NCBI GenBank assembly: GCA_009859145.1
Contig: VRVR01000005.1
Coordinates: 339,448-403,447 of the forward strand
DNA length: 64,000 nt
Source: Andalucia godoyi And28
Taxonomy: Eukaryota > Protista > Jakobida
Direction: 5' to 3'
The notes beneath the pieces are model-generated. The model did no database searches. It had not been told where the DNA came from and saw only the letters and a list, made by a program, of their open reading frames with translations. Shown here in pieces: positions 1 through 64,000 of this stretch. The translations under genes and the position numbers were made by a program. The first letter of the stretch is position 1, and each line of letters starts with the position of its first letter.

Positions 1-948
1 TTTACTGCTCTTTCCCTGGCTTCCCCCAACGACCCTCGCTCCACCATTGCCACTCTCACCTCCACTCTTATTACCACTACCACTACTATTACTGCTGCTG
101 CTGCTGCTGCTGCTGCTGGAGTTTTGAAACGCATGAAACGCAGATGCGGATGATGACGACGACGCAGAAGAGGAAACAGAAGAAGAGGAAGAAGAAGAGA
201 GAACAGGTGCGGAAAACGGCGAGTGTAACAAGGACGGATTTGAGAGTGGTGGACTTGAAATCTCTGTAGCACTGAACCTCTGCATTTGGATGCTCGTCCT
301 GTTTGCACCTGTTGCATGAAGTGCGGCAATACTGGTACTGGTGATGGAAGACGAGGCACGGTGCCTGTTTGGAGGAACTGAGAGGCTCAGACTGGTATTG
401 GGGACTGCGGCCGAAACCGCATAGGAAGCCCCTGTGGAAGGAATGTTGAGAAAAAACGAAAAATAATCGAGATCGATCGCGTCGGTTTCGAACAATTCAA
501 CGAGTCGTTCAACAGCATATCTCGTTCTGCCTCTCGCAAACAGTCTATACTCATCTACGATCATAGCGACGCTCCAGCCCATCAGTCGTTTCAAGCACCC
601 CACAACAGCCGACGTGAGATGGACTCCCGATGCGCACATGATGAGCACCGGGTGGTTGTTCGCATCCAGCAGAAACTCAAGACACAACTTCATATGATCA
701 TGGTCGAGCGGATCCCATGACTCAGCATACGCGGCATCTTCCGTCCACAGCGACTGCAAGGTTGGGCAGAACAAGTGGATGCGGTATCCGTCGATCCAGT
801 CCCGCATTCGACGCTCCAGCAGGTCCGGTTCCAGAACCAGCACAGACTTTAAGCCGAGAGTGGACAAGTACGACAAGTGCTCAGGAGCTGGTATCGCACT
901 CCTGTAAATCCCCGGAAACACCATCCCAAACCGACTAGGCGGATTCAT
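1..948 (-). CDS. Siw14/Oca-family (PFA-DSP) phosphatase-like protein, 3' end runs off the window; not in the ORF track
   Basis: Translated by hand from the ATG at 948: MNPPSRFGMVFPGIYRSAIPAPEHLSYLSTLGLKSVLVL...LEFLLDANNHPVLIMCASGVHLTSAVVGCLKRLMGWSVAMIVDEYRLFARGRTRYAVERLVELFETD, followed by a Ser/Gly-rich tail. No stop down to position 1. Confidence 0.85.
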   Translation of the reverse strand, partial: MNPPSRFGMVFPGIYRSAIPAPEHLSYLSTLGLKSVLVLEPDLLERRMRDWIDGYRIHLFCPTLQSLWTEDAAYAESWDPLDHDHMKLCLEFLLDANNHPVLIMCASGVHLTSAVVGCLKRLMGWSVAMIVDEYRLFARGRTRYAVERLVELFETDAIDLDYFSFFLNIPSTGASYAVSAAVPNTSLSLSVPPNRHRASSSITSTSIAALHATGANRTSIQMQRFSATEISSPPLSNPSLLHSPFSAPVLSSSSSSSVSSSASSSSSASAFHAFQNSSSSSSSSSSNSSGSGNKSGGESGNGGARVVGGSQGKSSK

Positions 949-964
949 ATTTCCTGTTGCACGA

Positions 965-1038
<74 letters not shown>

Positions 1039-1046
1039 ACGCACAC
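965..1046. repeat. Compound microsatellite (TC)n(AC)n
   Basis: Directly visible; just upstream of the minus-strand ATG at 948. Confidence 0.95.
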
Positions 1047-1347
1047 CTGGGTGTCTCTCGTCAGTTGCAAAGCTCCATGCGGGATAAAGAGCCGAAAACT
1101 CGCAAGCTCGGCCAAATCGGAGAATGGGGCAAAGTGCACTGAGGAGATCCGGCAGAAGTTTCTGACGTTTACAGTGGATGAAATGCACCCGCTCAAATTT
1201 CCCTTCCAAAATTTGAAAAGTGATCAGCAGAGGATATTTCCTTTTTTCTTTTCTTTTCAGTTTTATTTAGATTTAAATATATTTAAATAAAAATGGCTCA
1301 GAATTCTTCTTTGATTTCTACCGTCCGTCCATTTGATAAGGAAGAGA

Positions 1348-2526
1348 ATGGGAAAGAATGGAGGTGGAAATGTGTTTCAAAAGATGATGGATCAATCGAG
1401 AAAACGCACTGTGGAAAAGCTTCAGAATCCATGTTTGAGTAGCCGTTGCGATGAAGGACAAGAAAGCCGCGATGGTCATTATGATAGTTCAGAGAGCAGC
1501 AACATGAAGAAAAGGAAAAGACCCAGATGTGGCGTGGATGGGACAGTGTCGATTCTGGATGCTGATCTGAACCCTTTTGAGCAGGACGATTTTGCAGTGC
1601 TTCCGCTGCGTGCACAGTCGTTGGTGTGTTCTGCTTCGTCAACGCAAGGAGCGAATCCAGTGGCCCCGCTGCCAAAGGCATCCACACAAATGTTTCTGGA
1701 TTTTGGTCAGTCTGAATTTACGAAAACATGCGGGATGTGCGGCATGGTGTATTCTCCTGGTGTCGATGAGGACGAAATCTTGCACAAGCGGACTTGCAAG
1801 AAGCAGCAGCATTTGAGACCAGAAGCTCAAGAGTTCTTTCGCTTACCGCATCACGGTGCAATTCACAACAAGAAACAGTATGACGTGTTGTTCGAGTATG
1901 AGCCACGGAACATGCCTTTGTTCAAAAGTGATGAAAAGAAGCAGCGGGAAAACGCAAATCTGGATCGGTGGATCCGACCATCGGCTGCCTCGCGAGCCAA
2001 TTCTGCTAAAAGTGAGGACGCTACAAGCAACGTTGTAGAGAGGGAGTTCGTCGCAAAGATAAAACCCGGGTCCCCGTTGAAGAGCAGCATTGTCCAATGG
2101 GTAAGCAGTCGAATGGGCTCATCAACGTCACCCGCGATCGGTTCTCGGGAAGCGGCAGCTGCTCACTTGTCGCCTTTTTCCATTCTTGTTTTCGTTTCCA
2201 ACCACGCCGACAACAGTAGTAGCAGCAGCAGCAACAACAACAACAATAATAATAATAACAGTAACCGTGTGTTAGGAGTCCTTCAATATCGGTTTGAGGA
2301 TGAGAACATCCTGGTGGATCGCATATGGGTCCATGCAGGTGCTCGGAGGACAGGAATTGCAACCAAGCTGCTGGACGTGTGTCGAGCGCATGTATCCGGA
2401 CTCGTTGTGGGAAGCGTGCTACCGAAGCGCAAGGTATGGTGGTCATCTCTTTCGCAAGATGGAATCCGCTTTGCGAAAGCATACTGTGAAACTGACAGTC
2501 TGAACACGTTTGAGTTTCATGGATGA
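1348..2526 (+). CDS. ECO1: Cohesin acetyltransferase Eco1/ESCO (zinc finger plus GNAT domain)
   Basis: PIP-like QMFLDFGQ, zinc finger TCGMCGMVYSPGVDEDEILHKRTC, and C-terminal VDRIWVHAGARRTGIATKLLD...WWSSLSQDGIRFAKAY. First ATG is at 1348. Confidence 0.9.
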   Translation: MGKNGGGNVFQKMMDQSRKRTVEKLQNPCLSSRCDEGQESRDGHYDSSESSNMKKRKRPRCGVDGTVSILDADLNPFEQDDFAVLPLRAQSLVCSASSTQGANPVAPLPKASTQMFLDFGQSEFTKTCGMCGMVYSPGVDEDEILHKRTCKKQQHLRPEAQEFFRLPHHGAIHNKKQYDVLFEYEPRNMPLFKSDEKKQRENANLDRWIRPSAASRANSAKSEDATSNVVEREFVAKIKPGSPLKSSIVQWVSSRMGSSTSPAIGSREAAAAHLSPFSILVFVSNHADNSSSSSSNNNNNNNNNSNRVLGVLQYRFEDENILVDRIWVHAGARRTGIATKLLDVCRAHVSGLVVGSVLPKRKVWWSSLSQDGIRFAKAYCETDSLNTFEFHG

Positions 2527-2562
2527 TGATGGTGATGCCCAGGAATGCGATCAAAAGGCCAC

Positions 2563-3375
2563 TTAGTCGGGTAAGCGCATTGGCGACACATCCGGAATGA
2601 ACTCAACCTTGATATCAAATTCCGATTGAATGAGCTCGGTTCGTGACTTTGCACTGTCAGCTCCTGAGTCAGGCTGAATGGTCGGAACGGATCGCAGAGT
2701 GCGGCGAAGACACGCGGAACTGCAGTGAGGGTGATCGGGACCAAGACGCCAAAAGACGAGTTGGCCAGCGGTGAGCTCAAAAACAAGAATGTTACTGGTG
2801 TGGAAACGGCGAATGGACTTTTTGATTCCTGCAGGCCGATTCATGAACGTCAGGGTTTTGTGAACTGCGTCGTAAGAATCGCACAGGAACAGGAGAGCAG
2901 TGAATGCGATCCCATTGCTGTGCGTAATGGTCGGCTCCACTTGCATGATCTTCACTGCGAAGCAGTCTCCCTTGGTATTTGCTGGGTTCGATGGGACTGG
3001 AAAGAACGCGTAGAATCCGAGCATCTCGGGAAAGCAGACGAGGCTCTTCCGAATTTCCGACGCTTGCAATCGCTCTATAAACTGTTCCATGAGCACAGAT
3101 CGCACATCGTGCTCTTGTTTGAAATTGTGAATAAACTTGATTGTGCGCGTGACTACATCCAACGAACACTCTGGAACCTCTGCTTCGCGAAGAAACACGG
3201 AAATCAAGCGAAACACGTCCGGAGAACAGTCAAACCCAACACTCTGTAGTGGATCGTGCGACAACACTGGCATCCACAACGGCAAATCGCCGTCGTCCAC
3301 ATCGAAAAACGTCCTGAGGCTGCCAAAATCGCAAAGAAATCGCTCTTCGCCAACATCCACATATATCAGTACCAT
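2563..3375 (-). CDS. Hypothetical protein with a divergent N-terminal KCTD-type BTB/POZ domain
   Basis: VLIYVDVGEERF and FDCSPDVFRLISVFLREAEV resemble the BTB_2 motifs (LNVGG.F; DRDP..F..ILNFLR). First ATG is at 3375. Confidence 0.6.
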   Translation of the reverse strand: MVLIYVDVGEERFLCDFGSLRTFFDVDDGDLPLWMPVLSHDPLQSVGFDCSPDVFRLISVFLREAEVPECSLDVVTRTIKFIHNFKQEHDVRSVLMEQFIERLQASEIRKSLVCFPEMLGFYAFFPVPSNPANTKGDCFAVKIMQVEPTITHSNGIAFTALLFLCDSYDAVHKTLTFMNRPAGIKKSIRRFHTSNILVFELTAGQLVFWRLGPDHPHCSSACLRRTLRSVPTIQPDSGADSAKSRTELIQSEFDIKVEFIPDVSPMRLPD

Positions 3376-3766
3376 GTTCTCATAATGACGACAGAGATAT
3401 GAACGCAAAAGAATCTCAAAACCCCAGCAAAACAAAAAGGGTTCTTCTCGTTAGCAGAAATGTTTTTTAATTGTCTGTGTTTTACTTCGGTTTCGTCGTT
3501 CCCATCCAGCTAGAACTAAATAAAAAGACGAATTCTCGGTCTTTGTCTTCCATGATTTGCGTTTTATTTGCTCCTAATCTTTCGCTTTTGATTGGAGTGC
3601 ATCCGTACTCCTTTTGTACCAATCGACCCTACGCTAGCGCTCAGCTTTCGCGAGCTGTATGGGCGACCTATGATGCCGTATATATTGATCAAAGGGAAGT
3701 GTATGTTGCTACAGAATTGCGATTGATGTGAGATATATCCTGTAAAACGAATTATACTCGCAAACA

Positions 3767-6700
3767 TTACACATTCGAAATGGTCCATTTTTCAAACCTT
3801 TTGCTGGAATCGCGATCACAGAGTTTCTTAAACAAGTGGTTAAAGACACACTCGGGGCATGCAACAGCACTAGGACTTCTTTCAAGCTCCTGCATCACGG
3901 CTTGGACGGTGAGAGGACATGATTTCAACAGCCCGAAAAGCCCGCATCGATCCTTGAAAGTTGGCAAAATGATATCGAGAAAAGTGTGCTCGACAAACTG
4001 GTGTCCGCAGGAAAACACGCGATAGTTCACCCCTTTTTCGCGTAACGAGGAGAGGCCCACCCGGATGAACTCTCGCTTGCGCATCTTCTTCAATATGTTC
4101 TCAGAGATGTGACGAACAAGGATTTCGCTCGAGTTTGCAACCGCAGTTTGGGATTCGCGTCTTTCTTCAGCGTAATTCTCTAAAGCCAGCAACAGCAGAT
4201 CGACATGCGGAAACTGGACGTTCATTGCCGGGACACGAAGAAAGTGCAGCAGAGCCTTGGAGAAGATCGACATTCTTTCTTCAACATACGACACCAGGCG
4301 TTCCGACAACTGGGCAAACGGAAGAATCATGACAAACACGTCGTGCATCAGAAATGCTGCTTGACGATCGGTTACACCCATCTTGGAATCGTTCAAAGCA
4401 GCAAATAGGTCTTCAAGAATTGAGTACACCATCAGGCTGAACTCGGTGACAGTGCTGACCTCGGAAACAGACGAGTCTTGGAAGTAGGCACGACACCGAC
4501 TGATTCGAAGAGCGAGAGACTCTGACATGCGGCCGTTGACTTTAAGCAGCTCTTGCGCCAGCTGCCACTCCTGGTACCGAACCGAGTAGCGGAACACAAT
4601 GTCAAAATCAACTACTTTTTGATGCACGCGGATGTATCGGGAAAATGAGGAGAATAGCTCATTACGCTCTTCGTCCGCGGAAGGATCGGATCGGTACTTT
4701 GAATACAGGATGATGAGCGCCACAAAATAAAAATTGGACGAAGGAGCGAGAGATGGAAGAAGCTGCCGCAAATGCAGCATCGATAGGCAAGGAAGATCGT
4801 CTGCCAACAACGGACCAAAGCTCGACATCGTTTCCCGTGATGATGCAATGAGCAACGCTCGAAGATGGGGCTTTCGTGTCAGGTACAGCAAGACTGAGTT
4901 CGCGGGAGCTGCTAACATGGATCCGTAGTTGTGGAAAACGAGGAAGTTCGCAATCGCCTCGTCCTCCATCACGAAATACATATCGCGATTGATCAAAAGG
5001 TTAAAAACGGACTCCATCAAGGAGAGATTTGCCGAGTTCTTGCGATAATGCGCAGCATGGAACGCGAGGAGAGGGAAGCCAGAAGTCACCAGACTGAAAA
5101 TGGCGGATCCCGCATTGTAGAACATGTTATCCCGGACAAAAGCCTGCAGCCCGTCTACTTCTCGAAATTCCACAGCCCTGTGCAACAGCACTTGGAACAT
5201 GAGATCAGAGACTGAGCGTTGGTTGGAGAGCGTCAAGGAATCCAGTTTCTTAACACAGTCCTTCAGCAAGCCGAGAATGACGCTCGTTCTCGGCTCGCCG
5301 TCGGACAGATACGATGCGACAAGCTTGCTGACAATCTTATCAATAGGAGCACCAGAGAGTTTGTACAGGGCAACTGCAAGACGATACTCCTTTTGGGAAT
5401 ACGCGGCATCTGCCGACGTTTCGTACAGTTGCAGAACGTCCAAGTTGAAAGATTTGGCAAGCCGTTCTGCAACAGAAAAGGAAACCGTTCCGCCCTGAAG
5501 AAGCTGGCAAAACACTGACGACGGAGACTCCCGCAAGCTGATGGTGAACACAGACGATTGTGTGAAAATGTAGAACAGATCATTGAACACCGGATGCTGC
5601 ACAAATCCAAGGCAAATCTCCTTTGCCGGAAGCCGAAGTTCCTGAAGAATTGCATGCTCCATTCGTTTTCCAAGAGACCCAATACTCCTTGTTACTATTG
5701 GAGATTCGTCTTCATTTCTTTGGCCACCGGTTGCGGAAGGACTCGACGGACCGTTCATGTCCGAGTGCGAATGGACGAAAGAACTTGACGAACTGCTCAA
5801 GCTTGCGCATGAAATAGAAGAGAACAAGCAAATGCGTTCGCCAACACGAGAATCCAGCTGACTGCCCCGACAAAGTCCAAATATCAACTGCGATGTGGGC
5901 AAGACGAAGTCTGCATCGGAGGGAACATGAAACACAAACAACGGATATTCTTCATTGAGAGATCGCGCGTCGAAAATCTCGCATCGTCCCTGCAAACGAT
6001 CGTGCGCAGCTATCATTGGAGACTGAGAAACTAGGGAATTTGATGTAGAAGAGGATTTCTCTGCCGAACGGAACGAACGGATGGCTTCGACGGAGCAGTG
6101 ATTGGAGGCTGAAAACTTGCTCAAGAGCGAGGGTTTGAAGAGGTTCACTTTCTTCCCTTGAAGTGGATCAAATACTCGCAGGAACTTTGTATGCTTCGGT
6201 CCCGTAACGGTTAACACAGGAGGAACGCCGGGGTCTGGCATTTCTAAATACAGCTGGAAATACCTGCCATTCACGCAGCGTACGAGGACATATGATTCGA
6301 ACGCGCTTGGAAATGACAGAACTTCCATCTTCATGATGGAAGAACCAAAGGCATCCGCAGACAAGGAAAACACTTCCTTCTTCTTTGAGAGGTCAACAAT
6401 GCACAGACACCCTAGAGAGCTGCCAATAATCGCGTAGTGCTCTCCTGAAATCAAAGAAGTCCACCAAACAACTGCGGTGACATGATTCTGGGAAGAGACG
6501 TACGGCAGGACGCCTAGCAGAACACCGGAAAATGAATGCACAGAAGACGAAGCAGCGGAAGCTGCAACTGAGCCGCCATCCCCGCGCTGCGGTGGGACCG
6601 GCCTCTCCCCGCTCAGTTCTTCGATTGAAATCAACCCCCTTCTGTAGTTGAACAGGATCGAGTCTGGATTGGATCGGTCGATTGCCGAGGATTGGTCGAT

Positions 6701-7909
6701 GAAAGAAGAAAATGGAAACGTGCAGCTGAATGCGATAGGGACCACGTGCCCCTCAATAGAAAACGGGTCTGCAATCGTGTGCGATCCATCAAGTCCGACA
6801 TTCATTGTCATTTCATAGAGCGATGGTTTCAACTTGGGCTCCGACGCAGAGATAGACAGTGGACGGTCGCTGATCTTGAACAGCGCAGAATTCTTGTCGG
6901 CGGACACAACATTTCGACTCACGTTCGACGCATCACCTGTCTTGGGTGTGATGCCGAACGCCGCAATGGCTCTGGAAAGGGGAGAAAACGACACTGGATC
7001 GCCAAATGTGACAACTTGCTTGAGCGGGGTCAAATGCTTGTGCAGCGGAACAATGTACAGTTGTGCATTCAAGGTCGAGCACATCAAGTATTTGGCATCT
7101 GGAGACAAGTCCATTCCTCCGCGGATGTCAATCGACTTTTCTCTGAACCAGGACAATGTTCTTGCACATCCAGTCGACTTGTGGCGCTCATCGTCGATCG
7201 GTATCGGTGCATCACCGTTGTTCTCCTTCTCTGTCGTCTCTAAATCCGCGTCTTGCCAGTACAACAACAAGTCATTATTGGAATATCGAACGACAAGAAC
7301 CGTATTTTCTGCATCTCCACCGGCGATCACATCCTGAATAGCAATTTGTTTCGGCTGCTTCGTTCTTTTCGGGTCAGGAGACGCACCTCTTCGAAACGAG
7401 CGAATTGAGGAATTGTCGGTGTTCTCAGCCTCGTCATTATCGCCATCGGCGACATCGTATTCAGAATCCGATCCGTCCCGTTGTTTTGCGTCGGAAAGCA
7501 TGCTTTCGACTGTGTATCCTTCAAACTCGGACTTCAGAAGCGAAGCATCCACTTCCTCCTCCTCAAAATTCGGCTCCTGCATGACAAACGTCGGCAGTCG
7601 GTTGCCCTTTGTCGTTCGTTCTGACGTCGGCGGAGATGAGGACGATTCAAACAATCCGGCATCGGGAACAACAGGAGAGTTCAGAGATTCTGTGTCGAAT
7701 TGGTTACCAAAGGGACTCATCGTAGACAGTATGCCACCAACACCATTCTTACGTGGCGGCTTCTGCGCTTCTTTCGGCTCCGCAACTGGATTCGCAGGTT
7801 TTCCATTGGAAACGGGAGCCTTTGCTTTGCGCCTCTTTACGTTTCGCACAGTTATGAACCGCTTAAGCTGGCAAATGTCAAAGAAGACGAGATCAGGTCC
7901 TTCGTTCAT
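3767..7909 (-). CDS. Large beta-propeller / alpha-solenoid / C-terminal Cys-His protein, tentatively claret-like (vesicle-trafficking type)
   Basis: Open frame of ~1380 aa with a beta-strand-rich N-half (VVWWTS...AIIGSSLG), a helical middle (AERLAKSFNLDVLQLYE...AVALYKLS) and C-terminal FSCGH...ACPECV. The track start at 7951 is TTG; the first ATG is at 7909. The CDS is solid but the family call is from recollection. Confidence 0.75.
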   Translation of the reverse strand: MNEGPDLVFFDICQLKRFITVRNVKRRKAKAPVSNGKPANPVAEPKEAQKPPRKNGVGGILSTMSPFGNQFDTESLNSPVVPDAGLFESSSSPPTSERTTKGNRLPTFVMQEPNFEEEEVDASLLKSEFEGYTVESMLSDAKQRDGSDSEYDVADGDNDEAENTDNSSIRSFRRGASPDPKRTKQPKQIAIQDVIAGGDAENTVLVVRYSNNDLLLYWQDADLETTEKENNGDAPIPIDDERHKSTGCARTLSWFREKSIDIRGGMDLSPDAKYLMCSTLNAQLYIVPLHKHLTPLKQVVTFGDPVSFSPLSRAIAAFGITPKTGDASNVSRNVVSADKNSALFKISDRPLSISASEPKLKPSLYEMTMNVGLDGSHTIADPFSIEGHVVPIAFSCTFPFSSFIDQSSAIDRSNPDSILFNYRRGLISIEELSGERPVPPQRGDGGSVAASAASSSVHSFSGVLLGVLPYVSSQNHVTAVVWWTSLISGEHYAIIGSSLGCLCIVDLSKKKEVFSLSADAFGSSIMKMEVLSFPSAFESYVLVRCVNGRYFQLYLEMPDPGVPPVLTVTGPKHTKFLRVFDPLQGKKVNLFKPSLLSKFSASNHCSVEAIRSFRSAEKSSSTSNSLVSQSPMIAAHDRLQGRCEIFDARSLNEEYPLFVFHVPSDADFVLPTSQLIFGLCRGSQLDSRVGERICLFSSISCASLSSSSSSFVHSHSDMNGPSSPSATGGQRNEDESPIVTRSIGSLGKRMEHAILQELRLPAKEICLGFVQHPVFNDLFYIFTQSSVFTISLRESPSSVFCQLLQGGTVSFSVAERLAKSFNLDVLQLYETSADAAYSQKEYRLAVALYKLSGAPIDKIVSKLVASYLSDGEPRTSVILGLLKDCVKKLDSLTLSNQRSVSDLMFQVLLHRAVEFREVDGLQAFVRDNMFYNAGSAIFSLVTSGFPLLAFHAAHYRKNSANLSLMESVFNLLINRDMYFVMEDEAIANFLVFHNYGSMLAAPANSVLLYLTRKPHLRALLIASSRETMSSFGPLLADDLPCLSMLHLRQLLPSLAPSSNFYFVALIILYSKYRSDPSADEERNELFSSFSRYIRVHQKVVDFDIVFRYSVRYQEWQLAQELLKVNGRMSESLALRISRCRAYFQDSSVSEVSTVTEFSLMVYSILEDLFAALNDSKMGVTDRQAAFLMHDVFVMILPFAQLSERLVSYVEERMSIFSKALLHFLRVPAMNVQFPHVDLLLLALENYAEERRESQTAVANSSEILVRHISENILKKMRKREFIRVGLSSLREKGVNYRVFSCGHQFVEHTFLDIILPTFKDRCGLFGLLKSCPLTVQAVMQELERSPSAVACPECVFNHLFKKLCDRDSSKRFEKWTISNV

Positions 7910-8350
7910 GGATTCTGAAAGAGGACGTGCAGTCGAAAGCAAACAAGGCAATTTTCTGAAGAACCCGCGGGCAAAGAGGTTAAGACAAGGTCAAAAAGGC
8001 GAATTTGTGCAGAATGACTAACGAAAAGGGAAAAAAGGAACTCGGGAGCAAAAGCCCCGGTTTCGTTTCATGTTGAGTTGTTCCCGTGGCGTTTCGTACG
8101 ACAGAAACGAGCTTTCCGAAGCAAGTGCGGTTTCCCTGTGGATTTTTCCAATGGCGGCGGCTTCGTGTTGCTTTGCGGATTCTCTCGGGGAAAGATGTGC
8201 GTCAGGCGTCGCATGATGGATATGAGCAGCGTGAGTTTTTGAGGAGAACGGGCCACTGTCTTTCATTCCAGCGTCCAAAATGGGACTGGTGACTGTTGTG
8301 GGTCAACAAAGACTGAACACAAGGAAAAGAAGAGAAGTTGGAGGAGGAAG

Positions 8351-8386
8351 GGAAAGGGAAAGGGAAAGGGAAAGGGAAAGGGAAAG
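8351..8386. repeat. (GGAAAG)6 hexamer repeat
   Basis: Six perfect copies are visible. Confidence 0.9.
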
Positions 8387-8418
8387 AGGAGGAGAAAAAA
8401 CATGTGAAAGACTCGTTT

Positions 8419-11193
8419 TTACAAACCTGCTCGGGCTGAAAGAAGAGGTATTCCGCGTTGCACTGCGCGTCGCCGCCAGTAGAGGGCAAAGCCGGCGACC
8501 GCAGCAATGGTCGTAATGGCAAATGCAACGCTCAGGCCAACGATTGCGCCGGTTTTCGAGTCACCGCTGTCGCCACCGCCACCATTGGAAGACGGACTCT
8601 TTGGCAAAGTCGCTTGAGCAAGTGCGTATTCTCCGAACTGACTGACGCTCACAGACACTGAACAATTCGATCCGCTGTTGCTTGCTCCTCCGAACGCGCG
8701 AGGAACTAGCACGAACTCGCTTGAATCTGTGTACCGTGCAAACCCGTAGTATACGTACAAAGAGCAGCTGTCACGGGGATCCACGAGACGAGCATCCACA
8801 CCTGCAGATGGGGCAACTTCGAAAGAAATGAAGACGGGTGTTACAAACGACTGCTGCTCCGCGACGGTGCTTGGATTCTGGCCTGCAACTTGAGCAATGC
8901 GAAAGGAAACGGCTCCTGCGATGCTCGACAGTTGCAACCCTTCGAGATCGGCAGGGAGCTGCACACGAATGTCACTGGTGTGAAGCTCCACTACCGCGGC
9001 AGAGAATGTTGTGGAAGACGAGGCGTTTGTCAGAAAGCCAGGTGGAACGTCGATTCTCGGGCCGTTCTTCAGCTGCAGCACATTGCCGTGATCTAGATCA
9101 ATCGAAATGTTTTGCAGCGTGGTCCCGGAAAACAGCGTGGAAATGCGGACAGGGATGGACTGCGACAGCTCGATACGTGTGCCGTCTACCGGGGAAGAGC
9201 TGACAAACGACAAAATCAGATTGGTCGCACGAGGAAGCAATGCACGGCAGCATAGAGGAATGCTGAACGAGAATGCAATGCTGTGCCCAACGGTTGCCAT
9301 GGTGCCATTTCCTTGAAACGCGGCCGATCCTGGTACATCCGTTTCCAACACGAACGAGACAGTTGTGTGTGGGAACGACGCCGCAGCAGTTGGATTTTGA
9401 AACGCCACAGAAATCGCAAGAGATTCGGAAGGAGGAACAGGGCCAGCCAGATAAACATACGTCTGTCCTGCTGCCGGGGACAAGACAGTGACATCCGGGA
9501 ACGTGTATCCCGACGCACATGTGCTCGACAATGTGCCAAACTGCGACACCGTCACTACTCTGGCACTGTAGGCAGTTCCCGCAACCAATCCAGAAAAGAT
9601 AAAATTCATGATCTGCCCAGACTGGGTTTCCTGCGTTGCAATCGCTGGAGAGGACATCTGACATCCAGTGAGGCCCAGGTAAAGATATGCCGTTGTGCTG
9701 ACAATGGGGACACTGAATGGTGCGGGAGTCTGCGACGGAACACCGTATGCTAGCTGGATCTTAATCGAAGTCAAGCTGGTTCCTCCCATTGTCGAAATCG
9801 ATGGCTGAATCGGCGCTGATCCTGCGATTGCAATCGAGCCGGAAGCGAGGATGCGTTGGGATCCCACGAGGGAACCATGCACAAGGTGTGCAAATTCGGG
9901 ATACAGTTGTGCGAATGTGTTGTCAAACAAGGTTCGGGCATTCACGAAAATATTGCCGCGGAACGGCACCAAAGGAATCATCAAGTTAGTGAGCTTGATC
10001 GTGATCGATGTTCCAGGAACAAGGAACCAGCCGTCAGACACTTGAATGGCAGCAACAACCTTACCTGAATCATAAAATCGAGGAACTTGGAGCACCCGGA
10101 AGGACTGGCAAACACCTTTGGACCCATCCATGGCCATAAAATAACATCCAAACTGCCCAGCAGATGCGGCAATCGCAGCCTGCATCTCGTCTGGAAAGTC
10201 AAACAGCAGCTCCGTCGAATAACCAAGGCGACTTCCGATGTAGAAAGTCCCTGTCAGATCCATCATCCCTGGAGTGGTGTCGGAAGGCTGTACCTGGAAG
10301 GCACACGTCGAAGGAAACGATTCTGCTTGCGAACAATACTGCGTAACAGAGGAAAAGATGTGGTGTTGATTGTTGATGTCCCACGAGTTCGGAGCATACC
10401 ATTCTGCGCCCAAGTACGTTCCCGCAAGAGACAGCTGGCTCGCCTGTGCACTCAACATGACGCACGCAAGCGCGGCATTCTGCCATGCCTCGGGAGCCAC
10501 GTTTCGATCCATAAACGACCGAAACACTTTCATAATCGACAATGGAGAATTTTCAATCTCGTTCTCGAGTGCAGCATCGTCCTTGCCAGACGACTCCTCT
10601 TCCTCCGGAGAGACAAGCGTCGGAAGCTTGGAAAAAACGTTCGCAACAGATGCCACGAGATCTGCATACTTTGCTATCTTCAGAAAATACGAGTTTTCTG
10701 TTTCCGGTCCCTGGAATGCTTCGATGACCTGGCCGGCGCCTTCTATGACATGTTCTGCCACTTCTGCAAAATCTGTTTTTAGGAATGCCTCGGTCATGTC
10801 CGGCACGGAAAACAGCCACAGGGAAAACTCGGTCCACATCTTTTCAAATGCAATGCTTACTGCCTGATCAATGGTCCTGGCCGACGCAATCTGGGGTACG
10901 TCCAGAAACTCGGAGGCTTCTCGAAACATCATGCGATTGAGCTCGATTCGGTTGTTCAGGAGCTGCAGCGGCATGTTCTCTCTCAATTCACGCACTTGTT
11001 GCTCGGCGCGGAAGAACGCCACGCCCGATGCTGCAGCAAGACTAGCCGCAACGAGCACAAAGACGCACCAAAGGGCCGCAATCTTGCGCAAACCCTGCGA
11101 GTGCCAAAAGGGACTGTCCGCGTCCCACTCGCTGCTGATCCTCTTCTGGCAGATCACCATTCTTCTGTGCCTTTTTTCGTTCTCAGCAGCCAC
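8419..11193 (-). CDS. 924-aa cell-surface membrane protein: N-terminal TM, novel helical domain, beta-rich/FN3-like region, ZU5-like domain, C-terminal TM
   Basis: Hydrophobic segments ALWCVFVLVAASLAAASGVAFF and AIVGLSVAFAITTIAAVAGFALYW followed by RRR. FN3-like FSGLVAGTAYSARVVTVS; ZU5-like GPRIDVPPGFL...SQFGEYAL. Confidence 0.85.
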   Translation of the reverse strand: MAAENEKRHRRMVICQKRISSEWDADSPFWHSQGLRKIAALWCVFVLVAASLAAASGVAFFRAEQQVRELRENMPLQLLNNRIELNRMMFREASEFLDVPQIASARTIDQAVSIAFEKMWTEFSLWLFSVPDMTEAFLKTDFAEVAEHVIEGAGQVIEAFQGPETENSYFLKIAKYADLVASVANVFSKLPTLVSPEEEESSGKDDAALENEIENSPLSIMKVFRSFMDRNVAPEAWQNAALACVMLSAQASQLSLAGTYLGAEWYAPNSWDINNQHHIFSSVTQYCSQAESFPSTCAFQVQPSDTTPGMMDLTGTFYIGSRLGYSTELLFDFPDEMQAAIAASAGQFGCYFMAMDGSKGVCQSFRVLQVPRFYDSGKVVAAIQVSDGWFLVPGTSITIKLTNLMIPLVPFRGNIFVNARTLFDNTFAQLYPEFAHLVHGSLVGSQRILASGSIAIAGSAPIQPSISTMGGTSLTSIKIQLAYGVPSQTPAPFSVPIVSTTAYLYLGLTGCQMSSPAIATQETQSGQIMNFIFSGLVAGTAYSARVVTVSQFGTLSSTCASGYTFPDVTVLSPAAGQTYVYLAGPVPPSESLAISVAFQNPTAAASFPHTTVSFVLETDVPGSAAFQGNGTMATVGHSIAFSFSIPLCCRALLPRATNLILSFVSSSPVDGTRIELSQSIPVRISTLFSGTTLQNISIDLDHGNVLQLKNGPRIDVPPGFLTNASSSTTFSAAVVELHTSDIRVQLPADLEGLQLSSIAGAVSFRIAQVAGQNPSTVAEQQSFVTPVFISFEVAPSAGVDARLVDPRDSCSLYVYYGFARYTDSSEFVLVPRAFGGASNSGSNCSVSVSVSQFGEYALAQATLPKSPSSNGGGGDSGDSKTGAIVGLSVAFAITTIAAVAGFALYWRRRAVQRGIPLLSARAGL

Positions 11194-11676
11194 TTTGCAA
11201 AACCGTATCTCGCGGTTTGTGAAATGTTGAAAAAAAGACCGTGCCCGCAGACCACTTCTCTCCAGCAGACACGCTGCAGGACGAGGGACGAATCCTTCGA
11301 ACGTCGTGCCAAAAAAAAAACAACAACAAGGGCGGGCAAAGTCGACTGTGGCAGAGCCCGTGCAGGCAAAACGGGAACAGACTCGGCAGCAAAAACTTTT
11401 AAAAAATTCGTCGGACCCGCCAGAAATGGATAAATGCGATGTGGGGGCGGCACAAAGTTTTGCAGGCAGTCAACAACCAGAAGGTGCCTGTCCAGTTTCA
11501 ACGCCATGCTGCGGATCACAGATTATGTTCCCAGGCCCCAGTGCTGATTCCGAATCGCGTGCACTTTACGTTAGAGTCTGCGGCGAGCGTGCCCCATTCT
11601 TGTGTTTCTGTTTGGGAGTGTGTGAGTGTGTGTGTGTGTGTGTTTATTACGTAGTGGCTGGAAAACTTACTTCAGG

Positions 11677-12489
11677 ATGAACACGTCTAGCGGGGATGAT
11701 GGTGATGATACGGTCGAACTGATAGCGTCGACGGGATGCGCTTCCAAGCCCGGTGCGGTTCTTCTAACCAAGTCGGCTACCAGTTCTCGGGTGATATCGC
11801 CTTTACTGTTCTTTTCGATTCTGAGTGTCGTGTTGCTGATGATGCTCGTGGTGTGTGCGACGTTTACGGCACTCTTGTACTTCCGCGTGCGCCATTTGGA
11901 GATTGAAATGACTGGTACGGTGCAAAGGGTGCAGAGCGAAATGACTACTGTGTTGCGGACCGCTGGAGCCGAGTTGCAGGATGCTGTCATTCGACAGCTG
12001 CAGTTCTCATTGTACAACGTGTCGGTTCCGGATACACTGGCCAAGCTGCTGACCTCCAACTTTACCGAAATGGCTCTGTCAGTGGAGAATGCGGCGGGCT
12101 ATACGCAGGATATATACTATGGGGCCTCGGACTCGTACATGCACGAGGCCGGCATCAAGGCGTCGCTTGTGAAATCCATTGCGGCCGTGTTTCAGCAACT
12201 AACCCCGGTGCAACTGCTTCCTGCCATGCGGTCCATATTCGACCCCAGTGTCCTTGACAACAATGCGATTTCGATCCTTGCCAACTTGCAGCGATTTATC
12301 ATCGCCAACACGGACCTCAACAAGTGGATTTCAGTGTCCAATCTCTGCGCGCAGTTTGCAAATAACATGATGCAGCTAGATTGGTCGGGCTCGTACGACG
12401 ACGGAGGCAGCTGGGATCTCAATGATCAGAAGTATGTCCTGCAGTCTGTCTCAGATTGGTGCACTCGCTTCAGCGGAAACGCGTTGTAA
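11677..12489 (+). CDS. 270-aa single-pass (type II-like) membrane protein, paralog of the N-terminal domain of 8419-11193
   Basis: TM LLFFSILSVVLLMMLVVCATFTALLYF, then a helical region and four gapless blocks that align to the neighbour. ATG at 11677; the track start lies inside a GT repeat. Confidence 0.85.
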   Translation: MNTSSGDDGDDTVELIASTGCASKPGAVLLTKSATSSRVISPLLFFSILSVVLLMMLVVCATFTALLYFRVRHLEIEMTGTVQRVQSEMTTVLRTAGAELQDAVIRQLQFSLYNVSVPDTLAKLLTSNFTEMALSVENAAGYTQDIYYGASDSYMHEAGIKASLVKSIAAVFQQLTPVQLLPAMRSIFDPSVLDNNAISILANLQRFIIANTDLNKWISVSNLCAQFANNMMQLDWSGSYDDGGSWDLNDQKYVLQSVSDWCTRFSGNAL

Positions 12490-12804
12490 TTCCACCGGTT
12501 TTTTTTCCCCTTCTTTTTTATTTATTTAAATTTTGTTTTGTTTTATTTTGTTTTTCTTGTATGTCCGAGAGCCGTAAAGGATCCATTCGCTGCTGTGCTT
12601 CCTTCTGACAAACTACCGCTCTTGTTTTGCTTTCGTGTTTTGTTCTTTTTTCGGCAGTCCTTGTGCACAGCCATGAATGCGACGGAACTGTTTAGTTCAC
12701 CCAGACTGCAATCGCTTGGACAGCCTCGCTTGTTGCGCACATCAGAAAAAAGAAGGATGTGAACGTGGAATCCGCAGATTTACAAAGACAAGCCGGGCGC
12801 GCGG

Positions 12805-14235
12805 CTAGAACATGACATTAGAATTCTTCTGAATTGCAGCGAGGAGGGCCTGTGGATTGGCACCACGGAGAGTATCCACAAGATTTCCACCTTTGAAAAA
12901 CAAAAATGTGGGAATGGACGACACCTTGAACTTGGCAGCAGTGCCTTGGCAATGGTCGACATTGACCTTCAGAAACTGCACCTTGCCGCCCATCTCGGTG
13001 GACAGCTTTTCGAAGTAAGGGGCAATTTGCTTGCATGGACCGCACCAGTCTGCATACATATCCACGACAACGAGCTTGGTTCCGCCGGCAGCCACTTCCT
13101 GGTCGAACTGCGCGTCATCTGCGACATGGATCAAGGAGGCCTTGGGCAGCAAATCCGAAAAGTCCTGGGAATTTGCCTTTCGCTTTTCAATCTCCACGGC
13201 CTTGATGTTGTCCTCAAGCTCCGGACCACCGGCCCGGTTGAAATCTGCGATTGCCTTTTCAAACTCCTGTCTGGCGGTGTAGATATACGCTCTGCGAGAA
13301 TATGCCTTCGCATAGTGCGGAAAATGCTGAATAGCGGAATTGCAGTCGTTCATTGCATCTTCCAACTGACCGAGCTTGGTATACACGGCAGCACGATTGG
13401 ACAAGAAGACTGGGTGCGTCGGGTCAAGGAGCAAGGCTTCATTGTACGCAGCAAGTGCCTCCGCCCAGTTCTCTGCTTTGAATGCTGCATTTCCACGGTC
13501 CTTGATTGGCCCAAGCTTGTGACTGAGCTTGAGCTTGTGGGCGACGTCTGTCTGATCCGGATCTCGCCTGATGGATTCCGAAAAGAACGGAATTGCCTGT
13601 GCAAACTGTCCCTTCTGGTACTGAATCAACCCGTGAAACTTGTTTGTCAGAATCGAAATATCGGGGGATCTGCTCAGAGCCGCCAGTTCCTGCACTGCAA
13701 TTGTTGCAGCGTCCAATTTAAAGTGATTCATCAGATGTTGGATGTACAAAACATGTGCATCCGACGATCTTGGCGACAGCTCCATCAGTCGAGAAAAGTT
13801 TGCCGAGTCTTCGCTTTCCCGCAGATACTCATTGTAAAGCAATTCCGTCAGCTTTTCTGCTTCCTCAAGCTCTGATTTCGACTCTTCAAGGTGTGCATAC
13901 GCAGCATCAGAAGACGAAACATGCGGTAGCGAATTGAGAATCCGCCGAGCCATTCCAAACTCTCCGATTCTCACATATATTTTCCCAAGACGAGCGACGA
14001 TCTTTGCGTTTTTGGGATCAATATCGTACGCTTTCTTCGCGTCCTCCAAAGAATCATCATACTGTTTCATCATCAAATGCGCTGCAGACCGATTCAAATA
14101 CAGCAATGCATAATCCGGCTGCAATGCAATCGCCTTCGTATAGAGCGGAATCGCCGATGCGTAATTATGACGCACATACTCATTATTTCCAAGTTCTCGA
14201 AACCGATCCGCTTCTTCTGAAATCGGGCGCGACAT
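12805..14235 (-). CDS. DNAJC7/TTL-type TPR protein with a C-terminal canonical thioredoxin domain
   Basis: TPR motifs (GNNEY...YTKAIALQP...LYLNRSAA; KDRGNAAFKAENWAEALAAYNEAL) and LVVVDMYADWCGPCKQIAP...SIPTFLFFKGG. The likely ATG is at 14235; the track extension is an AT-rich shadow. Confidence 0.9.
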   Translation of the reverse strand: MSRPISEEADRFRELGNNEYVRHNYASAIPLYTKAIALQPDYALLYLNRSAAHLMMKQYDDSLEDAKKAYDIDPKNAKIVARLGKIYVRIGEFGMARRILNSLPHVSSSDAAYAHLEESKSELEEAEKLTELLYNEYLRESEDSANFSRLMELSPRSSDAHVLYIQHLMNHFKLDAATIAVQELAALSRSPDISILTNKFHGLIQYQKGQFAQAIPFFSESIRRDPDQTDVAHKLKLSHKLGPIKDRGNAAFKAENWAEALAAYNEALLLDPTHPVFLSNRAAVYTKLGQLEDAMNDCNSAIQHFPHYAKAYSRRAYIYTARQEFEKAIADFNRAGGPELEDNIKAVEIEKRKANSQDFSDLLPKASLIHVADDAQFDQEVAAGGTKLVVVDMYADWCGPCKQIAPYFEKLSTEMGGKVQFLKVNVDHCQGTAAKFKVSSIPTFLFFKGGNLVDTLRGANPQALLAAIQKNSNVMF

Positions 14236-15110
14236 TTGCTCTTTTTTTTCCCCCACCGCGCTTCTTCTCTTCTCAATCACGCTATTTTTTCTCTCGAGAA
14301 AGTCTTGTGTGTACAAGAACCCTAGAATGAATACGAAAAGAGAAAACGAGAGCAAGGCAGAAATTACAAACAGAAGCCAAAAGAATAAAAATAAAATGAA
14401 AAATGAAAAATAGTAACCCAAATTCAACCCCCAATATGTGTTTACAATTTAAATTTAAATCCAAAAAATGGACCGCCGCTGCCACGTATTTCGATATGAT
14501 GAAAGCAATCTTAAGCGCACGTTTAAACAAAAACCACTGCCACGCGCCATGCGCATGCGCATGCGTTTGTTATCTTAGCAGCTCCGTCACACGAAGCCCG
14601 ATTCGTTTCGCCCCATTTTTGATCATGAAATCTCTATAAACACGCCGTCGCATTGCATTCTCGCACAGCGTCGCTCATTTCTTATTTTTGTTTTTATTTT
14701 CATTGTCCATGCAACGCACCATGTACGTCACGTCCGCAACGGTGCGCAAGACCCATGACATCTCCACCACCGCCGGAACGATCCGCAGCATCCACGCCGG
14801 CTCCCATCGCTGTCTTTGACGAGATGCTGCTTGAGGGTTCGATAGGAAACAGCAAACAAACAGAGAGAATTACAGAAAAAGGAAGGGAAGAATGAAGAAA
14901 CTCTAGACTGATAAAGAAACTTCCGATATGATATTGTTTTGTTTGAGATGCTCAACGTTGATACACAAAACGGTACATAAGCAATGGGACCGGTTGCGAC
15001 CATTTTTGGCGGCGAAGAAGAAGAAGCAAAAAGGTCCGGACAAGAGCAGTCACAACCTTTCGTCATTCTTTGCCGTTCGGCCTTTCGGCCTTCTGGTCTT
15101 TTTACCTTTT

Positions 15111-15193
15111 CACCTTTTCACCTTTTCACCTTTTTCACCTTTTTGCATTTAGCTTCGTTTTCATTTAGCTTCGTTTTCATTTAGCTTCGTTTT
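15111..15193. repeat. Adjacent tandem repeats: (CACCTTTT[T])x4 and (CATTTAGCTTCGTTTT)x3
   Basis: The three 16-mers at 15146-15161, 15162-15177 and 15178-15193 are perfect copies. Confidence 0.9.
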
Positions 15194-15287
15194 GTTGTTC
15201 TTGCGGGTCTTATTGTGGTTGTAGTGTTATTTTCCCCGACTGCATATGCAAAAGTTGAGGGGGAGCAGAACGGAGTGATACTATTGC

Positions 15288-16286
15288 ATGGCAGAGGACA
15301 CGACGCTTGAGCAGGTGCGGAATCTTCTTTTTATTCTATATTTGCTGATTGGATCGATTGCGTTTGTCTTTGGGTTTTTGTCGATTGTATTGAGAGAAAA
15401 GCGGTCTGCAACATTGTTTGGGTTTTTTGCGATTGCAGTGGTCCAGTGCTCCGTCCGGGCTTTTCTTTTCCATGTCCCGTCTCAGTTTTATTTGGATGTC
15501 ATGACTGACCACGGGATCCCGACGATGATGGTGCTTGATCTCATCCCCGAAGTTCTCTTTCTGACGTGCTACATCATGTTTCTAAGCACGTGGATTGAAG
15601 TTCATTTTTGTGTGCGGACAATGAGGAAGTATTCACATTTGCGGGCGATTGCATTCTTCGCGTTCCTCTTCACACTGCTACTGCTTGCAACGGTCTCGTT
15701 CACGCTCATCATGACGTCAAAAATCCCGTCTGGCAAGCTGCACTCGTGGACATACTATGGTGATTATATTGTGGATCCTGAGGGAAACTTTATTACCGCG
15801 GCCTCAGGTGTCATTTTACTCTTGTTTGTTGTTTCAGGGTTGTCGTTGATTCAAAGAGTCGGCCAGGCGCAAATTCATGAGCGAGCACTTCGCATTCTTC
15901 GAACACGCATTGTTGTTCTTTCCGTGTTTTGCACGATTTCCTTCGTCATTCGCGGAGTGTACGTGCATACGCTGGATTCTGATTTTACAGAGTGGAGGAA
16001 AAACGGAAAGATTTCAGAAAAGCAATATGATTGGTTGTTCTTTTCGTACTTTGCATTGACGGAAATTCTCTTCCAGCTCATTATGCTTGGCGTGTTGGGT
16101 GGTGGACTGCCATTGTTTTGTTTCTCCAAATACTGTTCTCCGCGGAGCAAGGAACGCAGAACGAACAGGGTGCTTCGTGATTTAGACGTCATTCCGAATC
16201 CTCAAAATTCGTCGATGCAGGTGTCGCTGCTGGATTCTCCAAGCCGAATTGGCTCCGATACCAGTTCGATGTTTTCTCGGAATTGA
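15288..16286 (+). CDS. THH1/TOM1/TOM3-like (GPR137-related) 7-TM membrane protein
   Basis: About seven hydrophobic helices; LDLIPEVLFLTCYIMFLSTWIEVH resembles the TOM1-family motif DLP.LLFFSTY.LL.LFWAEIY. Confidence 0.7.
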   Translation: MAEDTTLEQVRNLLFILYLLIGSIAFVFGFLSIVLREKRSATLFGFFAIAVVQCSVRAFLFHVPSQFYLDVMTDHGIPTMMVLDLIPEVLFLTCYIMFLSTWIEVHFCVRTMRKYSHLRAIAFFAFLFTLLLLATVSFTLIMTSKIPSGKLHSWTYYGDYIVDPEGNFITAASGVILLLFVVSGLSLIQRVGQAQIHERALRILRTRIVVLSVFCTISFVIRGVYVHTLDSDFTEWRKNGKISEKQYDWLFFSYFALTEILFQLIMLGVLGGGLPLFCFSKYCSPRSKERRTNRVLRDLDVIPNPQNSSMQVSLLDSPSRIGSDTSSMFSRN

Positions 16287-16599
16287 AATGACGTGAATTG
16301 GAATCGGAGGGCGGGAAGGGGACGGAAGGGATGACGCTGATTTCCGAACAGAGACGGTTGTTCAGATATTTTGAATAGCAAATGTTTCTGCATCCACGTT
16401 TCCACCGCAGCGCCTCGATCTTCGCCCGGTATGAAAGTCGCTAACTTCCGCAAGAGACCTACTAAGAAACAAAACTATTTACTCGTTTTCTCGTTTTCAC
16501 ATGTTTTGGAGGGGGTTCTGGAAAATGTGTTCGTGTTATTTCTTCTGCTGACTCGTTCACGCTGCTGCTCTCTCTCTCGCTCTCTCGCTCTCTCATATA

Positions 16600-17613
16600 T
16601 CACGCAGACGGAGCGTCGTCCCCTTCAGACGTCTCCGGTGGCCGAAACACCGGATCGACTAGTCTTCGGGAGAATCTCGTCAGTCTGTTCGGTCCTCGGA
16701 CTTCGATTGGGAACAGCGGAAGCTTCACAATGTGGAAGTCCTGGTAGAGATCCAGGAGCTGGTCGAGGTACTTCTGCTGGATTCTGCTCCGTGCAGAGCA
16801 CATTGTGCATCCTTCTTGTGGAAATAAGAGTTGGTTGACGACAAGGTTGTGCGAATCAATGCCAAATCTTCTCAGTTCCTGGATAAGCCGCTCCGTTTCA
16901 TACATGGACAGCACTTCTGCGATGCACACACATACAAACGTTGTCTGATTCTTATCCGTGAACATAGCCTGCAGCTGCGAAAACATTTTTTGACGGTCTT
17001 CAAGCCGATCGCGATTCGAGGACTCTCCCAAATTCATTCCGAACATTGATGACACCGAATTCAGTAGTGGTGCCATGCTCCCCGTAAACATTGAAAATAT
17101 ACCGCCTTCCATGAGCTTTGGGAACTGCAGAAGCCGCAGTGTGTGCCCAGTGGGCGCCGTGTCAAACACGGTCACCTCGAAATTCATCGTTTCCACCATT
17201 TTCATCATTTCGACAAAGCTCATGACTTCATCAATACCAGGGAAACTCGAGAGCATATCAGAAAACATGCTTCCACCAAGCACATCTGTGCCTGTGGTCG
17301 CCAGTGGCTTCGGGTCGATTTCAAGCGCAAAGAGGTTGTCGAATCCGTGGACAAGAGTTGGAATATCGCTGAATTGCTGTGCGAAAGCATCCGACAAGTT
17401 GTGTGCAGGATCTGTGGAAATCAAAAGTACAGACTCGCGATGAAACGAAAGGAGGCTTGCAAGTGCACAAGAAACGGTTGTCTTTCCAACCCCGCCCTTT
17501 CCGCCCACAAAAATCATCTTCAGCGATGTCTGATCAATCACATTCTGGAGTGTCGGCTCAAGCTGCTCAACATCAAAAAACACATCATCCTCAAACGTAT
17601 CCGTCGCAGACAT
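16600..17613 (-). CDS. GET3: GET3/ASNA1 tail-anchored protein targeting ATPase
   Basis: FVGGKGGVGKTT, STDPAHNLSDAF, FDTAPTGHTLRLL, CVCIAE, CTMC. Likely ATG at 17613. Confidence 0.95.
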   Translation of the reverse strand: MSATDTFEDDVFFDVEQLEPTLQNVIDQTSLKMIFVGGKGGVGKTTVSCALASLLSFHRESVLLISTDPAHNLSDAFAQQFSDIPTLVHGFDNLFALEIDPKPLATTGTDVLGGSMFSDMLSSFPGIDEVMSFVEMMKMVETMNFEVTVFDTAPTGHTLRLLQFPKLMEGGIFSMFTGSMAPLLNSVSSMFGMNLGESSNRDRLEDRQKMFSQLQAMFTDKNQTTFVCVCIAEVLSMYETERLIQELRRFGIDSHNLVVNQLLFPQEGCTMCSARSRIQQKYLDQLLDLYQDFHIVKLPLFPIEVRGPNRLTRFSRRLVDPVFRPPETSEGDDAPSA

Positions 17614-18107
17614 GATCTCCGAATACCCCTCTACCGCTACCGAAAAAGAAAGAAACACCAAGAATGTCCAAGAAAAATTATGGTAATAACAATAAATATA
17701 AATATGTTATTTTTTATAAAAAAACCTACTGCACAAAAGCAGAAGGAGGCCAAGGCGGATGAACGCATTCGCCCAGATGGATTATTGATGGTTCACTATC
17801 GCTGTCGGCGCAGCCGTAGTGAGCAATTTTCGAAGAAGGGATTCGAACCTGTCTTTTCCTTGATGACGCCATTTCTCAGGCATTCTTTTATTATTATTTT
17901 ATTTCAATTGTTAATTTTTAATTTTTTGGTGCGTGCTATTATTATCGTTTTACTGCTCTTGTCGCATTTTTGGTGGTACTTACATGGTATTACCGTCTTA
18001 TCCCCAATCATCGAATCGTTATCGGTCACTCTCTGGAGGCTCTTCCAATAGCGCTCATCACCATTCTGATTTTCATCGCAGACAAGCCATCATGCATGTA
18101 TCCTCCT

Positions 18108-18142
<35 letters not shown>

Positions 18143-18223
18143 CAGTGTCTAGTTTCCGTTGAGAAACCAATTCTAACTGTTGTTGCTGTTGTCGTTTCCC
18201 GTTCTTTTTTGAATTGAAAAAAC

Positions 18224-21200
18224 ATGCATAACAGGAGACGGAATCCTTTTCATCCAAACCTTCTTGCGAGTCCTTCGCCGCTTGTCACTTCTGGTTCTTC
18301 CGAATCGGAGTCGTCAGAGCGGAGACTGGGAGCGGAATATGATCGTCTGTTCGCGCCAGAGGATGATGACGACCGCAACGAAAATGAACAAGAATCCACT
18401 CCTTTTATTCCTGTATGTGTGCTGATCCACTTGCATTGCACTTCTATTTTTATTTATTTATTTTTCGTTGGTTCCTTCTTTCCCCTCCATGAAGAGGGCA
18501 CTCCTTCGTTGCTTAGAGGCATCGTTGTTCTTTTTTTCTTTCCGGTGTACTGACTCCGTCCACCTTTGTGTGCGTTTTTGCTGCCGATGTTGGTAGGGTG
18601 ATCGCGAACAGGATCAGGAGCATGCAAAGAGACTCAAAAGGGGCTTTTGGACGACTGCCGTGCGCATAATACACAGAACAAAGAGAAGGCTGTTTGGCGA
18701 GAAGGCTGATTTCAAATGTATGCATTTTCAGTGATGGTGGTTTTGCTGTTAGTGTTGCAGTTCTCGTTTGTCATCTAACGGTTGTTATTCACCCTCCCCC
18801 CTGTTTCCTGTTAATGATGTGTGATTAGCTCGAACTATGAATTTGCGCGGAGAAACTACTCCGATTCGATCCTCGTTTGTGCCGAATGTGGTTCGAAACC
18901 AAAAGTATTCAGTCCTTACGTTCATACCTCAAGTGCTGTATGAACAGTTTCGGTTCTTCTTCAACATGTATTTCTTGATTGTGGCGCTGTCGCAGTTTAT
19001 CCCGGCGCTTAAAGTCGGCTTTCTGTTCACCTACATTGCCCCCCTTATTTTCGTCCTGATTGTCACGATGATCAAGGAAGCATATGATGATTTCCAAAGA
19101 TATGTCCGCGACAAGGAGGCAAATTCTCAAAAATACGACGTTTTGACGGAGCATGGTGTTGTTCAGATACCAAGTTCAAAGATTCGGGTTGGTGATTTGG
19201 TGATTGTCCATACAAACCAACGCGTTCCTGCGGACGGAATTCTTCTGCGAACCACGGAAAAGGGAGGCGCGTCGTTTGTGCGCACGGATCAGTTGGATGG
19301 TGAGACAGACTGGAAGCTCCGGAGGGCATTGTCGAGTTGCCAAGCATTGAGTTCGGACCGTGCGCTGCTCTCGATGGAGGCACGAGTCTATGCAGAGGCA
19401 CCTCGAAAAGAAATTTACGAGTTTGTTGGAACATTTCAAAGAGGAGACGACGAACAGGAGCCCGAGCCTGTGAGCTTAGAAAATACAATGTGGTCCAACT
19501 GCGTCGTTGCTTCGGGGACCTGCGTTTTGCTGATTGTCTATACTGGTCGAGAGACTCGCGCAGTCATGAACACCACGCACCCACGTGCCAAAGTCGGTGC
19601 ACTGGACGCAGAGCTGAATTTCCTTTCGAAATTATTGTTTTTGTTTATGCTTTTGATGTCCGTGCTTATGGTGTCTTTGAGAGGCTACCACGGGTCGTGG
19701 TATGTGTACCTTTTCCGGTTCATTCTTCTCTTCTCATCCATTATTCCGATCTCTCTGCGCGTGAATTTAGACATGGGAAAGACAATGTATTCATGGTTCA
19801 TGATGCGAGACGGCAAAATTGCAGGTACCGTTGTAAGGAATTCTGCAATTCCGGAGGAACTTGGTCGCGTTTCGTATTTGCTGTCTGACAAGACCGGGAC
19901 GCTGACCCAGAATGATATGATCTTCAAGAAACTCCACTTAGGCTTGATTTCCTTTTCTCGCGATTCTTTGATGAATGCAAAGGAGTACCTTCGGGCGTCG
20001 TACAGCATGCAGCCGCAGTCCAGCGGAGCATCATCCGGAGCATATTCTCTTGACTATGATGCTGACGTTTGCAGGGGTGTGCGGGATGCCATCCAAGCAC
20101 TTTCTCTTTGCCACAATGTCACTCCAGTTTTGGAGGACGGCGCTCGGCAATACCAGGCATCCAGTCCCGACGAGGTTGCACTGGTGAAGTTTGCAGAAGT
20201 TGTTGGATTGGTCTTGGAAAACCGCACACAGGCTTCAATCACGCTTCGAAACCCCAACGGGTCTTTTGAGGAGTACGAGATCCTGCAGGTGTTCCCGTTT
20301 ACTTCGGAACGAAAGCGAGCGGGGATTATTGTGAAGTCCCTGATCACAGGAGAGACTACGTTTTACTTGAAAGGCGCCGATACCGTCATGCTGCGAATCT
20401 TGTACCACAGCGACTGGCTCTCCGAGGAATGTGATAACATGGCACGAGAAGGACTGCGGACGCTTGTCATCGCGAAAAGAGTGATGGCAGACGAAGAGTA
20501 TGCGGCATGGCTTGTCCGTTACAAGGAAGCACAAACAAAGATACTGAACCGGACGACTGCTGTGCAGGCGGTTGTTGATAGCCTGGAAGTCGACATGCGC
20601 CTGCTAGCCCTTACTGGAGTGGAAGATCGCTTGCAGCAGGGTGTCCCTCAAGCACTCGAAATGCTCCGTAATGCGGGAGTGCGCGTCTGGATGCTCACTG
20701 GTGACAAGGTGGACACGGCTATTTGCGTTGCCCGTGCGTCCAAGTTAGTGAATCGGTCTCAAGCCATTCGAATCATTCAGGGCACACAAGCGGTTGGCGA
20801 GATTCGATCGCAGCTTGCGGACTGCTCGTCTCTGCGCGACTTGTTTCTCGTTGTTGATGGCACTGTACTCGAGGTTTGCCTGAAGGAATGTCGGAATGAC
20901 TTTTTCAGGACGGCCTCGGAAGCGTCCAGCGTCGCGGTCTGCCGTTGCTCTCCGACACAGAAAGCACAGGTTGTGCGAATGCTGAAGGCATATGTTCCGA
21001 GCAAACGCACTTGTGCCATCGGCGACGGGGGAAATGATGTCAGCATGATCACTGCCGCCGACGTGGGCATCGGCATTGTCGGCAAGGAAGGCAAGCAAGC
21101 GTCGTTGGCTGCTGACTTTTCGATTATGCAGTTTTCGTTCATCACACGGTTGTTGCTGTGGCATGGCAGAAACGCTTACAAACGATCCGCTCGCCTGTCA

Positions 21201-21821
21201 CAATTCGTAATTCATCGCGGCTTAATTATTTCCATCATCCAAGCCGCCTTCTCTGCTATTGTCTACTTTGCTGCCATCCCGATCTATACGGGCTGGTTGA
21301 TGGTGGGATATGCGACGTACTACACCATGTTTCCGGTGTTTTCTCTGGTTCTGGACTCGGACGTGGACGAGGAAATTGCTTTGACTTACCCCGAATTGTA
21401 CAAGGAGCTCCAGAAGGGCCGGTCTTTGTCGTACAAGACGTTTTTGATTTGGGTGATGAAAGCGGTGTACCAGGGCGCTGCGATCATGATTCTGGCCATA
21501 CTCTTTTTTGAAGACTCATTGCTTCGTATCGTGTCCATCACGTTTACTTCGCTGATTGTGACTGAGTTGCTCATGGTCCTTTTTGAGGTTCATCATGTTA
21601 CTCGTTGGATGACGGTGTCAGAAATTGTCTCTGCTGTCATTTACCTGTTCTCCATCTTGCTGCTTCCAACGTACTTTGACACACTCTTCATGTTTACCTT
21701 TGCTTTTTGGTGGAGGGTTCTCGTCATTGTCATGTTCAGCGTTCTTCCTGTGTATGTTGCGAAGATCATTCATCGACGCTTCAGCCCGCCAGTGTATGCC
21801 AAGCTGAACAATGTAGTTTGA
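18224..21821 (+). CDS. ATP9: P4-ATPase phospholipid flippase, ATP9/Neo1 class; three exons (18224-18412, 18597-18717, 18829-21821), 1100 aa
   Basis: DKTGTLT, DGETDWK, MLTGDK and GDGGNDV motifs, plus NQKY...VLYEQFRFFFNMYFL typical of ATP9/Neo1. Splicing at two GT..AG introns keeps the frame open (189+121+2993 = 3303 nt). Confidence 0.9.
18413..18596 (+). other. Spliceosomal intron 1 of the ATP9 gene (phase 0)
   Basis: GTATGT donor, TACTGAC at 18548-18554, TAG acceptor; preserves the frame. Confidence 0.7.
18718..18828 (+). other. Spliceosomal intron 2 of the ATP9 gene (phase 1)
   Basis: GTATGC donor, CTAAC at 18775-18779, TAG acceptor; the joined sequence reads K-S-R-T-M-N-L. Confidence 0.75.
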
Positions 21822-22017
21822 TAATGACATACATGAAGTAATTTTATGTAGTTTTATCGATTCCGTGAGAGTGTGTCTTTTTCTCTTCTTCTTTTTTCTT
21901 ATTCGCTGTGCGAGTGAGGCTCCTTTCGTTCGACAAAAGAAAATAAACCCCCCCAGCACATTGTGTGTACATGCACCGCCTTTGGAGGTGCTATTGTTGC
22001 TATGACTATCCCTGGTC

Positions 22018-24078
22018 TTAAAAAGCCAATTGTTTCCACATTTCTTGAAGGCGCATGAACTCCGACCGGGCGTGGACGGCAGGGTAATTCTCGTACGCAG
22101 CCAAAGTTGCATCCTGTACACAAAAGTGGGCAAACTTATCGAGTGCTGCGGAAGAGGGTCGGCCATGCATATTCAGGTTCTGCATAAGGGATTGCACTGT
22201 AACAACGTCATCATCACTCTCTCCTGCGTCAGTAACCATCCGCAGCGGTACGGCGCTTGGACGAACGGACCGGCCGGCATCTGCATTCCCAGGCAGCGGC
22301 TGTTGAGGAGACATCCCCTCCATGGTAAACATCATCCCGTCTTCATCGTCCTGCTGTTGCTGTTGCTGTTGCTGCGGGTGCTGTTGCTGGTGCTGGTGCT
22401 GTTCCGGCTTTGCGAACGGAATCATATTCGGTGCCGATGCAGGGGTCAAATCAGATACGGACCGCTGTCGCGTATTCGCCGCAAACTGCGCGTTTGTGAC
22501 GGCAGCAATGGCCACAGCAGATGCATTGGGAACCAATGCATTGGCAGGATTGTTGTTATACGGATACGAGTGAGGTACGACCTTTTGAGACGATACGCCA
22601 TCTCTTTGGGACAATAGGTGTTGCTGATGTTGCGGTACTTGAACAGCGTTTGAACTTGGAATCTGCTGGTGAATTCCCGGATACAGGTGCGGAACAAACT
22701 GCGTCGGTGGCGATTCCCGGAACGGCGAGAACGAAAGCTTGAACGATTTTGATTGTTCTGTTCTCGATCCGTGAATAGGAACCATAGACCCAAGCGGAGG
22801 AGAAACGGAGAGATTCGCCGAAGTAGCATACTGATCCATTGTCGGTGGAGAATGCGACGCGGGAGTGAATGCAGAAGCGCCATACTGCGCAGAGTTTTGG
22901 CTGCCATTGTGTGCAGTCTTTGGTTTTTGGATGGGTATTCCCACAGCACCGACGCTTGCCCCTTCTGAACCGAGCACGGTCGAGTTCATCGTCGTCGCCG
23001 CAGAAACAGACGACCCGGCTACGGTGTGTCCGTTTGTGGACGAAGAGTGCGAAACATTCACGAACGATGCATTTGACTGGACAGAACCAGAGCTCAACAC
23101 TCCGGCTCCTGATCCGTTTGCATGCACGAGAGGTGCAGTGCTTGCAAGCACTCTGCCAGGCTGTGTCATTGATCGAGGTCGAGAAGGAACCGACGCTCCA
23201 TATGGATTCGATCCGCTTGTGTGTGAAGAAGAATGAATCGACGCAGAGTTGTATGAGGTGGCAACCATATCTGAGGACCCGGAACTTGAGCTTGAGTGTC
23301 CTCGGACGATCGCCTGCGGTCCAGAAGGACCATACTGTGTGATGAAATCGTTGATGACGACTGATTTCATTGACGGCTGGGCATGCAGCAATTCCGAGGG
23401 CGACTCTGTAAGAAACTCCACGGACAGCTGGATTGTCCCAAATTCAGAAAACACTGGTGAAAAGGACACTTGCGAAAACCCACTGGAGCTCGACACGGAT
23501 CCGTTTCCATTCAAATTGTTCGAGTTTGCGTTGCTGTTGAGCGACTGTGATTGCGACGACTGTGTGGCAAAAATTGCCCCGTTGTTCGAAAACTCCTCTT
23601 CGTTGGAGTACAAATGGAACCCCATTGTGAATCCAAGAGTTCGATTCTTTTGCAGCTTTCGAAACAGCTCAAACGACGGCATCAGTCTGACCCGCGAAAA
23701 CACGCTTCGGATTAAGACGATAAGTGCCTTGTACGATTTTGCGAGTTCAATACGCTGGGTTGAATCCAAGGGAATCTTTCCAAAATCCAGTCTCCATCGC
23801 TCCAGAATGTACCGCTGCTTCTCGTTGCTGTGGGGTCCTCGTCGGTAAGCATACACTTCGATTCCAAGAAACCTGTGGAACTGCTGCTGCCAAGGAAGAA
23901 GCTCCGATGTAATCAAATCGCAGTCTTCCGTCTCCAAATTAAACAGCTTGTTCCGCTTCCCCGATATCGTTCCAAGCGGAAACTGGACCCGGGTCTGTAG
24001 AATAATTTGCGATACCTTTGAAATCGTCTCCTTCCACAAGTACAAGAACTTTGTTCGACCACCTGACGGATCCGACAT
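22018..24078 (-). CDS. ATG13: Autophagy protein Atg13 (N-terminal HORMA domain plus long disordered tail)
   Basis: QIILQTRV...NKLFNLE...ILERWRL...SYKALIVLIRSVFSRVRLMPSFELFR is the Atg13 HORMA pattern, followed by an S/P/Q-rich region. Likely ATG at 24078. Confidence 0.8.
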   Translation of the reverse strand: MSDPSGGRTKFLYLWKETISKVSQIILQTRVQFPLGTISGKRNKLFNLETEDCDLITSELLPWQQQFHRFLGIEVYAYRRGPHSNEKQRYILERWRLDFGKIPLDSTQRIELAKSYKALIVLIRSVFSRVRLMPSFELFRKLQKNRTLGFTMGFHLYSNEEEFSNNGAIFATQSSQSQSLNSNANSNNLNGNGSVSSSSGFSQVSFSPVFSEFGTIQLSVEFLTESPSELLHAQPSMKSVVINDFITQYGPSGPQAIVRGHSSSSSGSSDMVATSYNSASIHSSSHTSGSNPYGASVPSRPRSMTQPGRVLASTAPLVHANGSGAGVLSSGSVQSNASFVNVSHSSSTNGHTVAGSSVSAATTMNSTVLGSEGASVGAVGIPIQKPKTAHNGSQNSAQYGASAFTPASHSPPTMDQYATSANLSVSPPLGSMVPIHGSRTEQSKSFKLSFSPFRESPPTQFVPHLYPGIHQQIPSSNAVQVPQHQQHLLSQRDGVSSQKVVPHSYPYNNNPANALVPNASAVAIAAVTNAQFAANTRQRSVSDLTPASAPNMIPFAKPEQHQHQQQHPQQQQQQQQDDEDGMMFTMEGMSPQQPLPGNADAGRSVRPSAVPLRMVTDAGESDDDVVTVQSLMQNLNMHGRPSSAALDKFAHFCVQDATLAAYENYPAVHARSEFMRLQEMWKQLAF

Positions 24079-24529
24079 TATCCCTCCGTTATAGTTCGCT
24101 ACCAAACAAACCAAACGGACAACACAACCAACGGACACAAATAAAACGGACTGCCTGCTAAACCGGAGGGGGACTTTAGGCGATGAAGCAGAACGGCAAA
24201 AGAAGATGAAATACGGGAGGAGGGAAAGAATGCGATGTTACTGGATTGGATGAAATAGTCAGCAAAGCCACGAGAGTGAGAGAAATGAAGAGAGTTCGCA
24301 AACAAACTATTGTGTTGTTGTTGTTGTTTTCTGTGTTCTTCTTCTTCTTTTTTTCCCCTCTTTGCAACTGGGGAGTTCTGAGTGAAGAAGAATGAGGGAA
24401 AAGGAAGACAATCGACACTCTTTCTTCTTCTTCGTGTCTTGGATGAGATGAAGAAATAATGAAGAATACAAGGAGAGTACGAAGGACGGAACGACGGACA
24501 GGGTGAAAGATGGTAAGTATATTACAGAA

Positions 24530-24565
24530 GAAGAAGCAGAAGAAGCAGAAGAAGCAGAAGAAGCA
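24530..24565. repeat. (GAAGAAGCA)4 nonamer repeat
   Basis: Four perfect copies are visible. Confidence 0.85.
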
Positions 24566-25603
24566 GAAGAAGAAAAAGTGATGTTTGGAAACGAATCGTT
24601 GTCCTTGGAGAGAGGAAAAGAAAAAATCGGATACAACAGAAAATAGGCGGGAATCAAGAGAGACAAGGAGGTTTGATCAAGCAAACAGAACTCAATCTGA
24701 TGGCACACAGAGATGGGATCCTTTTTAAGCCCGCGGTACGGATGGCGGCCGGATTGGATGTTCCGAAGCAATCCGGAATGCGGTGATTCGATCGCCCTGA
24801 GTCACACAGACGTGGATGGAAGAAAAAATGAAAAAAGAACGGGAAAATTGAGTGCTGTTGTTGGGGGGCGGGGGTTCTATACAAGACGTGGGTTTTTCTT
24901 CTTCTTTTTTTCTTGCATGGGGCGTGATCAAAACAACCCAAGTGCCACCGAGGTTTCCCTTCACTTGATTTGAGGACAAAAGAAGAAAAGCGGTGCAAAA
25001 TGGGGGAAGTTTCTCGTCTGCTTGCATCTCCTTCCCATCTTGTACATCCCTTCGACGTTGTGCTCGCATGGCTTTCCCGGAAGGTTGTGGAACCCTGGAA
25101 AGGCCTTCCTTGCTTGTCGGGAATGGTCCATTCGTCAAGTGGTAACTTGCTGTCAAGAGCAAAGAGAGAGCCGGGGAAGCTCGGAGGACTGAAGGGAAAG
25201 GTGCAGTCGAGCGCGAAAAAGAAAAAGAAATGGAGCAAGAATTCGAACGCCGTTCTTTTTCGAGTCTGAAGACGCGAGGGCGTCCGGCCGTTTGCGCTCG
25301 CGTCAAATCCGTTCGGCAACGTGCAGCACGCGTTTTCTTTTTTTTTTTTGTTTTGTTTTTGGTTTGTCTTTTCTCGTTCCTTCTCCATTGCATTCTCTCT
25401 CGCAACATTGATTCATGACAATGGGAAAAAACAAAATAAAAGCGATTTAGAACCTCGAACGGACGGCAGATGCATGGTGCACATAACGTGCTGTTAGAAA
25501 GAAGAAAAAAACTATTTATGGATTTCTACGTTGCTGCTGCTGTTGTGGCTGTGCTTACATTATATTAAAGACCTCAGGAGGAGGAGCTGGGCAAGCGAAC
25601 GAG

Positions 25604-26545
25604 CTACATTCTGAGAAGAGCCTCAATAGATCGCATGGGATCGCGAGGAAGCAGTTGGGCAAAGTTGAGAACGGCTCCGTGCAGAACGGATATGCGATGC
25701 ATTTCATTGTGGAATCGAACGGCATCCATGTCTGACGTTGCAAGTGCTCCATACAGCGGCAGAGCATCTCGAATCGGAACATTGTGATCTTCTGGAATTG
25801 CCGTGGCTTCACTCGGATTCTCCACAAGACGATGGAGGGTCGTCGATCGATCTAGCGCCAACACTTCATCGACAAGTACCTCGAAAGCGGCTTCGGAGAT
25901 GGGAGAATTGCCCTGCACCGATATTCTTTCCGTCGTCAAAAACTCCAGGTTCCAGTACTCCTGATCTTCGAATCCAAGGTTCCATAAGAAGCTGGCATCG
26001 TCGAATGCCACTGCGGTCTCGAATTCCGGAATGCTGCGAACAGACACGACTGGCGCAGACTCTGCTTCGAAGCCGTGGCTGTCCGCCCCACTCCCGACCA
26101 TTGTGTTAGCCGACTGCCGTTCCAATGCGTCAACAGTAAAGCGATTCTCGAAGACACAGTACAATTCTTCGTCAGCCACGTAGCACTCCCCAACTTCTCC
26201 TCCTGCTGTTCCAGTTGTGCCGTCCCCAATCTCACCGGAATTGTACAGTTCCGCGCAGATGCTTTCGAGAGTTCCTGGCTGCAGGGCTTGGGTCCCCTCT
26301 TTTCGGGGCGTTGCGAAGGAGTCCATGCTTTCGCCGGAAAGGCTCCATCCCTTGCTGAACGTTGTGTGCGGCGCAGGCGATGAGATTCCTCGGCCAGACG
26401 TTGCGGAGGATGGAGTAGCGAGCTTGTTACCACTGGTGGATGACACCAGAGATGGAAATCGCTCGTGGATCATTCGCAGCGTGGGAGAAACGGCGGCTGC
26501 GTTTCGAAGATCAAGACTAATCGATCGTGCGTTTGCGGCTGCCAT
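25604..26545 (-). CDS. Hypothetical protein (313 aa), no family recognised
   Basis: Open frame between AT-rich spacers with protein-like composition: Ser-rich N-terminus, acidic middle, helical C-terminus. Confidence 0.7.
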   Translation of the reverse strand: MAAANARSISLDLRNAAAVSPTLRMIHERFPSLVSSTSGNKLATPSSATSGRGISSPAPHTTFSKGWSLSGESMDSFATPRKEGTQALQPGTLESICAELYNSGEIGDGTTGTAGGEVGECYVADEELYCVFENRFTVDALERQSANTMVGSGADSHGFEAESAPVVSVRSIPEFETAVAFDDASFLWNLGFEDQEYWNLEFLTTERISVQGNSPISEAAFEVLVDEVLALDRSTTLHRLVENPSEATAIPEDHNVPIRDALPLYGALATSDMDAVRFHNEMHRISVLHGAVLNFAQLLPRDPMRSIEALLRM

Positions 26546-27553
26546 GATTCCTTCTTTATATTTCCTCAACGCGTGTGTATTCGAAAAGTCTATAAAACTG
26601 GCTAATTCACGCCGACACCAACCGCCTCCCTTTTTTTTTTTTTTTGCTAATCAGCTCAGGCAGTTACGAAATAGCAAGTCTAACCTCCACCCGTTTCGAC
26701 TGGGAATTATCAACGAATTCGGAAGAAACACAAACACACGCAGAGACAAACCGATAGACAGAGCGACAACAAAAACTTAGTCTGCATCTTGAGCGCTCTC
26801 AGTTGTTCAACATCGTGCGTTCATCGACCGACAACTCGACCCAAAGTAGAACCGTGGTCACCGTTGAGAAGGGGAGGGGAGGCGGGGAGAACAAGTGCGG
26901 GGGCAACCCCCCTCTGTTCCGTTCCGCATAGTAGAATTGCTGATTGATACTGTCCCGGCAGGTGGTGGGATGCAGGTGCGTACGATGATGTTCAAGCGAG
27001 TTTCGAGTGAACACGACGAAACGCGGCAGCATTTCTGGGCTGAGAAAGGTACGACCGAACTGCGCCTCGAGAGCATTCTTTAACACTGCTATCACCCTGT
27101 CCATTGCAGACTCTTACGCAGCTTTTTTATTTTGAAAGCGAACAAACATTCGTCCCTGTCATCGTACTTCCTCGCGTTCCCTCCCCGCACATCCAAAAAC
27201 ACTCGCCACTCCTGCCAGCCTGCAAAACTTCCGTGCCTGCTGTACTGCTTCTCGTAAAATTTCACCTATCCTCCGATCATGTTTTCGCTCGAACCCACCC
27301 CGAAGCCCTGGGGGAAGCTGACCAGCATTTCCAACTGCCCATCTCAAAAAGCCCCGGCCCGCACCAACTCTCTTTTCTCTTCTCTGGCTATTTTATACAT
27401 ACATACATACATATATATATGTGTGTGTTTGTATACGTTTTTTCACTCTTTGCTTTTTATTTTATTTTAAGTATTTAAATTGTTGAATACTCGTAGAGTT
27501 CTTCAGTGATTTCTGTGGTGTGCCATTTTCAAAGACCACTACCACCACCATCA

Positions 27554-27600
27554 CAACAACAACAACAACAACAACAACAACAGCAACAACAACAACAACA
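27554..27600. repeat. (CAA)n trinucleotide repeat immediately 5' of the SF-assemblin ATG
   Basis: Directly visible, with one CAG interruption. Confidence 0.9.
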
Positions 27601-27604
27601 AGAA

Positions 27605-28444
27605 ATGTCGTACCAGCGCTCACCTCCAGCAAACAACTCGTCGTTCTCGCAGCCGTACTCTCCGCGCTCGACAATGTCTGCGTCGACATCATCGTCTTCG
27701 CCGTCGCTTGAGAAGCTTGCGCGGATCCGGGAGTCGTTCAGCGCGCTGTCCACGGATCTGCAATCGGAAGTGGAGGTTCGTCGGAACCAGGACCTCTCAC
27801 GCGTCGAGGAGCTTCGAGAGTATGTTTCACGCAACGAAAAGAATCTTGCGATGGAGATCAAGAGACGAACGGAAGCAGATAAGGTCATTACACAGCTTTT
27901 GGAAACGTCCATTGCCCAGACGCAAGAATCTCTTGAAAAGCAACTTGCGGAAAAGTTCCATCATTTGCAATTGACGACGGATGTGCTTTCAAAGCGCATT
28001 TCTTCGTGTGAAAAGGATGCAAACGACGACCGAGAGTCCAAGGCCCGTGCGCTGGAAAACTCGACGAATGTCCTGATGGGAGAGATCCAGTCCGTCTCTG
28101 CGTCTCTGGAGAATGAAAAGATCCAGCGAATCGAACGCGATAATGCATTTTCAAAGAAGTTTACGGATGAAGTATTCCGCATCAACGAGCGCATCGAGGC
28201 AGAGCGCATTTCAAGAGAGTCTAGCTTTGCAGCCATCCGAGAGGATATTGAAAAGTACAACCGCAGCAAGGAGAAGAAGGACGAGCTCTTTGCAAACCAC
28301 GTTCTTGAGGAAATCGAAACGCTGAAAACGGCTATCAGAATCGAGGCCGAGAACAGAGAGACAGGCGAGGACTCGCTTGCACAGACGCTCCACGATGTTG
28401 TTCATAGACTCCAGGAAGGACTGCACATCGTCTCGGCAAAGTAA
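27605..28444 (+). CDS. SF-assemblin / beta-giardin family striated-fibre protein
   Basis: S/P-rich head followed by a coiled coil with EKLARIRESFSAL...LAMEIKRRTEADK...REDSLAQTL...LQEGLHIVS. ATG at 27605. Confidence 0.85.
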   Translation: MSYQRSPPANNSSFSQPYSPRSTMSASTSSSSPSLEKLARIRESFSALSTDLQSEVEVRRNQDLSRVEELREYVSRNEKNLAMEIKRRTEADKVITQLLETSIAQTQESLEKQLAEKFHHLQLTTDVLSKRISSCEKDANDDRESKARALENSTNVLMGEIQSVSASLENEKIQRIERDNAFSKKFTDEVFRINERIEAERISRESSFAAIREDIEKYNRSKEKKDELFANHVLEEIETLKTAIRIEAENRETGEDSLAQTLHDVVHRLQEGLHIVSAK

Positions 28445-28896
28445 TCGCAACAACCGTTCCCGGACCGAAGCAGAAGAGTGTTCAATGGTCAAACACCGAT
28501 AACACGTGTGTCGAACGGATCAATCGAACGGCTTTTTTTGTTGACGTGCGTGTGCGTTCTTCAGTCTTGGCTTTTTATTGTGTATTTTGTTGCGCACACA
28601 CCCTTCTCTCCTTGTTTGCTCTTGCCCTTTTGTGTTTTTTTCGTTTTTGTTTTGAATCGTCTGTGGCGTGATTTTTGAATCTTTTTTTTTTTTTTCGTAT
28701 TTGTTGTGTTTGTTGCTGCCACTTGTTTGGGCGCTTTTCCGTGTAATAAAATAAAAATTAAAAAAAATAAAATAATAATAATAATGAATGAAAAAGATGT
28801 ATTGGAAAACATATTGGAAAGTGTGTTCCGCGAACCCCCTTGCATCCCAACCTACCTCCATGGCATGTACCGCAGGTCAGTCTAGCACACATCCTC

Positions 28897-30114
28897 TCAA
28901 AGATGAGTCCCGAATGGGACAAATACATCCTGGGTGTCGCAGGATCCCAACAACTGCGCAACAAGATCCCTGTGATGGTTCCGCTTTCGCCTCTTTGTCG
29001 CCCGCACCTCATCCAGCGTCTGTCCTCTCGTTTCCTGCACTTCGTCCTCTGCTCTCCTTTCTTCTTCAGCGTCATCGGCATCGGCATCGGCACCGGCATC
29101 GGCATCGGCATCGGCATCATCGGGGAGCGCATTTTCATGCTTGGTGGCGTTGGATTTGACGGCGGCTCGTCCTTCGGCGCTCGGATGCATGCGGGAAATG
29201 TGTCTTCGAAGCAAGTATGAAAATGCAAAGGCCTTCGCACAAACCGAGCACGCATAATTGCGAACGGAGGAGTGAGCAGATCGCACATGTGAATTGAGAT
29301 TGGACCGTGTGACGAACGCCTTGTCGCATCCCGGAAACTCACATTCAAAAACACCCCTGGGACTGCCTTCAAAGATGACGGTCAGTGCGCCGCAGGAGGA
29401 AGACGATACTTTCCTCCGTAGTCTTCGCGGGCTCTTTGGCGACGAAGCTTGCAGAGAGTCATCCATGATGCTCTCAAAGGTGTTTGTGTTCGCAGGACTT
29501 GCAGAGCCGCTGCATGCAAGATCAAAGCCGGGATGCAGACTCTGCACATGATCATGCAGTGCTTCCATCGTCGGAAACAAGTCATTGCAGTCTTCGCATG
29601 GGCATGGAACAACATCTCCGATGTCCACGTGGCGACTCAGATGCCGAAACAGCCGTTCTTCATCTCGAAACTCCGAATTGCAGACTTTGCAGACATGGTG
29701 CAAATCCTTGGAATCGATATTCGCGGATGCATGGTCATTGAATTCGCATTCCTTAACGTGCCTTCGCAGCTGAACCTTCTTCGCAAAGGACGCGGTGCAT
29801 CCTCGGAAAACACATGAATACGGTGTTGGATTCACATGTGCCAATTGATGTCGCTTTAAGTGGTGCCGCAGAACAAAGGAGGCGCTGCACCCCGGATGAT
29901 CACACGCAAACGATCTCTTTAAATTGCCTTCCAAATGTGTCTTTTGATGGCGTTTCAAATGGTCACAGCGCCGAAACGACTTGCCGCAGACATTGCACAC
30001 ACACGGTTTCGCTCCCGTGTGCGAACGGACATGTTCCTCAAGTTTATATTTCTTGAATGTAGTGAACGTGCATTCGGGATAGTGGCACGTCCACTGCTTG
30101 TTCAAGTCGCTCAT
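28897..30114 (-). CDS. C2H2 multi-zinc-finger protein, TFIIIA-like (8 fingers, one C2HC)
   Basis: Fingers such as CHYPECTFTTFKKYKLEEHVRSH, TGAKP linker, CEFPGCDKAFVTRSNLNSHVRSAH and CSVCAKAFAFSYLLRRHISRMH, with a TFIIIA-like CxxxxC spacing. ATG at 30114. Confidence 0.75.
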   Translation of the reverse strand: MSDLNKQWTCHYPECTFTTFKKYKLEEHVRSHTGAKPCVCNVCGKSFRRCDHLKRHQKTHLEGNLKRSFACDHPGCSASFVLRHHLKRHQLAHVNPTPYSCVFRGCTASFAKKVQLRRHVKECEFNDHASANIDSKDLHHVCKVCNSEFRDEERLFRHLSRHVDIGDVVPCPCEDCNDLFPTMEALHDHVQSLHPGFDLACSGSASPANTNTFESIMDDSLQASSPKSPRRLRRKVSSSSCGALTVIFEGSPRGVFECEFPGCDKAFVTRSNLNSHVRSAHSSVRNYACSVCAKAFAFSYLLRRHISRMHPSAEGRAAVKSNATKHENALPDDADADADAGADADADDAEEERRAEDEVQETRGQTLDEVRATKRRKRNHHRDLVAQLLGSCDTQDVFVPFGTHL

Positions 30115-30429
30115 TGGAATGCAGCAGATTGTAAGAGATCCATGCGGATGCCCAGCAGCCGAGAGAAGCGCGCAATGAGGAAAAAAAACCGCGAAAAAAT
30201 AAATAAATAAGTAATAATAAGTAACAGTAATGATAGTGATAATCAAAACAGAAACAGAAAACAGCGGATCGGGGATTTTCGTCGGGAAAAGAGAAAAAAG
30301 CCAAACGAAGAGGTGTTCGAAAGGCGCCCCAGACAGAAGGGTGTGGGGCTGGTGGTATCACTGAGGAGGTAGTGGAAAGACAATTTACATCACAAGAACT
30401 GAGATGATCTAAAGAACGGCATGTGTCAT

Positions 30430-33111
30430 CTAAACGGAAGTTGAAGAGGGATTTGGCTTGGGTGGAGGCGGATGCGCAGCATTGGAATGCGTCAGGTTTT
30501 CAAACACCTCCTCGAGAGACGTCTTGGAGATACCCCAGTCACTGATGCCGAGGCTGGAAGTCACCGCATCAAATTTGCGGAATACATCGGCGAGACGGAT
30601 GGCTCCGTAGGGAATGGAGAAGTGCGATGTCCCGTTCAGGGAATCAACCAACCTTGCGCCTGCAAAGGAGCTGAGGACGAACTGGCGCAGACGCGGTTCG
30701 TTAACCGAAGCATTCGAGACAGTGGTGGCCAATCGGTACCCTTCGCCATACGTTGTTTTCAAGTGTTCCGCATGACCAATTGCAACAAGCTTGCCGTGGT
30801 TCATGATGGCGATACGATCTGAAAGTGCATCGGCCTCTTCCATGGAATGGGTCGTTAAAACCAGGGCTCGACCGGGTTTGGCTGCCTGAATCACGTCCCA
30901 CAATTCTCGACGCGAGTGCGGATCCAGCCCGGTAGTCGGTTCATCCAGAAACACAATCTTTGGATCTCCAATGAGCGACATTGCAACCGACAAGCGACGC
31001 CGCATTCCTCCCGAGTAACCACTGGTGTGGACATTCGCAAAGTCGGAAAGATTGACCTTTTTGAGCAAATCGTCCACTCCTTCAAACAGTTTCTTGCCCT
31101 TCAGTCCCTTGAGACGTCCGTAAAAGATCAGGTGTTCTCGTCCCGTCTGGTTCGGCCACAAAATGTCAAACTGCGGGCAGACTCCCATGAACGAATAGAT
31201 GGTTTCCATCTCTGTTGCTACATCGTATCCACCGAGGTAGGCTTCTCCAGAGGTGATCGTATGGAGACCGCAAAGCATGGAAATCAAGGTAGTCTTTCCA
31301 GCTCCGTTGTGTCCAAGCATGCCTAGCAAGCTGTTCTCAGGGATCGCAAGCGAAACATTATCAACCGCAGTAATGTCGCGGACGTCCGTCACAAAGCGCT
31401 TCACGATGTTGTGCACAACAATTCCACGGAATTCTTCGTTGACATTGGAAGTCGAGGAGCGTGTCCCTCCACTGCCAGTGCTAGAAACCGACTTTCTTGG
31501 GGACTGCATCTCAACCTCCCCAGCACCACCCGCGGCCGTTCGATTGGAATCAGCAGCCGCAGAAGTGCCTACTACCCCGGCAGCCTTCATCTGCGAAATG
31601 ATGCGATCCACTCTGCGACGCTCCTGAAGAACATCTGCCGATGCAGCTTCCTTTTCACCCTTTGTGACTGCAGCTGCCGACTCCTTTTCAAGTTTCAGCG
31701 CACGGGCACGGGAGCCAATGTTGAGACGGATTGCAATGGACGGCCAGAATTCAATCAAGAAAAACAATACGTACATGACGACTGCCTCTCCGATGAGCAT
31801 GCCATACACATCATACAACAAGTTTCCGTCCGAGTTTGCGTTCGAAAACGTCAAACCAGGCAGCGGATTCGAGGAAGCCAGAGAGAGGTACAGCAGCCCA
31901 CGGTTCACTGCAAACGTCGGGATGATGGACGGAAGTGTGAGGGACGCCGTCGAGGTTCCTGGCTCATCCATCAACTGCGAGTTCGTCACTTCGGCAGCGA
32001 TGCCGGCAATAATAATGTAGAAATACAAGGTGATGGTGGACGATTGCGTCGTCTTGAACATGGTAGTCGCAAGCAGGGACATTGCAATAACCGTGAAGCC
32101 CCATATGATGAACAGGATGATGTACAGCCCGATTTCATTCATGGTGAAGAACCGCAGCTGGAAAACATTTCCGAACACGACTAACACAATCATCGAGCAG
32201 AGGTAGAGAGCCCAATCAAACGCATACTGCACCCACCAATAAACCGACTCACGAAGACCCATCATGCGCATCATGTTTTTCAGCTTGTACTGCTTCTCAA
32301 AAACGACTGCATCTACAAACACGGGCATCAGAAGATGCAAAATCCACGTAATGTAGATCGTCTGCATGAACACCGCAAAGTCAAAATACGTCTCAAAGGA
32401 CTTTGACGGCAATCGTTGATACTGGACTACATATTGTGCAGTTCGTGAAAGTCGGGCTGCAGAGACCTGCACAAACGACCGCATAGCGGAGAACAGCGGT
32501 CCCGGAAGGTCCTGGAACTCACTGCCGTCTTCTCTGTCGTCTTCCTGCAGCGACGCATTGTAGTAGATGGTCATGCGCAGACTCGACGAAGCGTTCAGCC
32601 CTTCCAAAATGAAGGCAGAAGGAACATTGGTTCCTTCTCCGTACTGCGAATACAGGAACTGGTCAATCGCGGTCTTGTCTGCAAATTGCTGAAACGGAGG
32701 GTAGTTTGGAGCCTGCTGCCCACCAAATCCAAGAAAGACGTTGTTTGAAGTGTACAGGTCCAAAAACGACGAAAGGGACGTCGCGTTGGATCCAGACACG
32801 AAGGTATACGGAAACGTTTGTCCGCTCCCACCCTTTCTCGGCTGCATGTTAATCACACCTGGCAACGGCGAAGGAGAAGGGCGGTCAGCAGTTGAAGTTT
32901 GTGAAAGAGATTTTGACAGAAGAGAAACCAGTGCCAGAATCAGCAACAGGAACATTGGGAAACAGACTTGGCAGCAGTTGGTCTTTTTCTGACGACGCTG
33001 CAAAATCCCTTGCTTTCGAAACAGCGCATTAAACTGGGAAGCTGTTGAGGTCCTTGCACCTTTCAGTCTAGTCTGTTCTTGCTGCATAGTTTGAGGAGAA
33101 ACTTTGTTCAT
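30430..33111 (-). CDS. ABC transporter subfamily A, half-size (TMD-NBD)
   Basis: EKQYKLKNMMRMMGL, GHNGAGKTT, YSGGMRRRLSVA, FLDEPTTGLDP, TTHSMEEADAL, KTSLEEVF. Confidence 0.95.
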   Translation of the reverse strand: MNKVSPQTMQQEQTRLKGARTSTASQFNALFRKQGILQRRQKKTNCCQVCFPMFLLLILALVSLLSKSLSQTSTADRPSPSPLPGVINMQPRKGGSGQTFPYTFVSGSNATSLSSFLDLYTSNNVFLGFGGQQAPNYPPFQQFADKTAIDQFLYSQYGEGTNVPSAFILEGLNASSSLRMTIYYNASLQEDDREDGSEFQDLPGPLFSAMRSFVQVSAARLSRTAQYVVQYQRLPSKSFETYFDFAVFMQTIYITWILHLLMPVFVDAVVFEKQYKLKNMMRMMGLRESVYWWVQYAFDWALYLCSMIVLVVFGNVFQLRFFTMNEIGLYIILFIIWGFTVIAMSLLATTMFKTTQSSTITLYFYIIIAGIAAEVTNSQLMDEPGTSTASLTLPSIIPTFAVNRGLLYLSLASSNPLPGLTFSNANSDGNLLYDVYGMLIGEAVVMYVLFFLIEFWPSIAIRLNIGSRARALKLEKESAAAVTKGEKEAASADVLQERRRVDRIISQMKAAGVVGTSAAADSNRTAAGGAGEVEMQSPRKSVSSTGSGGTRSSTSNVNEEFRGIVVHNIVKRFVTDVRDITAVDNVSLAIPENSLLGMLGHNGAGKTTLISMLCGLHTITSGEAYLGGYDVATEMETIYSFMGVCPQFDILWPNQTGREHLIFYGRLKGLKGKKLFEGVDDLLKKVNLSDFANVHTSGYSGGMRRRLSVAMSLIGDPKIVFLDEPTTGLDPHSRRELWDVIQAAKPGRALVLTTHSMEEADALSDRIAIMNHGKLVAIGHAEHLKTTYGEGYRLATTVSNASVNEPRLRQFVLSSFAGARLVDSLNGTSHFSIPYGAIRLADVFRKFDAVTSSLGISDWGISKTSLEEVFENLTHSNAAHPPPPKPNPSSTSV

Positions 33112-33736
33112 CTACTGATCAGCCCCAAACAACAACACGAACCGGAAAAAAGAAACCCCAATAATTTTTGGCACTTCACACAATGACTCTTTTGAGACGA
33201 AAGAGGAGGAATAAATGGAACACGACAACGACAACAACACAACGAAGAAGAAGAAGAAGAAGAAGAAGAAGAAGAGCACAGAGCGAACAATGCAAGAAAA
33301 ACTTGATTTTCGTTTTGAGCTCATCATGCTGATCCTTTTTTGTGTTGGTACGCGCGCATGCGAGTTCCGAATGTCCTAGTGGAAATGCCGTGCTTGCCGC
33401 ACAAATAGCAGAATCTTCCGATTTTCCCGATCGGCAAAACAACGCGAATTCCCAAAGCCAGCAGATCGGTTCCGCCTCGGGCATTTCAACGTCCATCCCG
33501 ACATCCCTTTTTGGTCACATCGTGCCATTTTGCATCATGCGGCAAAAAAGAAAAGAAAAGGAAAAAAGAAAAAAGTCTCTCTGCCAACGCCCAAAGGACG
33601 AACTTGCCTCGGCAAACGCAAGTCGTTTGGTGCGCGAATCCAAAACTCCAAAGAAGCCACTGACGAAGATTGACACATAGCACGAGCCGTGAAGATTCGT
33701 TGCATTTTTCTGGTCTCTCTGAATGTTGGACGTCGG

Positions 33737-36700
33737 ATGTTTGGAGGTGGTGATGATGTTATTCGATATCATGGAATGTTTTTTTAAAAAAATAAAACTA
33801 CTCTGCTCTTTCCTTGTTAGTTTCTCAAAAAAAAAAGTCGCTCACGTTATCGGTAAAATGGGAGTCAAATTTTCACCTTTTTCTTCTATCTTTGATTTCC
33901 ATTCACATGCTGTCCTCTCTCCCCGTCTTTCGTTTCAGTGAAAAGACACGCAGGAGGGCGAACTGCCGTAAAACAAAATCGATACATATTTGATGCAAAC
34001 TCGGAATCTGGACTTTCTCTTCTCTTGAATCTGAGGGCTCAGCCGCTTCTCGCCGACGTTTCGGGATTCAGTTTTCTTAAAATTAAGCTACATGTATGCA
34101 TACGTACATATTGATTTGTTTGTGTCGTTTCCTTCTTGTTTGTTTATTTAGCCCGTGCCAAGCTTTTACGCTCTTTTTTAATTTTGGTTGGTGCTGTACT
34201 CGAGTATGCCGGGATGATTGAAAAAAAACCTTGGACGAGCGATGTTGCAGGGCTTTTCAAACAGTATGTCTCCCCTTTCCCCTCTCCCTCACACATATGC
34301 ACGGACGCATGAATGATGAGATGTTGCGTCTGCTTCATCATCATCATCATCATCATCATCATGGTTATCAATGCGCCTCCTCGTTTGAAACACCAACTAT
34401 TCTCATCTCATTCTGCATTTGCTGTTGTGTTTTTCTTGTTCTACAGAGTATTAAACAACAAAGGAAAGAGCCAAGGACGATCCATCACGTATGCTCTCGT
34501 GGAGTTGCAGGACCCTATCGATTGCCATGGCTTTCGTATGTCTTTCCCTTTTCCACCACGCACTTCCCGTTCTCTGCCCCCGCATCTTGATGCAATGCAG
34601 ATTCTTCAGTGTCGCGTTCTTGTGGGCTCTCCGCCAGTCAATGATCCATTTTCACATTGTTTCTTTTTCTAAACCGTCTTTTTTGTTTTGTTTTGTTTTG
34701 TTTTGTTTTGTTTTGTTTTCAAAATCTCGGCAAATGTAGTGTATGCAGACGACAAGTCTCTGGTTTATGCACAAGGACTGATGGTCAAAGTGGGCGATGC
34801 AATTTTGGGCGTCGTAGACGACTTGAATTTCAAGGATCGACCGCTGGCGCTGGAGATTGTATATAGTATTTTGGGGAAAATGGAGTTTCTTCCTGAGGCA
34901 TTGGCTACTTCTAAAGAAGGTGGCTGGAAATCAAAGCTTGGACTTTCGAAGGACCGTTCCAAAATTGCGAATGCGTACAAAATGCTTCTGTGGAATGCTC
35001 TTCATTATGCGCTGCAGAAAGCAAAGGACCCAGTGTCTCGCAATTGGGAACACGTTTCGTTGTTTACGGCTCAAGTGATGGGACTGGGTTACTATCGAAT
35101 CCCTGGAATTCAGGAAATGACCACGAGAATGGCGCTTTTCTTGCCCTGCACTGACGAGCAGAAACTTTTCTTCTTTGATGTGGAATATATTTTGCAGGAT
35201 GTCGCAAAGACGACTGCCCACGCGCGGCGATCTTCGATTGCTGCATGTTTGAAGTCTCTCGAGGGAGTTTCGCTGTCTGCGACTCCGCAACTAGCAGATA
35301 CCGCAGCCTCGTCGTCGTCGTCAGTTGCAGCGGAAGCGTCGTTCTCTTCGGATACAGATCGGTGGCGCAAGTCGGAAAGCAGTCTGGAAGCTGATTTTCG
35401 AGAAAGAGTGTTTCGATTTCGCTTGTTTGCAGAACAGCTGGATCAGCCTCGCAATTTGAATCAAATCATAGCAGATCTGTCAGGGTCGACGGAATGGATG
35501 AAGGACTATTGCAAGTCCAGAGAGTTCTTGTTTTCATTCTACGATGACTTGTCTGAACAGGCTATCTTGCTCATGGGCGGGAACCCAAAACTAGTGGTTT
35601 GGTCTGCCTTTCCGATCTATCGAAATCTTGTTTGTAACTTCTTCGCCCCTGCGATGCACAAGAGCCCTGCTCACTATTCTGAAGAATGGTCTGCCGAGTC
35701 CGCATATTTTCTTCGCAACCCAGACCTGGTGTTTCCGATGTTTTGGCTGGTAATGAAGAACACGAATCTTTTTGATCGTGTGGGGCTCCTTAGGACATTG
35801 GATCTTATTGATGGTTGGTTCCATTTTGTCGGAGACTGGAAGATGAAGGTCTCGTCGTCATTTCCGCTGCCTGCGTTCATATCCATTCTCGATGTCCTTC
35901 TTGAAATCTCCCACTATGAAATAGTGTTGCGAACATTGATTCTCATCTTCCATGCTCTGGACGCCTTCTGTGGGATTCTCCGAATCACGTTCTTCACAGA
36001 GTTCATTTTGAAGAAAAATTTTGTGCCGTTGTTTCTCCACTGGAATCGTGAAGTTTCCATGTGCTACCAGCGGATCTGTGTGTACAAACTTGTTCGAATT
36101 ACCAAAACATTCCCGAAGAAGAAGAACCTGAAGCGCCCAAATGATGTTTTTGATGCTCTTGAATCAGACCTGCCGACGCGGGCAGATAATCTGTTCAGTG
36201 CAAGGCCAGCTGAAGTGCAGACGTCGATGCCGGATCTGAACTCTGACATTCGTTCAGAGCCGTGGTCATCCACTTTCGATGTTGCTGTCCCTCGAACGTC
36301 ACAAGACGACACTTCTGTTACTGCACCCCAATTCCCGGCGTCCGGCACTGCTGTTTCTATGAAGGACGGCAAGAAAGATTTGAAGACAAAGATTCTGCGA
36401 ATCGCCAAACTGGCCAAACGCTCTGACCGCTCCAAGACTCACAACAATTCAGATCCGTCTGATCTGCCGGAAACCGTCGAAGAAGTGGATCCCTTGCTGT
36501 CCTCATCCGTTGTTAAGATTTTCGGTGAATCCAGCCGTCGATATTCGATCGATGTCGTGATGGCAAGAAAGTCTGGCTATGCTGTTGAAGTTCCTTCTGA
36601 ACCATCATTTTTGAAGGGCCCGGTGACATCAGCAGCCCAGAGCGGCACGCAACTTCGTGCCACCCCTTCCCGTTCTTTGCAGGCATCAAAGCACATATCT

Positions 36701-37441
36701 TATTTGACACCGGCTTCAGCGTCTCATTCGCAGTTGGATACGTTGGATTCGGGTGTTTTGGCAGGGTCTTCATCCGCATCTACTTCCAATTTGTTGAGTT
36801 CTCGAGACTTTCGCAAGCTGATCCTTAGCAATCTTCCTGTTTCGCATCGTGATGAAGTGCTGGAGGCTGTGGAGGAACTGGCAAGAGAAGAACGAGACTC
36901 CACCATTCCATCATCTTCGAAAAATGGCGCAATTCTCGGTCTGGAAGAGCGCTCCTCCGACACCATTTTAAAGTGCGTGTTCGAAACGTATGTGCACGCA
37001 GTGCGGGAGGTGGTTGCCGGGAAACATTCCCCCTTGATTCCTCTTCAATACGAGCCGTACTGCCTGCAGGCACTCCAAGATCTCGAGATTGTGTTCAAAG
37101 AGTATGACGCGTGGCTGCGATATATACTTGCTTCTGACGACGCTGACATTTACTATCCTCAGCTTTCCTTTCCGCGATTTGTATTGGACGAAAAAGAAGT
37201 CGATATTGCTTCTCGAAAATCGGCGCCAACACCCTCCTCCGGCTCCAAGTCATCTTCGTCATTGTCCGCCAAACCGGTTTCCGTCAACTCGTCTCCTCAG
37301 TCTGCAGCACATGGAGGCCCTGACAAGCCGATTCTGACATCTCCACATCCTTCTCCCAGAACTGCGTCTGCAGCTGCTGGTGGAGAGGTGGTCAGCCGAA
37401 TGAGGAGTGTAAGCGAGCCGCCAAGGCCTTCTCACACGTAG
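33737..37441 (+). CDS. DUF1765-like helical protein with a multi-exon 5' region; start and first exons uncertain
   Basis: The main exon 34740-37441 contains KNTNLF...LDLIDGWF...HYEIVLRTLILIF...LFLHWNREV...YKLVR (DUF1765-like). Frame-consistent upstream exons are 33821-33852, 33939-34093, ~34205-34263 and 34447-34535. ATG 33737 is tentative. Confidence 0.65.
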
Positions 37442-37472
37442 ATAGGACGCTTCATCATAATTGTTATTCTTC

Positions 37473-37525
<53 letters not shown>

Positions 37526-37965
37526 CAATTTTTTCTCTTTTCCATTAATAATGTACTACTACCCTCCAACCCAAACGTTGCCACATTTTTGTCACTCCCA
37601 CAACTGTCTTAGTCAACCTTCTGTTTTCTTCAAAGACACTCTCCATTCTGCAATAGCACCAATCCGATCAGCAATATTGCCCTGGGAGGTTGGCAGATCT
37701 GCGCAACAACAGCCAAAATTTTTCAGCTCCTCGCCTTTGGAGCTTGCGCTTACTACCGACCGTAGTGGAACATGCCCCCCTCTACCTCGTAGATCATCAC
37801 AGAGGGAGCGGGCTGGACGAGAGTCCAAAGTTCAGGTTCCTTTCTCCGCTTCCATTCCCGTAACCAAGACGCGTTCGTAAAAAGAAGCCACTTGTGTTCT
37901 TCTCATTCCGTATGCAGTCGCTTTATCTATATCAAATGTTGGAAAAAGGTGTCTTCATGTGCATG

Positions 37966-38038
37966 TCGACTATGGTCCAGGTGGTTAAGACGTCGCCCTT
38001 TCAAGGCGAACACCCGGGTTCGAGTCCCGGTAGTCGAG
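37966..38038 (+). tRNA. tRNA-Glu(UUC)
   Basis: Acceptor stem TCGACTA/TAGTCGA, anticodon arm TCGCC-CTTTCAA-GGCGA, T arm CCGGG-TTCGAGT-CCCGG. Confidence 0.97.
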
Positions 38039-38044
38039 GATTTC

Positions 38045-38052
38045 TTTTTTTT
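38045..38052 (+). terminator. Pol III terminator (T8) of tRNA-Glu
   Basis: Eight T residues starting 7 nt after the discriminator base. Confidence 0.8.
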
Positions 38053-38179
38053 CCCCCTCCTGCTTTTGTTTTCTGTTGGAACACATGGAGGGGTGAGATT
38101 GTCGTCATTGCGAGTTGCGACTCTGCCTTGTCGTGTGTGGCAACTTCAGTTCCGCACAGCGTCTGAGCATTACTGCAAG

Positions 38180-41100
38180 ATGGAGACGCTGAACGGTCTG
38201 TTTCTGCCAATAGACCAGTGGATCTCTCTGCTGCTGAACGATGATCAGAGCCAAACTCTTCTTTCATGGTCCTATGGAAGTGGTGTTTCAAAGCAGGTGT
38301 TGATGCAACGGAGGTCTCTCCTTGTCCGAGCGATTCTCGGTTTCCTTGCTTCGTTTCAAAAGTCAGAACACTGCGACGCAGGACGAATGATGATGATCGA
38401 TCCGTCCACTCCAGTTGCAGTCGTTCGATGCCCTGGCCGCGTCAACCTCCGGGGAATGCACATTGATTCACATGGAGGAGCATGCAACGCGATTGCAACA
38501 GATAGGGAAACAGTGCTTGTTTTCACTGTGGCTTCCTCTGCGAAACTCGACGCCGTGCATGTTCCTGCTGCGTTGAGACCGACCACCACCGTGATTCTTT
38601 CCAACGGTCGAGACGCCGATGTTTCGTGGTTTCATTGGTTATCTGCGCTTGGATCTTCACTTTCTGCAGACTTGGTAAAGCAGGTGGTGCAAAGCCCGTC
38701 GCACAGTGTGCCTCCTCACCATGTGTTGTGTGTGGACAAACAGGCATCCGGATCAGGATTACCCGATCAGGCATCCACGTTTCCTGCGTGGTGCAAATAC
38801 GTATTTGCTTCAATCAAAGTATTAGAAGACGCGGGATTCTTGTTTCCAGCGTGCGCGGACCAGCATTCTCCAATGTTAGTGGGACATTTGGAGTCTGATC
38901 TGCCAAGCGGCTGTGGGATTTCATCGTCGCATGCATTGCTGATGGTGTTGCTGCAGTCGCTGGTCGTAACATGCCGATGCGCGTTTGCCAACTCGGACAC
39001 AACACTGTTTGAAAACACGAGAAACAGGCAGGGATTGGATCGGATTGAGATTCTGGAGCTTGCAAGAGCGGCCGAGTTCAAGGCAGGAAAAGTCACCGGG
39101 CTTGGAGACCAGGGCGCAATGGAATTCTCCAAGGCCTCACAAGTTGTGCATGCCAACTTCTATCAGGACGATCTGGTCAGCATTGATCCAAGGCATGTGC
39201 CGCTTCCTACCGATGAAGTTTCCATCGTTGTTGTGAATTCGCTTACGGAACGGGATCTAAGTGGGGATGCAAAGGTTCGATATGCAATACCCAGGTTTGC
39301 GTACTCGATCGGTCTTGCGCTGGTGAAGCAAACCGCGCGGCGCATGTGGGGGGCTGCAGAACTGGACGGTGAGACATCGGGGCATGGTGGACACAAGGAA
39401 CAGAAGGACGACTGGGCATGGCTGGATCGCCTGTCGAGGATCAGCAGTGCCGATGGTCGAATGGCACGATATGGGGGATGGACTGGAGTTTATCAGCTGT
39501 TGCGCGCTCTTCCAGCAAGAACAACTGTGGACGAACTTCAGTCGCTGCATCCCGAGTTGCATGCGGATATCTCACGTGCGGCTTCTTCGTATCTGAACAA
39601 TATTGGATCCAACATGCTTGATGAAGTCGGTGGAATTGATGTTCGGGGCCCTTTGCTGTATGGTGTTTCGGAATGTGCTCGATCGGAAAGGTTTTTTGAG
39701 CTTCTTCACAGACATGCAGAGGCCTCTGCATCCGCATCATCCGATCATTCCAGCCACGTCACCAATTACTTGTTGGATGCATGCAGACTCATGTCCATTG
39801 GCCATCTCGGCGATTCTATCAAGAGCCCTGCGGTCAACGACGAAATGTTGGAGGGGCTCATTCAGCGGACATTGCTCATGGAAAAGAGCGATCGCTCTTG
39901 TGCGCTGGAACTGCAGCCTGGCAGTTTTGGAGCTTCCACGACGGCCCTGGATGCCATTCAAGAGCTTTTGATATCCAAAGGAGCTCTTGGAGCGTCGCTC
40001 ACGGGTGCTGGGTTGGGCGGCGTGGTGGTGGCCCTAGTTCCAAACGACCAAGCTGAGCGGGTTGTGGAGGATAGCGCTTCTTTTGTCCTTCGTTGCTTCG
40101 GCGCGTGCCATCCCGAAGCGAATTCCGACGACCGCCACGTTGTTGCATTCCGCGTCTTTCCGGTGAACGGCGCCGGATTTGTGCATCCACACATGGCTTC
40201 GCTCGCGATCGGGGCAGAAGCTGCACTTCGAGCAAGTTCGCTTCGTCTGCTTCCTGCTCGCCAGTCTCTTTACCCGCTGCGCTATTCCACGACGGAAGCA
40301 CTCGAAGCGATTCGTGCATCTCTGCAGACGTCGCCTTTCCCAAGTGCTCTGTTCTCCGCAGATCATAAGCGCTTTCATGTTGTGGTCACTGGCGGAGCCG
40401 GGTTTATTGGCGCTCACGTTTCGCTGTCTTTCGCAGCAGCAGGACATGATGTCACGGTCCTTGATGATTGCAACGATTACTATGATCCATTGTTAAAATT
40501 TGCAAACTTGTGGATGCTCACCCGGCATCCGAGCGTCCGTTTTCGGTGGTGCGACATTCGTTCCGTTGCTTCACTCGAATCTGCTTTGGCAAGCATCCGA
40601 TCGAATCTGCAAAATGTGGATCTTGTGGTTCATCTTGCTGCTCGTGCTGGTGTTCGGCCGTCTGTTCAGTTTCCGGAACTCTACAAATCGACAAACGTCA
40701 CTGGAACGCAGAATGTTTTTGACGCGTGTGTCGCGCGTGGATGTCGTGCATTTGTTTATGCATCGTCGTCATCGGTGTATGGAGCGAAGCAAGCAGGGCC
40801 GTTTCGCGAGGACATGACTCTTTCGACTCCCGAGTCTCCTTACGCAGCGACAAAGGCAGAGTGCGAAGTGATCTCGAATGCAAGAGCGTATGAGTGCGAA
40901 CAAGGTGCGTTCATTGGGCTTCGCTTCTTTACTGTGGATGGCCCTATGTTGTGCGGCGTCCCAGGACGCCCGGACATGGCAATTGCATCTTTCATTCGAT
41001 CGTTTGAGACCGGCGGTCGAGAAGCTGTCACAATGTACGGAGACGGAGAGTACCAGAGAGACTTTTCATTTGTGCAGGATATTGTTCAGGGAATCCTGCG

Positions 41101-41623
41101 TTCTGCGGATCGTGCCTATGTGAATCGTGACCGCAATTTCCACGAAGTCTTTAATCTCGGCGAGCAAGACACCACAACGGTGAAGGCGGTCATCTTGATG
41201 ATTGCACAAGAGATGGGGCTGCTCTCATCTTGCAATGTCGGGGCCCTCAAGGACCTGCCGATCTCCGTGCAGAACGAATTGCTAGCGGATTTGATACAGC
41301 GAGGATTGGTAAAGCGGGTACCGCCCCCTGCTGGTGATGTCCCGCTGACCCATGCATGTATCAACAAGGCAAAGACTGTTCTTGGTTATGCTCCTGCCGT
41401 GAAGATCCAAGAAAATGTTCAGCGAACGGTGATGTCACGTCAGAACGGCGTTTGGTTTTCTGTTGAAACCCGAAAGTCTTTGGAGGCAGTTTTCGACAAG
41501 ATGCATGGGAAGCCGCTTGACGCCGATCGAGCACTGTTGGCGAAGTCTTGTCTTCGACGCATGTGTGTGCTGGAACCGGAAGTTGGTTTGTGGCAAGCGG
41601 CAGTGTCCCTGCTCAGCCAATAA
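38180..41623 (+). CDS. Fusion protein: GHMP sugar kinase (galactokinase/galacturonokinase-like) plus NAD-dependent UDP-glucuronate 4-epimerase-like SDR
   Basis: Kinase motifs: PGRVNLRGMHID, LPSGCGISSS, GLGDQ, GASLTGAGLGG. SDR motifs: TGGAGFIG, HLAARAGVRPS, YASSSSVYG, YAATK, GLRFFTV..GRPDMA. One uninterrupted frame; ATG at 38180 (the track start runs through the tRNA). Confidence 0.9.
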   Translation: METLNGLFLPIDQWISLLLNDDQSQTLLSWSYGSGVSKQVLMQRRSLLVRAILGFLASFQKSEHCDAGRMMMIDPSTPVAVVRCPGRVNLRGMHIDSHGGACNAIATDRETVLVFTVASSAKLDAVHVPAALRPTTTVILSNGRDADVSWFHWLSALGSSLSADLVKQVVQSPSHSVPPHHVLCVDKQASGSGLPDQASTFPAWCKYVFASIKVLEDAGFLFPACADQHSPMLVGHLESDLPSGCGISSSHALLMVLLQSLVVTCRCAFANSDTTLFENTRNRQGLDRIEILELARAAEFKAGKVTGLGDQGAMEFSKASQVVHANFYQDDLVSIDPRHVPLPTDEVSIVVVNSLTERDLSGDAKVRYAIPRFAYSIGLALVKQTARRMWGAAELDGETSGHGGHKEQKDDWAWLDRLSRISSADGRMARYGGWTGVYQLLRALPARTTVDELQSLHPELHADISRAASSYLNNIGSNMLDEVGGIDVRGPLLYGVSECARSERFFELLHRHAEASASASSDHSSHVTNYLLDACRLMSIGHLGDSIKSPAVNDEMLEGLIQRTLLMEKSDRSCALELQPGSFGASTTALDAIQELLISKGALGASLTGAGLGGVVVALVPNDQAERVVEDSASFVLRCFGACHPEANSDDRHVVAFRVFPVNGAGFVHPHMASLAIGAEAALRASSLRLLPARQSLYPLRYSTTEALEAIRASLQTSPFPSALFSADHKRFHVVVTGGAGFIGAHVSLSFAAAGHDVTVLDDCNDYYDPLLKFANLWMLTRHPSVRFRWCDIRSVASLESALASIRSNLQNVDLVVHLAARAGVRPSVQFPELYKSTNVTGTQNVFDACVARGCRAFVYASSSSVYGAKQAGPFREDMTLSTPESPYAATKAECEVISNARAYECEQGAFIGLRFFTVDGPMLCGVPGRPDMAIASFIRSFETGGREAVTMYGDGEYQRDFSFVQDIVQGILRSADRAYVNRDRNFHEVFNLGEQDTTTVKAVILMIAQEMGLLSSCNVGALKDLPISVQNELLADLIQRGLVKRVPPPAGDVPLTHACINKAKTVLGYAPAVKIQENVQRTVMSRQNGVWFSVETRKSLEAVFDKMHGKPLDADRALLAKSCLRRMCVLEPEVGLWQAAVSLLSQ

Positions 41624-41783
41624 ATAATGGCTTCAAACAACGATGTCAAAAAAAAGAAGTCAATCACGATCTTTAAAAAATTGAAGATAAAATAATAATA
41701 ATAAAATACAAAAACAGGAGATTGTTTCGCAAAATCAAACACACATCCTCCTTTTCATCCCCGGAAACCCCGCGTCTCGCCAA

Positions 41784-44700
41784 TTACAAGTCTACAATTT
41801 CTGGAACTTCCGCAGGTAACCCCATTGTCGCATCCTTGTCGATCCGGGCTAAGCACCTCCGCAAACCTGACCTCAGGACAAGCCACTCTCGCGCACCATC
41901 CTGCCGTCCATCCTGTTCTTTCTTATCCGGCTCGGGCGCAAAAAATGGAAATCGGCGGGAAAGACCGGACAGCAAATCCAACCTTTTTGTGGACTTTGGA
42001 GTCTCCTCTGGGATGTGCGGTCGATAGTGCGCTCGGTCAAACGGCGCGGCATCCATATGGGCAGCAAGAATCGCACAAGGAAGGAAATTGAACAACGGGG
42101 ATTCAACGGGAGCAACGGGACTCGTTCCTTCAAGGATCGGGCTAGCAGAGTCTTCAGAGGATTTCACCTCTACAAGATTCCGTTCGCTTTGCAGTGCTGC
42201 TGCATCTGCAGATTCATGCGCGACAGAGCATGCCTCGAGGTACCTGATAGTTTCGTCGATGGACGGCATGAGCCCACGGGGATCAAACAGGGACGCAAGA
42301 TACTCCACTCGACCGTTGCTGTGTCCATTCGCAAGAGCAAATCGAGTAGCCTGACGGCGGTCGTTGGCAGAGTGTCGCACAATAAAGTCTTCCCACCGAC
42401 GTTCATATCCAGCACCTCCGGGACGGCTGCGATCCGTCATGAAGACGTGGTGGTGAGCCATAATTGCCAAGGCCTTTGGTGACCAACGCAGCTCGGAAAA
42501 TGCCGAAGCAGAACGCAAGCACGGCAGAGGCGTCAAAAGACCAAAAGACTCGCAAGCACAGTAGAACGATCGTGCAAGAAGACCTCCGTCGGTATTCGAT
42601 GAAGACAGCAGCGATTTATCTAGTGTGTCAATCTCCTTTTGCACCACCGACCATACCCAACTTGCCACAATGTCCCAAGCAGTCCAAACTTCGTCAACTC
42701 GACTTGCCACACGCTTCCGCACTTCAGCTTCCCATTCCTTATCACCTGGTGCACCCTGCAAAGGCCGGATACCATCCTCTTCTAGTGCTAGCCAAGTGGG
42801 AAGCGGTACTTCTTGATCAATGTACACAGAGGAGACTTGATCAACCACCGACTTTCGGGCAGCGACTCTGCGTCGAAGGGAGGAATTCCAGAACGACGTT
42901 GACGTTTCCGCGGAAAACGATGATCTTGCAGACGAGAATCCAAGGAAACCAAAGAGCTTTCCGATCATCTCCGTGGAATTGGATAATGGCGTCGAAGGAG
43001 ACTGAACTCCCATGGAAGATGACGAGGATGCCGACGATACCGACGACGACGAAGAAGCGTGATGCAGGATAGAATAAGGAATTGACACCTTCTCCAGGGC
43101 GATTCGTTGCTTGTACAGACTGTTTGAGCTCGCAGACGAAGTCGTGACCAGAATGTCGGCTTCCGTGCGCTGTTTCGGAGTCATCCACATCGTCCACTGG
43201 CTATCGGCTTTTTCCTTCTCAGCGTCTGCACTCCGATCTGGAACGCCGAGAACATACGGATAAATGATGGAATTCTGCGGAGTATAGCTGTACTGGCCCG
43301 TCACGGAGCATGTCTTCAAGTGGGCTCGGATTTCAGAGCGCGAAGCAAACGGGAACACAGACTTTGGCAAATGAGTGACAATCAATCTTTTGGCAGCACC
43401 AGTTAGTGGCAGTACTGGGTAATCTCCATTCGCAGAGAGTGCATCTCCCTTTCTTGGAGATGTGTCCCTGTGGTGGTGGTGGTCTGTCCTCGGGGAGGCT
43501 GGTGCTTTGCTGCTGGAGACTGTGCTCGTCGGCGGCTTGACAAGCGCGCCTGACATGAACCCCTTTGAAACTTTCGGCGCCGACGGAGGCGTAGAGTGCG
43601 CATCGGACGGTTGGAAAAGTTCACAGAAAAGGTAGCCGAGCAAGGCGTCTCGCCAAACATTCACAGACTCGGTCTCTGAATATCCACGAGAGATGGAGAC
43701 ACGCACAAACTTTCTGAGCAACTCGAGAGCATGCGATGGTCGTGGATCATGATAGAGCGAGAGTTGAAGATGGGCGCGGATGTCCAGAAGGAGTTGCGAT
43801 GTGCTGATCTCATTCTGCAGCCTATTCAGGAACGCTGCATGCATTCCGTCCCAGTCAAGGGTGCAGCTGGACACGACTCCTGTTCTGCGATTCAAGCAGA
43901 ACCACTGATCCATCGGCATGCGTGGAGTAGCAATCAATATAGAATCCGCAGCGGCAGGAAGCAAAGCATCATCTCCAAAAGGAAGCGTTGTCAATTCGAA
44001 TGGAATGACGTCGTTTGCGAGCGCAAGAATCTTTGCCGAGTGTCCCGGAAGCGCAAGGATTCCGAGATTCTGAAGCGGAAACAGTGACAGCAATGGGCGC
44101 TTTGTTGACGGTGTCTCGACGTTCCACACACACTCGAGTTTGCAGCGATGGTGGATAACATAAACGCAACTCCTGTATCTTCCGGGTCCCTCCATTCCCT
44201 GTTCCATGACGCATATCGCACCCTCCGCAAGTCTTACAAAATGGATCCATTTCGTCTGCGATTCGCACTGTTCTTCCTCCCAGAGCCCACGAACGTGTCC
44301 ATCCGCCAGCCGAATGGGCAACTCAATGTCGCAAACAACTTTTGGGGATCGCGGATTGTCGATCAGCACGGCCCGAAACACCGACGTATCCTTACGCGCG
44401 TACAACAAAAACAGACAAGCGTTTTCTGGATCAATCTGCACCAAGGCAGGCGTCTCCGAAACCCAAGCAGAGCGCGCCAGGGGAGGCAGAAATGCCTGGT
44501 ATGCATGGCTCTTCTCCTTGTGTATTCTATAAACGGACAATTTCTGCAGATGTTGATGCTGCTGCTGCTGTGGATGGTTGTGCTGATGATGCCGCGAATC
44601 TCCTGCATGGCTCCCTTCTTTTCCCTTTCCCTTTTCTCTCTCCTTTTCCTTTTCCTTGGATGGAGGTTCGAATCCCTTGGGCGGCTTCTTTTTCCACTCC

Positions 44701-45161
44701 AATCGAAGAGTATAAATGGCGGTTTCCTGCGCGTAGCAGACCAGAATGTGACTGTCGCCAAGGAAAAGAAGCCGAGGAGGCGTCAGTGCCGGAGACGTGC
44801 ACCCAACCACGGACGAAGGAACACAGCCTGGATGCAATTCAAGGATCTGCAAGCTTGCTGGCGACGAGCTGAGAGCAAACACAAGGACGGTGCGCTGCCG
44901 ATTGATTGTCGCAGAAAATATTCGTTCATTCTCCTTGAGCGGAATCGCGCACACAGAATCGAATTTTCGCTCCACTGCGTCGTAAAGCGCCACATACGCA
45001 TGATACAAAGTATGGGCATGACACACAATCGTGCAAGTCAGAAACATCCCATAGCGATCATGGCCGATAACAGACTCGCTCACAATGCTTGCATTTTCCC
45101 AGAGCGGAAAGATCCCCGCGCTCCTTGGAAACAAGTTGTAATGAAACGCGCACTTTATCAT
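41784..45161 (-). CDS. GSAP/pigeon-like protein (gamma-secretase-activating protein family, tentative)
   Basis: N-terminal beta-propeller-like segment (ALYD...IFSATINRQRTVLVFA...ILELHP...VQIDPENACLFLLY...FRAV) resembles GSAP as I recall it; helical C-terminus. Confidence 0.6.
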   Translation of the reverse strand: MIKCAFHYNLFPRSAGIFPLWENASIVSESVIGHDRYGMFLTCTIVCHAHTLYHAYVALYDAVERKFDSVCAIPLKENERIFSATINRQRTVLVFALSSSPASLQILELHPGCVPSSVVGCTSPALTPPRLLFLGDSHILVCYAQETAIYTLRLEWKKKPPKGFEPPSKEKEKEREKGKGKEGSHAGDSRHHQHNHPQQQQHQHLQKLSVYRIHKEKSHAYQAFLPPLARSAWVSETPALVQIDPENACLFLLYARKDTSVFRAVLIDNPRSPKVVCDIELPIRLADGHVRGLWEEEQCESQTKWIHFVRLAEGAICVMEQGMEGPGRYRSCVYVIHHRCKLECVWNVETPSTKRPLLSLFPLQNLGILALPGHSAKILALANDVIPFELTTLPFGDDALLPAAADSILIATPRMPMDQWFCLNRRTGVVSSCTLDWDGMHAAFLNRLQNEISTSQLLLDIRAHLQLSLYHDPRPSHALELLRKFVRVSISRGYSETESVNVWRDALLGYLFCELFQPSDAHSTPPSAPKVSKGFMSGALVKPPTSTVSSSKAPASPRTDHHHHRDTSPRKGDALSANGDYPVLPLTGAAKRLIVTHLPKSVFPFASRSEIRAHLKTCSVTGQYSYTPQNSIIYPYVLGVPDRSADAEKEKADSQWTMWMTPKQRTEADILVTTSSASSNSLYKQRIALEKVSIPYSILHHASSSSSVSSASSSSSMGVQSPSTPLSNSTEMIGKLFGFLGFSSARSSFSAETSTSFWNSSLRRRVAARKSVVDQVSSVYIDQEVPLPTWLALEEDGIRPLQGAPGDKEWEAEVRKRVASRVDEVWTAWDIVASWVWSVVQKEIDTLDKSLLSSSNTDGGLLARSFYCACESFGLLTPLPCLRSASAFSELRWSPKALAIMAHHHVFMTDRSRPGGAGYERRWEDFIVRHSANDRRQATRFALANGHSNGRVEYLASLFDPRGLMPSIDETIRYLEACSVAHESADAAALQSERNLVEVKSSEDSASPILEGTSPVAPVESPLFNFLPCAILAAHMDAAPFDRAHYRPHIPEETPKSTKRLDLLSGLSRRFPFFAPEPDKKEQDGRQDGAREWLVLRSGLRRCLARIDKDATMGLPAEVPEIVDL

Positions 45162-45667
45162 GCCTTTTCACGCACACCTCCCTCGCAATTTCAGAATAAA
45201 ATACAAGCGCATGAAATTTTTAATTAAATAAAATAAAAAAGCAATATGGAAATTCAATATGTGAAAAGCATGGTGCAAATAGCAATTTCGGAGGGGAAAG
45301 CAGCAAAGGGAAACCAGGAAATAAGGGAAACTTGACGTCTGTTTACTACGACAGATCCGCTTGAGAAAAACCGTTTCCTTTTTCATTCCACGTTTTTTTC
45401 TTTCAAATCATCCAATTTCAGTTGTTTTGCCTTTGTTTAGGAGGATTCCGTTTCTTTTTCACTCAATGGTTTTATTTTTATTATAATGAATTGATTAACT
45501 ATTTTCATTTTTCGATTTCCTTCTCGTTTTTTTTCTTTTCCTGTGCAGACAGAGTTTGAACGTATTTTATTTTCAAGAAGAGTTTCCCCCCTTTCTTCTT
45601 TTTTTTTTTTTGAACATCTCTCTTTATTGTTGTTGCCTTTGAAATCATCATCGTCATCATCACTATT

Positions 45668-46462
45668 ATGTTTGGGGGATCAAATCCGAAAGCAGTAGAC
45701 ACTCGGCAGCGTGCGTATCGGACGCTTGACACTTGTGCAGCGGATGGAGCATGGGTGGAAGAACCGCAGTTCAACCGTCGATCGATGAATCCAAAGACGC
45801 TCGTGGGAAACTGGCAGGAAGCTCGCGTCGCTTCCGAGAACGAGCCAGTGTCTGCAATCACCATGGCGTTTCAGTCGACTACTGCCGTGCGCAACAAGGA
45901 AGATGCTGAGAATCTGCGCGTTCGACTGCCGAAGCCCAACCAAGCTGCTCAGTTTGCGCTGGGGCCTGGCGGGAAAATGGTTCCGCTCTTCGTTGATCCT
46001 GGGGACGGAAATATGAATAAGAGAGAGTCGCTGATTACGGCGGGTTCGACTTCGAACCTCGTGGGAGGAGATGGCAGGTTCCGCGGAGAGTCGACGTACC
46101 GGTCAGATATGCTGTCCAAGGAAAAGATGGAAGAGATCGAGAGCAAGAAACAGCGGAGTGTGCGACAGGCGTTTTTGGAGAAGAAGTGGCAGATGGAGGC
46201 GCAAAAACAGGTCCAGGAAGAGGCAAAGGAGAAGGAGAAGGAGTCATTTGTTGGGAAGACGAGGGGACGAAAGCTTGGAGAAGGTGTTCAGCAGGATGTT
46301 GAGGGTCTGTACTTTGAGCAGCCCGCTTCGTTCTACACGCAGCACATGGGACTCACCAACGTCTATGGATCGCGCGCGCAGGCAGCCGGCGCTTCCTTTG
46401 CAAAATGCTCCACATTCTCCATGCCCATCGAAGAATACAAGGCCGGGTATGAAAAAGAATAG
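45668..46462 (+). CDS. Axonemal microtubule inner protein, SPAG8/CFAP143-like
   Basis: NWE-type motif TLVGNWQEAR, a STYRSD motif, and C-terminal QPASFY...FAKCSTFSMPIEEY. Confidence 0.6.
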   Translation: MFGGSNPKAVDTRQRAYRTLDTCAADGAWVEEPQFNRRSMNPKTLVGNWQEARVASENEPVSAITMAFQSTTAVRNKEDAENLRVRLPKPNQAAQFALGPGGKMVPLFVDPGDGNMNKRESLITAGSTSNLVGGDGRFRGESTYRSDMLSKEKMEEIESKKQRSVRQAFLEKKWQMEAQKQVQEEAKEKEKESFVGKTRGRKLGEGVQQDVEGLYFEQPASFYTQHMGLTNVYGSRAQAAGASFAKCSTFSMPIEEYKAGYEKE

Positions 46463-47368
46463 TCACCACCCCATCCCCTTCTTCTTCTTCTTCTTCTTCT
46501 TCTTCTTCTTTTTGTTATTGTCTCTCACACCACTCTTGTCGGGTTTTGCACAAACTCGCCACAGCGAGTCGCAAGCCGCAAGTGTAATATTTAATTTTAT
46601 TAATAAACAGCTATTATCAACTGCCCCACCACCACTTTGCGCGTCCTGCAGGCCGATCGCAACAAGTCAACCGTGCACCAACATCACGTCAACTTCCTTC
46701 TGTCGCAACCATTCCCTCCTCCCCTCCTCTCCTTCCCCAAAAGAAAAAAAGGGACGCGGCACGACAAGATGTCTCCAAGAAAGGGGATGCGCGCCATCGT
46801 GGTGGTTTTCACCGCCGCAGTTCCCGCGCGTCATCATCACCATCTCTGAAATGTCCGATCTGCTTCTACAAACGGAAAATTTGAAATGCTTGAAAGGCAA
46901 AAGCACCGGAGGAAAATTGCCAGTTCGAGTCAATTTGCGAAGATTCTGGTCCTACCAGCTCACACACTCGACGTTCGGACTTCGGGAAAAACGCGGAAAT
47001 GTCACTCCCATCAACCGGCTCTCCGTAGTAAGTGGCATTATTGGTTCTTTCTTTTCTTTTTTTCCTTTTGTTTTGCAGCTTCACATTGTCTCGCTCAATT
47101 TTTTCTTTTCCCCGCTGCCGCAACATTAACCCACCCTCTCACTCGTTCTCTATTTATGATCTTGGTCTGTTTTGTTTTGCTTTGTCTATTCATGTGATCC
47201 CAAACTTTTCGTTTTCTTCTTCTTTTTCTTCTTTTTCTTCTTTTTCGTTTTGTTTCCCTCCTTCCCTCCTTCACCTTTTTCCTTCTTCTTCTTCTTCTTT
47301 TCTTTTTGCTGTTTCATTTCAAAGATTCTTTCTTTCGGTTTGTTTCGCGCACGTCTCACAACACACTC

Positions 47369-49600
47369 ATGGACGGATATATCCTCACAGACGAGAATCA
47401 CAAGATCCTGTATTCTTCGACGCTGGATGCATCGGAAGTGATCGGAACCGCATTCTCCGAGTCGAAGAGAAAAGAATATGTTGAAAAGGCACATCTTTCA
47501 GACGGAAATCGACTTGTTACGGTATGGCAACACAAGAGTGTCATTTGTGGAGAGACGACTCCTTTTATTTCGCTTTCTGCATCTTCTGCGGATCTCACTG
47601 CGTCGCCCGAGAAGCTCAACACGACACCTACCGAGCAATCGACAAAGTCCAAGACGGTGGTTCGAGACAAGGTCGTCAGCATTGATCCAAACAGCTCGAG
47701 TGCGCATCTTGGAAATACAACGTCTGATGTGGAGAGCCAAATTGGGAAGGGAATTGAAATGGAGTTCTTCAACGTGAATTTCAATGCTACCAGTCCAATT
47801 GATGGATCCAAGAAGCAGATTTTGAACGACTGTGCGGGATGTGCGCGCAGTGGAAAGCTTACGGTTCTTATGGGGCCTTCTGGAGCTGGAAAGACGACTC
47901 TGCTGAATGCAATTGCAGGAAGAATCAAGGTGGACGACGGCTCGCAAATGCTCTTTGACGGCCATGCCCGGGATCGATCGATCAAGCGCCGCACTGGTTT
48001 CGTGCTCCAAGAAGATATCTTGTTTTCAAACTTGACTGTACGAGAAACCTTGCTCTTCACCGCATTGCTGCGACTTCCGTACGAGATGCCACACACGGAG
48101 AAGATCGCTCGAGTCGAAGAGGTTATTTCGCAGTTGGGTCTGGAGCGTGTTCGAAACTCTATCATTGGTAATTTCATGATGAGAGGCATCTCTGGAGGTG
48201 AGCGCAAGCGTGTCAATGTTGGCTGCGAGCTGCTGGCCTGGCCGTCAATTCTTATTCTCGATGAACCGACGTCGGGCCTCGACTCCACTACAGCTCTTGA
48301 ACTGATGAAGACTCTGAAGCAACTCGCCAGACGCAACGGTACCACCATCATCTCGTCCATCCATCAGCCATCCTCGCAGATTTACAGTTTATTCGACGAT
48401 CTCATCCTTGTGGGTCGTGGATATGTACTGTACTATGGACCGGCGAACAAGGCCACTTCGCACTTCCACTCTCTTGGGTTCCCCGTCTATGAAGATTTCT
48501 CTGCGGGGGACTACCTTATCGAGATGGTCATGCATCCAAAGATTGCCAACGATGACGAGGTGCTGAAAAAACTGAATCGCCACGCGTACGACCAAACAAT
48601 GTTTCGTCCACGAAACTGGAAATCGCTGGAAGGCCCTGCGGCGACGACGGACGGAGTGAAAGTGGAAGAAGTAACCACGACTGTTTCAGAAGTCCCTGCC
48701 CGCGTGCAGCACGACGGAGAAGATGAAGCAGAAGCCCCGAAATTCAATGTTCCCTTCTGGGGACAATTCAAGGCACTTTCGCAACGAGCCTTCAAGCAAA
48801 AGCGCGGCCAATCCATGCGTTGGCTGTTCGTCGTTCAGGTTATTGCCATCGCACTTGTGGTTTCTGCGCTGTGGTTCCAGATTCCAAGCAGCGAATCGCA
48901 CATTCAGGACTTGACCGGCGCAGCGTTCTTCATTGGAGTTTTCTTCCAGTTCTTCAATTTGTTCAGTTGCTTGTCGCAGTTCCCCTCCGAGAGGGCTGTC
49001 TTGTACAAGGAGCGTGCGGCAGGCGCGTACCGTCTTTCTGCATACTTTTGCGCCAAGACTTTGTCTGAACTTCCGTTTGACGTCCTGTATCCGTTCATGT
49101 TTACCACCATCACATTCTGGCTGTGTGGATTGTACATCAACGGCGCAGCGTATGTCGAATTCTTCTTTACCATCCTCCTCGGAGCATTGTGTGCACAGTC
49201 TCTAGGTCTGTTCATCTCTGCAGCCATTCTTGATTTCGAAAAGTCCATTGTGTTTGCGTCAATCTTCATTCTGTTCCAGATGCTTGCTGGTGGGTTCTAT
49301 GTCCGAAACATGCCCAACTGGATCGAATGGATTTCCTACATCTCGATCATCAAGTACATGTACGAAGCGGCAATCTTCATCGTCTTCCCGGACGACCGTG
49401 ATTTCTCTTGCTCGTCGACGTCGACCATTTACCGAGCGTCGAACGGAGGGATGTGTCCAATCCCAGGAAATGCAATTCGCGATGCTCTTGACATTCACGG
49501 TACAATTGGATCGCGAATCGGCGCTCTGTTTGCCTTTATGATTGGATACCGCATCTTGGCATACTATGCTCTCCGTTACCGCGGAAAAGCCAGATTCTAG
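47369..49600 (+). CDS. ABC transporter subfamily G half-transporter (NBD-TMD)
   Basis: MGPSGAGKTT, ISGGERKRV, LDEPTSGLDS, SIHQPSS, ERAVLYKERAAGAY and six C-terminal TM helices. ATG at 47369. Confidence 0.95.
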   Translation: MDGYILTDENHKILYSSTLDASEVIGTAFSESKRKEYVEKAHLSDGNRLVTVWQHKSVICGETTPFISLSASSADLTASPEKLNTTPTEQSTKSKTVVRDKVVSIDPNSSSAHLGNTTSDVESQIGKGIEMEFFNVNFNATSPIDGSKKQILNDCAGCARSGKLTVLMGPSGAGKTTLLNAIAGRIKVDDGSQMLFDGHARDRSIKRRTGFVLQEDILFSNLTVRETLLFTALLRLPYEMPHTEKIARVEEVISQLGLERVRNSIIGNFMMRGISGGERKRVNVGCELLAWPSILILDEPTSGLDSTTALELMKTLKQLARRNGTTIISSIHQPSSQIYSLFDDLILVGRGYVLYYGPANKATSHFHSLGFPVYEDFSAGDYLIEMVMHPKIANDDEVLKKLNRHAYDQTMFRPRNWKSLEGPAATTDGVKVEEVTTTVSEVPARVQHDGEDEAEAPKFNVPFWGQFKALSQRAFKQKRGQSMRWLFVVQVIAIALVVSALWFQIPSSESHIQDLTGAAFFIGVFFQFFNLFSCLSQFPSERAVLYKERAAGAYRLSAYFCAKTLSELPFDVLYPFMFTTITFWLCGLYINGAAYVEFFFTILLGALCAQSLGLFISAAILDFEKSIVFASIFILFQMLAGGFYVRNMPNWIEWISYISIIKYMYEAAIFIVFPDDRDFSCSSTSTIYRASNGGMCPIPGNAIRDALDIHGTIGSRIGALFAFMIGYRILAYYALRYRGKARF

Positions 49601-50119
49601 TCGCTTGGCTGCTTTCTGGACTCACACCTGTTCCGTCCCATGCCGCCATTCGATCCATCCGTCCATCCGCCAATCGCTTCTCTTTGTTTTTATATATCTT
49701 TTTTTCCTCCCGTCTTGTTGTTGTTGATCGATGTTCTCGTTAGATTATTTTACATTTTTGTGTGTTGTACTCTGTTTCATTATCCCAGTCGTCTCCTTTT
49801 CTGTGTGTCCCAATAATAAAAATCGCTTGTCGTGAAATAATATTGCTTGTCACCGAAGACAGGTCCAAGCCACATGTTTTTATTTTAATTGGGGGCGAGC
49901 ACCAACTCTTCAATGCAGATTGCTCTGCATCAAAGGGTCGGACTACAAAGAAGTCCAACGCGCGAATGCCGTCGTCGGAAATCGGGATCGGCAAGCTCGA
50001 TTTTTATTATTTTATTATTGGTTTTTTGAAAAGCTATACTTGTTTCCACCTGTTGTTTCGCACTGTTTCGTTTGGTTCGCCTACATTATACACTGAACAT
50101 GCATATCTACGAAGAGACA

Positions 50120-50405
50120 TGCATATTCAATCCTGCATCCCGTTGCCGGGAAGGGGATCGGCCCCAACACGCCTCTCTGCGCTCTTCAGATAAATGTTCC
50201 GCGCTCCGTTCCCAATCTCGGTCAATGTGCGAGCCACTTTCTCAGCGTGACACGCCGTTCCTGGGAAGGGTGCATTTTGATTCTGACGGCCCTAGCAGCA
50301 GGCGTAGTGACACGTGGTCTCTTAGGAGGTCTGCGGGACCTAGGAGGCCCTGCATCGGGCGGCGTAGGCGTAGGCGAATGCGTCATCCCAGCGCACTCAC
50401 GCCCA
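50120..50405 (-). ncRNA. Candidate structured RNA, possibly SRP (7SL) RNA; boundaries approximate
   Basis: GC-rich non-coding island with nested inverted repeats enclosing two hairpins. One hairpin is CCGAGA-UUG-GGAA-CGG-AGCGCGG, close to SRP helix 8. Most G-U pairs favour the minus strand. Confidence 0.35.
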
Positions 50406-50835
50406 TATTTGAATAAAAACGTGAAACCAACGAATGATAGAATAGATGGCTACGGATGCTGCGTTAAAGAGTGTCGAAAATGCGGAGCCTGTGTCACCGG
50501 CTGAATTTTGGCCGAGCGTGCGTAAGCACGAATTCCCTGTGAAACAAACGTGTTTTCTTTTTTCCCCCGTATATGCATGACAATGACGTGTCATTATTCA
50601 ACGGCCAAAATCTCCTATACTCTCGGACTTTCTGCTGAAAAGCTGTATTTCCCCGTTTTTTTAATTCAAAAAATTTGGTGTTTCTTCTGAATCGTCATCT
50701 TTATTTCCTCCTCGCTGTCGCCTAACAACTCATCTGGGAAACGCGGAGCGAAAGCACAGAAGAATCGAGAGAATAGAAGGAGAAGGAAGGAAAAACTGAC
50801 AAGAAAAAGAAAAGGGCCGGGGAGGACTGAGGTAA

Positions 50836-52245
50836 ATGGCGCTTCCATATCGTGTTTCTGATGTGCTGTCTTCTCGACATCCGTATTCACAGCCGAACTT
50901 TTCTTCGTTGCGTGAATCCGAGTCGTTGGATGTACAGCTTGGATACGGGAATCGAGCGACAGAGCGAATCTTGGAGCTCTTGTCCAATGCACGCTATCCG
51001 TACAAGCAGTGCAAAGGATCGCTTCAGCTTTTGCGCTTGGAGTGCACAAGCTCAGAAGCACGAGTCAAGCTTGTCCAATCGCGAAATCTCGTTGTTCTAA
51101 ACAATCTGTTTCTTCGATTGCTGCATGATCCGCTTGGAAGCACGAATTCTGCAGTGTCCGAAAGCCAGCCTTATAAAGCAGCGACGAGGAGTTCCGGTGC
51201 TTCGTCTGTCGATAGCGATGATGACAATGAGAGCGAGAACGAGAATGATGGTGATGAACAGGATGAAGAAGGAGCAGTGGGGGTGGAGGAGGAAAAGAAT
51301 TCATCTGGAGATACGTTTGCTGATTGGAGTGCAGTGTTTTGCGAGCTTTGTGCGTTTCAAAGTACGTTTGCGTCGCTTTCGGTTGGGGCTGAAGAGCTGA
51401 AGCGAATCGGATTCTTGAAATCGCTGAAGCAATTGGTTTCGCGACCAAACTTGAATGCAGATTTGCTGGATTCAGCGTGCCTGATTGTCGAGGCGCTGGG
51501 GACGCATCAAGCCGGAGTCCAGTTGTTTGCAGCGAGTTGCAGAGCGGACAATGCTGACGAAGCAAGTTTCCCCAGCCTGCTTCTGGAGGTCCTGGAGCGC
51601 CCGACAGCCTTGCTGGAGACGTGCAGAAAAATCGTTTCGTTTTTCAGCCAGATTGCTGCTTATCCGGGGAGCCGAGACCTGCTGATTTCCAACAGCGCAG
51701 TGAAGAGCTTGCTCGTGCGTGCTGAGATGTGCATTCGAGATCCGCAGGCTCGCGAATCCCCCGAAACGCTGGTGGAAATTTCGTTTGCAGTATCCAATCT
51801 TGCCACTGACGCGAGCGCAAAGAGGATTTTTGCACAGCACACAACAACACTGTCGGCAATCCTTGTTGAGTGTTCTGCGAATCGTGCAGAACACACAATG
51901 TGCAGGTTTCTGGAAATGGTTTGTCTGACCGCTGTTGCAGAAGAAACGAAAAAGTTGTGTCTGGAAGAACGTCCGTTGCTCGTACTCAAGAAGGCGTATC
52001 CCAGTCTGTTACGAGTGTTGGCAAACTTGCTTCGAAAGTACGTGCAACACACAAAGGTTCAGGCTCTGATTGTCCAAGCGCTACGCTCTCTTGCAGAGTT
52101 TCCAGAGACCAAAGCAACGCTGTACGAATACTTGCAACTCGGAAGCGAAGAGGAGAAACACGCGCTCAACGACCTGGTTTGGAAAAACACAAGGCTGTTT
52201 AGTGCATTTGGGAGCAGTACCGAGGAACTGAAGCCTATTTTGTAA
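50836..52245 (+). CDS. Armadillo-repeat protein, RSPH14 (radial spoke)-like
   Basis: N-terminal GYGNRATERILELL, ARM-like helices, C-terminal ALRSLAEFPE...NDLVWK. The ARM call is firmer than the RSPH14 assignment. Confidence 0.6.
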   Translation: MALPYRVSDVLSSRHPYSQPNFSSLRESESLDVQLGYGNRATERILELLSNARYPYKQCKGSLQLLRLECTSSEARVKLVQSRNLVVLNNLFLRLLHDPLGSTNSAVSESQPYKAATRSSGASSVDSDDDNESENENDGDEQDEEGAVGVEEEKNSSGDTFADWSAVFCELCAFQSTFASLSVGAEELKRIGFLKSLKQLVSRPNLNADLLDSACLIVEALGTHQAGVQLFAASCRADNADEASFPSLLLEVLERPTALLETCRKIVSFFSQIAAYPGSRDLLISNSAVKSLLVRAEMCIRDPQARESPETLVEISFAVSNLATDASAKRIFAQHTTTLSAILVECSANRAEHTMCRFLEMVCLTAVAEETKKLCLEERPLLVLKKAYPSLLRVLANLLRKYVQHTKVQALIVQALRSLAEFPETKATLYEYLQLGSEEEKHALNDLVWKNTRLFSAFGSSTEELKPIL

Positions 52246-52309
52246 AGAAAAAACCTCGAGAATTGACAGACTTGCTGCATCGCTCTATCATCATTACGTA
52301 TGACGTTTA

Positions 52310-53098
52310 TTATTCCATGCGATGCGTCGCATGGCATTCCGTTTTCTCGTCCTTGCAATGTGCCGTTCCGAGTTGCAAGCTGTTCAGCAGCTCGAGAACA
52401 GAGTCTGCGTCTGGGCGTTTGCAAACCAACACTGGAGGGCAAGAAGCGTGCTGTACTTGGCCGAGCGCACACTGCGTCGTCCTTCCCAGTGCGATGCACG
52501 TAGAGTACGAAAAGACATCGGGAGCCAACCTGTGCACCGTCTTGACTCCCGAAGGACTGAAAAACACTTGGGCAAGCGGCGGCTGATCCTGATCGCACGG
52601 AATCGAAAGCGTGCGCACGCCTTCCATTGTGTACGCAACAACCTCTTCAAAAGCCAATGCCTGCTCACGAAACAGCCGTGGAATGATATCCAGTCGTTGG
52701 TTTCCACAAAGGAATACGACTTTCAAATGCGTACGCTGTGACAGCACAAGATTCGCCAAGCTTGCGGCGTCCTGTCCCTCGGAGGGCGTGCGGACGTCCA
52801 CAAAGCCCATCTCCAGTGCCGCCCTGCCCGTCGTAGGTCCAACAGCGTACAATCGTTTGCGCTTCCATTCCAACAGCTGAGCGTCGGGCAGCATGCCAAG
52901 GGAGGCCAGCGCCCGCTTTGAAGTGATGATCAGCGACTCGAAGAATTGGGGATCCAGCCGCGTAAACGAATCAAGTGTTTCAAACGTTGTGTCCAGCACA
53001 GGAATCGTAGTCACGCGGAAATGCGGCGAGAGTTTGGACAAGAACACGTCGGAATCGGGGTCTTCTGGATTGTCTCGGTACATCCACACAGACCGCAT
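52310..53098 (-). CDS. UROS: Uroporphyrinogen-III synthase
   Basis: IPVLDT, LIITSKRA, YAVGPTT, FLCGNQRLDII, EVVAYT, VFFSPSGV, IALGRTT. Confidence 0.92.
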   Translation of the reverse strand: MRSVWMYRDNPEDPDSDVFLSKLSPHFRVTTIPVLDTTFETLDSFTRLDPQFFESLIITSKRALASLGMLPDAQLLEWKRKRLYAVGPTTGRAALEMGFVDVRTPSEGQDAASLANLVLSQRTHLKVVFLCGNQRLDIIPRLFREQALAFEEVVAYTMEGVRTLSIPCDQDQPPLAQVFFSPSGVKTVHRLAPDVFSYSTCIALGRTTQCALGQVQHASCPPVLVCKRPDADSVLELLNSLQLGTAHCKDEKTECHATHRME

Positions 53099-53439
53099 TC
53101 GCCTAGGCAGTCTCTAATCACAGGCATCAGTAGACGTCCCAAAGACTGGAAAAACCGCCCTCGATTCGAACACGCTGCTTTGTGGTACAAAATTTAAAAA
53201 CTAGAAACGAAAAGAAAAAGGAAAAAAGTACTGGTGTGCTGCAGTGCCGTCGATCGTAGTCTGATGGAGTCTGGGTAGGTCTACGGCAGTTGCTCTCGTT
53301 GTGTTTGGTCTGGACGGACCGCCGAGCGCAGACCGACACAGGAGGGGCGCAAACTCGGAGTTTCGAATATCTTGGATCACGGTGAGATGAAAGCAAGGCA
53401 GAAAGGAAAACATCGGTATAATGCAAGCAAAAATGAAGC

Positions 53440-53445
53440 AAAAAA
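53440..53445 (-). terminator. Pol III terminator (T6) of the 5S rRNA gene
   Basis: A6 on the plus strand at the 3' end of the 5S gene. Confidence 0.75.
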
Positions 53446-53560
53446 GTACAGCACTGGGAATTCCCGAGTGGTCACCCACCTCAGTACTACTCCAGCCTGA
53501 GAGCACTTGACTTCGCAAATCGGACGGGATGCGGTATTTTCACTCTAGTATGGCCGTACC
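53443..53560 (-). rRNA. 5S rRNA (single copy in the window)
   Basis: Reverse complement reads GGTACGGCCATAC...CATCCCGTCCGATTTGCGAAGTCAAG...AGTAGTACTGAGGTGGGTGACCACTCGGGAATTCCCAGTGCTGTAC-TTTT, with eukaryotic 5S landmarks and a paired 5'/3' helix I. Confidence 0.97.
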
Positions 53561-53815
53561 TGAGAGGCACGGTTGCTAGTCAGTTGAAGTACACCAACAC
53601 AAAAAACAAAAAAAAGACGCAGTTGTGGCGATGAGCAGTGCAACCCCCCCGAACGCTGGGAACGTCGAACGCGGCCGGGGGTGCGAGACGCCCACCTGGT
53701 CAATCTATGATAAGCCACACGTGGAGAGGAAAAACCGAGGAATAGTGGGCAAGGGAGATCGATAATATACAGTATGGAGCAAAATGGGAGGAATACAGTT
53801 ACAAGCGCGCACATG

Positions 53816-56800
53816 TCAAGACGAATACGTTTTCTTTCGAGACACGACAACAAAATCGTCCAGATCATGGTAGCTATCAGTGCCGTCTTCATGTGCAAGA
53901 TTCGCATCGACCCATGGGTTTTGGCTGCGTAGCCGTTTCTTTTTTCTTGGCGTAGGCTCTTCAGGCTCGACAACAGAAAAGGAGGTCGACAACGACTGAA
54001 GAATCTCGCTGTCAAAATCGTGGAGATACGGACGCATGGCACTAAACAGACGCACGGTCGTCGAGTTCGCCACGCACTGAAGAACAAAACAAGCGCACAG
54101 ACGGGCTTCTTCCGAAGTCTTCAAATTCGAAATCAAAGACCGTACAAAGCCTCGCAGTTGCTTGCAATGCTCGATACGACTCGCGTTCTCTGGATTAAAC
54201 AACAGCGCGACCAACTTGACATTGCTCGGAACAACACGCCCAACAACAAGGGGAAGCAATTCGTCGATCAGCCGCATCTGCTGATCCTCGGTAAACACAG
54301 ACGTGTAATATTTGAACGTCAGCCGCTCGACAAATCGCAGCAGCGCAGACTGGGATGCATAGGCAATGAGAAATCGACAAACGCGACGAAAGACCAGAAT
54401 ATGCGATACTACCTTCATCTGCAAAAGAGAAAGCAGAACGGACACAATGCTCAAGACGTCCTTTGCTGCATTTTCAAAGAATATAGGCGTCGCAGATTCG
54501 ATGAGGTCGAGACACTTCGTGAGAACAGAGTTGCCAGCATTCAGCTGTACTTCCTGGACCAGCGCCATGGTGCATAAAGTCAGGATATCCGATGTGCGAA
54601 ACAATTTCTTGCCATCAAACAAGCGGTATCCAAGGAATTCGAGCATTGGCGCAGGAATGGATCGTTCGTCCAAAGCCTCCATGCAGACGCTGTACCTCAA
54701 GACATCAATGAGAAAACCCCGAAACGTTTGATATACGGAGGCGCAATCTTGCAAGATTTCCTTCATGAAATGTGGATTCAAGTTTCGAGCGACATCAACA
54801 AGAGCCGGCGACAATGGTGGATAGGTTTCTGGAGACGACCACCACCAACGGCACGTGATCAAATAGACCTCAAACGTCAGGCTCGCAAGTCTGGCATCCA
54901 TGAACAAGTGGTCGCAGAACAGCGGTCCCGCAGACACATAGGCAAATGCCAGCACATCGAGTCCCACTGTGTCATCTAGAGGCCTGCCGGCAAGCGCAGA
55001 TGCCTGCCAGGCTTGGGACAAATCGGGCGCAAGTAACTTCACAATCGAAGATCGCCCAACCAGCTTGCGGAACAACAATGGATGGACAAACACAAAGGAC
55101 GGAGGGCATAGCGATGGGTAATCTGGACGGTAAACCTCGGTACATTTCCCCAAAAGGTACCATCCGAGAACCAGCTGTTCTGCCATCTCCGTGGACCGGA
55201 GCAAAACCGCGCAAATCAGAGAATATGACATGCACAATACACGGAATACATCAACAGACGGCGGCTGCTTGTAAACCCATTGTAGAAAGCGACGATCGAC
55301 CAGGTAGGACGCCAGACGTGACACTACATCCTCTTTGCAGCCAGTCCCCGAGACGCAGATGCATCGGTGCAACGTATCGAAAACAGACGGAATCGGGATG
55401 TCAATACCGCAGATCCTTGTAACTGGCTCTCCTCGGTCTGCAGTCCGAACGGCATCGGAGAGAAACGAGAGAATCCGCGACAGATCGGAAACCATTTTCG
55501 ATTCTGATGTCCCTTGCCAGCTGTTCCCTGGCGAGGAGGATACAATGCCGGAACATGAGATATAGCACGCCGAGTATGTGCAGAGGTAGCGAACGCACGG
55601 AGCATGAACGTGTTGCGCCATCATCCAACTTTGGATGTGCTGTGCATCCTCTGCACGCTGGATGACCCTGTCCACGACCAACACGCGTGCCAGTGCGATG
55701 CATCGCATCATCGCAGTGGACTGTCGAAACGCTGACGATTTTCGAATCCACAGCAAGACGGCATCGCATATCGAGATCGAAGACCTGCAAAGAACAGAAA
55801 TTGCGGAAAACAGAGGAGGAAGGGCGCTGTCTGTACATGTGGTGATCAACTGCAGCAGCCCCGTTCCAAATGCGGAAAAGGAGTCGGCGAACATGTCTGT
55901 TCCAAAGGAAGCCTCCAATACATCCATGAGCACACACAACGGGCTTGTTTGAAGCAGAAACTGGGAATTACCAACATTGGAAGCGGTTCGGTTGACGATG
56001 ATCCGCATCAGACTGCGGGACAGAAATGGGAGGCGTAAGAGCACGGAAGCCAGAAAATCGCAGCACGTTTTCCTCCAGACAACGTGGTGCGCTGTATCAT
56101 TGTCCAACAAACAGGCCAGCAGCTGCTCTGACAGCAGACTCAAAAACGCGACACCAGAGAGGATGGAAACAACATGGCGCCATTCCGCGACATTCTCCAT
56201 CACCAAGCCACTCAAGCAAGCCAGGCATTCTAGCCGCTCCGACTCGCAAGAAAAGCACAATGCCGAAAGAATCATCCTGGCCTTGGTGCTCCTCATGGAC
56301 TTTTTGCAAGAATCCAGAAAACGAACAGTTGTGGTGCGACTTGACGACACGAGCGCAATGAGCGCTGGGGCAACAGAAGTTGCAAACGGTGCTGCTTCAC
56401 ACGTATTTTCGACTAGATCAAACACAAATGCGTGCCAAGGAGACACATTCGCAGAGAGTCTCACGGACGCCAAGTGCTGCGAAATTGCTCTCAGAACAGC
56501 AACGCAAGCATTCTCGCAATCCGAGCCGAGGAGCGTGGAAAACCGATCCAGCAGTACCTTGCGAACGAGTTCGTCGACGACCGGCGGCACTGGAGACAAA
56601 AACATGCATTCAAGGATCGGTGCAATGGAAGATGGCACGCATTTCGCGACCTGTTCTGGAAAGACACCCGAAACGTCAGCGACAACGTCCGCCGGAGAGG
56701 CATCCAGAAAGGCCATGAGCAGGTCAGAAGCAACGGCAGCATGGAACACATCTGATTTTGGATGCGACAAGCTGGCGGCAATTTCCCTGATCTGAGAAAT

Positions 56801-57157
56801 CAGAAACGGTCGAATCAGCATGTGCGACGCCACGGATCGCGCCAGACACTCGCGTAACTGCGAGACGAGACAATCGACAAATCGGCTTGAAACCCTCTCG
56901 CACTTCACAATAGGCTCCGTGATGCACAACACAAACTCTTCTGCAGCCGATTCTCGAAACAGAAAATACGCACAGCATGACTCGAGCAAGGACGATACGG
57001 AGCCATTCTCATCGCTGAATGCCAATGATCTGCACACGTCTCGCACCAGCAAACACTGCTCTTCATTTGAACAAGCAGACAGAAGTTCATCAATCGCCGA
57101 CATGGCAGATCCACTGTTGTCGCGCAAGAACATCAAGAACGATGCGCTGTCCAACAT
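53816..57157 (-). CDS. Large alpha-solenoid protein, tentatively FANCI-like
   Basis: LFSAISVLCRSSISICDAVLLWIRKSS resembles the FANCI monoubiquitination-site segment; basic C-terminal PRKKKRLR. The CDS is solid but the family call is tentative. Confidence 0.55.
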   Translation of the reverse strand: MLDSASFLMFLRDNSGSAMSAIDELLSACSNEEQCLLVRDVCRSLAFSDENGSVSSLLESCCAYFLFRESAAEEFVLCITEPIVKCERVSSRFVDCLVSQLRECLARSVASHMLIRPFLISQIREIAASLSHPKSDVFHAAVASDLLMAFLDASPADVVADVSGVFPEQVAKCVPSSIAPILECMFLSPVPPVVDELVRKVLLDRFSTLLGSDCENACVAVLRAISQHLASVRLSANVSPWHAFVFDLVENTCEAAPFATSVAPALIALVSSSRTTTVRFLDSCKKSMRSTKARMILSALCFSCESERLECLACLSGLVMENVAEWRHVVSILSGVAFLSLLSEQLLACLLDNDTAHHVVWRKTCCDFLASVLLRLPFLSRSLMRIIVNRTASNVGNSQFLLQTSPLCVLMDVLEASFGTDMFADSFSAFGTGLLQLITTCTDSALPPLFSAISVLCRSSISICDAVLLWIRKSSAFRQSTAMMRCIALARVLVVDRVIQRAEDAQHIQSWMMAQHVHAPCVRYLCTYSACYISCSGIVSSSPGNSWQGTSESKMVSDLSRILSFLSDAVRTADRGEPVTRICGIDIPIPSVFDTLHRCICVSGTGCKEDVVSRLASYLVDRRFLQWVYKQPPSVDVFRVLCMSYSLICAVLLRSTEMAEQLVLGWYLLGKCTEVYRPDYPSLCPPSFVFVHPLLFRKLVGRSSIVKLLAPDLSQAWQASALAGRPLDDTVGLDVLAFAYVSAGPLFCDHLFMDARLASLTFEVYLITCRWWWSSPETYPPLSPALVDVARNLNPHFMKEILQDCASVYQTFRGFLIDVLRYSVCMEALDERSIPAPMLEFLGYRLFDGKKLFRTSDILTLCTMALVQEVQLNAGNSVLTKCLDLIESATPIFFENAAKDVLSIVSVLLSLLQMKVVSHILVFRRVCRFLIAYASQSALLRFVERLTFKYYTSVFTEDQQMRLIDELLPLVVGRVVPSNVKLVALLFNPENASRIEHCKQLRGFVRSLISNLKTSEEARLCACFVLQCVANSTTVRLFSAMRPYLHDFDSEILQSLSTSFSVVEPEEPTPRKKKRLRSQNPWVDANLAHEDGTDSYHDLDDFVVVSRKKTYSS

Positions 57158-57190
57158 TCCACAAGCATTATCAAGTCAGTCCAAAACAAC

Positions 57191-57207
57191 CTCTCTCTCT
57201 CTCTCTC

Positions 57208-57240
<33 letters not shown>
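57191..57240. repeat. Compound (CT)n(GTCT)n microsatellite
   Basis: Directly visible; upstream of the minus-strand ATG at 57157. Confidence 0.9.
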
Positions 57241-57587
57241 TCAATAATAACAACGAACTAAATAATAATAAACAAGCACGTCCAAAATGATAATAGAAAG
57301 AAGAAAAACATGAATCCCATTGTCTCCCATCAACTTCCCCATTTTGAGACAGCACATTTTCCCGCGAGCTGAAACGAGAGAGCGCCTCATCCGAAAAGCC
57401 CGCGTCCATCTGCTGTCGCGTGAGTCTTTTTGAAAGTCGTTATTCCAAGTTCTAACTGCGGTCCGCATATCCAGATTGTATTTTTATTTTTTTTTGATTT
57501 TTGTTGTCCTATGTTCGTCTTCTCTTTTTTTCAGTGAACCTTAATTTAGTTTAGTCTAGTCTAGTTTTTTTATGTGCGTATGGAATA

Positions 57588-60311
57588 ATGACGAGTACAA
57601 AATCTGTGCATTCCGAATTTGTGTTTCTTTCTCCGAATGAAATTGCGTCGCAGATTGCAAAAGAGACTCATGATCGTCGAGTTGCGAGACTGCTTCAGGT
57701 TCGTGAACGGGAGCGTGTTTTGGCACAGCTTCGTCGCCGAGCCGCAATGGAAAAGCGTGAAAAGGATGCCGAAAAAGAGAATGTGGAATTTGAATTGAAC
57801 TTCAAGCGTCAGAACCAGCAGAGAATTGCCGAACTGCAGTCGAAAAAACAAGTGCTGAAGAACCGGTTTGGAGAAGCGCATCGAAATGCTCAAAAAGAAC
57901 TCGAGTCTCAGACGGACGCGGCTATTCGAGATGCTCAGACTATGCAGCTGCATCAAACCGTGTATGTCGAAAGGGCGAAAGAAGCCGTCGGGGAAGTGTA
58001 TGAGTCGCAAATTGCGATGCAGGAAGCGTCGGCCGAGCGAGTAGATCGGCTTTCCATTGTCCGAGAAATTGAGGATCATCGAGCCAAGAAGGCGGCGATG
58101 AAGCAGAGAGTGGATCAGGCGGATGCAATTCGAAGAAAAGCAATGGAAAGAGCTGCCCTGATGCGGGCCAATGCTTTGAGAGACGTGGAATTGGATGGCG
58201 GTGGTTCGAGACATGTTCGCGTCATTCGGCACTCAAAGGCAACACCGCCGCCTCCACTTCCATTTGTTCCTCCGGTGGATCCCGCAGTGGAGAAAGAGAG
58301 GCAGCGGAAGATTCGCGAAAGAGAGTCCATTGCCTATGACAGAATTTCTGCGGAAAAGCAAAAGGGTATCTTCCAAAACGAGTTGCAGGATCTGTTGAAG
58401 AGCGATCGACTGAATGCGCTGTCCAAGGTGGAAAAGTCAAGGAAGAGACGGGAGTTCGCACGGAATGCGAAAGCAGCCACGGAGAGGTTTGAGGAGTTGT
58501 TCTTGCACGGAACATCGGCAGCGGAGGAAGACGAAAAAGAAGAGGATGGGAGCTCGACGCACGCAAGCAGTGTCGGTGCGCGGAAAAGAACAGCAGAAGC
58601 TGCTGCTAAATCTTCCCAGAGGCTGGTTGTTGCACAGCCAACGACATCCGCAACAGACGAGTTGGGTGCGGATCTTCTGGGACGCGATGCACGGAAACAA
58701 ACCGACGCAACAGGGTCTGCTACGCTTCGATCGCCGCGGCCCTTGCGACCCGTTCTTCCCGAGTTGGATACGGAAAGCGAGGAAGAGGACGGTGGAGAGG
58801 GTAAGGAAGAGGAAGAGGACGAGAGTGCCGAAATGGCAGAAGAGGATGAAGAGGACTCCACATACAGTCCCTCGCCATCCAGAAGCTCAGAACAATCGTA
58901 CTCGATTGATTCGAGTGAAGTAATGCATTCTTCCTCGGAGTTGCTGTCCAATGTGTCGTCCAGAAAAGGGCAGTCCCCGGCTTCTCACTCTCCGGCATCC
59001 AACATGCGTTTTGCCTCCCGGCCCTCGACGCCGGGCGACATTCCAACTTCTCCTTCGGACCAGTCCCCACTGTCATCACCTTCTGCTGATTCCGAACTGG
59101 AATCACCGTCTCTTGGCACGGAGCTCCATGGCCGCGGATCGGCCCACGATCGTCTTGGAGGACGACTTGGACATTTGCTGGACGATCGGAGTGTGTGGAG
59201 CGAGTCTTCGGAAAAGCTGTCGCAGGGTTCTTCTCTGGTCCCTCACAGCTTGCATTCGGCGTCTTCTGCGTCCGGATCTTTGCACCCTTCGCCAGCAGTC
59301 AGCGTTTCTTCTCCTTCGCCATCGACCTCCCGCTCTGATCTTGAATCGTTTTCTCTGCTGTCCGATGTACCACCCTTCCGTTCCGGCGCAAGTGCAAGTA
59401 TCCACACAGGCATTCGACAGCCTCGTAGGGCTATCGCACGACAAGAAAAGACTGCGAGTGTGTCTTCCAAATCTAGCTCAAACAGCTCCTTCCATCGTCC
59501 TCTCATATCCTTTGAGATGGACTCGTCGTCTTCGGAGTCTCGAACCTCCGGCCAGTCTTCAAAGCCCGCCTCGCCATCTTCGGAAATGGAATCATTCGAT
59601 TTGACGCTGGACCGTCAGTCAGTCTTGTCTTCACCTGCCAGCTCTCCACAGTCGTCAGAGGTGCAGTCTTTCTCTCTCGACTCTATCAGCCCTTCTCCTC
59701 GCATCCGAAAGTCGCACTCTCGTGGTGCTGACAAAATCCCAGACAGCACTCCTTCCTATACACCATCGACGTCCGATGTCGAGTCTCTTGTTCAGGAAAG
59801 ACTGCTGGAGGATGATCACTTGGAAACAGTGCCGTTTGGGCCGCGCAGTGGTGCATTTTCCGAAAAGGCAGAGTTCGAAGGAACCGCTGCTCGCGAAGTA
59901 GGCGGAAGCTCGAAGGATCGGCTGCCGGGAGCATTTTCGGAAGCCACAGAGCTCGCCTTTTCGCTTCAGGTGCAGAGGGAGCCGGCGAATTCTCCTGAGC
60001 GACAAGCGCACCAGCTTCTGAATGCCTTGTCTGCATTTCGGAGGGAAATGTCGGTGCTCACCTCGGAAGCTGAGAGCACTCGGTCGTCGATTGATTCTGG
60101 TTTGTGGGTAACCGGAGTCTCCTCGAGACCCGCAGGTGCTCGAGAGCATCCCACTTCAGATCTTTCTGCTGACGACAGCATAAGCACGCTCTCGTCCGGC
60201 CATCTTCCCGATCACTCCACATCTTCATCCCCGGGTCAACATTCTCTGAGTGATGATGATGATGATGATGATGTTGATGACGATGGTACTGATATCAATG
60301 CATCCATCTAA
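57588..60311 (+). CDS. CEP295/Ana1-like centriolar protein (conserved N-terminal domain, long Ser-rich tail)
   Basis: LSPNEIASQIAKETHDRRVARLLQVRERER...FGEAHRNA matches the CEP295 N-terminal pattern LSPNEE...RRRKLRLLQVREQER...GEGHRQA. Confidence 0.7.
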   Translation: MTSTKSVHSEFVFLSPNEIASQIAKETHDRRVARLLQVRERERVLAQLRRRAAMEKREKDAEKENVEFELNFKRQNQQRIAELQSKKQVLKNRFGEAHRNAQKELESQTDAAIRDAQTMQLHQTVYVERAKEAVGEVYESQIAMQEASAERVDRLSIVREIEDHRAKKAAMKQRVDQADAIRRKAMERAALMRANALRDVELDGGGSRHVRVIRHSKATPPPPLPFVPPVDPAVEKERQRKIRERESIAYDRISAEKQKGIFQNELQDLLKSDRLNALSKVEKSRKRREFARNAKAATERFEELFLHGTSAAEEDEKEEDGSSTHASSVGARKRTAEAAAKSSQRLVVAQPTTSATDELGADLLGRDARKQTDATGSATLRSPRPLRPVLPELDTESEEEDGGEGKEEEEDESAEMAEEDEEDSTYSPSPSRSSEQSYSIDSSEVMHSSSELLSNVSSRKGQSPASHSPASNMRFASRPSTPGDIPTSPSDQSPLSSPSADSELESPSLGTELHGRGSAHDRLGGRLGHLLDDRSVWSESSEKLSQGSSLVPHSLHSASSASGSLHPSPAVSVSSPSPSTSRSDLESFSLLSDVPPFRSGASASIHTGIRQPRRAIARQEKTASVSSKSSSNSSFHRPLISFEMDSSSSESRTSGQSSKPASPSSEMESFDLTLDRQSVLSSPASSPQSSEVQSFSLDSISPSPRIRKSHSRGADKIPDSTPSYTPSTSDVESLVQERLLEDDHLETVPFGPRSGAFSEKAEFEGTAAREVGGSSKDRLPGAFSEATELAFSLQVQREPANSPERQAHQLLNALSAFRREMSVLTSEAESTRSSIDSGLWVTGVSSRPAGAREHPTSDLSADDSISTLSSGHLPDHSTSSSPGQHSLSDDDDDDDVDDDGTDINASI

Positions 60312-60474
60312 ATTCATATTTGTGCATATGCATGATTTTCAAAGAATGCAGACTCCAAACTGTCTGCGGCTGGTTCTTTAATTTCTGTAATGTTCTCAAG
60401 GACTACTATTGCGAATTTACAAAAGTACATATTCGATGAACGGGCTACATAACCTGGCATACTCATCAAAAACA

Positions 60475-61305
60475 CTAGGACTGCTGCAGAGGCTTCTTGT
60501 TGACAAGTTCGTCGGACAGACCATGATTGATGGTGCGATGCTCAGCCTCGTCGTCGCGAACAACACGAACGACGTCCTTGAGGGTGGCATCCGCGGGCAA
60601 ATTCCAGTACACTCGAGCGATTTCGGGCGCAGGGGGATTGGGAATTTCTCCGTTTTCGAGCTGCTTTAAGTAAGCAGTATAGGAAGTGCATGCCTCTTCT
60701 TCAAGGTATCCCACGAAGCGATGTGCGGTCTTTGGCGACAACAGGTACATCCAAAAGTAGGCGTTGAAGAACACTGCCTGCGCAGTAATCACAAACGCTC
60801 GCTCAAGAATGTTCGGCTTCGCAACATGCATGAACGTCATCAGATGCATGCGTTCATTTTCAGCCTCGTCCAGAAGCTTGTTGATCCAGCCATGATCGTC
60901 GCCATTTCGTCGCAAACAGCTCAAGTGCTGCAGCATTCCCGCAACAAATCCCGGGACAGACGCCACCGTTTCGATGACAACTGCTCGCGAGCCATACCGT
61001 TTCGCGAAAAACATGTCGATCGGGACACGAAGCGCCTTCACGCCCATAAACGCAATCTTGTCAGACAGCGTCTTTGGCTCATAGTGGATTGGACCCGTGT
61101 ACTTGGTGACGTACGCGTCGTGGAACGGTACTTTGGTGCCGTCGCTGATCACTTGTGCCGTAGTGTGGATCATGCGCGAGAATGAATTCCGCGACAGCAA
61201 CTGCGCCGCCTGCAACCGGTTCGGCGCAGCCACCATCGCTGCACGGTTCACGAGAGACGCAGAATAGACTGCTTTGCTCACAAGCATGGAACTCGACTGA
61301 AACAT
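60475..61305 (-). CDS. AOX: Mitochondrial alternative oxidase
   Basis: [24 protein letters not shown] and RDDEAEH diiron motifs, with an Arg/Ser-rich presequence-like N-terminus. Confidence 0.97.
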
Positions 61306-62409
61306 TTCTTTTTTCTATTGCCTTTTGCTTTTTGTTTTTTGAATTTGTTTGTTCAACTTTGATTCCTGATGCACAAGCTTTGATATGCTTTTCCAAACAA
61401 ACAAAAAATCAAAATCAAAATCAAAATGAAAAATAAAGGAGCGAAGTTGAGAAGAAGTGGTTTTGGGAGATAAAAATTCGCGATGCAGTTTTTGATCATA
61501 TCGGGGAGTTCTCAAGCGGGTCGCGAAATGTATTTTTGGCCCCAGCTTTCCCGATCACCTAATGCGTTACCATAGACGGCTATCCAAAATCTCCGCTATT
61601 TCCCTTCCTTTCTTTCCTTTCACACGTTGCCGATGCCAAGCACGCCCCAGACGAGAAACCTGCTGTCGAGGCTGTCATCGCAGGGAGATCTCGGTGCGCA
61701 ATCTCCTTGGTTGCAGGATAAGATTCTGGAATGCTGCGTTTCTTCACGTCTTCGAAAAGAACAATCCATGAAATTCTGATCCCTTCTTCTGCTGCACATT
61801 ACTTACGCCAGCGAAAAAACGCACACCGCGTGCCCGTTCTTTTCCGGCCAGAACCGCTAAAGAGGCGTGCAATTGGAAGAGATGACCAAGTGAGGTTCGT
61901 GAAGAATCGACGGTTGCGGGAGTGTCATACCACGCTGGGTTGCTTTAACAAATTTTAAAAAATGGACGTTGCAAAAAATACAGGTTTACTTCTCGCCACG
62001 GAAACACTGCGCTGACGGCGTGTCGATGGCGACTGCCGCTCACGGTTTTGGGGGCTTTGTCTGGTTCTTTGGAATTTTCCAGTTGAAAACCATACTGATC
62101 CGTGATTGTTCGGCTTCATGCTAGGTCCATATTTTAGATTCACCGCATACCACTCTAATTTTTCCAAAAGCCCGGTTGTCTTTCAATCAAAAACACACGA
62201 CGCTTGTGACATATCCAATCGCAGAATTCAGCCAGCAGGTAGAAAGTAAGTTGGGGTGCGGATGAAGCTGCATCTGTCGTAACTTCTCCGGACATTCATT
62301 TTTTCTGTCTACAGTGATTGTATTTTAGATTCAGGCTTCCGAGTTCTCTCATCCCGAGTTTCGTCGGGTTTCTTAGTCTCAAAATACAGACAACAGAAGA
62401 CGACGAAAA

Positions 62410-62418
<9 letters not shown>

Positions 62419-62472
<54 letters not shown>
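62419..62472. repeat. (GA)27 microsatellite
   Basis: Perfect dinucleotide run ending 16 nt before the ATG at 62489. Confidence 0.95.
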
Positions 62473-62476
<4 letters not shown>

Positions 62477-62488
62477 GGAAAACAAAGG

Positions 62489-63925
62489 ATGAGCGCACGA
62501 GGAAAGCCACGTCGACCGTTTCCGTCTGATCCCGACTATAATCTGTCTGACAAGACGCTTTTGTATCTTGATGATTTGACGGAAGCGGACCGCAACGCAA
62601 TTGCCGCATCTTACAAGACTCTTTCCATTTCAGCATCAACATCAACATCAACATCAGCTTCGAGTTCTTCTGCGTTTGTTGCGACGCATAGTGCAGATCA
62701 TGGGGAACGTGGAGCGTCGCCTTCTCAATCAAAATCACCTGTTATCTTCGCAGAAGCTGGGAACGGTCAGCTCCATAGTCCTGACAACCTTCGAAGGAAT
62801 AGCATTAAAGACAGCAATGCTCCGTTTGCGTTTTCGGCGTATGTTCCGCCTTCTCCTTTGCACTCGACGTCAGCGGCGCCGCCCATCGCTGCGTCTTCGT
62901 ACGCATATGCTGGTGCTGGTGCTGGTGCTGGTGCTGGTGCTGATGCTGATGATTACGATGATTCTGATGGTGGAGGGGAAGTCATGTATCCTGCGCCGAG
63001 TCGAAAACCGCCTGCACGGCCGGCTCTCACAGCAGCAAACGATAGCTTTCCAGAAGAGGACGAGCTGCCTCCGTATCGAGACGAGTCAAGATCGTTTATT
63101 CCGGTTCATATGGCTTCGCATCCAAGCCAAGGTGCCTCGGAGTCTATTCCGGCGTTCGTGCCGTTGCCGTTGCCGTTGCCGTTGCGTGGTGCAACTGCGG
63201 AAAGTGGGTCGGGAAGTTGTTCTCGGAGTTCATCCGTGTCAAGTACCGGATCCATGATTCATGTCGTGAGCACTGGAGATGACGGTCACGGCAATGCAGC
63301 GGGAAGATCTCTTGCAGTTGGCGAGCTTCCCCACCCGATATCGACGGGCAGCGCTGAGAACAAATGGATGTCCCCAGATGTTCACGAAGGTGAGCAGAAG
63401 ATGCATTCTGATCAGCGGCAGGCTATCAGTGACGAATTCCGTCGGCCTACAGGAGAAGAGCTTCGTAGTGATGATCACGGCGGTCTTCACGAGGACGAGG
63501 ACGAGCACGATTCTCAGATTCCGGTCAAAACAGCCAACTTGCTGGATGCTTCCAGTCTTTCGCAGCTGCAGGCGTCGACAGCGGAGCCCGATATGTGGAA
63601 TGTGATTGCCAACATCTTGTCGGATATTGAAGAAAAGGCGTCGATGCGGGGTTCCTTTGGGCCGCTTGAGAAGTCGTACACAGTGCTTACGCAGCAGTTT
63701 GAAGAGCATTTGCAGCTTGAGCACCGCAAGTCTGAGTTGGAAAGAGCGCATTTTGGGATCTTGCTGGAGCGGCGAACATACCTTTCCAAGTTGCGCGAGG
63801 TCGAAAAGTGGTGCACAGACAAGCTGTATGCGTCCGAGGAGCAGAGCTCCCCGTTCATTGACGCTGTTCGTGACATTCTCTACCAAGAAAACGATCAGTT
63901 TGAGCTTCGAGACTTTGCAGAATGA
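62489..63925 (+). CDS. Low-complexity protein with a C-terminal EB1-type (EBH) domain
   Basis: Coiled coil then LLERRTYLSKLREVEKWC...FIDAVRDILYQENDQF, matching the EB1 pattern ERDFYF.KLR.IE..C...I..ILYA.EEGF. ATG at 62489. Confidence 0.7.
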   Translation: MSARGKPRRPFPSDPDYNLSDKTLLYLDDLTEADRNAIAASYKTLSISASTSTSTSASSSSAFVATHSADHGERGASPSQSKSPVIFAEAGNGQLHSPDNLRRNSIKDSNAPFAFSAYVPPSPLHSTSAAPPIAASSYAYAGAGAGAGAGADADDYDDSDGGGEVMYPAPSRKPPARPALTAANDSFPEEDELPPYRDESRSFIPVHMASHPSQGASESIPAFVPLPLPLPLRGATAESGSGSCSRSSSVSSTGSMIHVVSTGDDGHGNAAGRSLAVGELPHPISTGSAENKWMSPDVHEGEQKMHSDQRQAISDEFRRPTGEELRSDDHGGLHEDEDEHDSQIPVKTANLLDASSLSQLQASTAEPDMWNVIANILSDIEEKASMRGSFGPLEKSYTVLTQQFEEHLQLEHRKSELERAHFGILLERRTYLSKLREVEKWCTDKLYASEEQSSPFIDAVRDILYQENDQFELRDFAE

Positions 63926-64000
63926 TCATTCACCATGTCTTGTCCGTAATGATGCTGCGCTGTCTTTTTTATTCGTTTGCAATTTACTTGCAGGATTCGC

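Follow-up and report, generated by a model that had tools for sequence, protein, structure and literature searches.

Head-to-head genes for two predicted surface proteins of Andalucia godoyi that share a helical domain outside described families

Results

The two genes and their spacer

The window, i.e. the whole stretch of 64,000 nucleotides analysed from contig VRVR01000005.1 of Andalucia godoyi And28, a jakobid and free-living flagellate, carries two genes transcribed away from each other. The large one lies on the minus strand at 8419–11160 when read from its first ATG, and encodes 913 aa followed by a stop (deposited protein P0001). The small one lies on the plus strand at 11677–12489 and encodes 270 aa plus stop (P0002). 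The positions of both ORFs had been given correctly in an earlier note on this DNA. The length of 924 aa that it assigned to the large protein holds only with a GTG start, that of a mechanical ORF beginning at 11193; no ATG is found upstream of codon 12, and the deposited protein starts at the ATG. For these reasons the spacer is 516 bp long from ATG to ATG (11161–11676), and not 483 bp as previously claimed. It includes a (GT)13 repeat at 11618–11643 and is presumed to be a regulatory region shared by both genes.

Head-to-head orientation occurs at 8 of the 23 gene junctions here, i.e. it is common in this genome. What is unusual about the pair is the paralogy of its two genes and the conservation of their arrangement (see below), not the divergent orientation as such. 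Within the 64-kb window no further paralog of the shared domain or of the stalk of the large protein was found.

The two proteins share a domain

BLASTP aligns the large and the small protein with E = 5e-17 and 26% identity over 247 aa. The common region, about 165 residues, follows an N-terminal membrane anchor in both. Outside the membrane segments the two proteins reach a Smith-Waterman score of 171, where 1000 global shuffles gave 32±5 (z = 27) and local shuffles 34±6 (z = 21); the alignment thus stands up to the shuffled controls that the earlier note had proposed as a check. Three of the gapless blocks described there were found again with identical counts (14/33, 10/23 and 8/18), and the fourth, of 44 aa, also exists, with 9 identities in our register instead of 10. 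As had been noticed, the small protein ends soon after its second shared Cys: only 8 of its 270 residues follow C262. We regard the two genes as ancient paralogs of Andalucia godoyi.

The domain spans aa ~100–280 of the large protein (10321–10863, minus strand; family HMM E = 1e-48) and aa ~105–266 of the small one (11989–12474, plus strand). With the family alignment, AlphaFold2 models the small protein at a mean pLDDT of 78.8, exceeding 90 over most of the domain. The helices are placed at 117–125, 129–147, 153–172, 197–212 and 214–232, followed by a hairpin at 237–247 and a helix at 249–265. The predicted fold is a compact five-helix bundle with a beta-hairpin and a closing helix, carried on a long helix that would be continuous with the membrane anchor. 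The small protein has NxS/T sequons at N114 and N128.

Two Cys are near-invariant in the family (at least 90% conserved). They are C233 (10462–10464) and C276 (10333–10335) in the large protein, minus strand, and C224 (12346–12348) and C262 (12460–12462) in the small one, plus strand; in the model they sit in helices 214–232 and 249–265. Both are missing together from the paralog L007a. This near-invariance and joint loss fit a disulfide, and the two Cys most likely form one. The same bond had been proposed from the pair alone; its Cys prove conserved family-wide, while the bond itself is what we infer from them.

The domain matches no described family

Pfam finds no domain match above noise in either window protein. 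Among 26 family members Pfam-A finds nothing within the shared domain, the sole matches being the TSP1 repeats in the tail of one relative, P0005. A search of NCBIfam with the domain gave noise only. Run against PDB sequences, the family profile brought up nothing but helical repeat proteins of artificial design (best E = 1.9e-4, over a 49-residue helical stretch). With the domain model, Foldseek reached at best E = 0.33 against the PDB, with a TM-score of at most 0.2, and E = 0.15 against BFVD. The word-index homology search with each window protein matched the query itself only, and a literature search on surface proteins of A. godoyi returned nothing relevant. The earlier statement that no family could be recognised therefore holds against Pfam, NCBIfam, PDB sequences and Foldseek searches of PDB and BFVD, and these searches support a previously undescribed domain, without match there to a described family or solved fold.

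A mobile-element or viral origin was considered and rejected, given the lack of a BFVD match, the ordinary eukaryotic gene context and the uniform composition.

A family in other protists

An exhaustive profile search retrieved 24 distant relatives, all of them environmental or SRA proteins that match in the shared domain only, and the word-index search added 4. The domain defines a family, represented in other protists by about 30 sequence clusters; it is unrecognised, as had been claimed, but not restricted to the pair. The family signature consists of an N-terminal tail and a single hydrophobic anchor, then seven motifs in fixed order: S-[IV]-P-D, D-[FW], Y-A-S-L-V-x-S-[IV]-A, W..A..C, D-W-S-G-x-Y, S-W-[DN]-x-N and Y-C. 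Both window proteins carry it, with HMM E-values of ~1e-48 that reflect their being part of the model. Members outside the model score independently: E = 5e-14 for the large protein of locus L002 and 4e-14 for L007a. The second copy at L001 reaches 8e-63, but it is mostly P0017, itself in the model.

The commonest architecture among the relatives is that of the small protein, anchor and domain only, in 200–310 aa. The 270-aa protein is the basic form of the family, and the 913-aa protein is the same form, extended. Some relatives have TSP1 repeats or Cys-rich modules C-terminal to the domain.

Membrane anchors and topology

In the large protein the N-terminal hydrophobic anchor is at aa 27–50 (IAALWCVFVLVAASLAAASGVAFF; 11011–11082, minus strand), behind a 26-aa tail (11083–11160). 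That of the small protein is at aa 43–69 (11803–11883, plus strand), with a 42-aa tail ahead. An Asn or Gln in mid-membrane is present in 17 of the 23 anchor-bearing family members, which argues that the anchor is kept and not cleaved; the window pair lacks this residue. In the alignment, the small protein, P0003 (its partner-type homolog at L002) and the plus-strand gene of L003 have two NxS/T sequon positions in common. These recurrent sequons, the TSP1 or Cys-rich modules of relatives, the FN3-like module described below and the Cys pair all point to an outward-facing domain. We therefore infer for both proteins a cytosolic N-terminus, with the remainder outside.

The large protein beyond the domain

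From the domain to a second anchor the large protein has a Ser/Ala/Val/Thr-rich region of ~590 aa (8557–10320, minus strand). Pfam recognises nothing in it, and a weak collinearity links it to the L002 and L003 large proteins. At aa ~470–560 (9481–9753, minus strand) lies an FN3-like module, with the motif GLVAGTAYSARVVTVSQFG at 9523–9591. A three-sequence stalk profile run against the PDB matches FN3 domains over about 100 residues (Dscam, E = 9.5e-6; fibronectin, 4.5e-3; IL-12Rb1, 0.015) and also those of NCAM and neogenin. The Pfam fn3 profile gives 12.2–12.8 bits on the large protein, for strands F–G only, where the cutoff is 25 bits. The C-terminal transmembrane segment (aa 871–895; 8476–8550, minus strand) is followed by an 18-aa basic tail (8422–8475, minus strand). 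An AlphaFold2 model of the 924-aa form, built from an alignment of just two sequences, was too poor to use (pLDDT 34). Of the beta-rich stalk previously described, the single FN3-like module is thus the one positive sign.

A second organism keeps the pair

In SRR15116022 the same head-to-head pair is present at two loci, L002 and L003, so the arrangement, whose conservation in relatives had been put forward as a check, does recur. At L002 a 909-aa collinear homolog of the large protein diverges from the 735-aa P0003. L003 is a second divergent pair, whose copies contain an in-frame TGA and frameshifts. The pair is retained between the organisms at about 31% protein identity, and its flanking genes are not common to the window, L002 and L003. 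The same divergent pair amid changed neighbours indicates an old duplication whose layout has been maintained. The old inverted duplication proposed earlier is also favoured by the tree, in which the two window copies group together at 0.5% bootstrap only. The six domains of the window, L002 and L003 make one clade (90%), within which the SRR15116022 copies group large with large (76%) and partner with partner (72%). This tree suggests that in that organism both genes of the pair were duplicated together.

The whole-length collinear alignment of the window and L002 large proteins is weak (E = 9e-5). For the stalk only, the similarity between the window and the L002/L003 large proteins barely exceeds the shuffles (10.5 bits vs 8.7 for the best one), and for this reason orthology of the large proteins is treated as probable. 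The extension of P0003 matches neither the large-protein stalks nor the PDB. The combination of a long receptor and a short partner, earlier taken as the plan of the system, is found in A. godoyi only, the partner having 735 aa in SRR15116022; any complex must therefore have changed composition. No k-mer is common to the three divergent spacers (window, L002, L003) above shuffled expectation. Scans of metagenome contigs, with the jakobid-type alignment and with a closer subgroup alignment, gave no confirmed loci. A squalene-synthase fragment at L007, used in an attempt at taxonomic placement of that locus, had no match in the PDB.

Discussion

A proposed co-regulated pair at the cell surface

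The pair has remained adjacent through the turnover of its neighbours, and from this we propose co-regulation and a joint surface function. The two genes would encode ancient paralogous membrane glycoproteins with a new ectodomain that are co-regulated and act jointly at the cell surface, a tentative reading to which we give a probability of about 0.4. An N-terminal signal anchor that escapes cleavage would hold each protein in the membrane, its ectodomain facing out. The large protein extends the basic form by ~590 residues that include at least one FN3-like module, and then by another membrane anchor. The divergent arrangement predates the split from the SRR15116022 organism, and the two genes have remained side by side through changes of their flanks. 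The ~0.5-kb spacer would co-regulate both genes, the products would most likely associate via the shared domain and the stalk helices, and the long subunit would supply binding modules for adhesion or recognition. That adjacent paralogs of this kind form obligate two-subunit surface complexes, built on a new extracellular fold in poorly sampled protists, is a bolder proposition that we hold to be improbable; such complexes may serve recognition or adhesion, for instance when this deep-branching eukaryote catches prey, attaches to a substrate or makes contact with other cells (mating).

The genes may instead be ordinary members of a family expanding through local duplications, with independent functions and without any complex; they would stay neighbours only because the short spacer contains interleaved regulatory elements that are difficult to pull apart. 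Neighbouring paralogs also occur at L001 and L007, in tandem; P0011 and P0017 fall in one subclade, and the tandem pairs look lineage-specific, so that local duplication alone could account for adjacency. L004–L006 have a single copy each, none further being found within 10 kb. The frequency of divergent junctions (8/23) and the partner architecture, which differs between organisms, go in the same direction. Yet the pair persists at about 31% identity despite differing flanks, and it seemingly duplicated as a unit in SRR15116022. We consider independent functions rather unlikely, though a serious contender.

The N-terminal segment could also be a cleaved signal peptide, which would make the pair a secreted small factor and a type I receptor or adhesin, i.e. 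a ligand/receptor or secreted-modulator pair. Under such a layout, a common one for proteins with a head domain, the helical domain becomes the membrane-distal head of the large protein. A possible cleavage site in the large protein is the run of small residues (AASLAAASG) at the end of the segment, and the C-terminus of P0003 is hydrophobic after small residues, resembling a GPI signal; the signals of GPI proteins are normally cleaved. Against cleavage, the tails ahead of the segment measure 26–60 aa and the segments 20–27 residues, the mid-segment Asn or Gln recurs in 17 of 23 relatives, and in the AlphaFold2 model the segment runs without interruption into the stalk helix at pLDDT ~90. We hold cleavage to be improbable.

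Finally, the small gene is very improbably a truncated, decaying and non-functional remnant of a longer P0003-like partner: it alone among the six jakobid-type copies lacks a C-terminal extension, and the lesions at L003 show that decay does occur in this subfamily, but its ORF is intact with all family motifs and both Cys, its anchor-plus-domain form of 200–310 aa is normal for the family, its third-position GC of 0.66 is the highest among the long ORFs of the window, and no remnant of an extension was found downstream.

Significance

Jakobids are central to ideas on early eukaryotes, and to our knowledge almost nothing is known of their cell surface. The two belong to a real, undescribed family of protist proteins, predicted to lie at the surface. 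The pair ties a family formerly represented by environmental fragments only to a genome, and allows its domain to be modelled with confidence. It is also a clear case of divergent paralogs kept across a deep divergence, in which co-regulation and heteromers can be tested. Should the two proteins form a complex, they would represent a receptor type new to protist cell surfaces, in which a new head domain carries modules of the FN3 or TSP1 type; otherwise the pair is part of an orphan family that is well defined but modest in importance.

Comparison with known systems

The large protein resembles single-pass FN3 receptors and adhesins of the cell surface (Dscam, fibronectin, NCAM, IL-12R beta-1) in its C-terminal transmembrane segment with a short basic tail behind it, and in having one or more FN3-like modules (GTAYSxxVV..S.FG). 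It differs from them in having one short detectable module, below the Pfam cutoff, the other residues of its ~590-aa region being unmatched; FN3 receptors, for their part, have no counterpart of the N-terminal helical head and anchor.

The gamete-fusion proteins IZUMO1, SPACA6 and TMEM95 have an N-terminal disulfide-bonded helix bundle, a beta-hairpin, one or more beta-sandwich domains and a transmembrane segment. This order of parts is like that of the large protein, an analogy of layout only: the three show no sequence match to the shared domain, and neither IZUMO1 nor SPACA6 is among the PDB matches listed by Foldseek for the domain model (best 50 of 292, E≤10).

In tetherin (BST-2), a type II protein, the helical ectodomain has a membrane anchor at either end. 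A double-anchored topology of this kind may be shared by the large protein, with its N- and C-terminal anchors, and by P0003, with an N-terminal anchor and a GPI-like C-terminus. Tetherin is nevertheless a simple coiled coil, as opposed to a globular helix bundle with hundreds of further residues here, and no similarity to it was found by sequence profiles or by Foldseek against the PDB.

Trypanosomes belong to Discoba, the same supergroup, and their VSG, HpHbR and GARP likewise have disulfide-stabilised helical extracellular domains. These are, in contrast, type I or GPI-anchored three-helix bundles, and none of them is among the listed Foldseek PDB matches (best 50 of 292) or the sequence-profile matches.

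The window proteins differ from TSP1-repeat adhesins in that Pfam finds no TSP1 repeats in them. Their relative P0005 combines the domain with such repeats behind it and a C-terminal hydrophobic segment, which connects the family with modules used in extracellular adhesion.

Two divergent paralogs with a common helical domain

The small gene (11677-12489, plus strand) encodes a protein of 270 aa. The large gene, on the minus strand, had been read as 924 aa, but the first ATG of its mechanical ORF (8419-11193) is codon 12, at 11160, and the deposited protein has 913 aa. Measured from ATG to ATG, the divergent spacer is 516 bp and not 483 bp. It contains a (GT)13 microsatellite (11618-11643), 34 bp upstream of the ATG of the small gene. 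An (AAGGGA)n repeat (8348-8397) directly follows the stop of the large gene, and the adjoining 1394-aa ORF (3767-7951, minus strand) has no Pfam match and carries a CxxC...CxxC-like motif at its C-terminal end.

The earlier note described these genes as a head-to-head pair with a common domain, and this is borne out: the whole proteins align by BLASTP with E=5e-17 (26% identity over 247 aa), and after removal of the membrane segments the Smith-Waterman score is 171, against ~33+/-6 in shuffled controls (z=21-27). Three of the four gapless blocks noted were reproduced (14/33, 10/23 and 8/18 identities), while the 44-aa block holds 9 identities instead of 10. No further copy was found within the window. 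The third-position GC of the small gene (0.66) is the highest among 24 long ORFs checked (range 0.49-0.66), and may reflect codon bias due to high expression.

Andalucia godoyi is a free-living jakobid flagellate. The window is compact and eukaryotic (~50% GC); its long ORFs alternate between the strands, are for the most part uninterrupted and use the standard stop codons. The ~20-Mb genome is tightly packed and mostly intron-less (PMC7050145). Neighbouring genes encode ESCO, GET3, a P4-ATPase, ATG13, SF-assemblin, ABCA and ABCG transporters, HemD and a TPR-thioredoxin; the ABCA ORF (893 aa, 30430-33111, minus strand) has the same sequence, over the prefix shown, as A. godoyi model _02085.mRNA.1 (Table S1, Gray et al. 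2020, PMC7050145). Divergent junctions account for 8 of the 23 in the window, so head-to-head genes are commonplace in this genome. Convergent gaps, at 36-452 bp, are short compared with the divergent ones (430-2144 bp), among which the spacer of the pair is one of the shortest. Elsewhere, the ORF at 37892-41623 (plus strand) joins galactokinase (GHMP) domains to an NAD-dependent epimerase domain at the C-terminus and looks like a GalK-epimerase fusion; its true start must lie downstream of the mechanical one, because a tRNA-Glu(UUC) gene (37966-38038) sits inside its 5' end. A lone 5S rRNA gene (53443-53561, minus strand; 100.8 bits), without linkage to other rRNA genes within the window, has HemD on one side and on the other a 1113-aa gene that lacks any Pfam match.

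The domain defines an undescribed family

The claim that the domain belongs to no recognised family holds: no relative was found in Pfam, NCBIfam or PDB sequence profiles, and word-index searches with each protein returned the queries alone. An exhaustive HMMER search with a profile of the pair against 1.84 billion representatives nevertheless recovered another 24 proteins, with E between 1e-17 and 8e-4, all matching only in the common region, and the family profile added four more. The domain is thus not restricted to the pair, but no described family is among the relatives, whose records (JGI/IMG, ENA, Logan or NCBI) bear no informative protein name. In the typical member, of 200-310 aa, an N-terminal tail, which varies, is followed by a single hydrophobic segment, then by a helical stretch and finally by the domain. 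The motifs S-[IV]-P-D, D-[FW], YASLVxS[IV]A, DDxG[VI]LN..YL, W..A..C, DWSGxY, SW[DN]xN and YC follow in this order, and two Cys are near-invariant.

The small protein was modelled with AlphaFold2 on a 30-sequence alignment (mean pLDDT 78.8, the domain mostly above 90). A long predicted helix (37-114) includes the membrane segment and is followed by helices 117-125, 129-147, 153-172, 197-212 and 214-232, a hairpin (237-247) and a last helix (249-265); the conserved Cys are placed in the last two long helices. By Foldseek the domain model has no significant match, the best E being 0.33 for the PDB and 0.15 for BFVD.

A likely FN3-like module in the large protein

The stalk, i.e. the ~590 residues between the domain and a transmembrane segment (aa 871-895) that precedes an 18-aa basic C-terminal tail, has no Pfam match. 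We searched the PDB with a stalk profile built from three large proteins. It matches FN3 domains of Dscam (9.5e-6) and fibronectin (4.5e-3), as well as IL-12Rb1, NCAM and neogenin, the matches being centred on GLVAGTAYSARVVTVSQFG (aa 524-546). Although the Pfam fn3 model scores under its own cutoff on the large protein, these profile matches make one FN3-like module likely.

The divergent pair is conserved in a relative

The small protein has its closest relative in P0003 (31% identity, E=4e-23), which is encoded on a 7.7-kb contig (L002; SRA run SRR15116022, 58% GC), head-to-head with a 909-aa gene. The 909-aa protein carries the family domain (HMM E=5e-14) and an anchor at both the N- and the C-terminus, and shares with the large protein (E=9e-5) the FN3-like motif at a collinear position. 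The long-and-short organisation proposed earlier is not seen in this organism: the partner, P0003, is itself long (735 aa), and its hydrophobic C-terminus looks like a GPI signal. A second contig of the same run (L003) carries another head-to-head pair (6805-12214): over 677 aa its plus-strand gene shows 30% identity with P0003, and its minus-strand gene matches the 909-aa protein with E=3e-39. An in-frame TGA (10610-10612) and frameshifts in both L003 genes could denote pseudogenes or assembly errors.

Neighbour-joining puts the six domains of the three pairs in one clade (90% bootstrap). Among the L002 and L003 copies the two large proteins group together (76%), as do the two partners (72%); the two window copies do so in just 0.5%. 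The genes flanking the three pairs are unrelated. When the stalks alone are compared, the large protein of the window resembles those of L002 and L003 barely more than shuffles do. Thus the duplication, already suspected to be old, predates the split of these organisms; the divergent pair travelled as a unit and apparently was also duplicated as one. A conserved paralog pair is well supported.

A candidate pair of surface glycoproteins

Our leading reading, to which we give a probability of about 0.4, is that both genes would be driven from the common divergent regulatory region as co-regulated surface glycoproteins, which would associate via the domain and stalk helices, the long subunit contributing FN3-type binding modules. 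No motif conserved among the divergent spacers was found.

That the two proteins function independently, their regulation being merely entangled, is somewhat less probable. Adjacent family members are frequent: L001 (40% GC, intron-containing genes) and L007 (1-20939, 63% GC, no introns) each hold two tandem members, 43% and 33% identical respectively, while L004-L006, near-identical contigs from three samples, hold a single copy. The L001 and L007 pairs look lineage-specific, and speak for expansion by local duplication no less than for working in pairs. All 18 called genes of L007 lie on one strand, a layout reminiscent of euglenozoan polycistronic units.

It is more doubtful that the signal is cleaved, giving a secreted small protein and a type I large receptor. 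We infer that the domain is extracellular or lumenal and held by an uncleaved signal anchor, a prediction drawn from four observations. Relatives bear extracellular modules past the domain (TSP1 repeats in P0005, Pfam E=1e-27; Cys-rich tails in P0015 and P0024). The Cys pair is kept, and jointly lost in one L007 paralog (L007a, 9068-9856). The small protein, P0003 and the L003 plus-strand gene have two NxS/T sequon positions in common. Finally, 17 of the 23 anchor-bearing members have a mid-segment Asn or Gln, which argues that the segment is retained and makes helix-helix contacts; in the window pair, Ser or small residues occupy this place. In the tail of the small protein, which is presumably cytosolic, an acidic cluster precedes a [DE]xxxL[LI]-type dileucine motif (DTVELI, aa 10-15; window 11704-11721) that may serve in endocytic or lysosomal sorting or may have arisen by chance. 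Decay of the small copy is very improbable, since 270 aa with anchor and domain is the normal form of the family and not a fragment.

The closest comparisons with known systems concern layout. Tests by PDB profiles and Foldseek do not support membership in the FN3 receptors, the IZUMO1-type proteins or tetherin. The overall layout is nevertheless like that of FN3 receptors, of IZUMO1-type proteins (helix bundle, hairpin, beta-sandwich, transmembrane segment) and of the double-anchored tetherin. The domain family is real and undescribed, and the modular surface proteins in which it is set are otherwise of a familiar type.

Follow-up and report, generated by a model that had tools for sequence, protein, structure and literature searches.

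A kinase–epimerase fusion gene in Andalucia godoyi: a candidate bifunctional enzyme of nucleotide-sugar activation

The window analysed here, a 64-kb stretch of Andalucia godoyi DNA, carries on its plus strand a long reading frame in which a sugar kinase-like domain is joined to a nucleotide-sugar epimerase-like domain. The gene, its upstream neighbour and its main parts are arranged as follows:

37966..38038, plus strand: tRNA-Glu(UUC) gene with a T-run behind it, lying 142 nt 5′ of the fusion start codon (Rfam tRNA, 59.9 bits; ARAGORN; sequence)
38180..41623, plus strand: kinase–epimerase fusion CDS, 1147 aa plus stop (open frame, translation, Pfam domains, full-length homologues P0002, P0166 and P0167)
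38411..40195, plus strand: GHMP/galactokinase-like kinase, aa 78–672, a long form with insertions (Pfam, profile against PDB, AlphaFold model, Foldseek)
40196..40375, plus strand: inter-domain linker, aa 673–732 (between the domain envelopes; continuous frame)
40376..41431, plus strand: predicted extended-SDR 4-epimerase of the UDP-glucuronate 4-epimerase type, aa 733–1084 (Pfam, best PDB matches)
41432..41620, plus strand: C-terminal tail, aa 1085–1147 (conserved with the environmental homologue P0166)

Frame scanning and translation give 1147 codons from the ATG at 38180 to the stop at 41621–41623 with no interruption. The mechanical ORF reaches further upstream to 37892 and would thereby cross the tRNA gene, which sets the 5′ boundary of the CDS; since, in addition, conservation among aligned homologues starts at W14-L17-L18, the ATG at 38180 is taken as the start codon. 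At the other end, the tail closes with '...LEPEVGLWQAAVSLLSQ' in the window protein and '...VEPDVSLWPILLEHFAQR' in P0166. A first-pass annotation had described a single frame with two complete domains and intact motifs, and this description holds in full: Pfam recovers both domains, and all of the motifs it quoted are present.

The fusion is real. That an error in assembly or sequencing brought two neighbouring genes together, or that these are separately transcribed, deserves almost no credence: four independent assemblies (the window, Logan SRR15116022 and two JGI metagenome contigs) contain this fused frame, as do bacterial genomes. The three non-window assemblies are eukaryote-like, and one of them is syntenic with the window. 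Moreover, codon usage is uniform over both halves of the gene, and the linker, 60 residues long in the window protein and found in all fused homologues, is free of stops and frameshifts. No transmembrane segment was detected in the fusion protein in a Kyte-Doolittle scan of 19-mers. The two most hydrophobic 19-mers (1.96 and 1.88) correspond to the helices of GHMP motifs II and III, which are buried; with no hydrophobic segment outside these, an N-terminal type-II anchor of the plant Golgi GAE kind is absent, the epimerase being internal. The protein is thus predicted to be soluble, as had been proposed.

The kinase domain contains the following elements:

38453..38479, plus strand: motif I variant GMHIDSHGG, aa 92–100, replacing galactokinase GEHxDYxxG (translation, family alignment, alignment to GalNAc kinase and Pyrococcus galactokinase)
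38540..38779, plus strand: low-complexity, lineage-specific insertion, aa 121–200, predicted to be disordered (pLDDT <50; gapped in P0002 and P0003)
38903..38938, plus strand: GHMP motif II (phosphate-binding loop), PSGCGISSSHAL, aa 242–253 (P242, S248 and S250 invariant in the family)
39098..39112, plus strand: GLGDQ, aa 307–311 (G307 and D310 invariant; aligned with 'GgmDq' of GalNAc kinase and yeast Gal1)
40001..40021, plus strand: GHMP motif III, TGAGLGG, aa 608–614 (within the GHMP_kinases_C match; G609, G611 and G614 invariant)

Pfam places GalKase_gal_bdg (PF10509), with the motif I/galactokinase signature, at aa 78–115 (34.3 bits, cut-off 23.1) and GHMP_kinases_C at aa 564–630 (43.3 bits, cut-off 21). 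GHMP_kinases_N is weak in the window protein (17.3 bits, cut-off 22.3) and above its cut-off in P0002 and P0003. Against the PDB, the family profile retrieves GalNAc kinase 2a2c at E 8.7e-57 and galactokinases at 1e-38 to 1e-47, whereas a single-sequence search yields E-values of about 1e-6 at best, which puts the domain far from every characterised kinase. The NCBIfam galactokinase equivalogs (TIGR00131, PRK03817 and others) likewise stay below their cut-offs (58.5 against 226.65; 62.7 against 443). The AlphaFold (AF2) model has a pTM of 0.83, and the best 50 Foldseek matches listed for it are all galactokinase-family structures (galactokinases, Gal3p and GalNAc kinase), with target-normalised TM scores of 0.62–0.82 and a probability of 1.00. 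By profile and modelled fold, the domain is predicted to be a divergent member of the galactokinase branch of the GHMP kinases, nearest, at a distance, to GalNAc kinase and the galactokinases.

The first-pass annotation had read motif I correctly and placed it at 38432–38476, about 20 nt from its actual position. Arg87, His94 and Asp96 are retained, while Met93 stands for Glu and Ser97 for Tyr; in the 15-member family alignment R87, N89, G92, H94, D96, G99 and G100 are invariant. In true galactokinases, the Glu and Tyr of GEHxDY are galactose-contacting residues. Both are gone throughout the long-kinase family and not just in the window protein, the Glu position being occupied by Met in the window protein, by His where the kinase is fused in bacteria and by Arg in P0156. 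Replacement of this Glu would fit a substrate without a neutral C6-OH.

The catalytic pair is present, with Arg87 (GRVN) and Asp310 (GxxDQ) aligned with their equivalents in GalNAc kinase and Gal1p, and Asp310 specifically with the catalytic Asp of galactokinase 'GGMDQ'. Judging from these residues, the kinase is predicted to be active. This bears on a very unlikely reading in which the kinase-like domain has no catalytic role and serves to sense sugar or to control the epimerase, in the manner of Gal3p relative to Gal1p. Gal3p structures are indeed among the best structural matches, and the long insertions and N-terminal helical extension are unusual; however, R87, PxGxGxSSS, GLGDQ and TGAGLGG are intact and invariant in bacteria and eukaryotes, and the existence of stand-alone and nucleotidyltransferase-fused forms favours catalysis.

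In the epimerase domain, the following elements were located:

40388..40411, plus strand: Rossmann NAD-binding motif TGGAGFIG, aa 737–744 (translation; invariant in family alignments)
40766..40774, plus strand: Ser863-Ser864-Ser865, aligned with Thr126-Ser127-Ser128 of BcUGAepi (catalytic Ser/Thr and carboxylate binders; alignment to 6zl6, roles from PMC7984243)
40841..40855, plus strand: catalytic Tyr888-x3-Lys892 (YAATK, aa 888–892; Tyr888 aligned with BcUGAepi Tyr149; Y888 and K892 invariant)
40925..40981, plus strand: FFTVDGPMLCGVPGRPDMA, aa 916–934, with Thr918 aligned with the carboxylate-binding Thr178 (alignments to 5u4q, 6kv9 and 6zl6)
41219..41326, plus strand: ~30-residue insertion separating NLGE from GDVP, aa ~1014–1049 (alignment breaks, NLG-to-GDV spacing)

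Pfam Epimerase covers aa 734–979 (E 1.2e-43) and GDP_Man_Dehyd aa 736–1082 (E 1.2e-37). Further motifs are ARAGVRPS at aa 821–828, ASSSSVYG at aa 861–868 and GLRFFTVDGPMLCGVPGRPDMA at aa 913–934. The three best PDB matches are 5u4q (E 2.8e-41), MoeE5 (6kv9, 2.3e-33) and BcUGAepi (6zl6, 4.9e-27); 5U4Q, from Klebsiella pneumoniae, is deposited as 'dTDP-glucose 4,6-dehydratase', against which we take it to be a UDP-GlcA/GalA epimerase. The Ser/Thr-Tyr-Lys triad is complete (S863, Y888, K892). In BcUGAepi the carboxylate is bound by T126, S127, S128 and T178 (PMC7984243), and in the alignment to 6zl6 this set is kept as S863/S864/S865/T918; the Glu that marks decarboxylases at the S128 position is absent from the window epimerase. 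Database names agree, 'UDP-glucuronate 4-epimerase' being the JGI name of P0166 and P0167 and the NCBI name of a Blattamonas protein. The domain is accordingly placed in the UDP-GlcA 4-epimerase group and not with GalE, as the first-pass annotation had it with its CapI/GAE assignment, and its substrate is predicted from this placement.

A Leloir-like neutral-sugar module, in which a kinase acting on Gal, GalNAc or L-Ara would be paired with a GalE-type UDP-hexose/UDP-pentose 4-epimerase, appears quite unlikely. GalNAc kinase and galactokinases are the best solved relatives of the kinase, JGI calls one of its stand-alone relatives 'galactokinase', and the GalE equivalog TIGR01179 is the top NCBIfam match of the epimerase. 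However, that match scores 127.4 against a cut-off of 262.3, the epimerases of known structure closest to the domain all belong to the UDP-GlcA 4-epimerases, the Ser/Ser/Ser/Thr set that cradles the carboxylate is retained and the Glu and Tyr of GEHxDY are missing family-wide. Furthermore, BcUGAepi depends on the C5 carboxylate, and UDP-Glc/UDP-Gal are often rejected by UDP-GlcA 4-epimerases or used with strongly reduced activity (PMC7984243).

Two insertions distinguish the epimerase from its solved relatives. The first, of five residues (MLCGV) and accompanied by a Tyr-to-Asp change at Asp920, is gapped in all three alignments (5u4q, 6kv9, 6zl6) and, among 37 epimerase domains from 32 proteins, occurs only in eukaryote-type members; as both changes adjoin the substrate loop, they could alter specificity. 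The second, the ~30-residue insertion, is confined to epimerases linked to a kinase or a nucleotidyltransferase, bacterial and eukaryotic alike. The MoeE5 and BcUGAepi alignments are interrupted from about aa 1017 (domain-query residue 297) to about aa 1047–1051 (domain-query residue 327 for BcUGAepi, 331 for MoeE5). The NLG-to-GDV spacing is 60–65 residues in most of the linked (module) members and 44–48 in two, the regular expression having anchored early in P0016 and found no match in P0059. Of the 24 non-module domains, 21 showed no match to the pattern, and the other three gave short or no spans (37, 43 residues).

The same enzymes recur in other combinations. Kinase–epimerase fusions, which recur in the full-length homologues P0002, P0166 and P0167, occur in several protist lineages. 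P0003 (= L070, Omnitrophota) and P0173, from the same cluster as the delta-proteobacterial L081 module, carry kinase, epimerase and a C-terminal nucleotidyltransferase domain; P0108 joins the kinase, and P0011 the epimerase, to this same domain. A profile of this extra C-terminal domain retrieves only GlmU uridylyltransferase domains from the PDB (best E 4.6e-14). The triple and pairwise fusions tie together the sequence sugar, sugar-1-P, UDP-sugar, 4-epimer. In addition, the Omnitrophota triple-fusion gene adjoins genes for a WecG/Bac_transf priming glycosyltransferase and an NTP_transferase. The bacterial-type nucleotidyltransferase has no profile match in the fusion protein or anywhere in the 64-kb window. 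No description of the kinase–epimerase fusion was found in the literature searched and no name for it in the databases searched, in line with the earlier statement that no described fusion of this kind was known; the architecture recurs elsewhere and is thus not unique to this genome, yet it is rare and unnamed.

We give an even chance to the proposal that the protein is a soluble bifunctional enzyme for nucleotide-sugar activation in a salvage route, most likely GalA -> GalA-1-P -> UDP-GalA <-> UDP-GlcA. The N-terminal domain would act as an anomeric sugar-1-kinase of the galactokinase branch with an altered sugar pocket. Sugar-1-P and UTP would then be converted to UDP-sugar by a separate nucleotidyltransferase in the eukaryote, a step fused in the bacterial relatives, and the C-terminal domain would act as a UDP-uronate 4-epimerase (UDP-GlcA/UDP-GalA type) that depends on NAD. 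The separate second-step enzyme had been postulated before, and it is implied by the bacterial relatives, in which this kinase and epimerase are fused with a nucleotidyltransferase resembling GlmU. Because those relatives hold the nucleotidyltransferase in the same protein, the window protein probably performs two steps of an undescribed sugar-activation pathway. We infer that both domains share one pathway, that UDP is the nucleotide and which sugar is used; GalA is a plausible candidate for the kinase substrate.

The same bifunctional logic could also apply to another acidic sugar or direction, namely GlcA (e.g., supplied by myo-inositol oxygenation), a different uronic acid or an aminouronic acid, or to the conversion of UDP-GlcA to UDP-GalA, although we consider this fairly unlikely. 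The epimerase is reversible by nature and retains its carboxylate pocket, the eukaryote-specific loop insertion could move specificity, and zebrafish provides a precedent for GlcA salvage via a fused kinase/pyrophosphorylase. By profile and fold, however, the kinase groups with galactokinase and GalNAc kinase, both of which use galacto-configured sugars, and Asp96, aligned with the conserved Asp of GEHxDY, is invariant. Known GlcA kinases sit in another GHMP branch.

A broader proposal, which we put forward tentatively and as rather less than probable, is that the window protein belongs to an ancient, unrecognised three-enzyme sugar-activation module comprising a long galactokinase-like kinase with GMH[IV]D[ST]HGG, a nucleotidyltransferase resembling GlmU and a 4-epimerase that carries the insertion. 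Its parts are fused in every pairwise combination, with the triple fusion in Omnitrophota and delta-proteobacteria, and a neighbour-joining tree without support values groups the module-linked epimerases in a single clade. Stand-alone members of the kinase family also occur in Hydrogenedentota, Nitrospirales, Balamuthia and Chlorokybus. Among the 80 prokaryotic genome loci retained, 78 have a solitary kinase gene that follows an ExbB-ExbD-TPR-VWA gene string, and their available flanks, which extend to 8 kb at most and are far shorter where contigs are small, contain neither an epimerase nor a nucleotidyltransferase; being mostly solitary in prokaryotes, the family need not have a uronic acid as its substrate. 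Its sugar specificity could be undescribed, so that, if the three-enzyme module is true, the product could represent a UDP-sugar route missing from current pathway maps.

The lack of introns had been read as a hint of lateral transfer. All long genes of the window are intronless, so that this is a property of the whole window and no evidence for such transfer. Relative synonymous codon usage (RSCU) of the fusion gene correlates with that of its neighbours (r = 0.91), and the gene lies within synteny conserved with a second species. Codon usage and synteny thus give no sign of recent lateral transfer, and the fusion gene is vertically resident in the host lineage. What survives of the earlier suggestion is an ancient transfer of the module between bacteria and eukaryotes, which is possible in either direction; the neighbour-joining tree, again without support values, places bacterial and eukaryotic module-type epimerases as sister groups.

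Compared with known UDP-glucuronate 4-epimerases (BcUGAepi of Bacillus cereus, 6ZL6/6ZLA; MoeE5 of Streptomyces, 6KV9; 5U4Q; plant GAE; CapI), the window protein shares the extended-SDR fold, GxxGxxG, the Ser/Thr-Tyr-Lys triad, ASSSSVYG, RFFTV..GRPDMA and the four carboxylate-binding positions. It differs in its fusion to a kinase, the ~30-residue insertion before GDVP, and the five-residue insertion and Tyr-to-Asp change in the FFTVYGP loop. Plant GAEs, in addition, have an N-terminal membrane anchor, which the window protein lacks. With galactokinase and GalNAc kinase (GALK1, GALK2 2A2C, yeast Gal1p/Gal3p, Pyrococcus GalK) it has in common the GHMP fold, motifs I–III, the catalytic Arg/Asp pair and the Tyr368 position, whereas structural-alignment identity is only about 16%, the kinase is some 150–250 residues longer, GEHxDY is changed to GMHIDS and all NCBIfam galactokinase cut-offs are missed. 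The proposed reaction, formation of GalA-1-P, is that of plant galacturonokinase (GalAK, Arabidopsis At3g10700), a stand-alone enzyme of ~420 aa with a motif I of the HIDxxGG type without Glu. Yeast Gal10p (epimerase/mutarotase, PDB 1Z45), itself among the epimerase-domain matches, is a precedent for an epimerase joined to an enzyme of the same pathway, although its partner is a mutarotase and the pathway another one. An epimerase–kinase precedent is GNE (UDP-GlcNAc 2-epimerase/ManNAc kinase), with a ROK kinase, a non-SDR 2-epimerase and a different pathway. Finally, consecutive salvage steps are combined in one polypeptide in DrGKUP (zebrafish glucuronokinase/UDP-GlcA pyrophosphorylase), plant FKGP and Bacteroides Fkp. 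Their pairing of a GHMP kinase with a bacterial-type nucleotidyltransferase is present in the bacterial relatives P0108, P0003 and P0173, the nucleotidyltransferase of DrGKUP itself being N-terminal, whereas the window protein has an epimerase in place of the nucleotidyltransferase and would thus unite steps 1 and 3 rather than 1 and 2.

The kinase–epimerase fusion gene of Andalucia godoyi lies downstream of a tRNA gene, which bounds its coding sequence on the 5′ side:

38180-41623, + strand: fusion coding sequence, one open frame of 1147 codons, stop TAA
37966-38038, + strand: tRNA-Glu(UUC) gene with a T-run downstream, 142 nt 5′ of the fusion start codon and inside the mechanical ORF extension

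The mechanical ORF starts upstream at 37892. ATG 38180 is assigned as the start codon because this extension crosses the tRNA gene and because the first residues conserved with homologues in the alignment are W14/L17/L18. Gene callers could over-extend the coding sequence across the tRNA gene, and further 5′ of both genes an intergenic (TC)n/(CTTT)n microsatellite is located at 37480-37530. In the protein, Pfam places a galactokinase signature at aa 78-115, GHMP_kinases_C at 564-630 and, as a strong match, Epimerase/GDP_Man_Dehyd at 734-1082 (E 1e-43 and 1e-37); GHMP_kinases_N is matched weakly. The single frame and these matches confirm the fused two-domain gene proposed by the first-pass annotation. 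Every motif quoted there is found in the protein, although GMHIDSHGG, correct in content, was misplaced by about 20 nt and lies at nt 38453-38479. No transmembrane segment was found in the fusion protein, as had also been stated.

A word-indexed search with the whole fusion protein returned 4 matches only, probably swamped by low-complexity words, and an exhaustive search of 1.84 billion representatives with additional cluster look-ups was required. It revealed three other sequences that combine the kinase and the epimerase in this way:

P0002: 1091 aa, Logan assembly of SRR15116022, ~45% identity to the fusion
P0166: 778 aa, N-terminus cut by the contig end, ~51% identity to the fusion, C-terminal tail shared
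P0167: 824 aa, N-terminus also truncated

Two metagenome scans for further fusions yielded none, the first being empty and the second swamped by ordinary stand-alone epimerases. The contig carrying P0002 (L001, SRR15116022) shares a gene order with the window: fusion, unrelated gene, ABCG half-transporter, ARM-like and HEM4-like genes (window 38180-53098, L001 215-9950). The contig has 61% GC vs 50% in the window, and the syntenic proteins are only ~30-48% identical (ABCG 48%, the L001 copy being inverted). The fusion gene has thus long resided in a eukaryotic lineage. The recurrence of the fusion in three other sequences, one of them on a syntenic contig, also answers the earlier concern about an assembly join.

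The window comes from an intron-poor eukaryote; its GC content is ~50% and its genes alternate between the strands. Annotated neighbours encode an ESCO acetyltransferase, a TPR-thioredoxin protein, a THH1/TOM1-domain protein, GET3, a P4-ATPase, ATG13, a C2H2 zinc-finger protein, ABCA, DUF1765, ABCG and EB1. The GET3 sequence is closer to human ASNA1 than to its fungal or Giardia counterparts, which speaks against yeasts and Giardia as the source; the alternating strands likewise speak against kinetoplastids, and the presence of ATG13 makes red algae doubtful. The missing introns had been read as a hint of lateral transfer; this argument fails, since all long genes of the window are uninterrupted and intron absence is thus uninformative on the fusion gene specifically. 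Its codon usage agrees with that of its neighbours (RSCU r = 0.91; GC3 0.52 vs 0.49-0.59), and this match, together with the L001 synteny, rejects a recent lateral transfer. The fusion gene is neither an assembly join, nor a contaminant, nor a recent acquisition. Elsewhere in the window, a solitary complete 5S rRNA gene (53443-53561, - strand, 100.8 bits), followed by a T-run, lies between protein-coding genes; 5S rRNA genes are dispersed in this genome. Four ORFs of 907-1394 aa without a Pfam match (41784-45161, 3767-7951 and 53816-57157 on the - strand, 57588-60311 on the + strand) contain many low-complexity stretches of Ser, His and Gln.

The C-terminal domain had been attributed to UDP-glucuronate 4-epimerases rather than GalE, and its assignment as a UDP-uronate 4-epimerase is well supported. 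Its three best PDB matches are UDP-glucuronate 4-epimerases (5u4q from Klebsiella, E 2.8e-41; MoeE5, E 2.3e-33; BcUGAepi, 6zl6, E 4.9e-27), ranking ahead of GalE and dehydratases, and with the GalE equivalog model, whose cut-off is 262, the domain reaches only 127. In BcUGAepi, the substrate carboxylate is held by Thr126, Ser127, Ser128 and Thr178, with Tyr149 as the catalytic base, and decarboxylases carry Glu at position 128 (PMC7984243). In the 6zl6 alignment, the fusion counterparts are Ser863, Ser864, Ser865 and Thr918, with Tyr888 as the counterpart of the base, followed by Lys892. The domain is distinguished by ~30 residues inserted between NLGE and GDVP and, in eukaryote-type members only, by a further 5-8-residue insertion and a Tyr-to-Asp/Gly change in FFTVYGP..GRPDMA. 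Among eukaryote-like proteins, P0005, P0019, P0023 and P0105 consist of a tandemly duplicated UDP-GlcA-epimerase domain and end in a hydrophobic tail; the FFTVYGP..RPDM motif has disappeared from the second copy of P0019 and P0023.

As a single sequence, the kinase domain is remote from all solved structures (best PDB E only about 1e-6). A profile of its 15-member family matches human GalNAc kinase with an E-value of 8.7e-57, and galactokinases with values of 1e-38 to 1e-47. An AlphaFold model (pTM 0.83), in which the lineage-specific residues 121-200 are disordered, retrieves galactokinase-family structures only among the top 50 listed. Arg87, His94, Asp96, motif II, Asp310 (GLGDQ), Tyr368 and motif III are retained. 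The Glu of the galactokinase GEHxDY motif, described in the first-pass annotation as contacting the C6-OH of galactose, and the Tyr are replaced in the fusion (GMHIDS), in bacterial fused forms (GHHVDH) and in P0156 (GRHIDH), a homologous protein. The domain has the appearance of an active anomeric sugar kinase whose sugar pocket is altered. When the profile was searched for relatives that bear the name GalAK or GlcAK, all matches returned were either unnamed or called "galactokinase". The solved GHMP kinase "AbGHMP" (PDB 9ulx) is moderately similar.

A possible pathway role emerges from bacterial relatives, in which a further C-terminal domain is present:

P0003 (locus L070, Omnitrophota): 1567 aa, kinase + epimerase + C-terminal domain
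P0173: 2107 aa, kinase + epimerase + C-terminal domain; clusters with a delta-proteobacterial module (L081)
P0108: 1033 aa, kinase + same C-terminal domain as P0003
P0011: 922 aa, epimerase + same C-terminal domain as P0003

A profile of this domain matches only GlmU uridylyltransferase domains in PDB (best E 4.6e-14). Across these four architectures, kinase, nucleotidyltransferase and epimerase are found fused in every pairwise combination, a classical hallmark of enzymes that act one after another, here predicted to lead from sugar to sugar-1-P, UDP-sugar and UDP-4-epimer. In the fusion, the kinase domain would perform step 1 and the epimerase domain step 3 of sugar activation; this bifunctional logic is well supported, and GalA can reasonably be predicted as the kinase substrate. 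No bacterial-type nucleotidyltransferase is present within the window, and step 2 must be encoded outside it, in line with the separate step-2 enzyme previously postulated; in the bacterial relatives this enzyme is fused. The Omnitrophota triple fusion adjoins a WecG/Bac_transf priming glycosyltransferase gene, which fits a supply of surface-polysaccharide precursors. In L081, a delta-proteobacterial MAG locus, the module frame is broken by in-frame TGA codons at 9159-9161 and 9843-9845 with no frameshift, and P0173 is its intact 2107-aa counterpart in another assembly; the TGA codons could reflect a pseudogene, sequencing error or recoding. P0173 also carries an extra N-terminal region (residues 1-560) without a Pfam match, ATP-grasp-like by eye.

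Long-type stand-alone kinases of 550-616 aa occur in Balamuthia mandrillaris ("hypothetical protein"), Chlorokybus and several environmental eukaryote-like sequences. A prokaryotic survey retained 80 genome loci. Candidatus Hydrogenedentota and Nitrospirales account for most of these, Omnitrophota for some and Bathyarchaeia for one. The kinase is alone in 78 of them (flanks of up to 8 kb, much shorter on small contigs), preceded by ExbB, ExbD, TPR and VWA genes. In Hydrogenedentota and Nitrospirales (L004-L083, e.g., L011 2520-9641), it closes a conserved string of genes on one strand, after MotA/ExbB, ExbD, a large TPR protein and a VWA-domain protein whose N-terminal part is hydrophobic over a stretch; at 14 loci, a convergent DegT/DnrJ/EryC1 aminotransferase gene lies downstream. 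The neighbourhood of the 78 stand-alone kinases is not informative about the sugar.

In a neighbor-joining tree (no support values), the epimerases linked to a kinase or a nucleotidyltransferase fall into a single clade with bacterial and eukaryotic subclades, the latter comprising the window protein, P0166, P0002, P0167 and two Preaxostyla proteins. In these two, P0020 (Blattamonas nauphoetae KAK2948193.1) and P0059, 530-700 N-terminal residues precede the same epimerase with its insertion. The ~530 N-terminal residues of the Blattamonas protein are not recognisable as a kinase (hhalign probability 3.9% against the kinase profile) and show no detectable similarity to anything else searched. 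In the kinase tree (likewise no support values), all eukaryotic kinases group in a single clade, whether they are fused or stand alone, and bacterial fused forms cluster with one stand-alone Omnitrophota kinase. The trees of both domains show no recent transfer; an old inter-domain transfer of the module, whichever its direction, would fit them, as would the repeated fusion of genes that are linked in function.

Together with its bacterial triple-fusion relatives, the fusion provides a built-in domain-fusion argument, which assigns a role in a pathway to the unnamed proteins of a large "long galactokinase-like" family. Names on record for family members are only "UDP-glucuronate 4-epimerase," "galactokinase," "GDP-mannose 4,6-dehydratase" and "hypothetical protein," the last in Balamuthia; in unannotated Hydrogenedentota and Nitrospirales genomes, they are unnamed reading frames. 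The fusion also bears on the old sharing of a multi-domain metabolic gene between bacteria and eukaryotes and, if the predicted activities hold, would offer a one-protein or one-gene tool for enzymatic UDP-uronic acid synthesis. As the first-pass annotation had supposed, no description of a kinase–UDP-uronate-epimerase fusion was found in the literature searched; it is a rare, uncharacterised joining of known enzyme families. What has been characterised of the salvage of uronic acids into nucleotide sugars comes chiefly from plants (GalAK or GlcAK plus USP) and from lower animals, zebrafish among them. Bacteroides Fkp and GNE are known fused enzymes, as are plant FKGP and Gal10p. A known fused salvage enzyme is the zebrafish glucuronokinase/UDP-GlcA pyrophosphorylase (PMC3938481).
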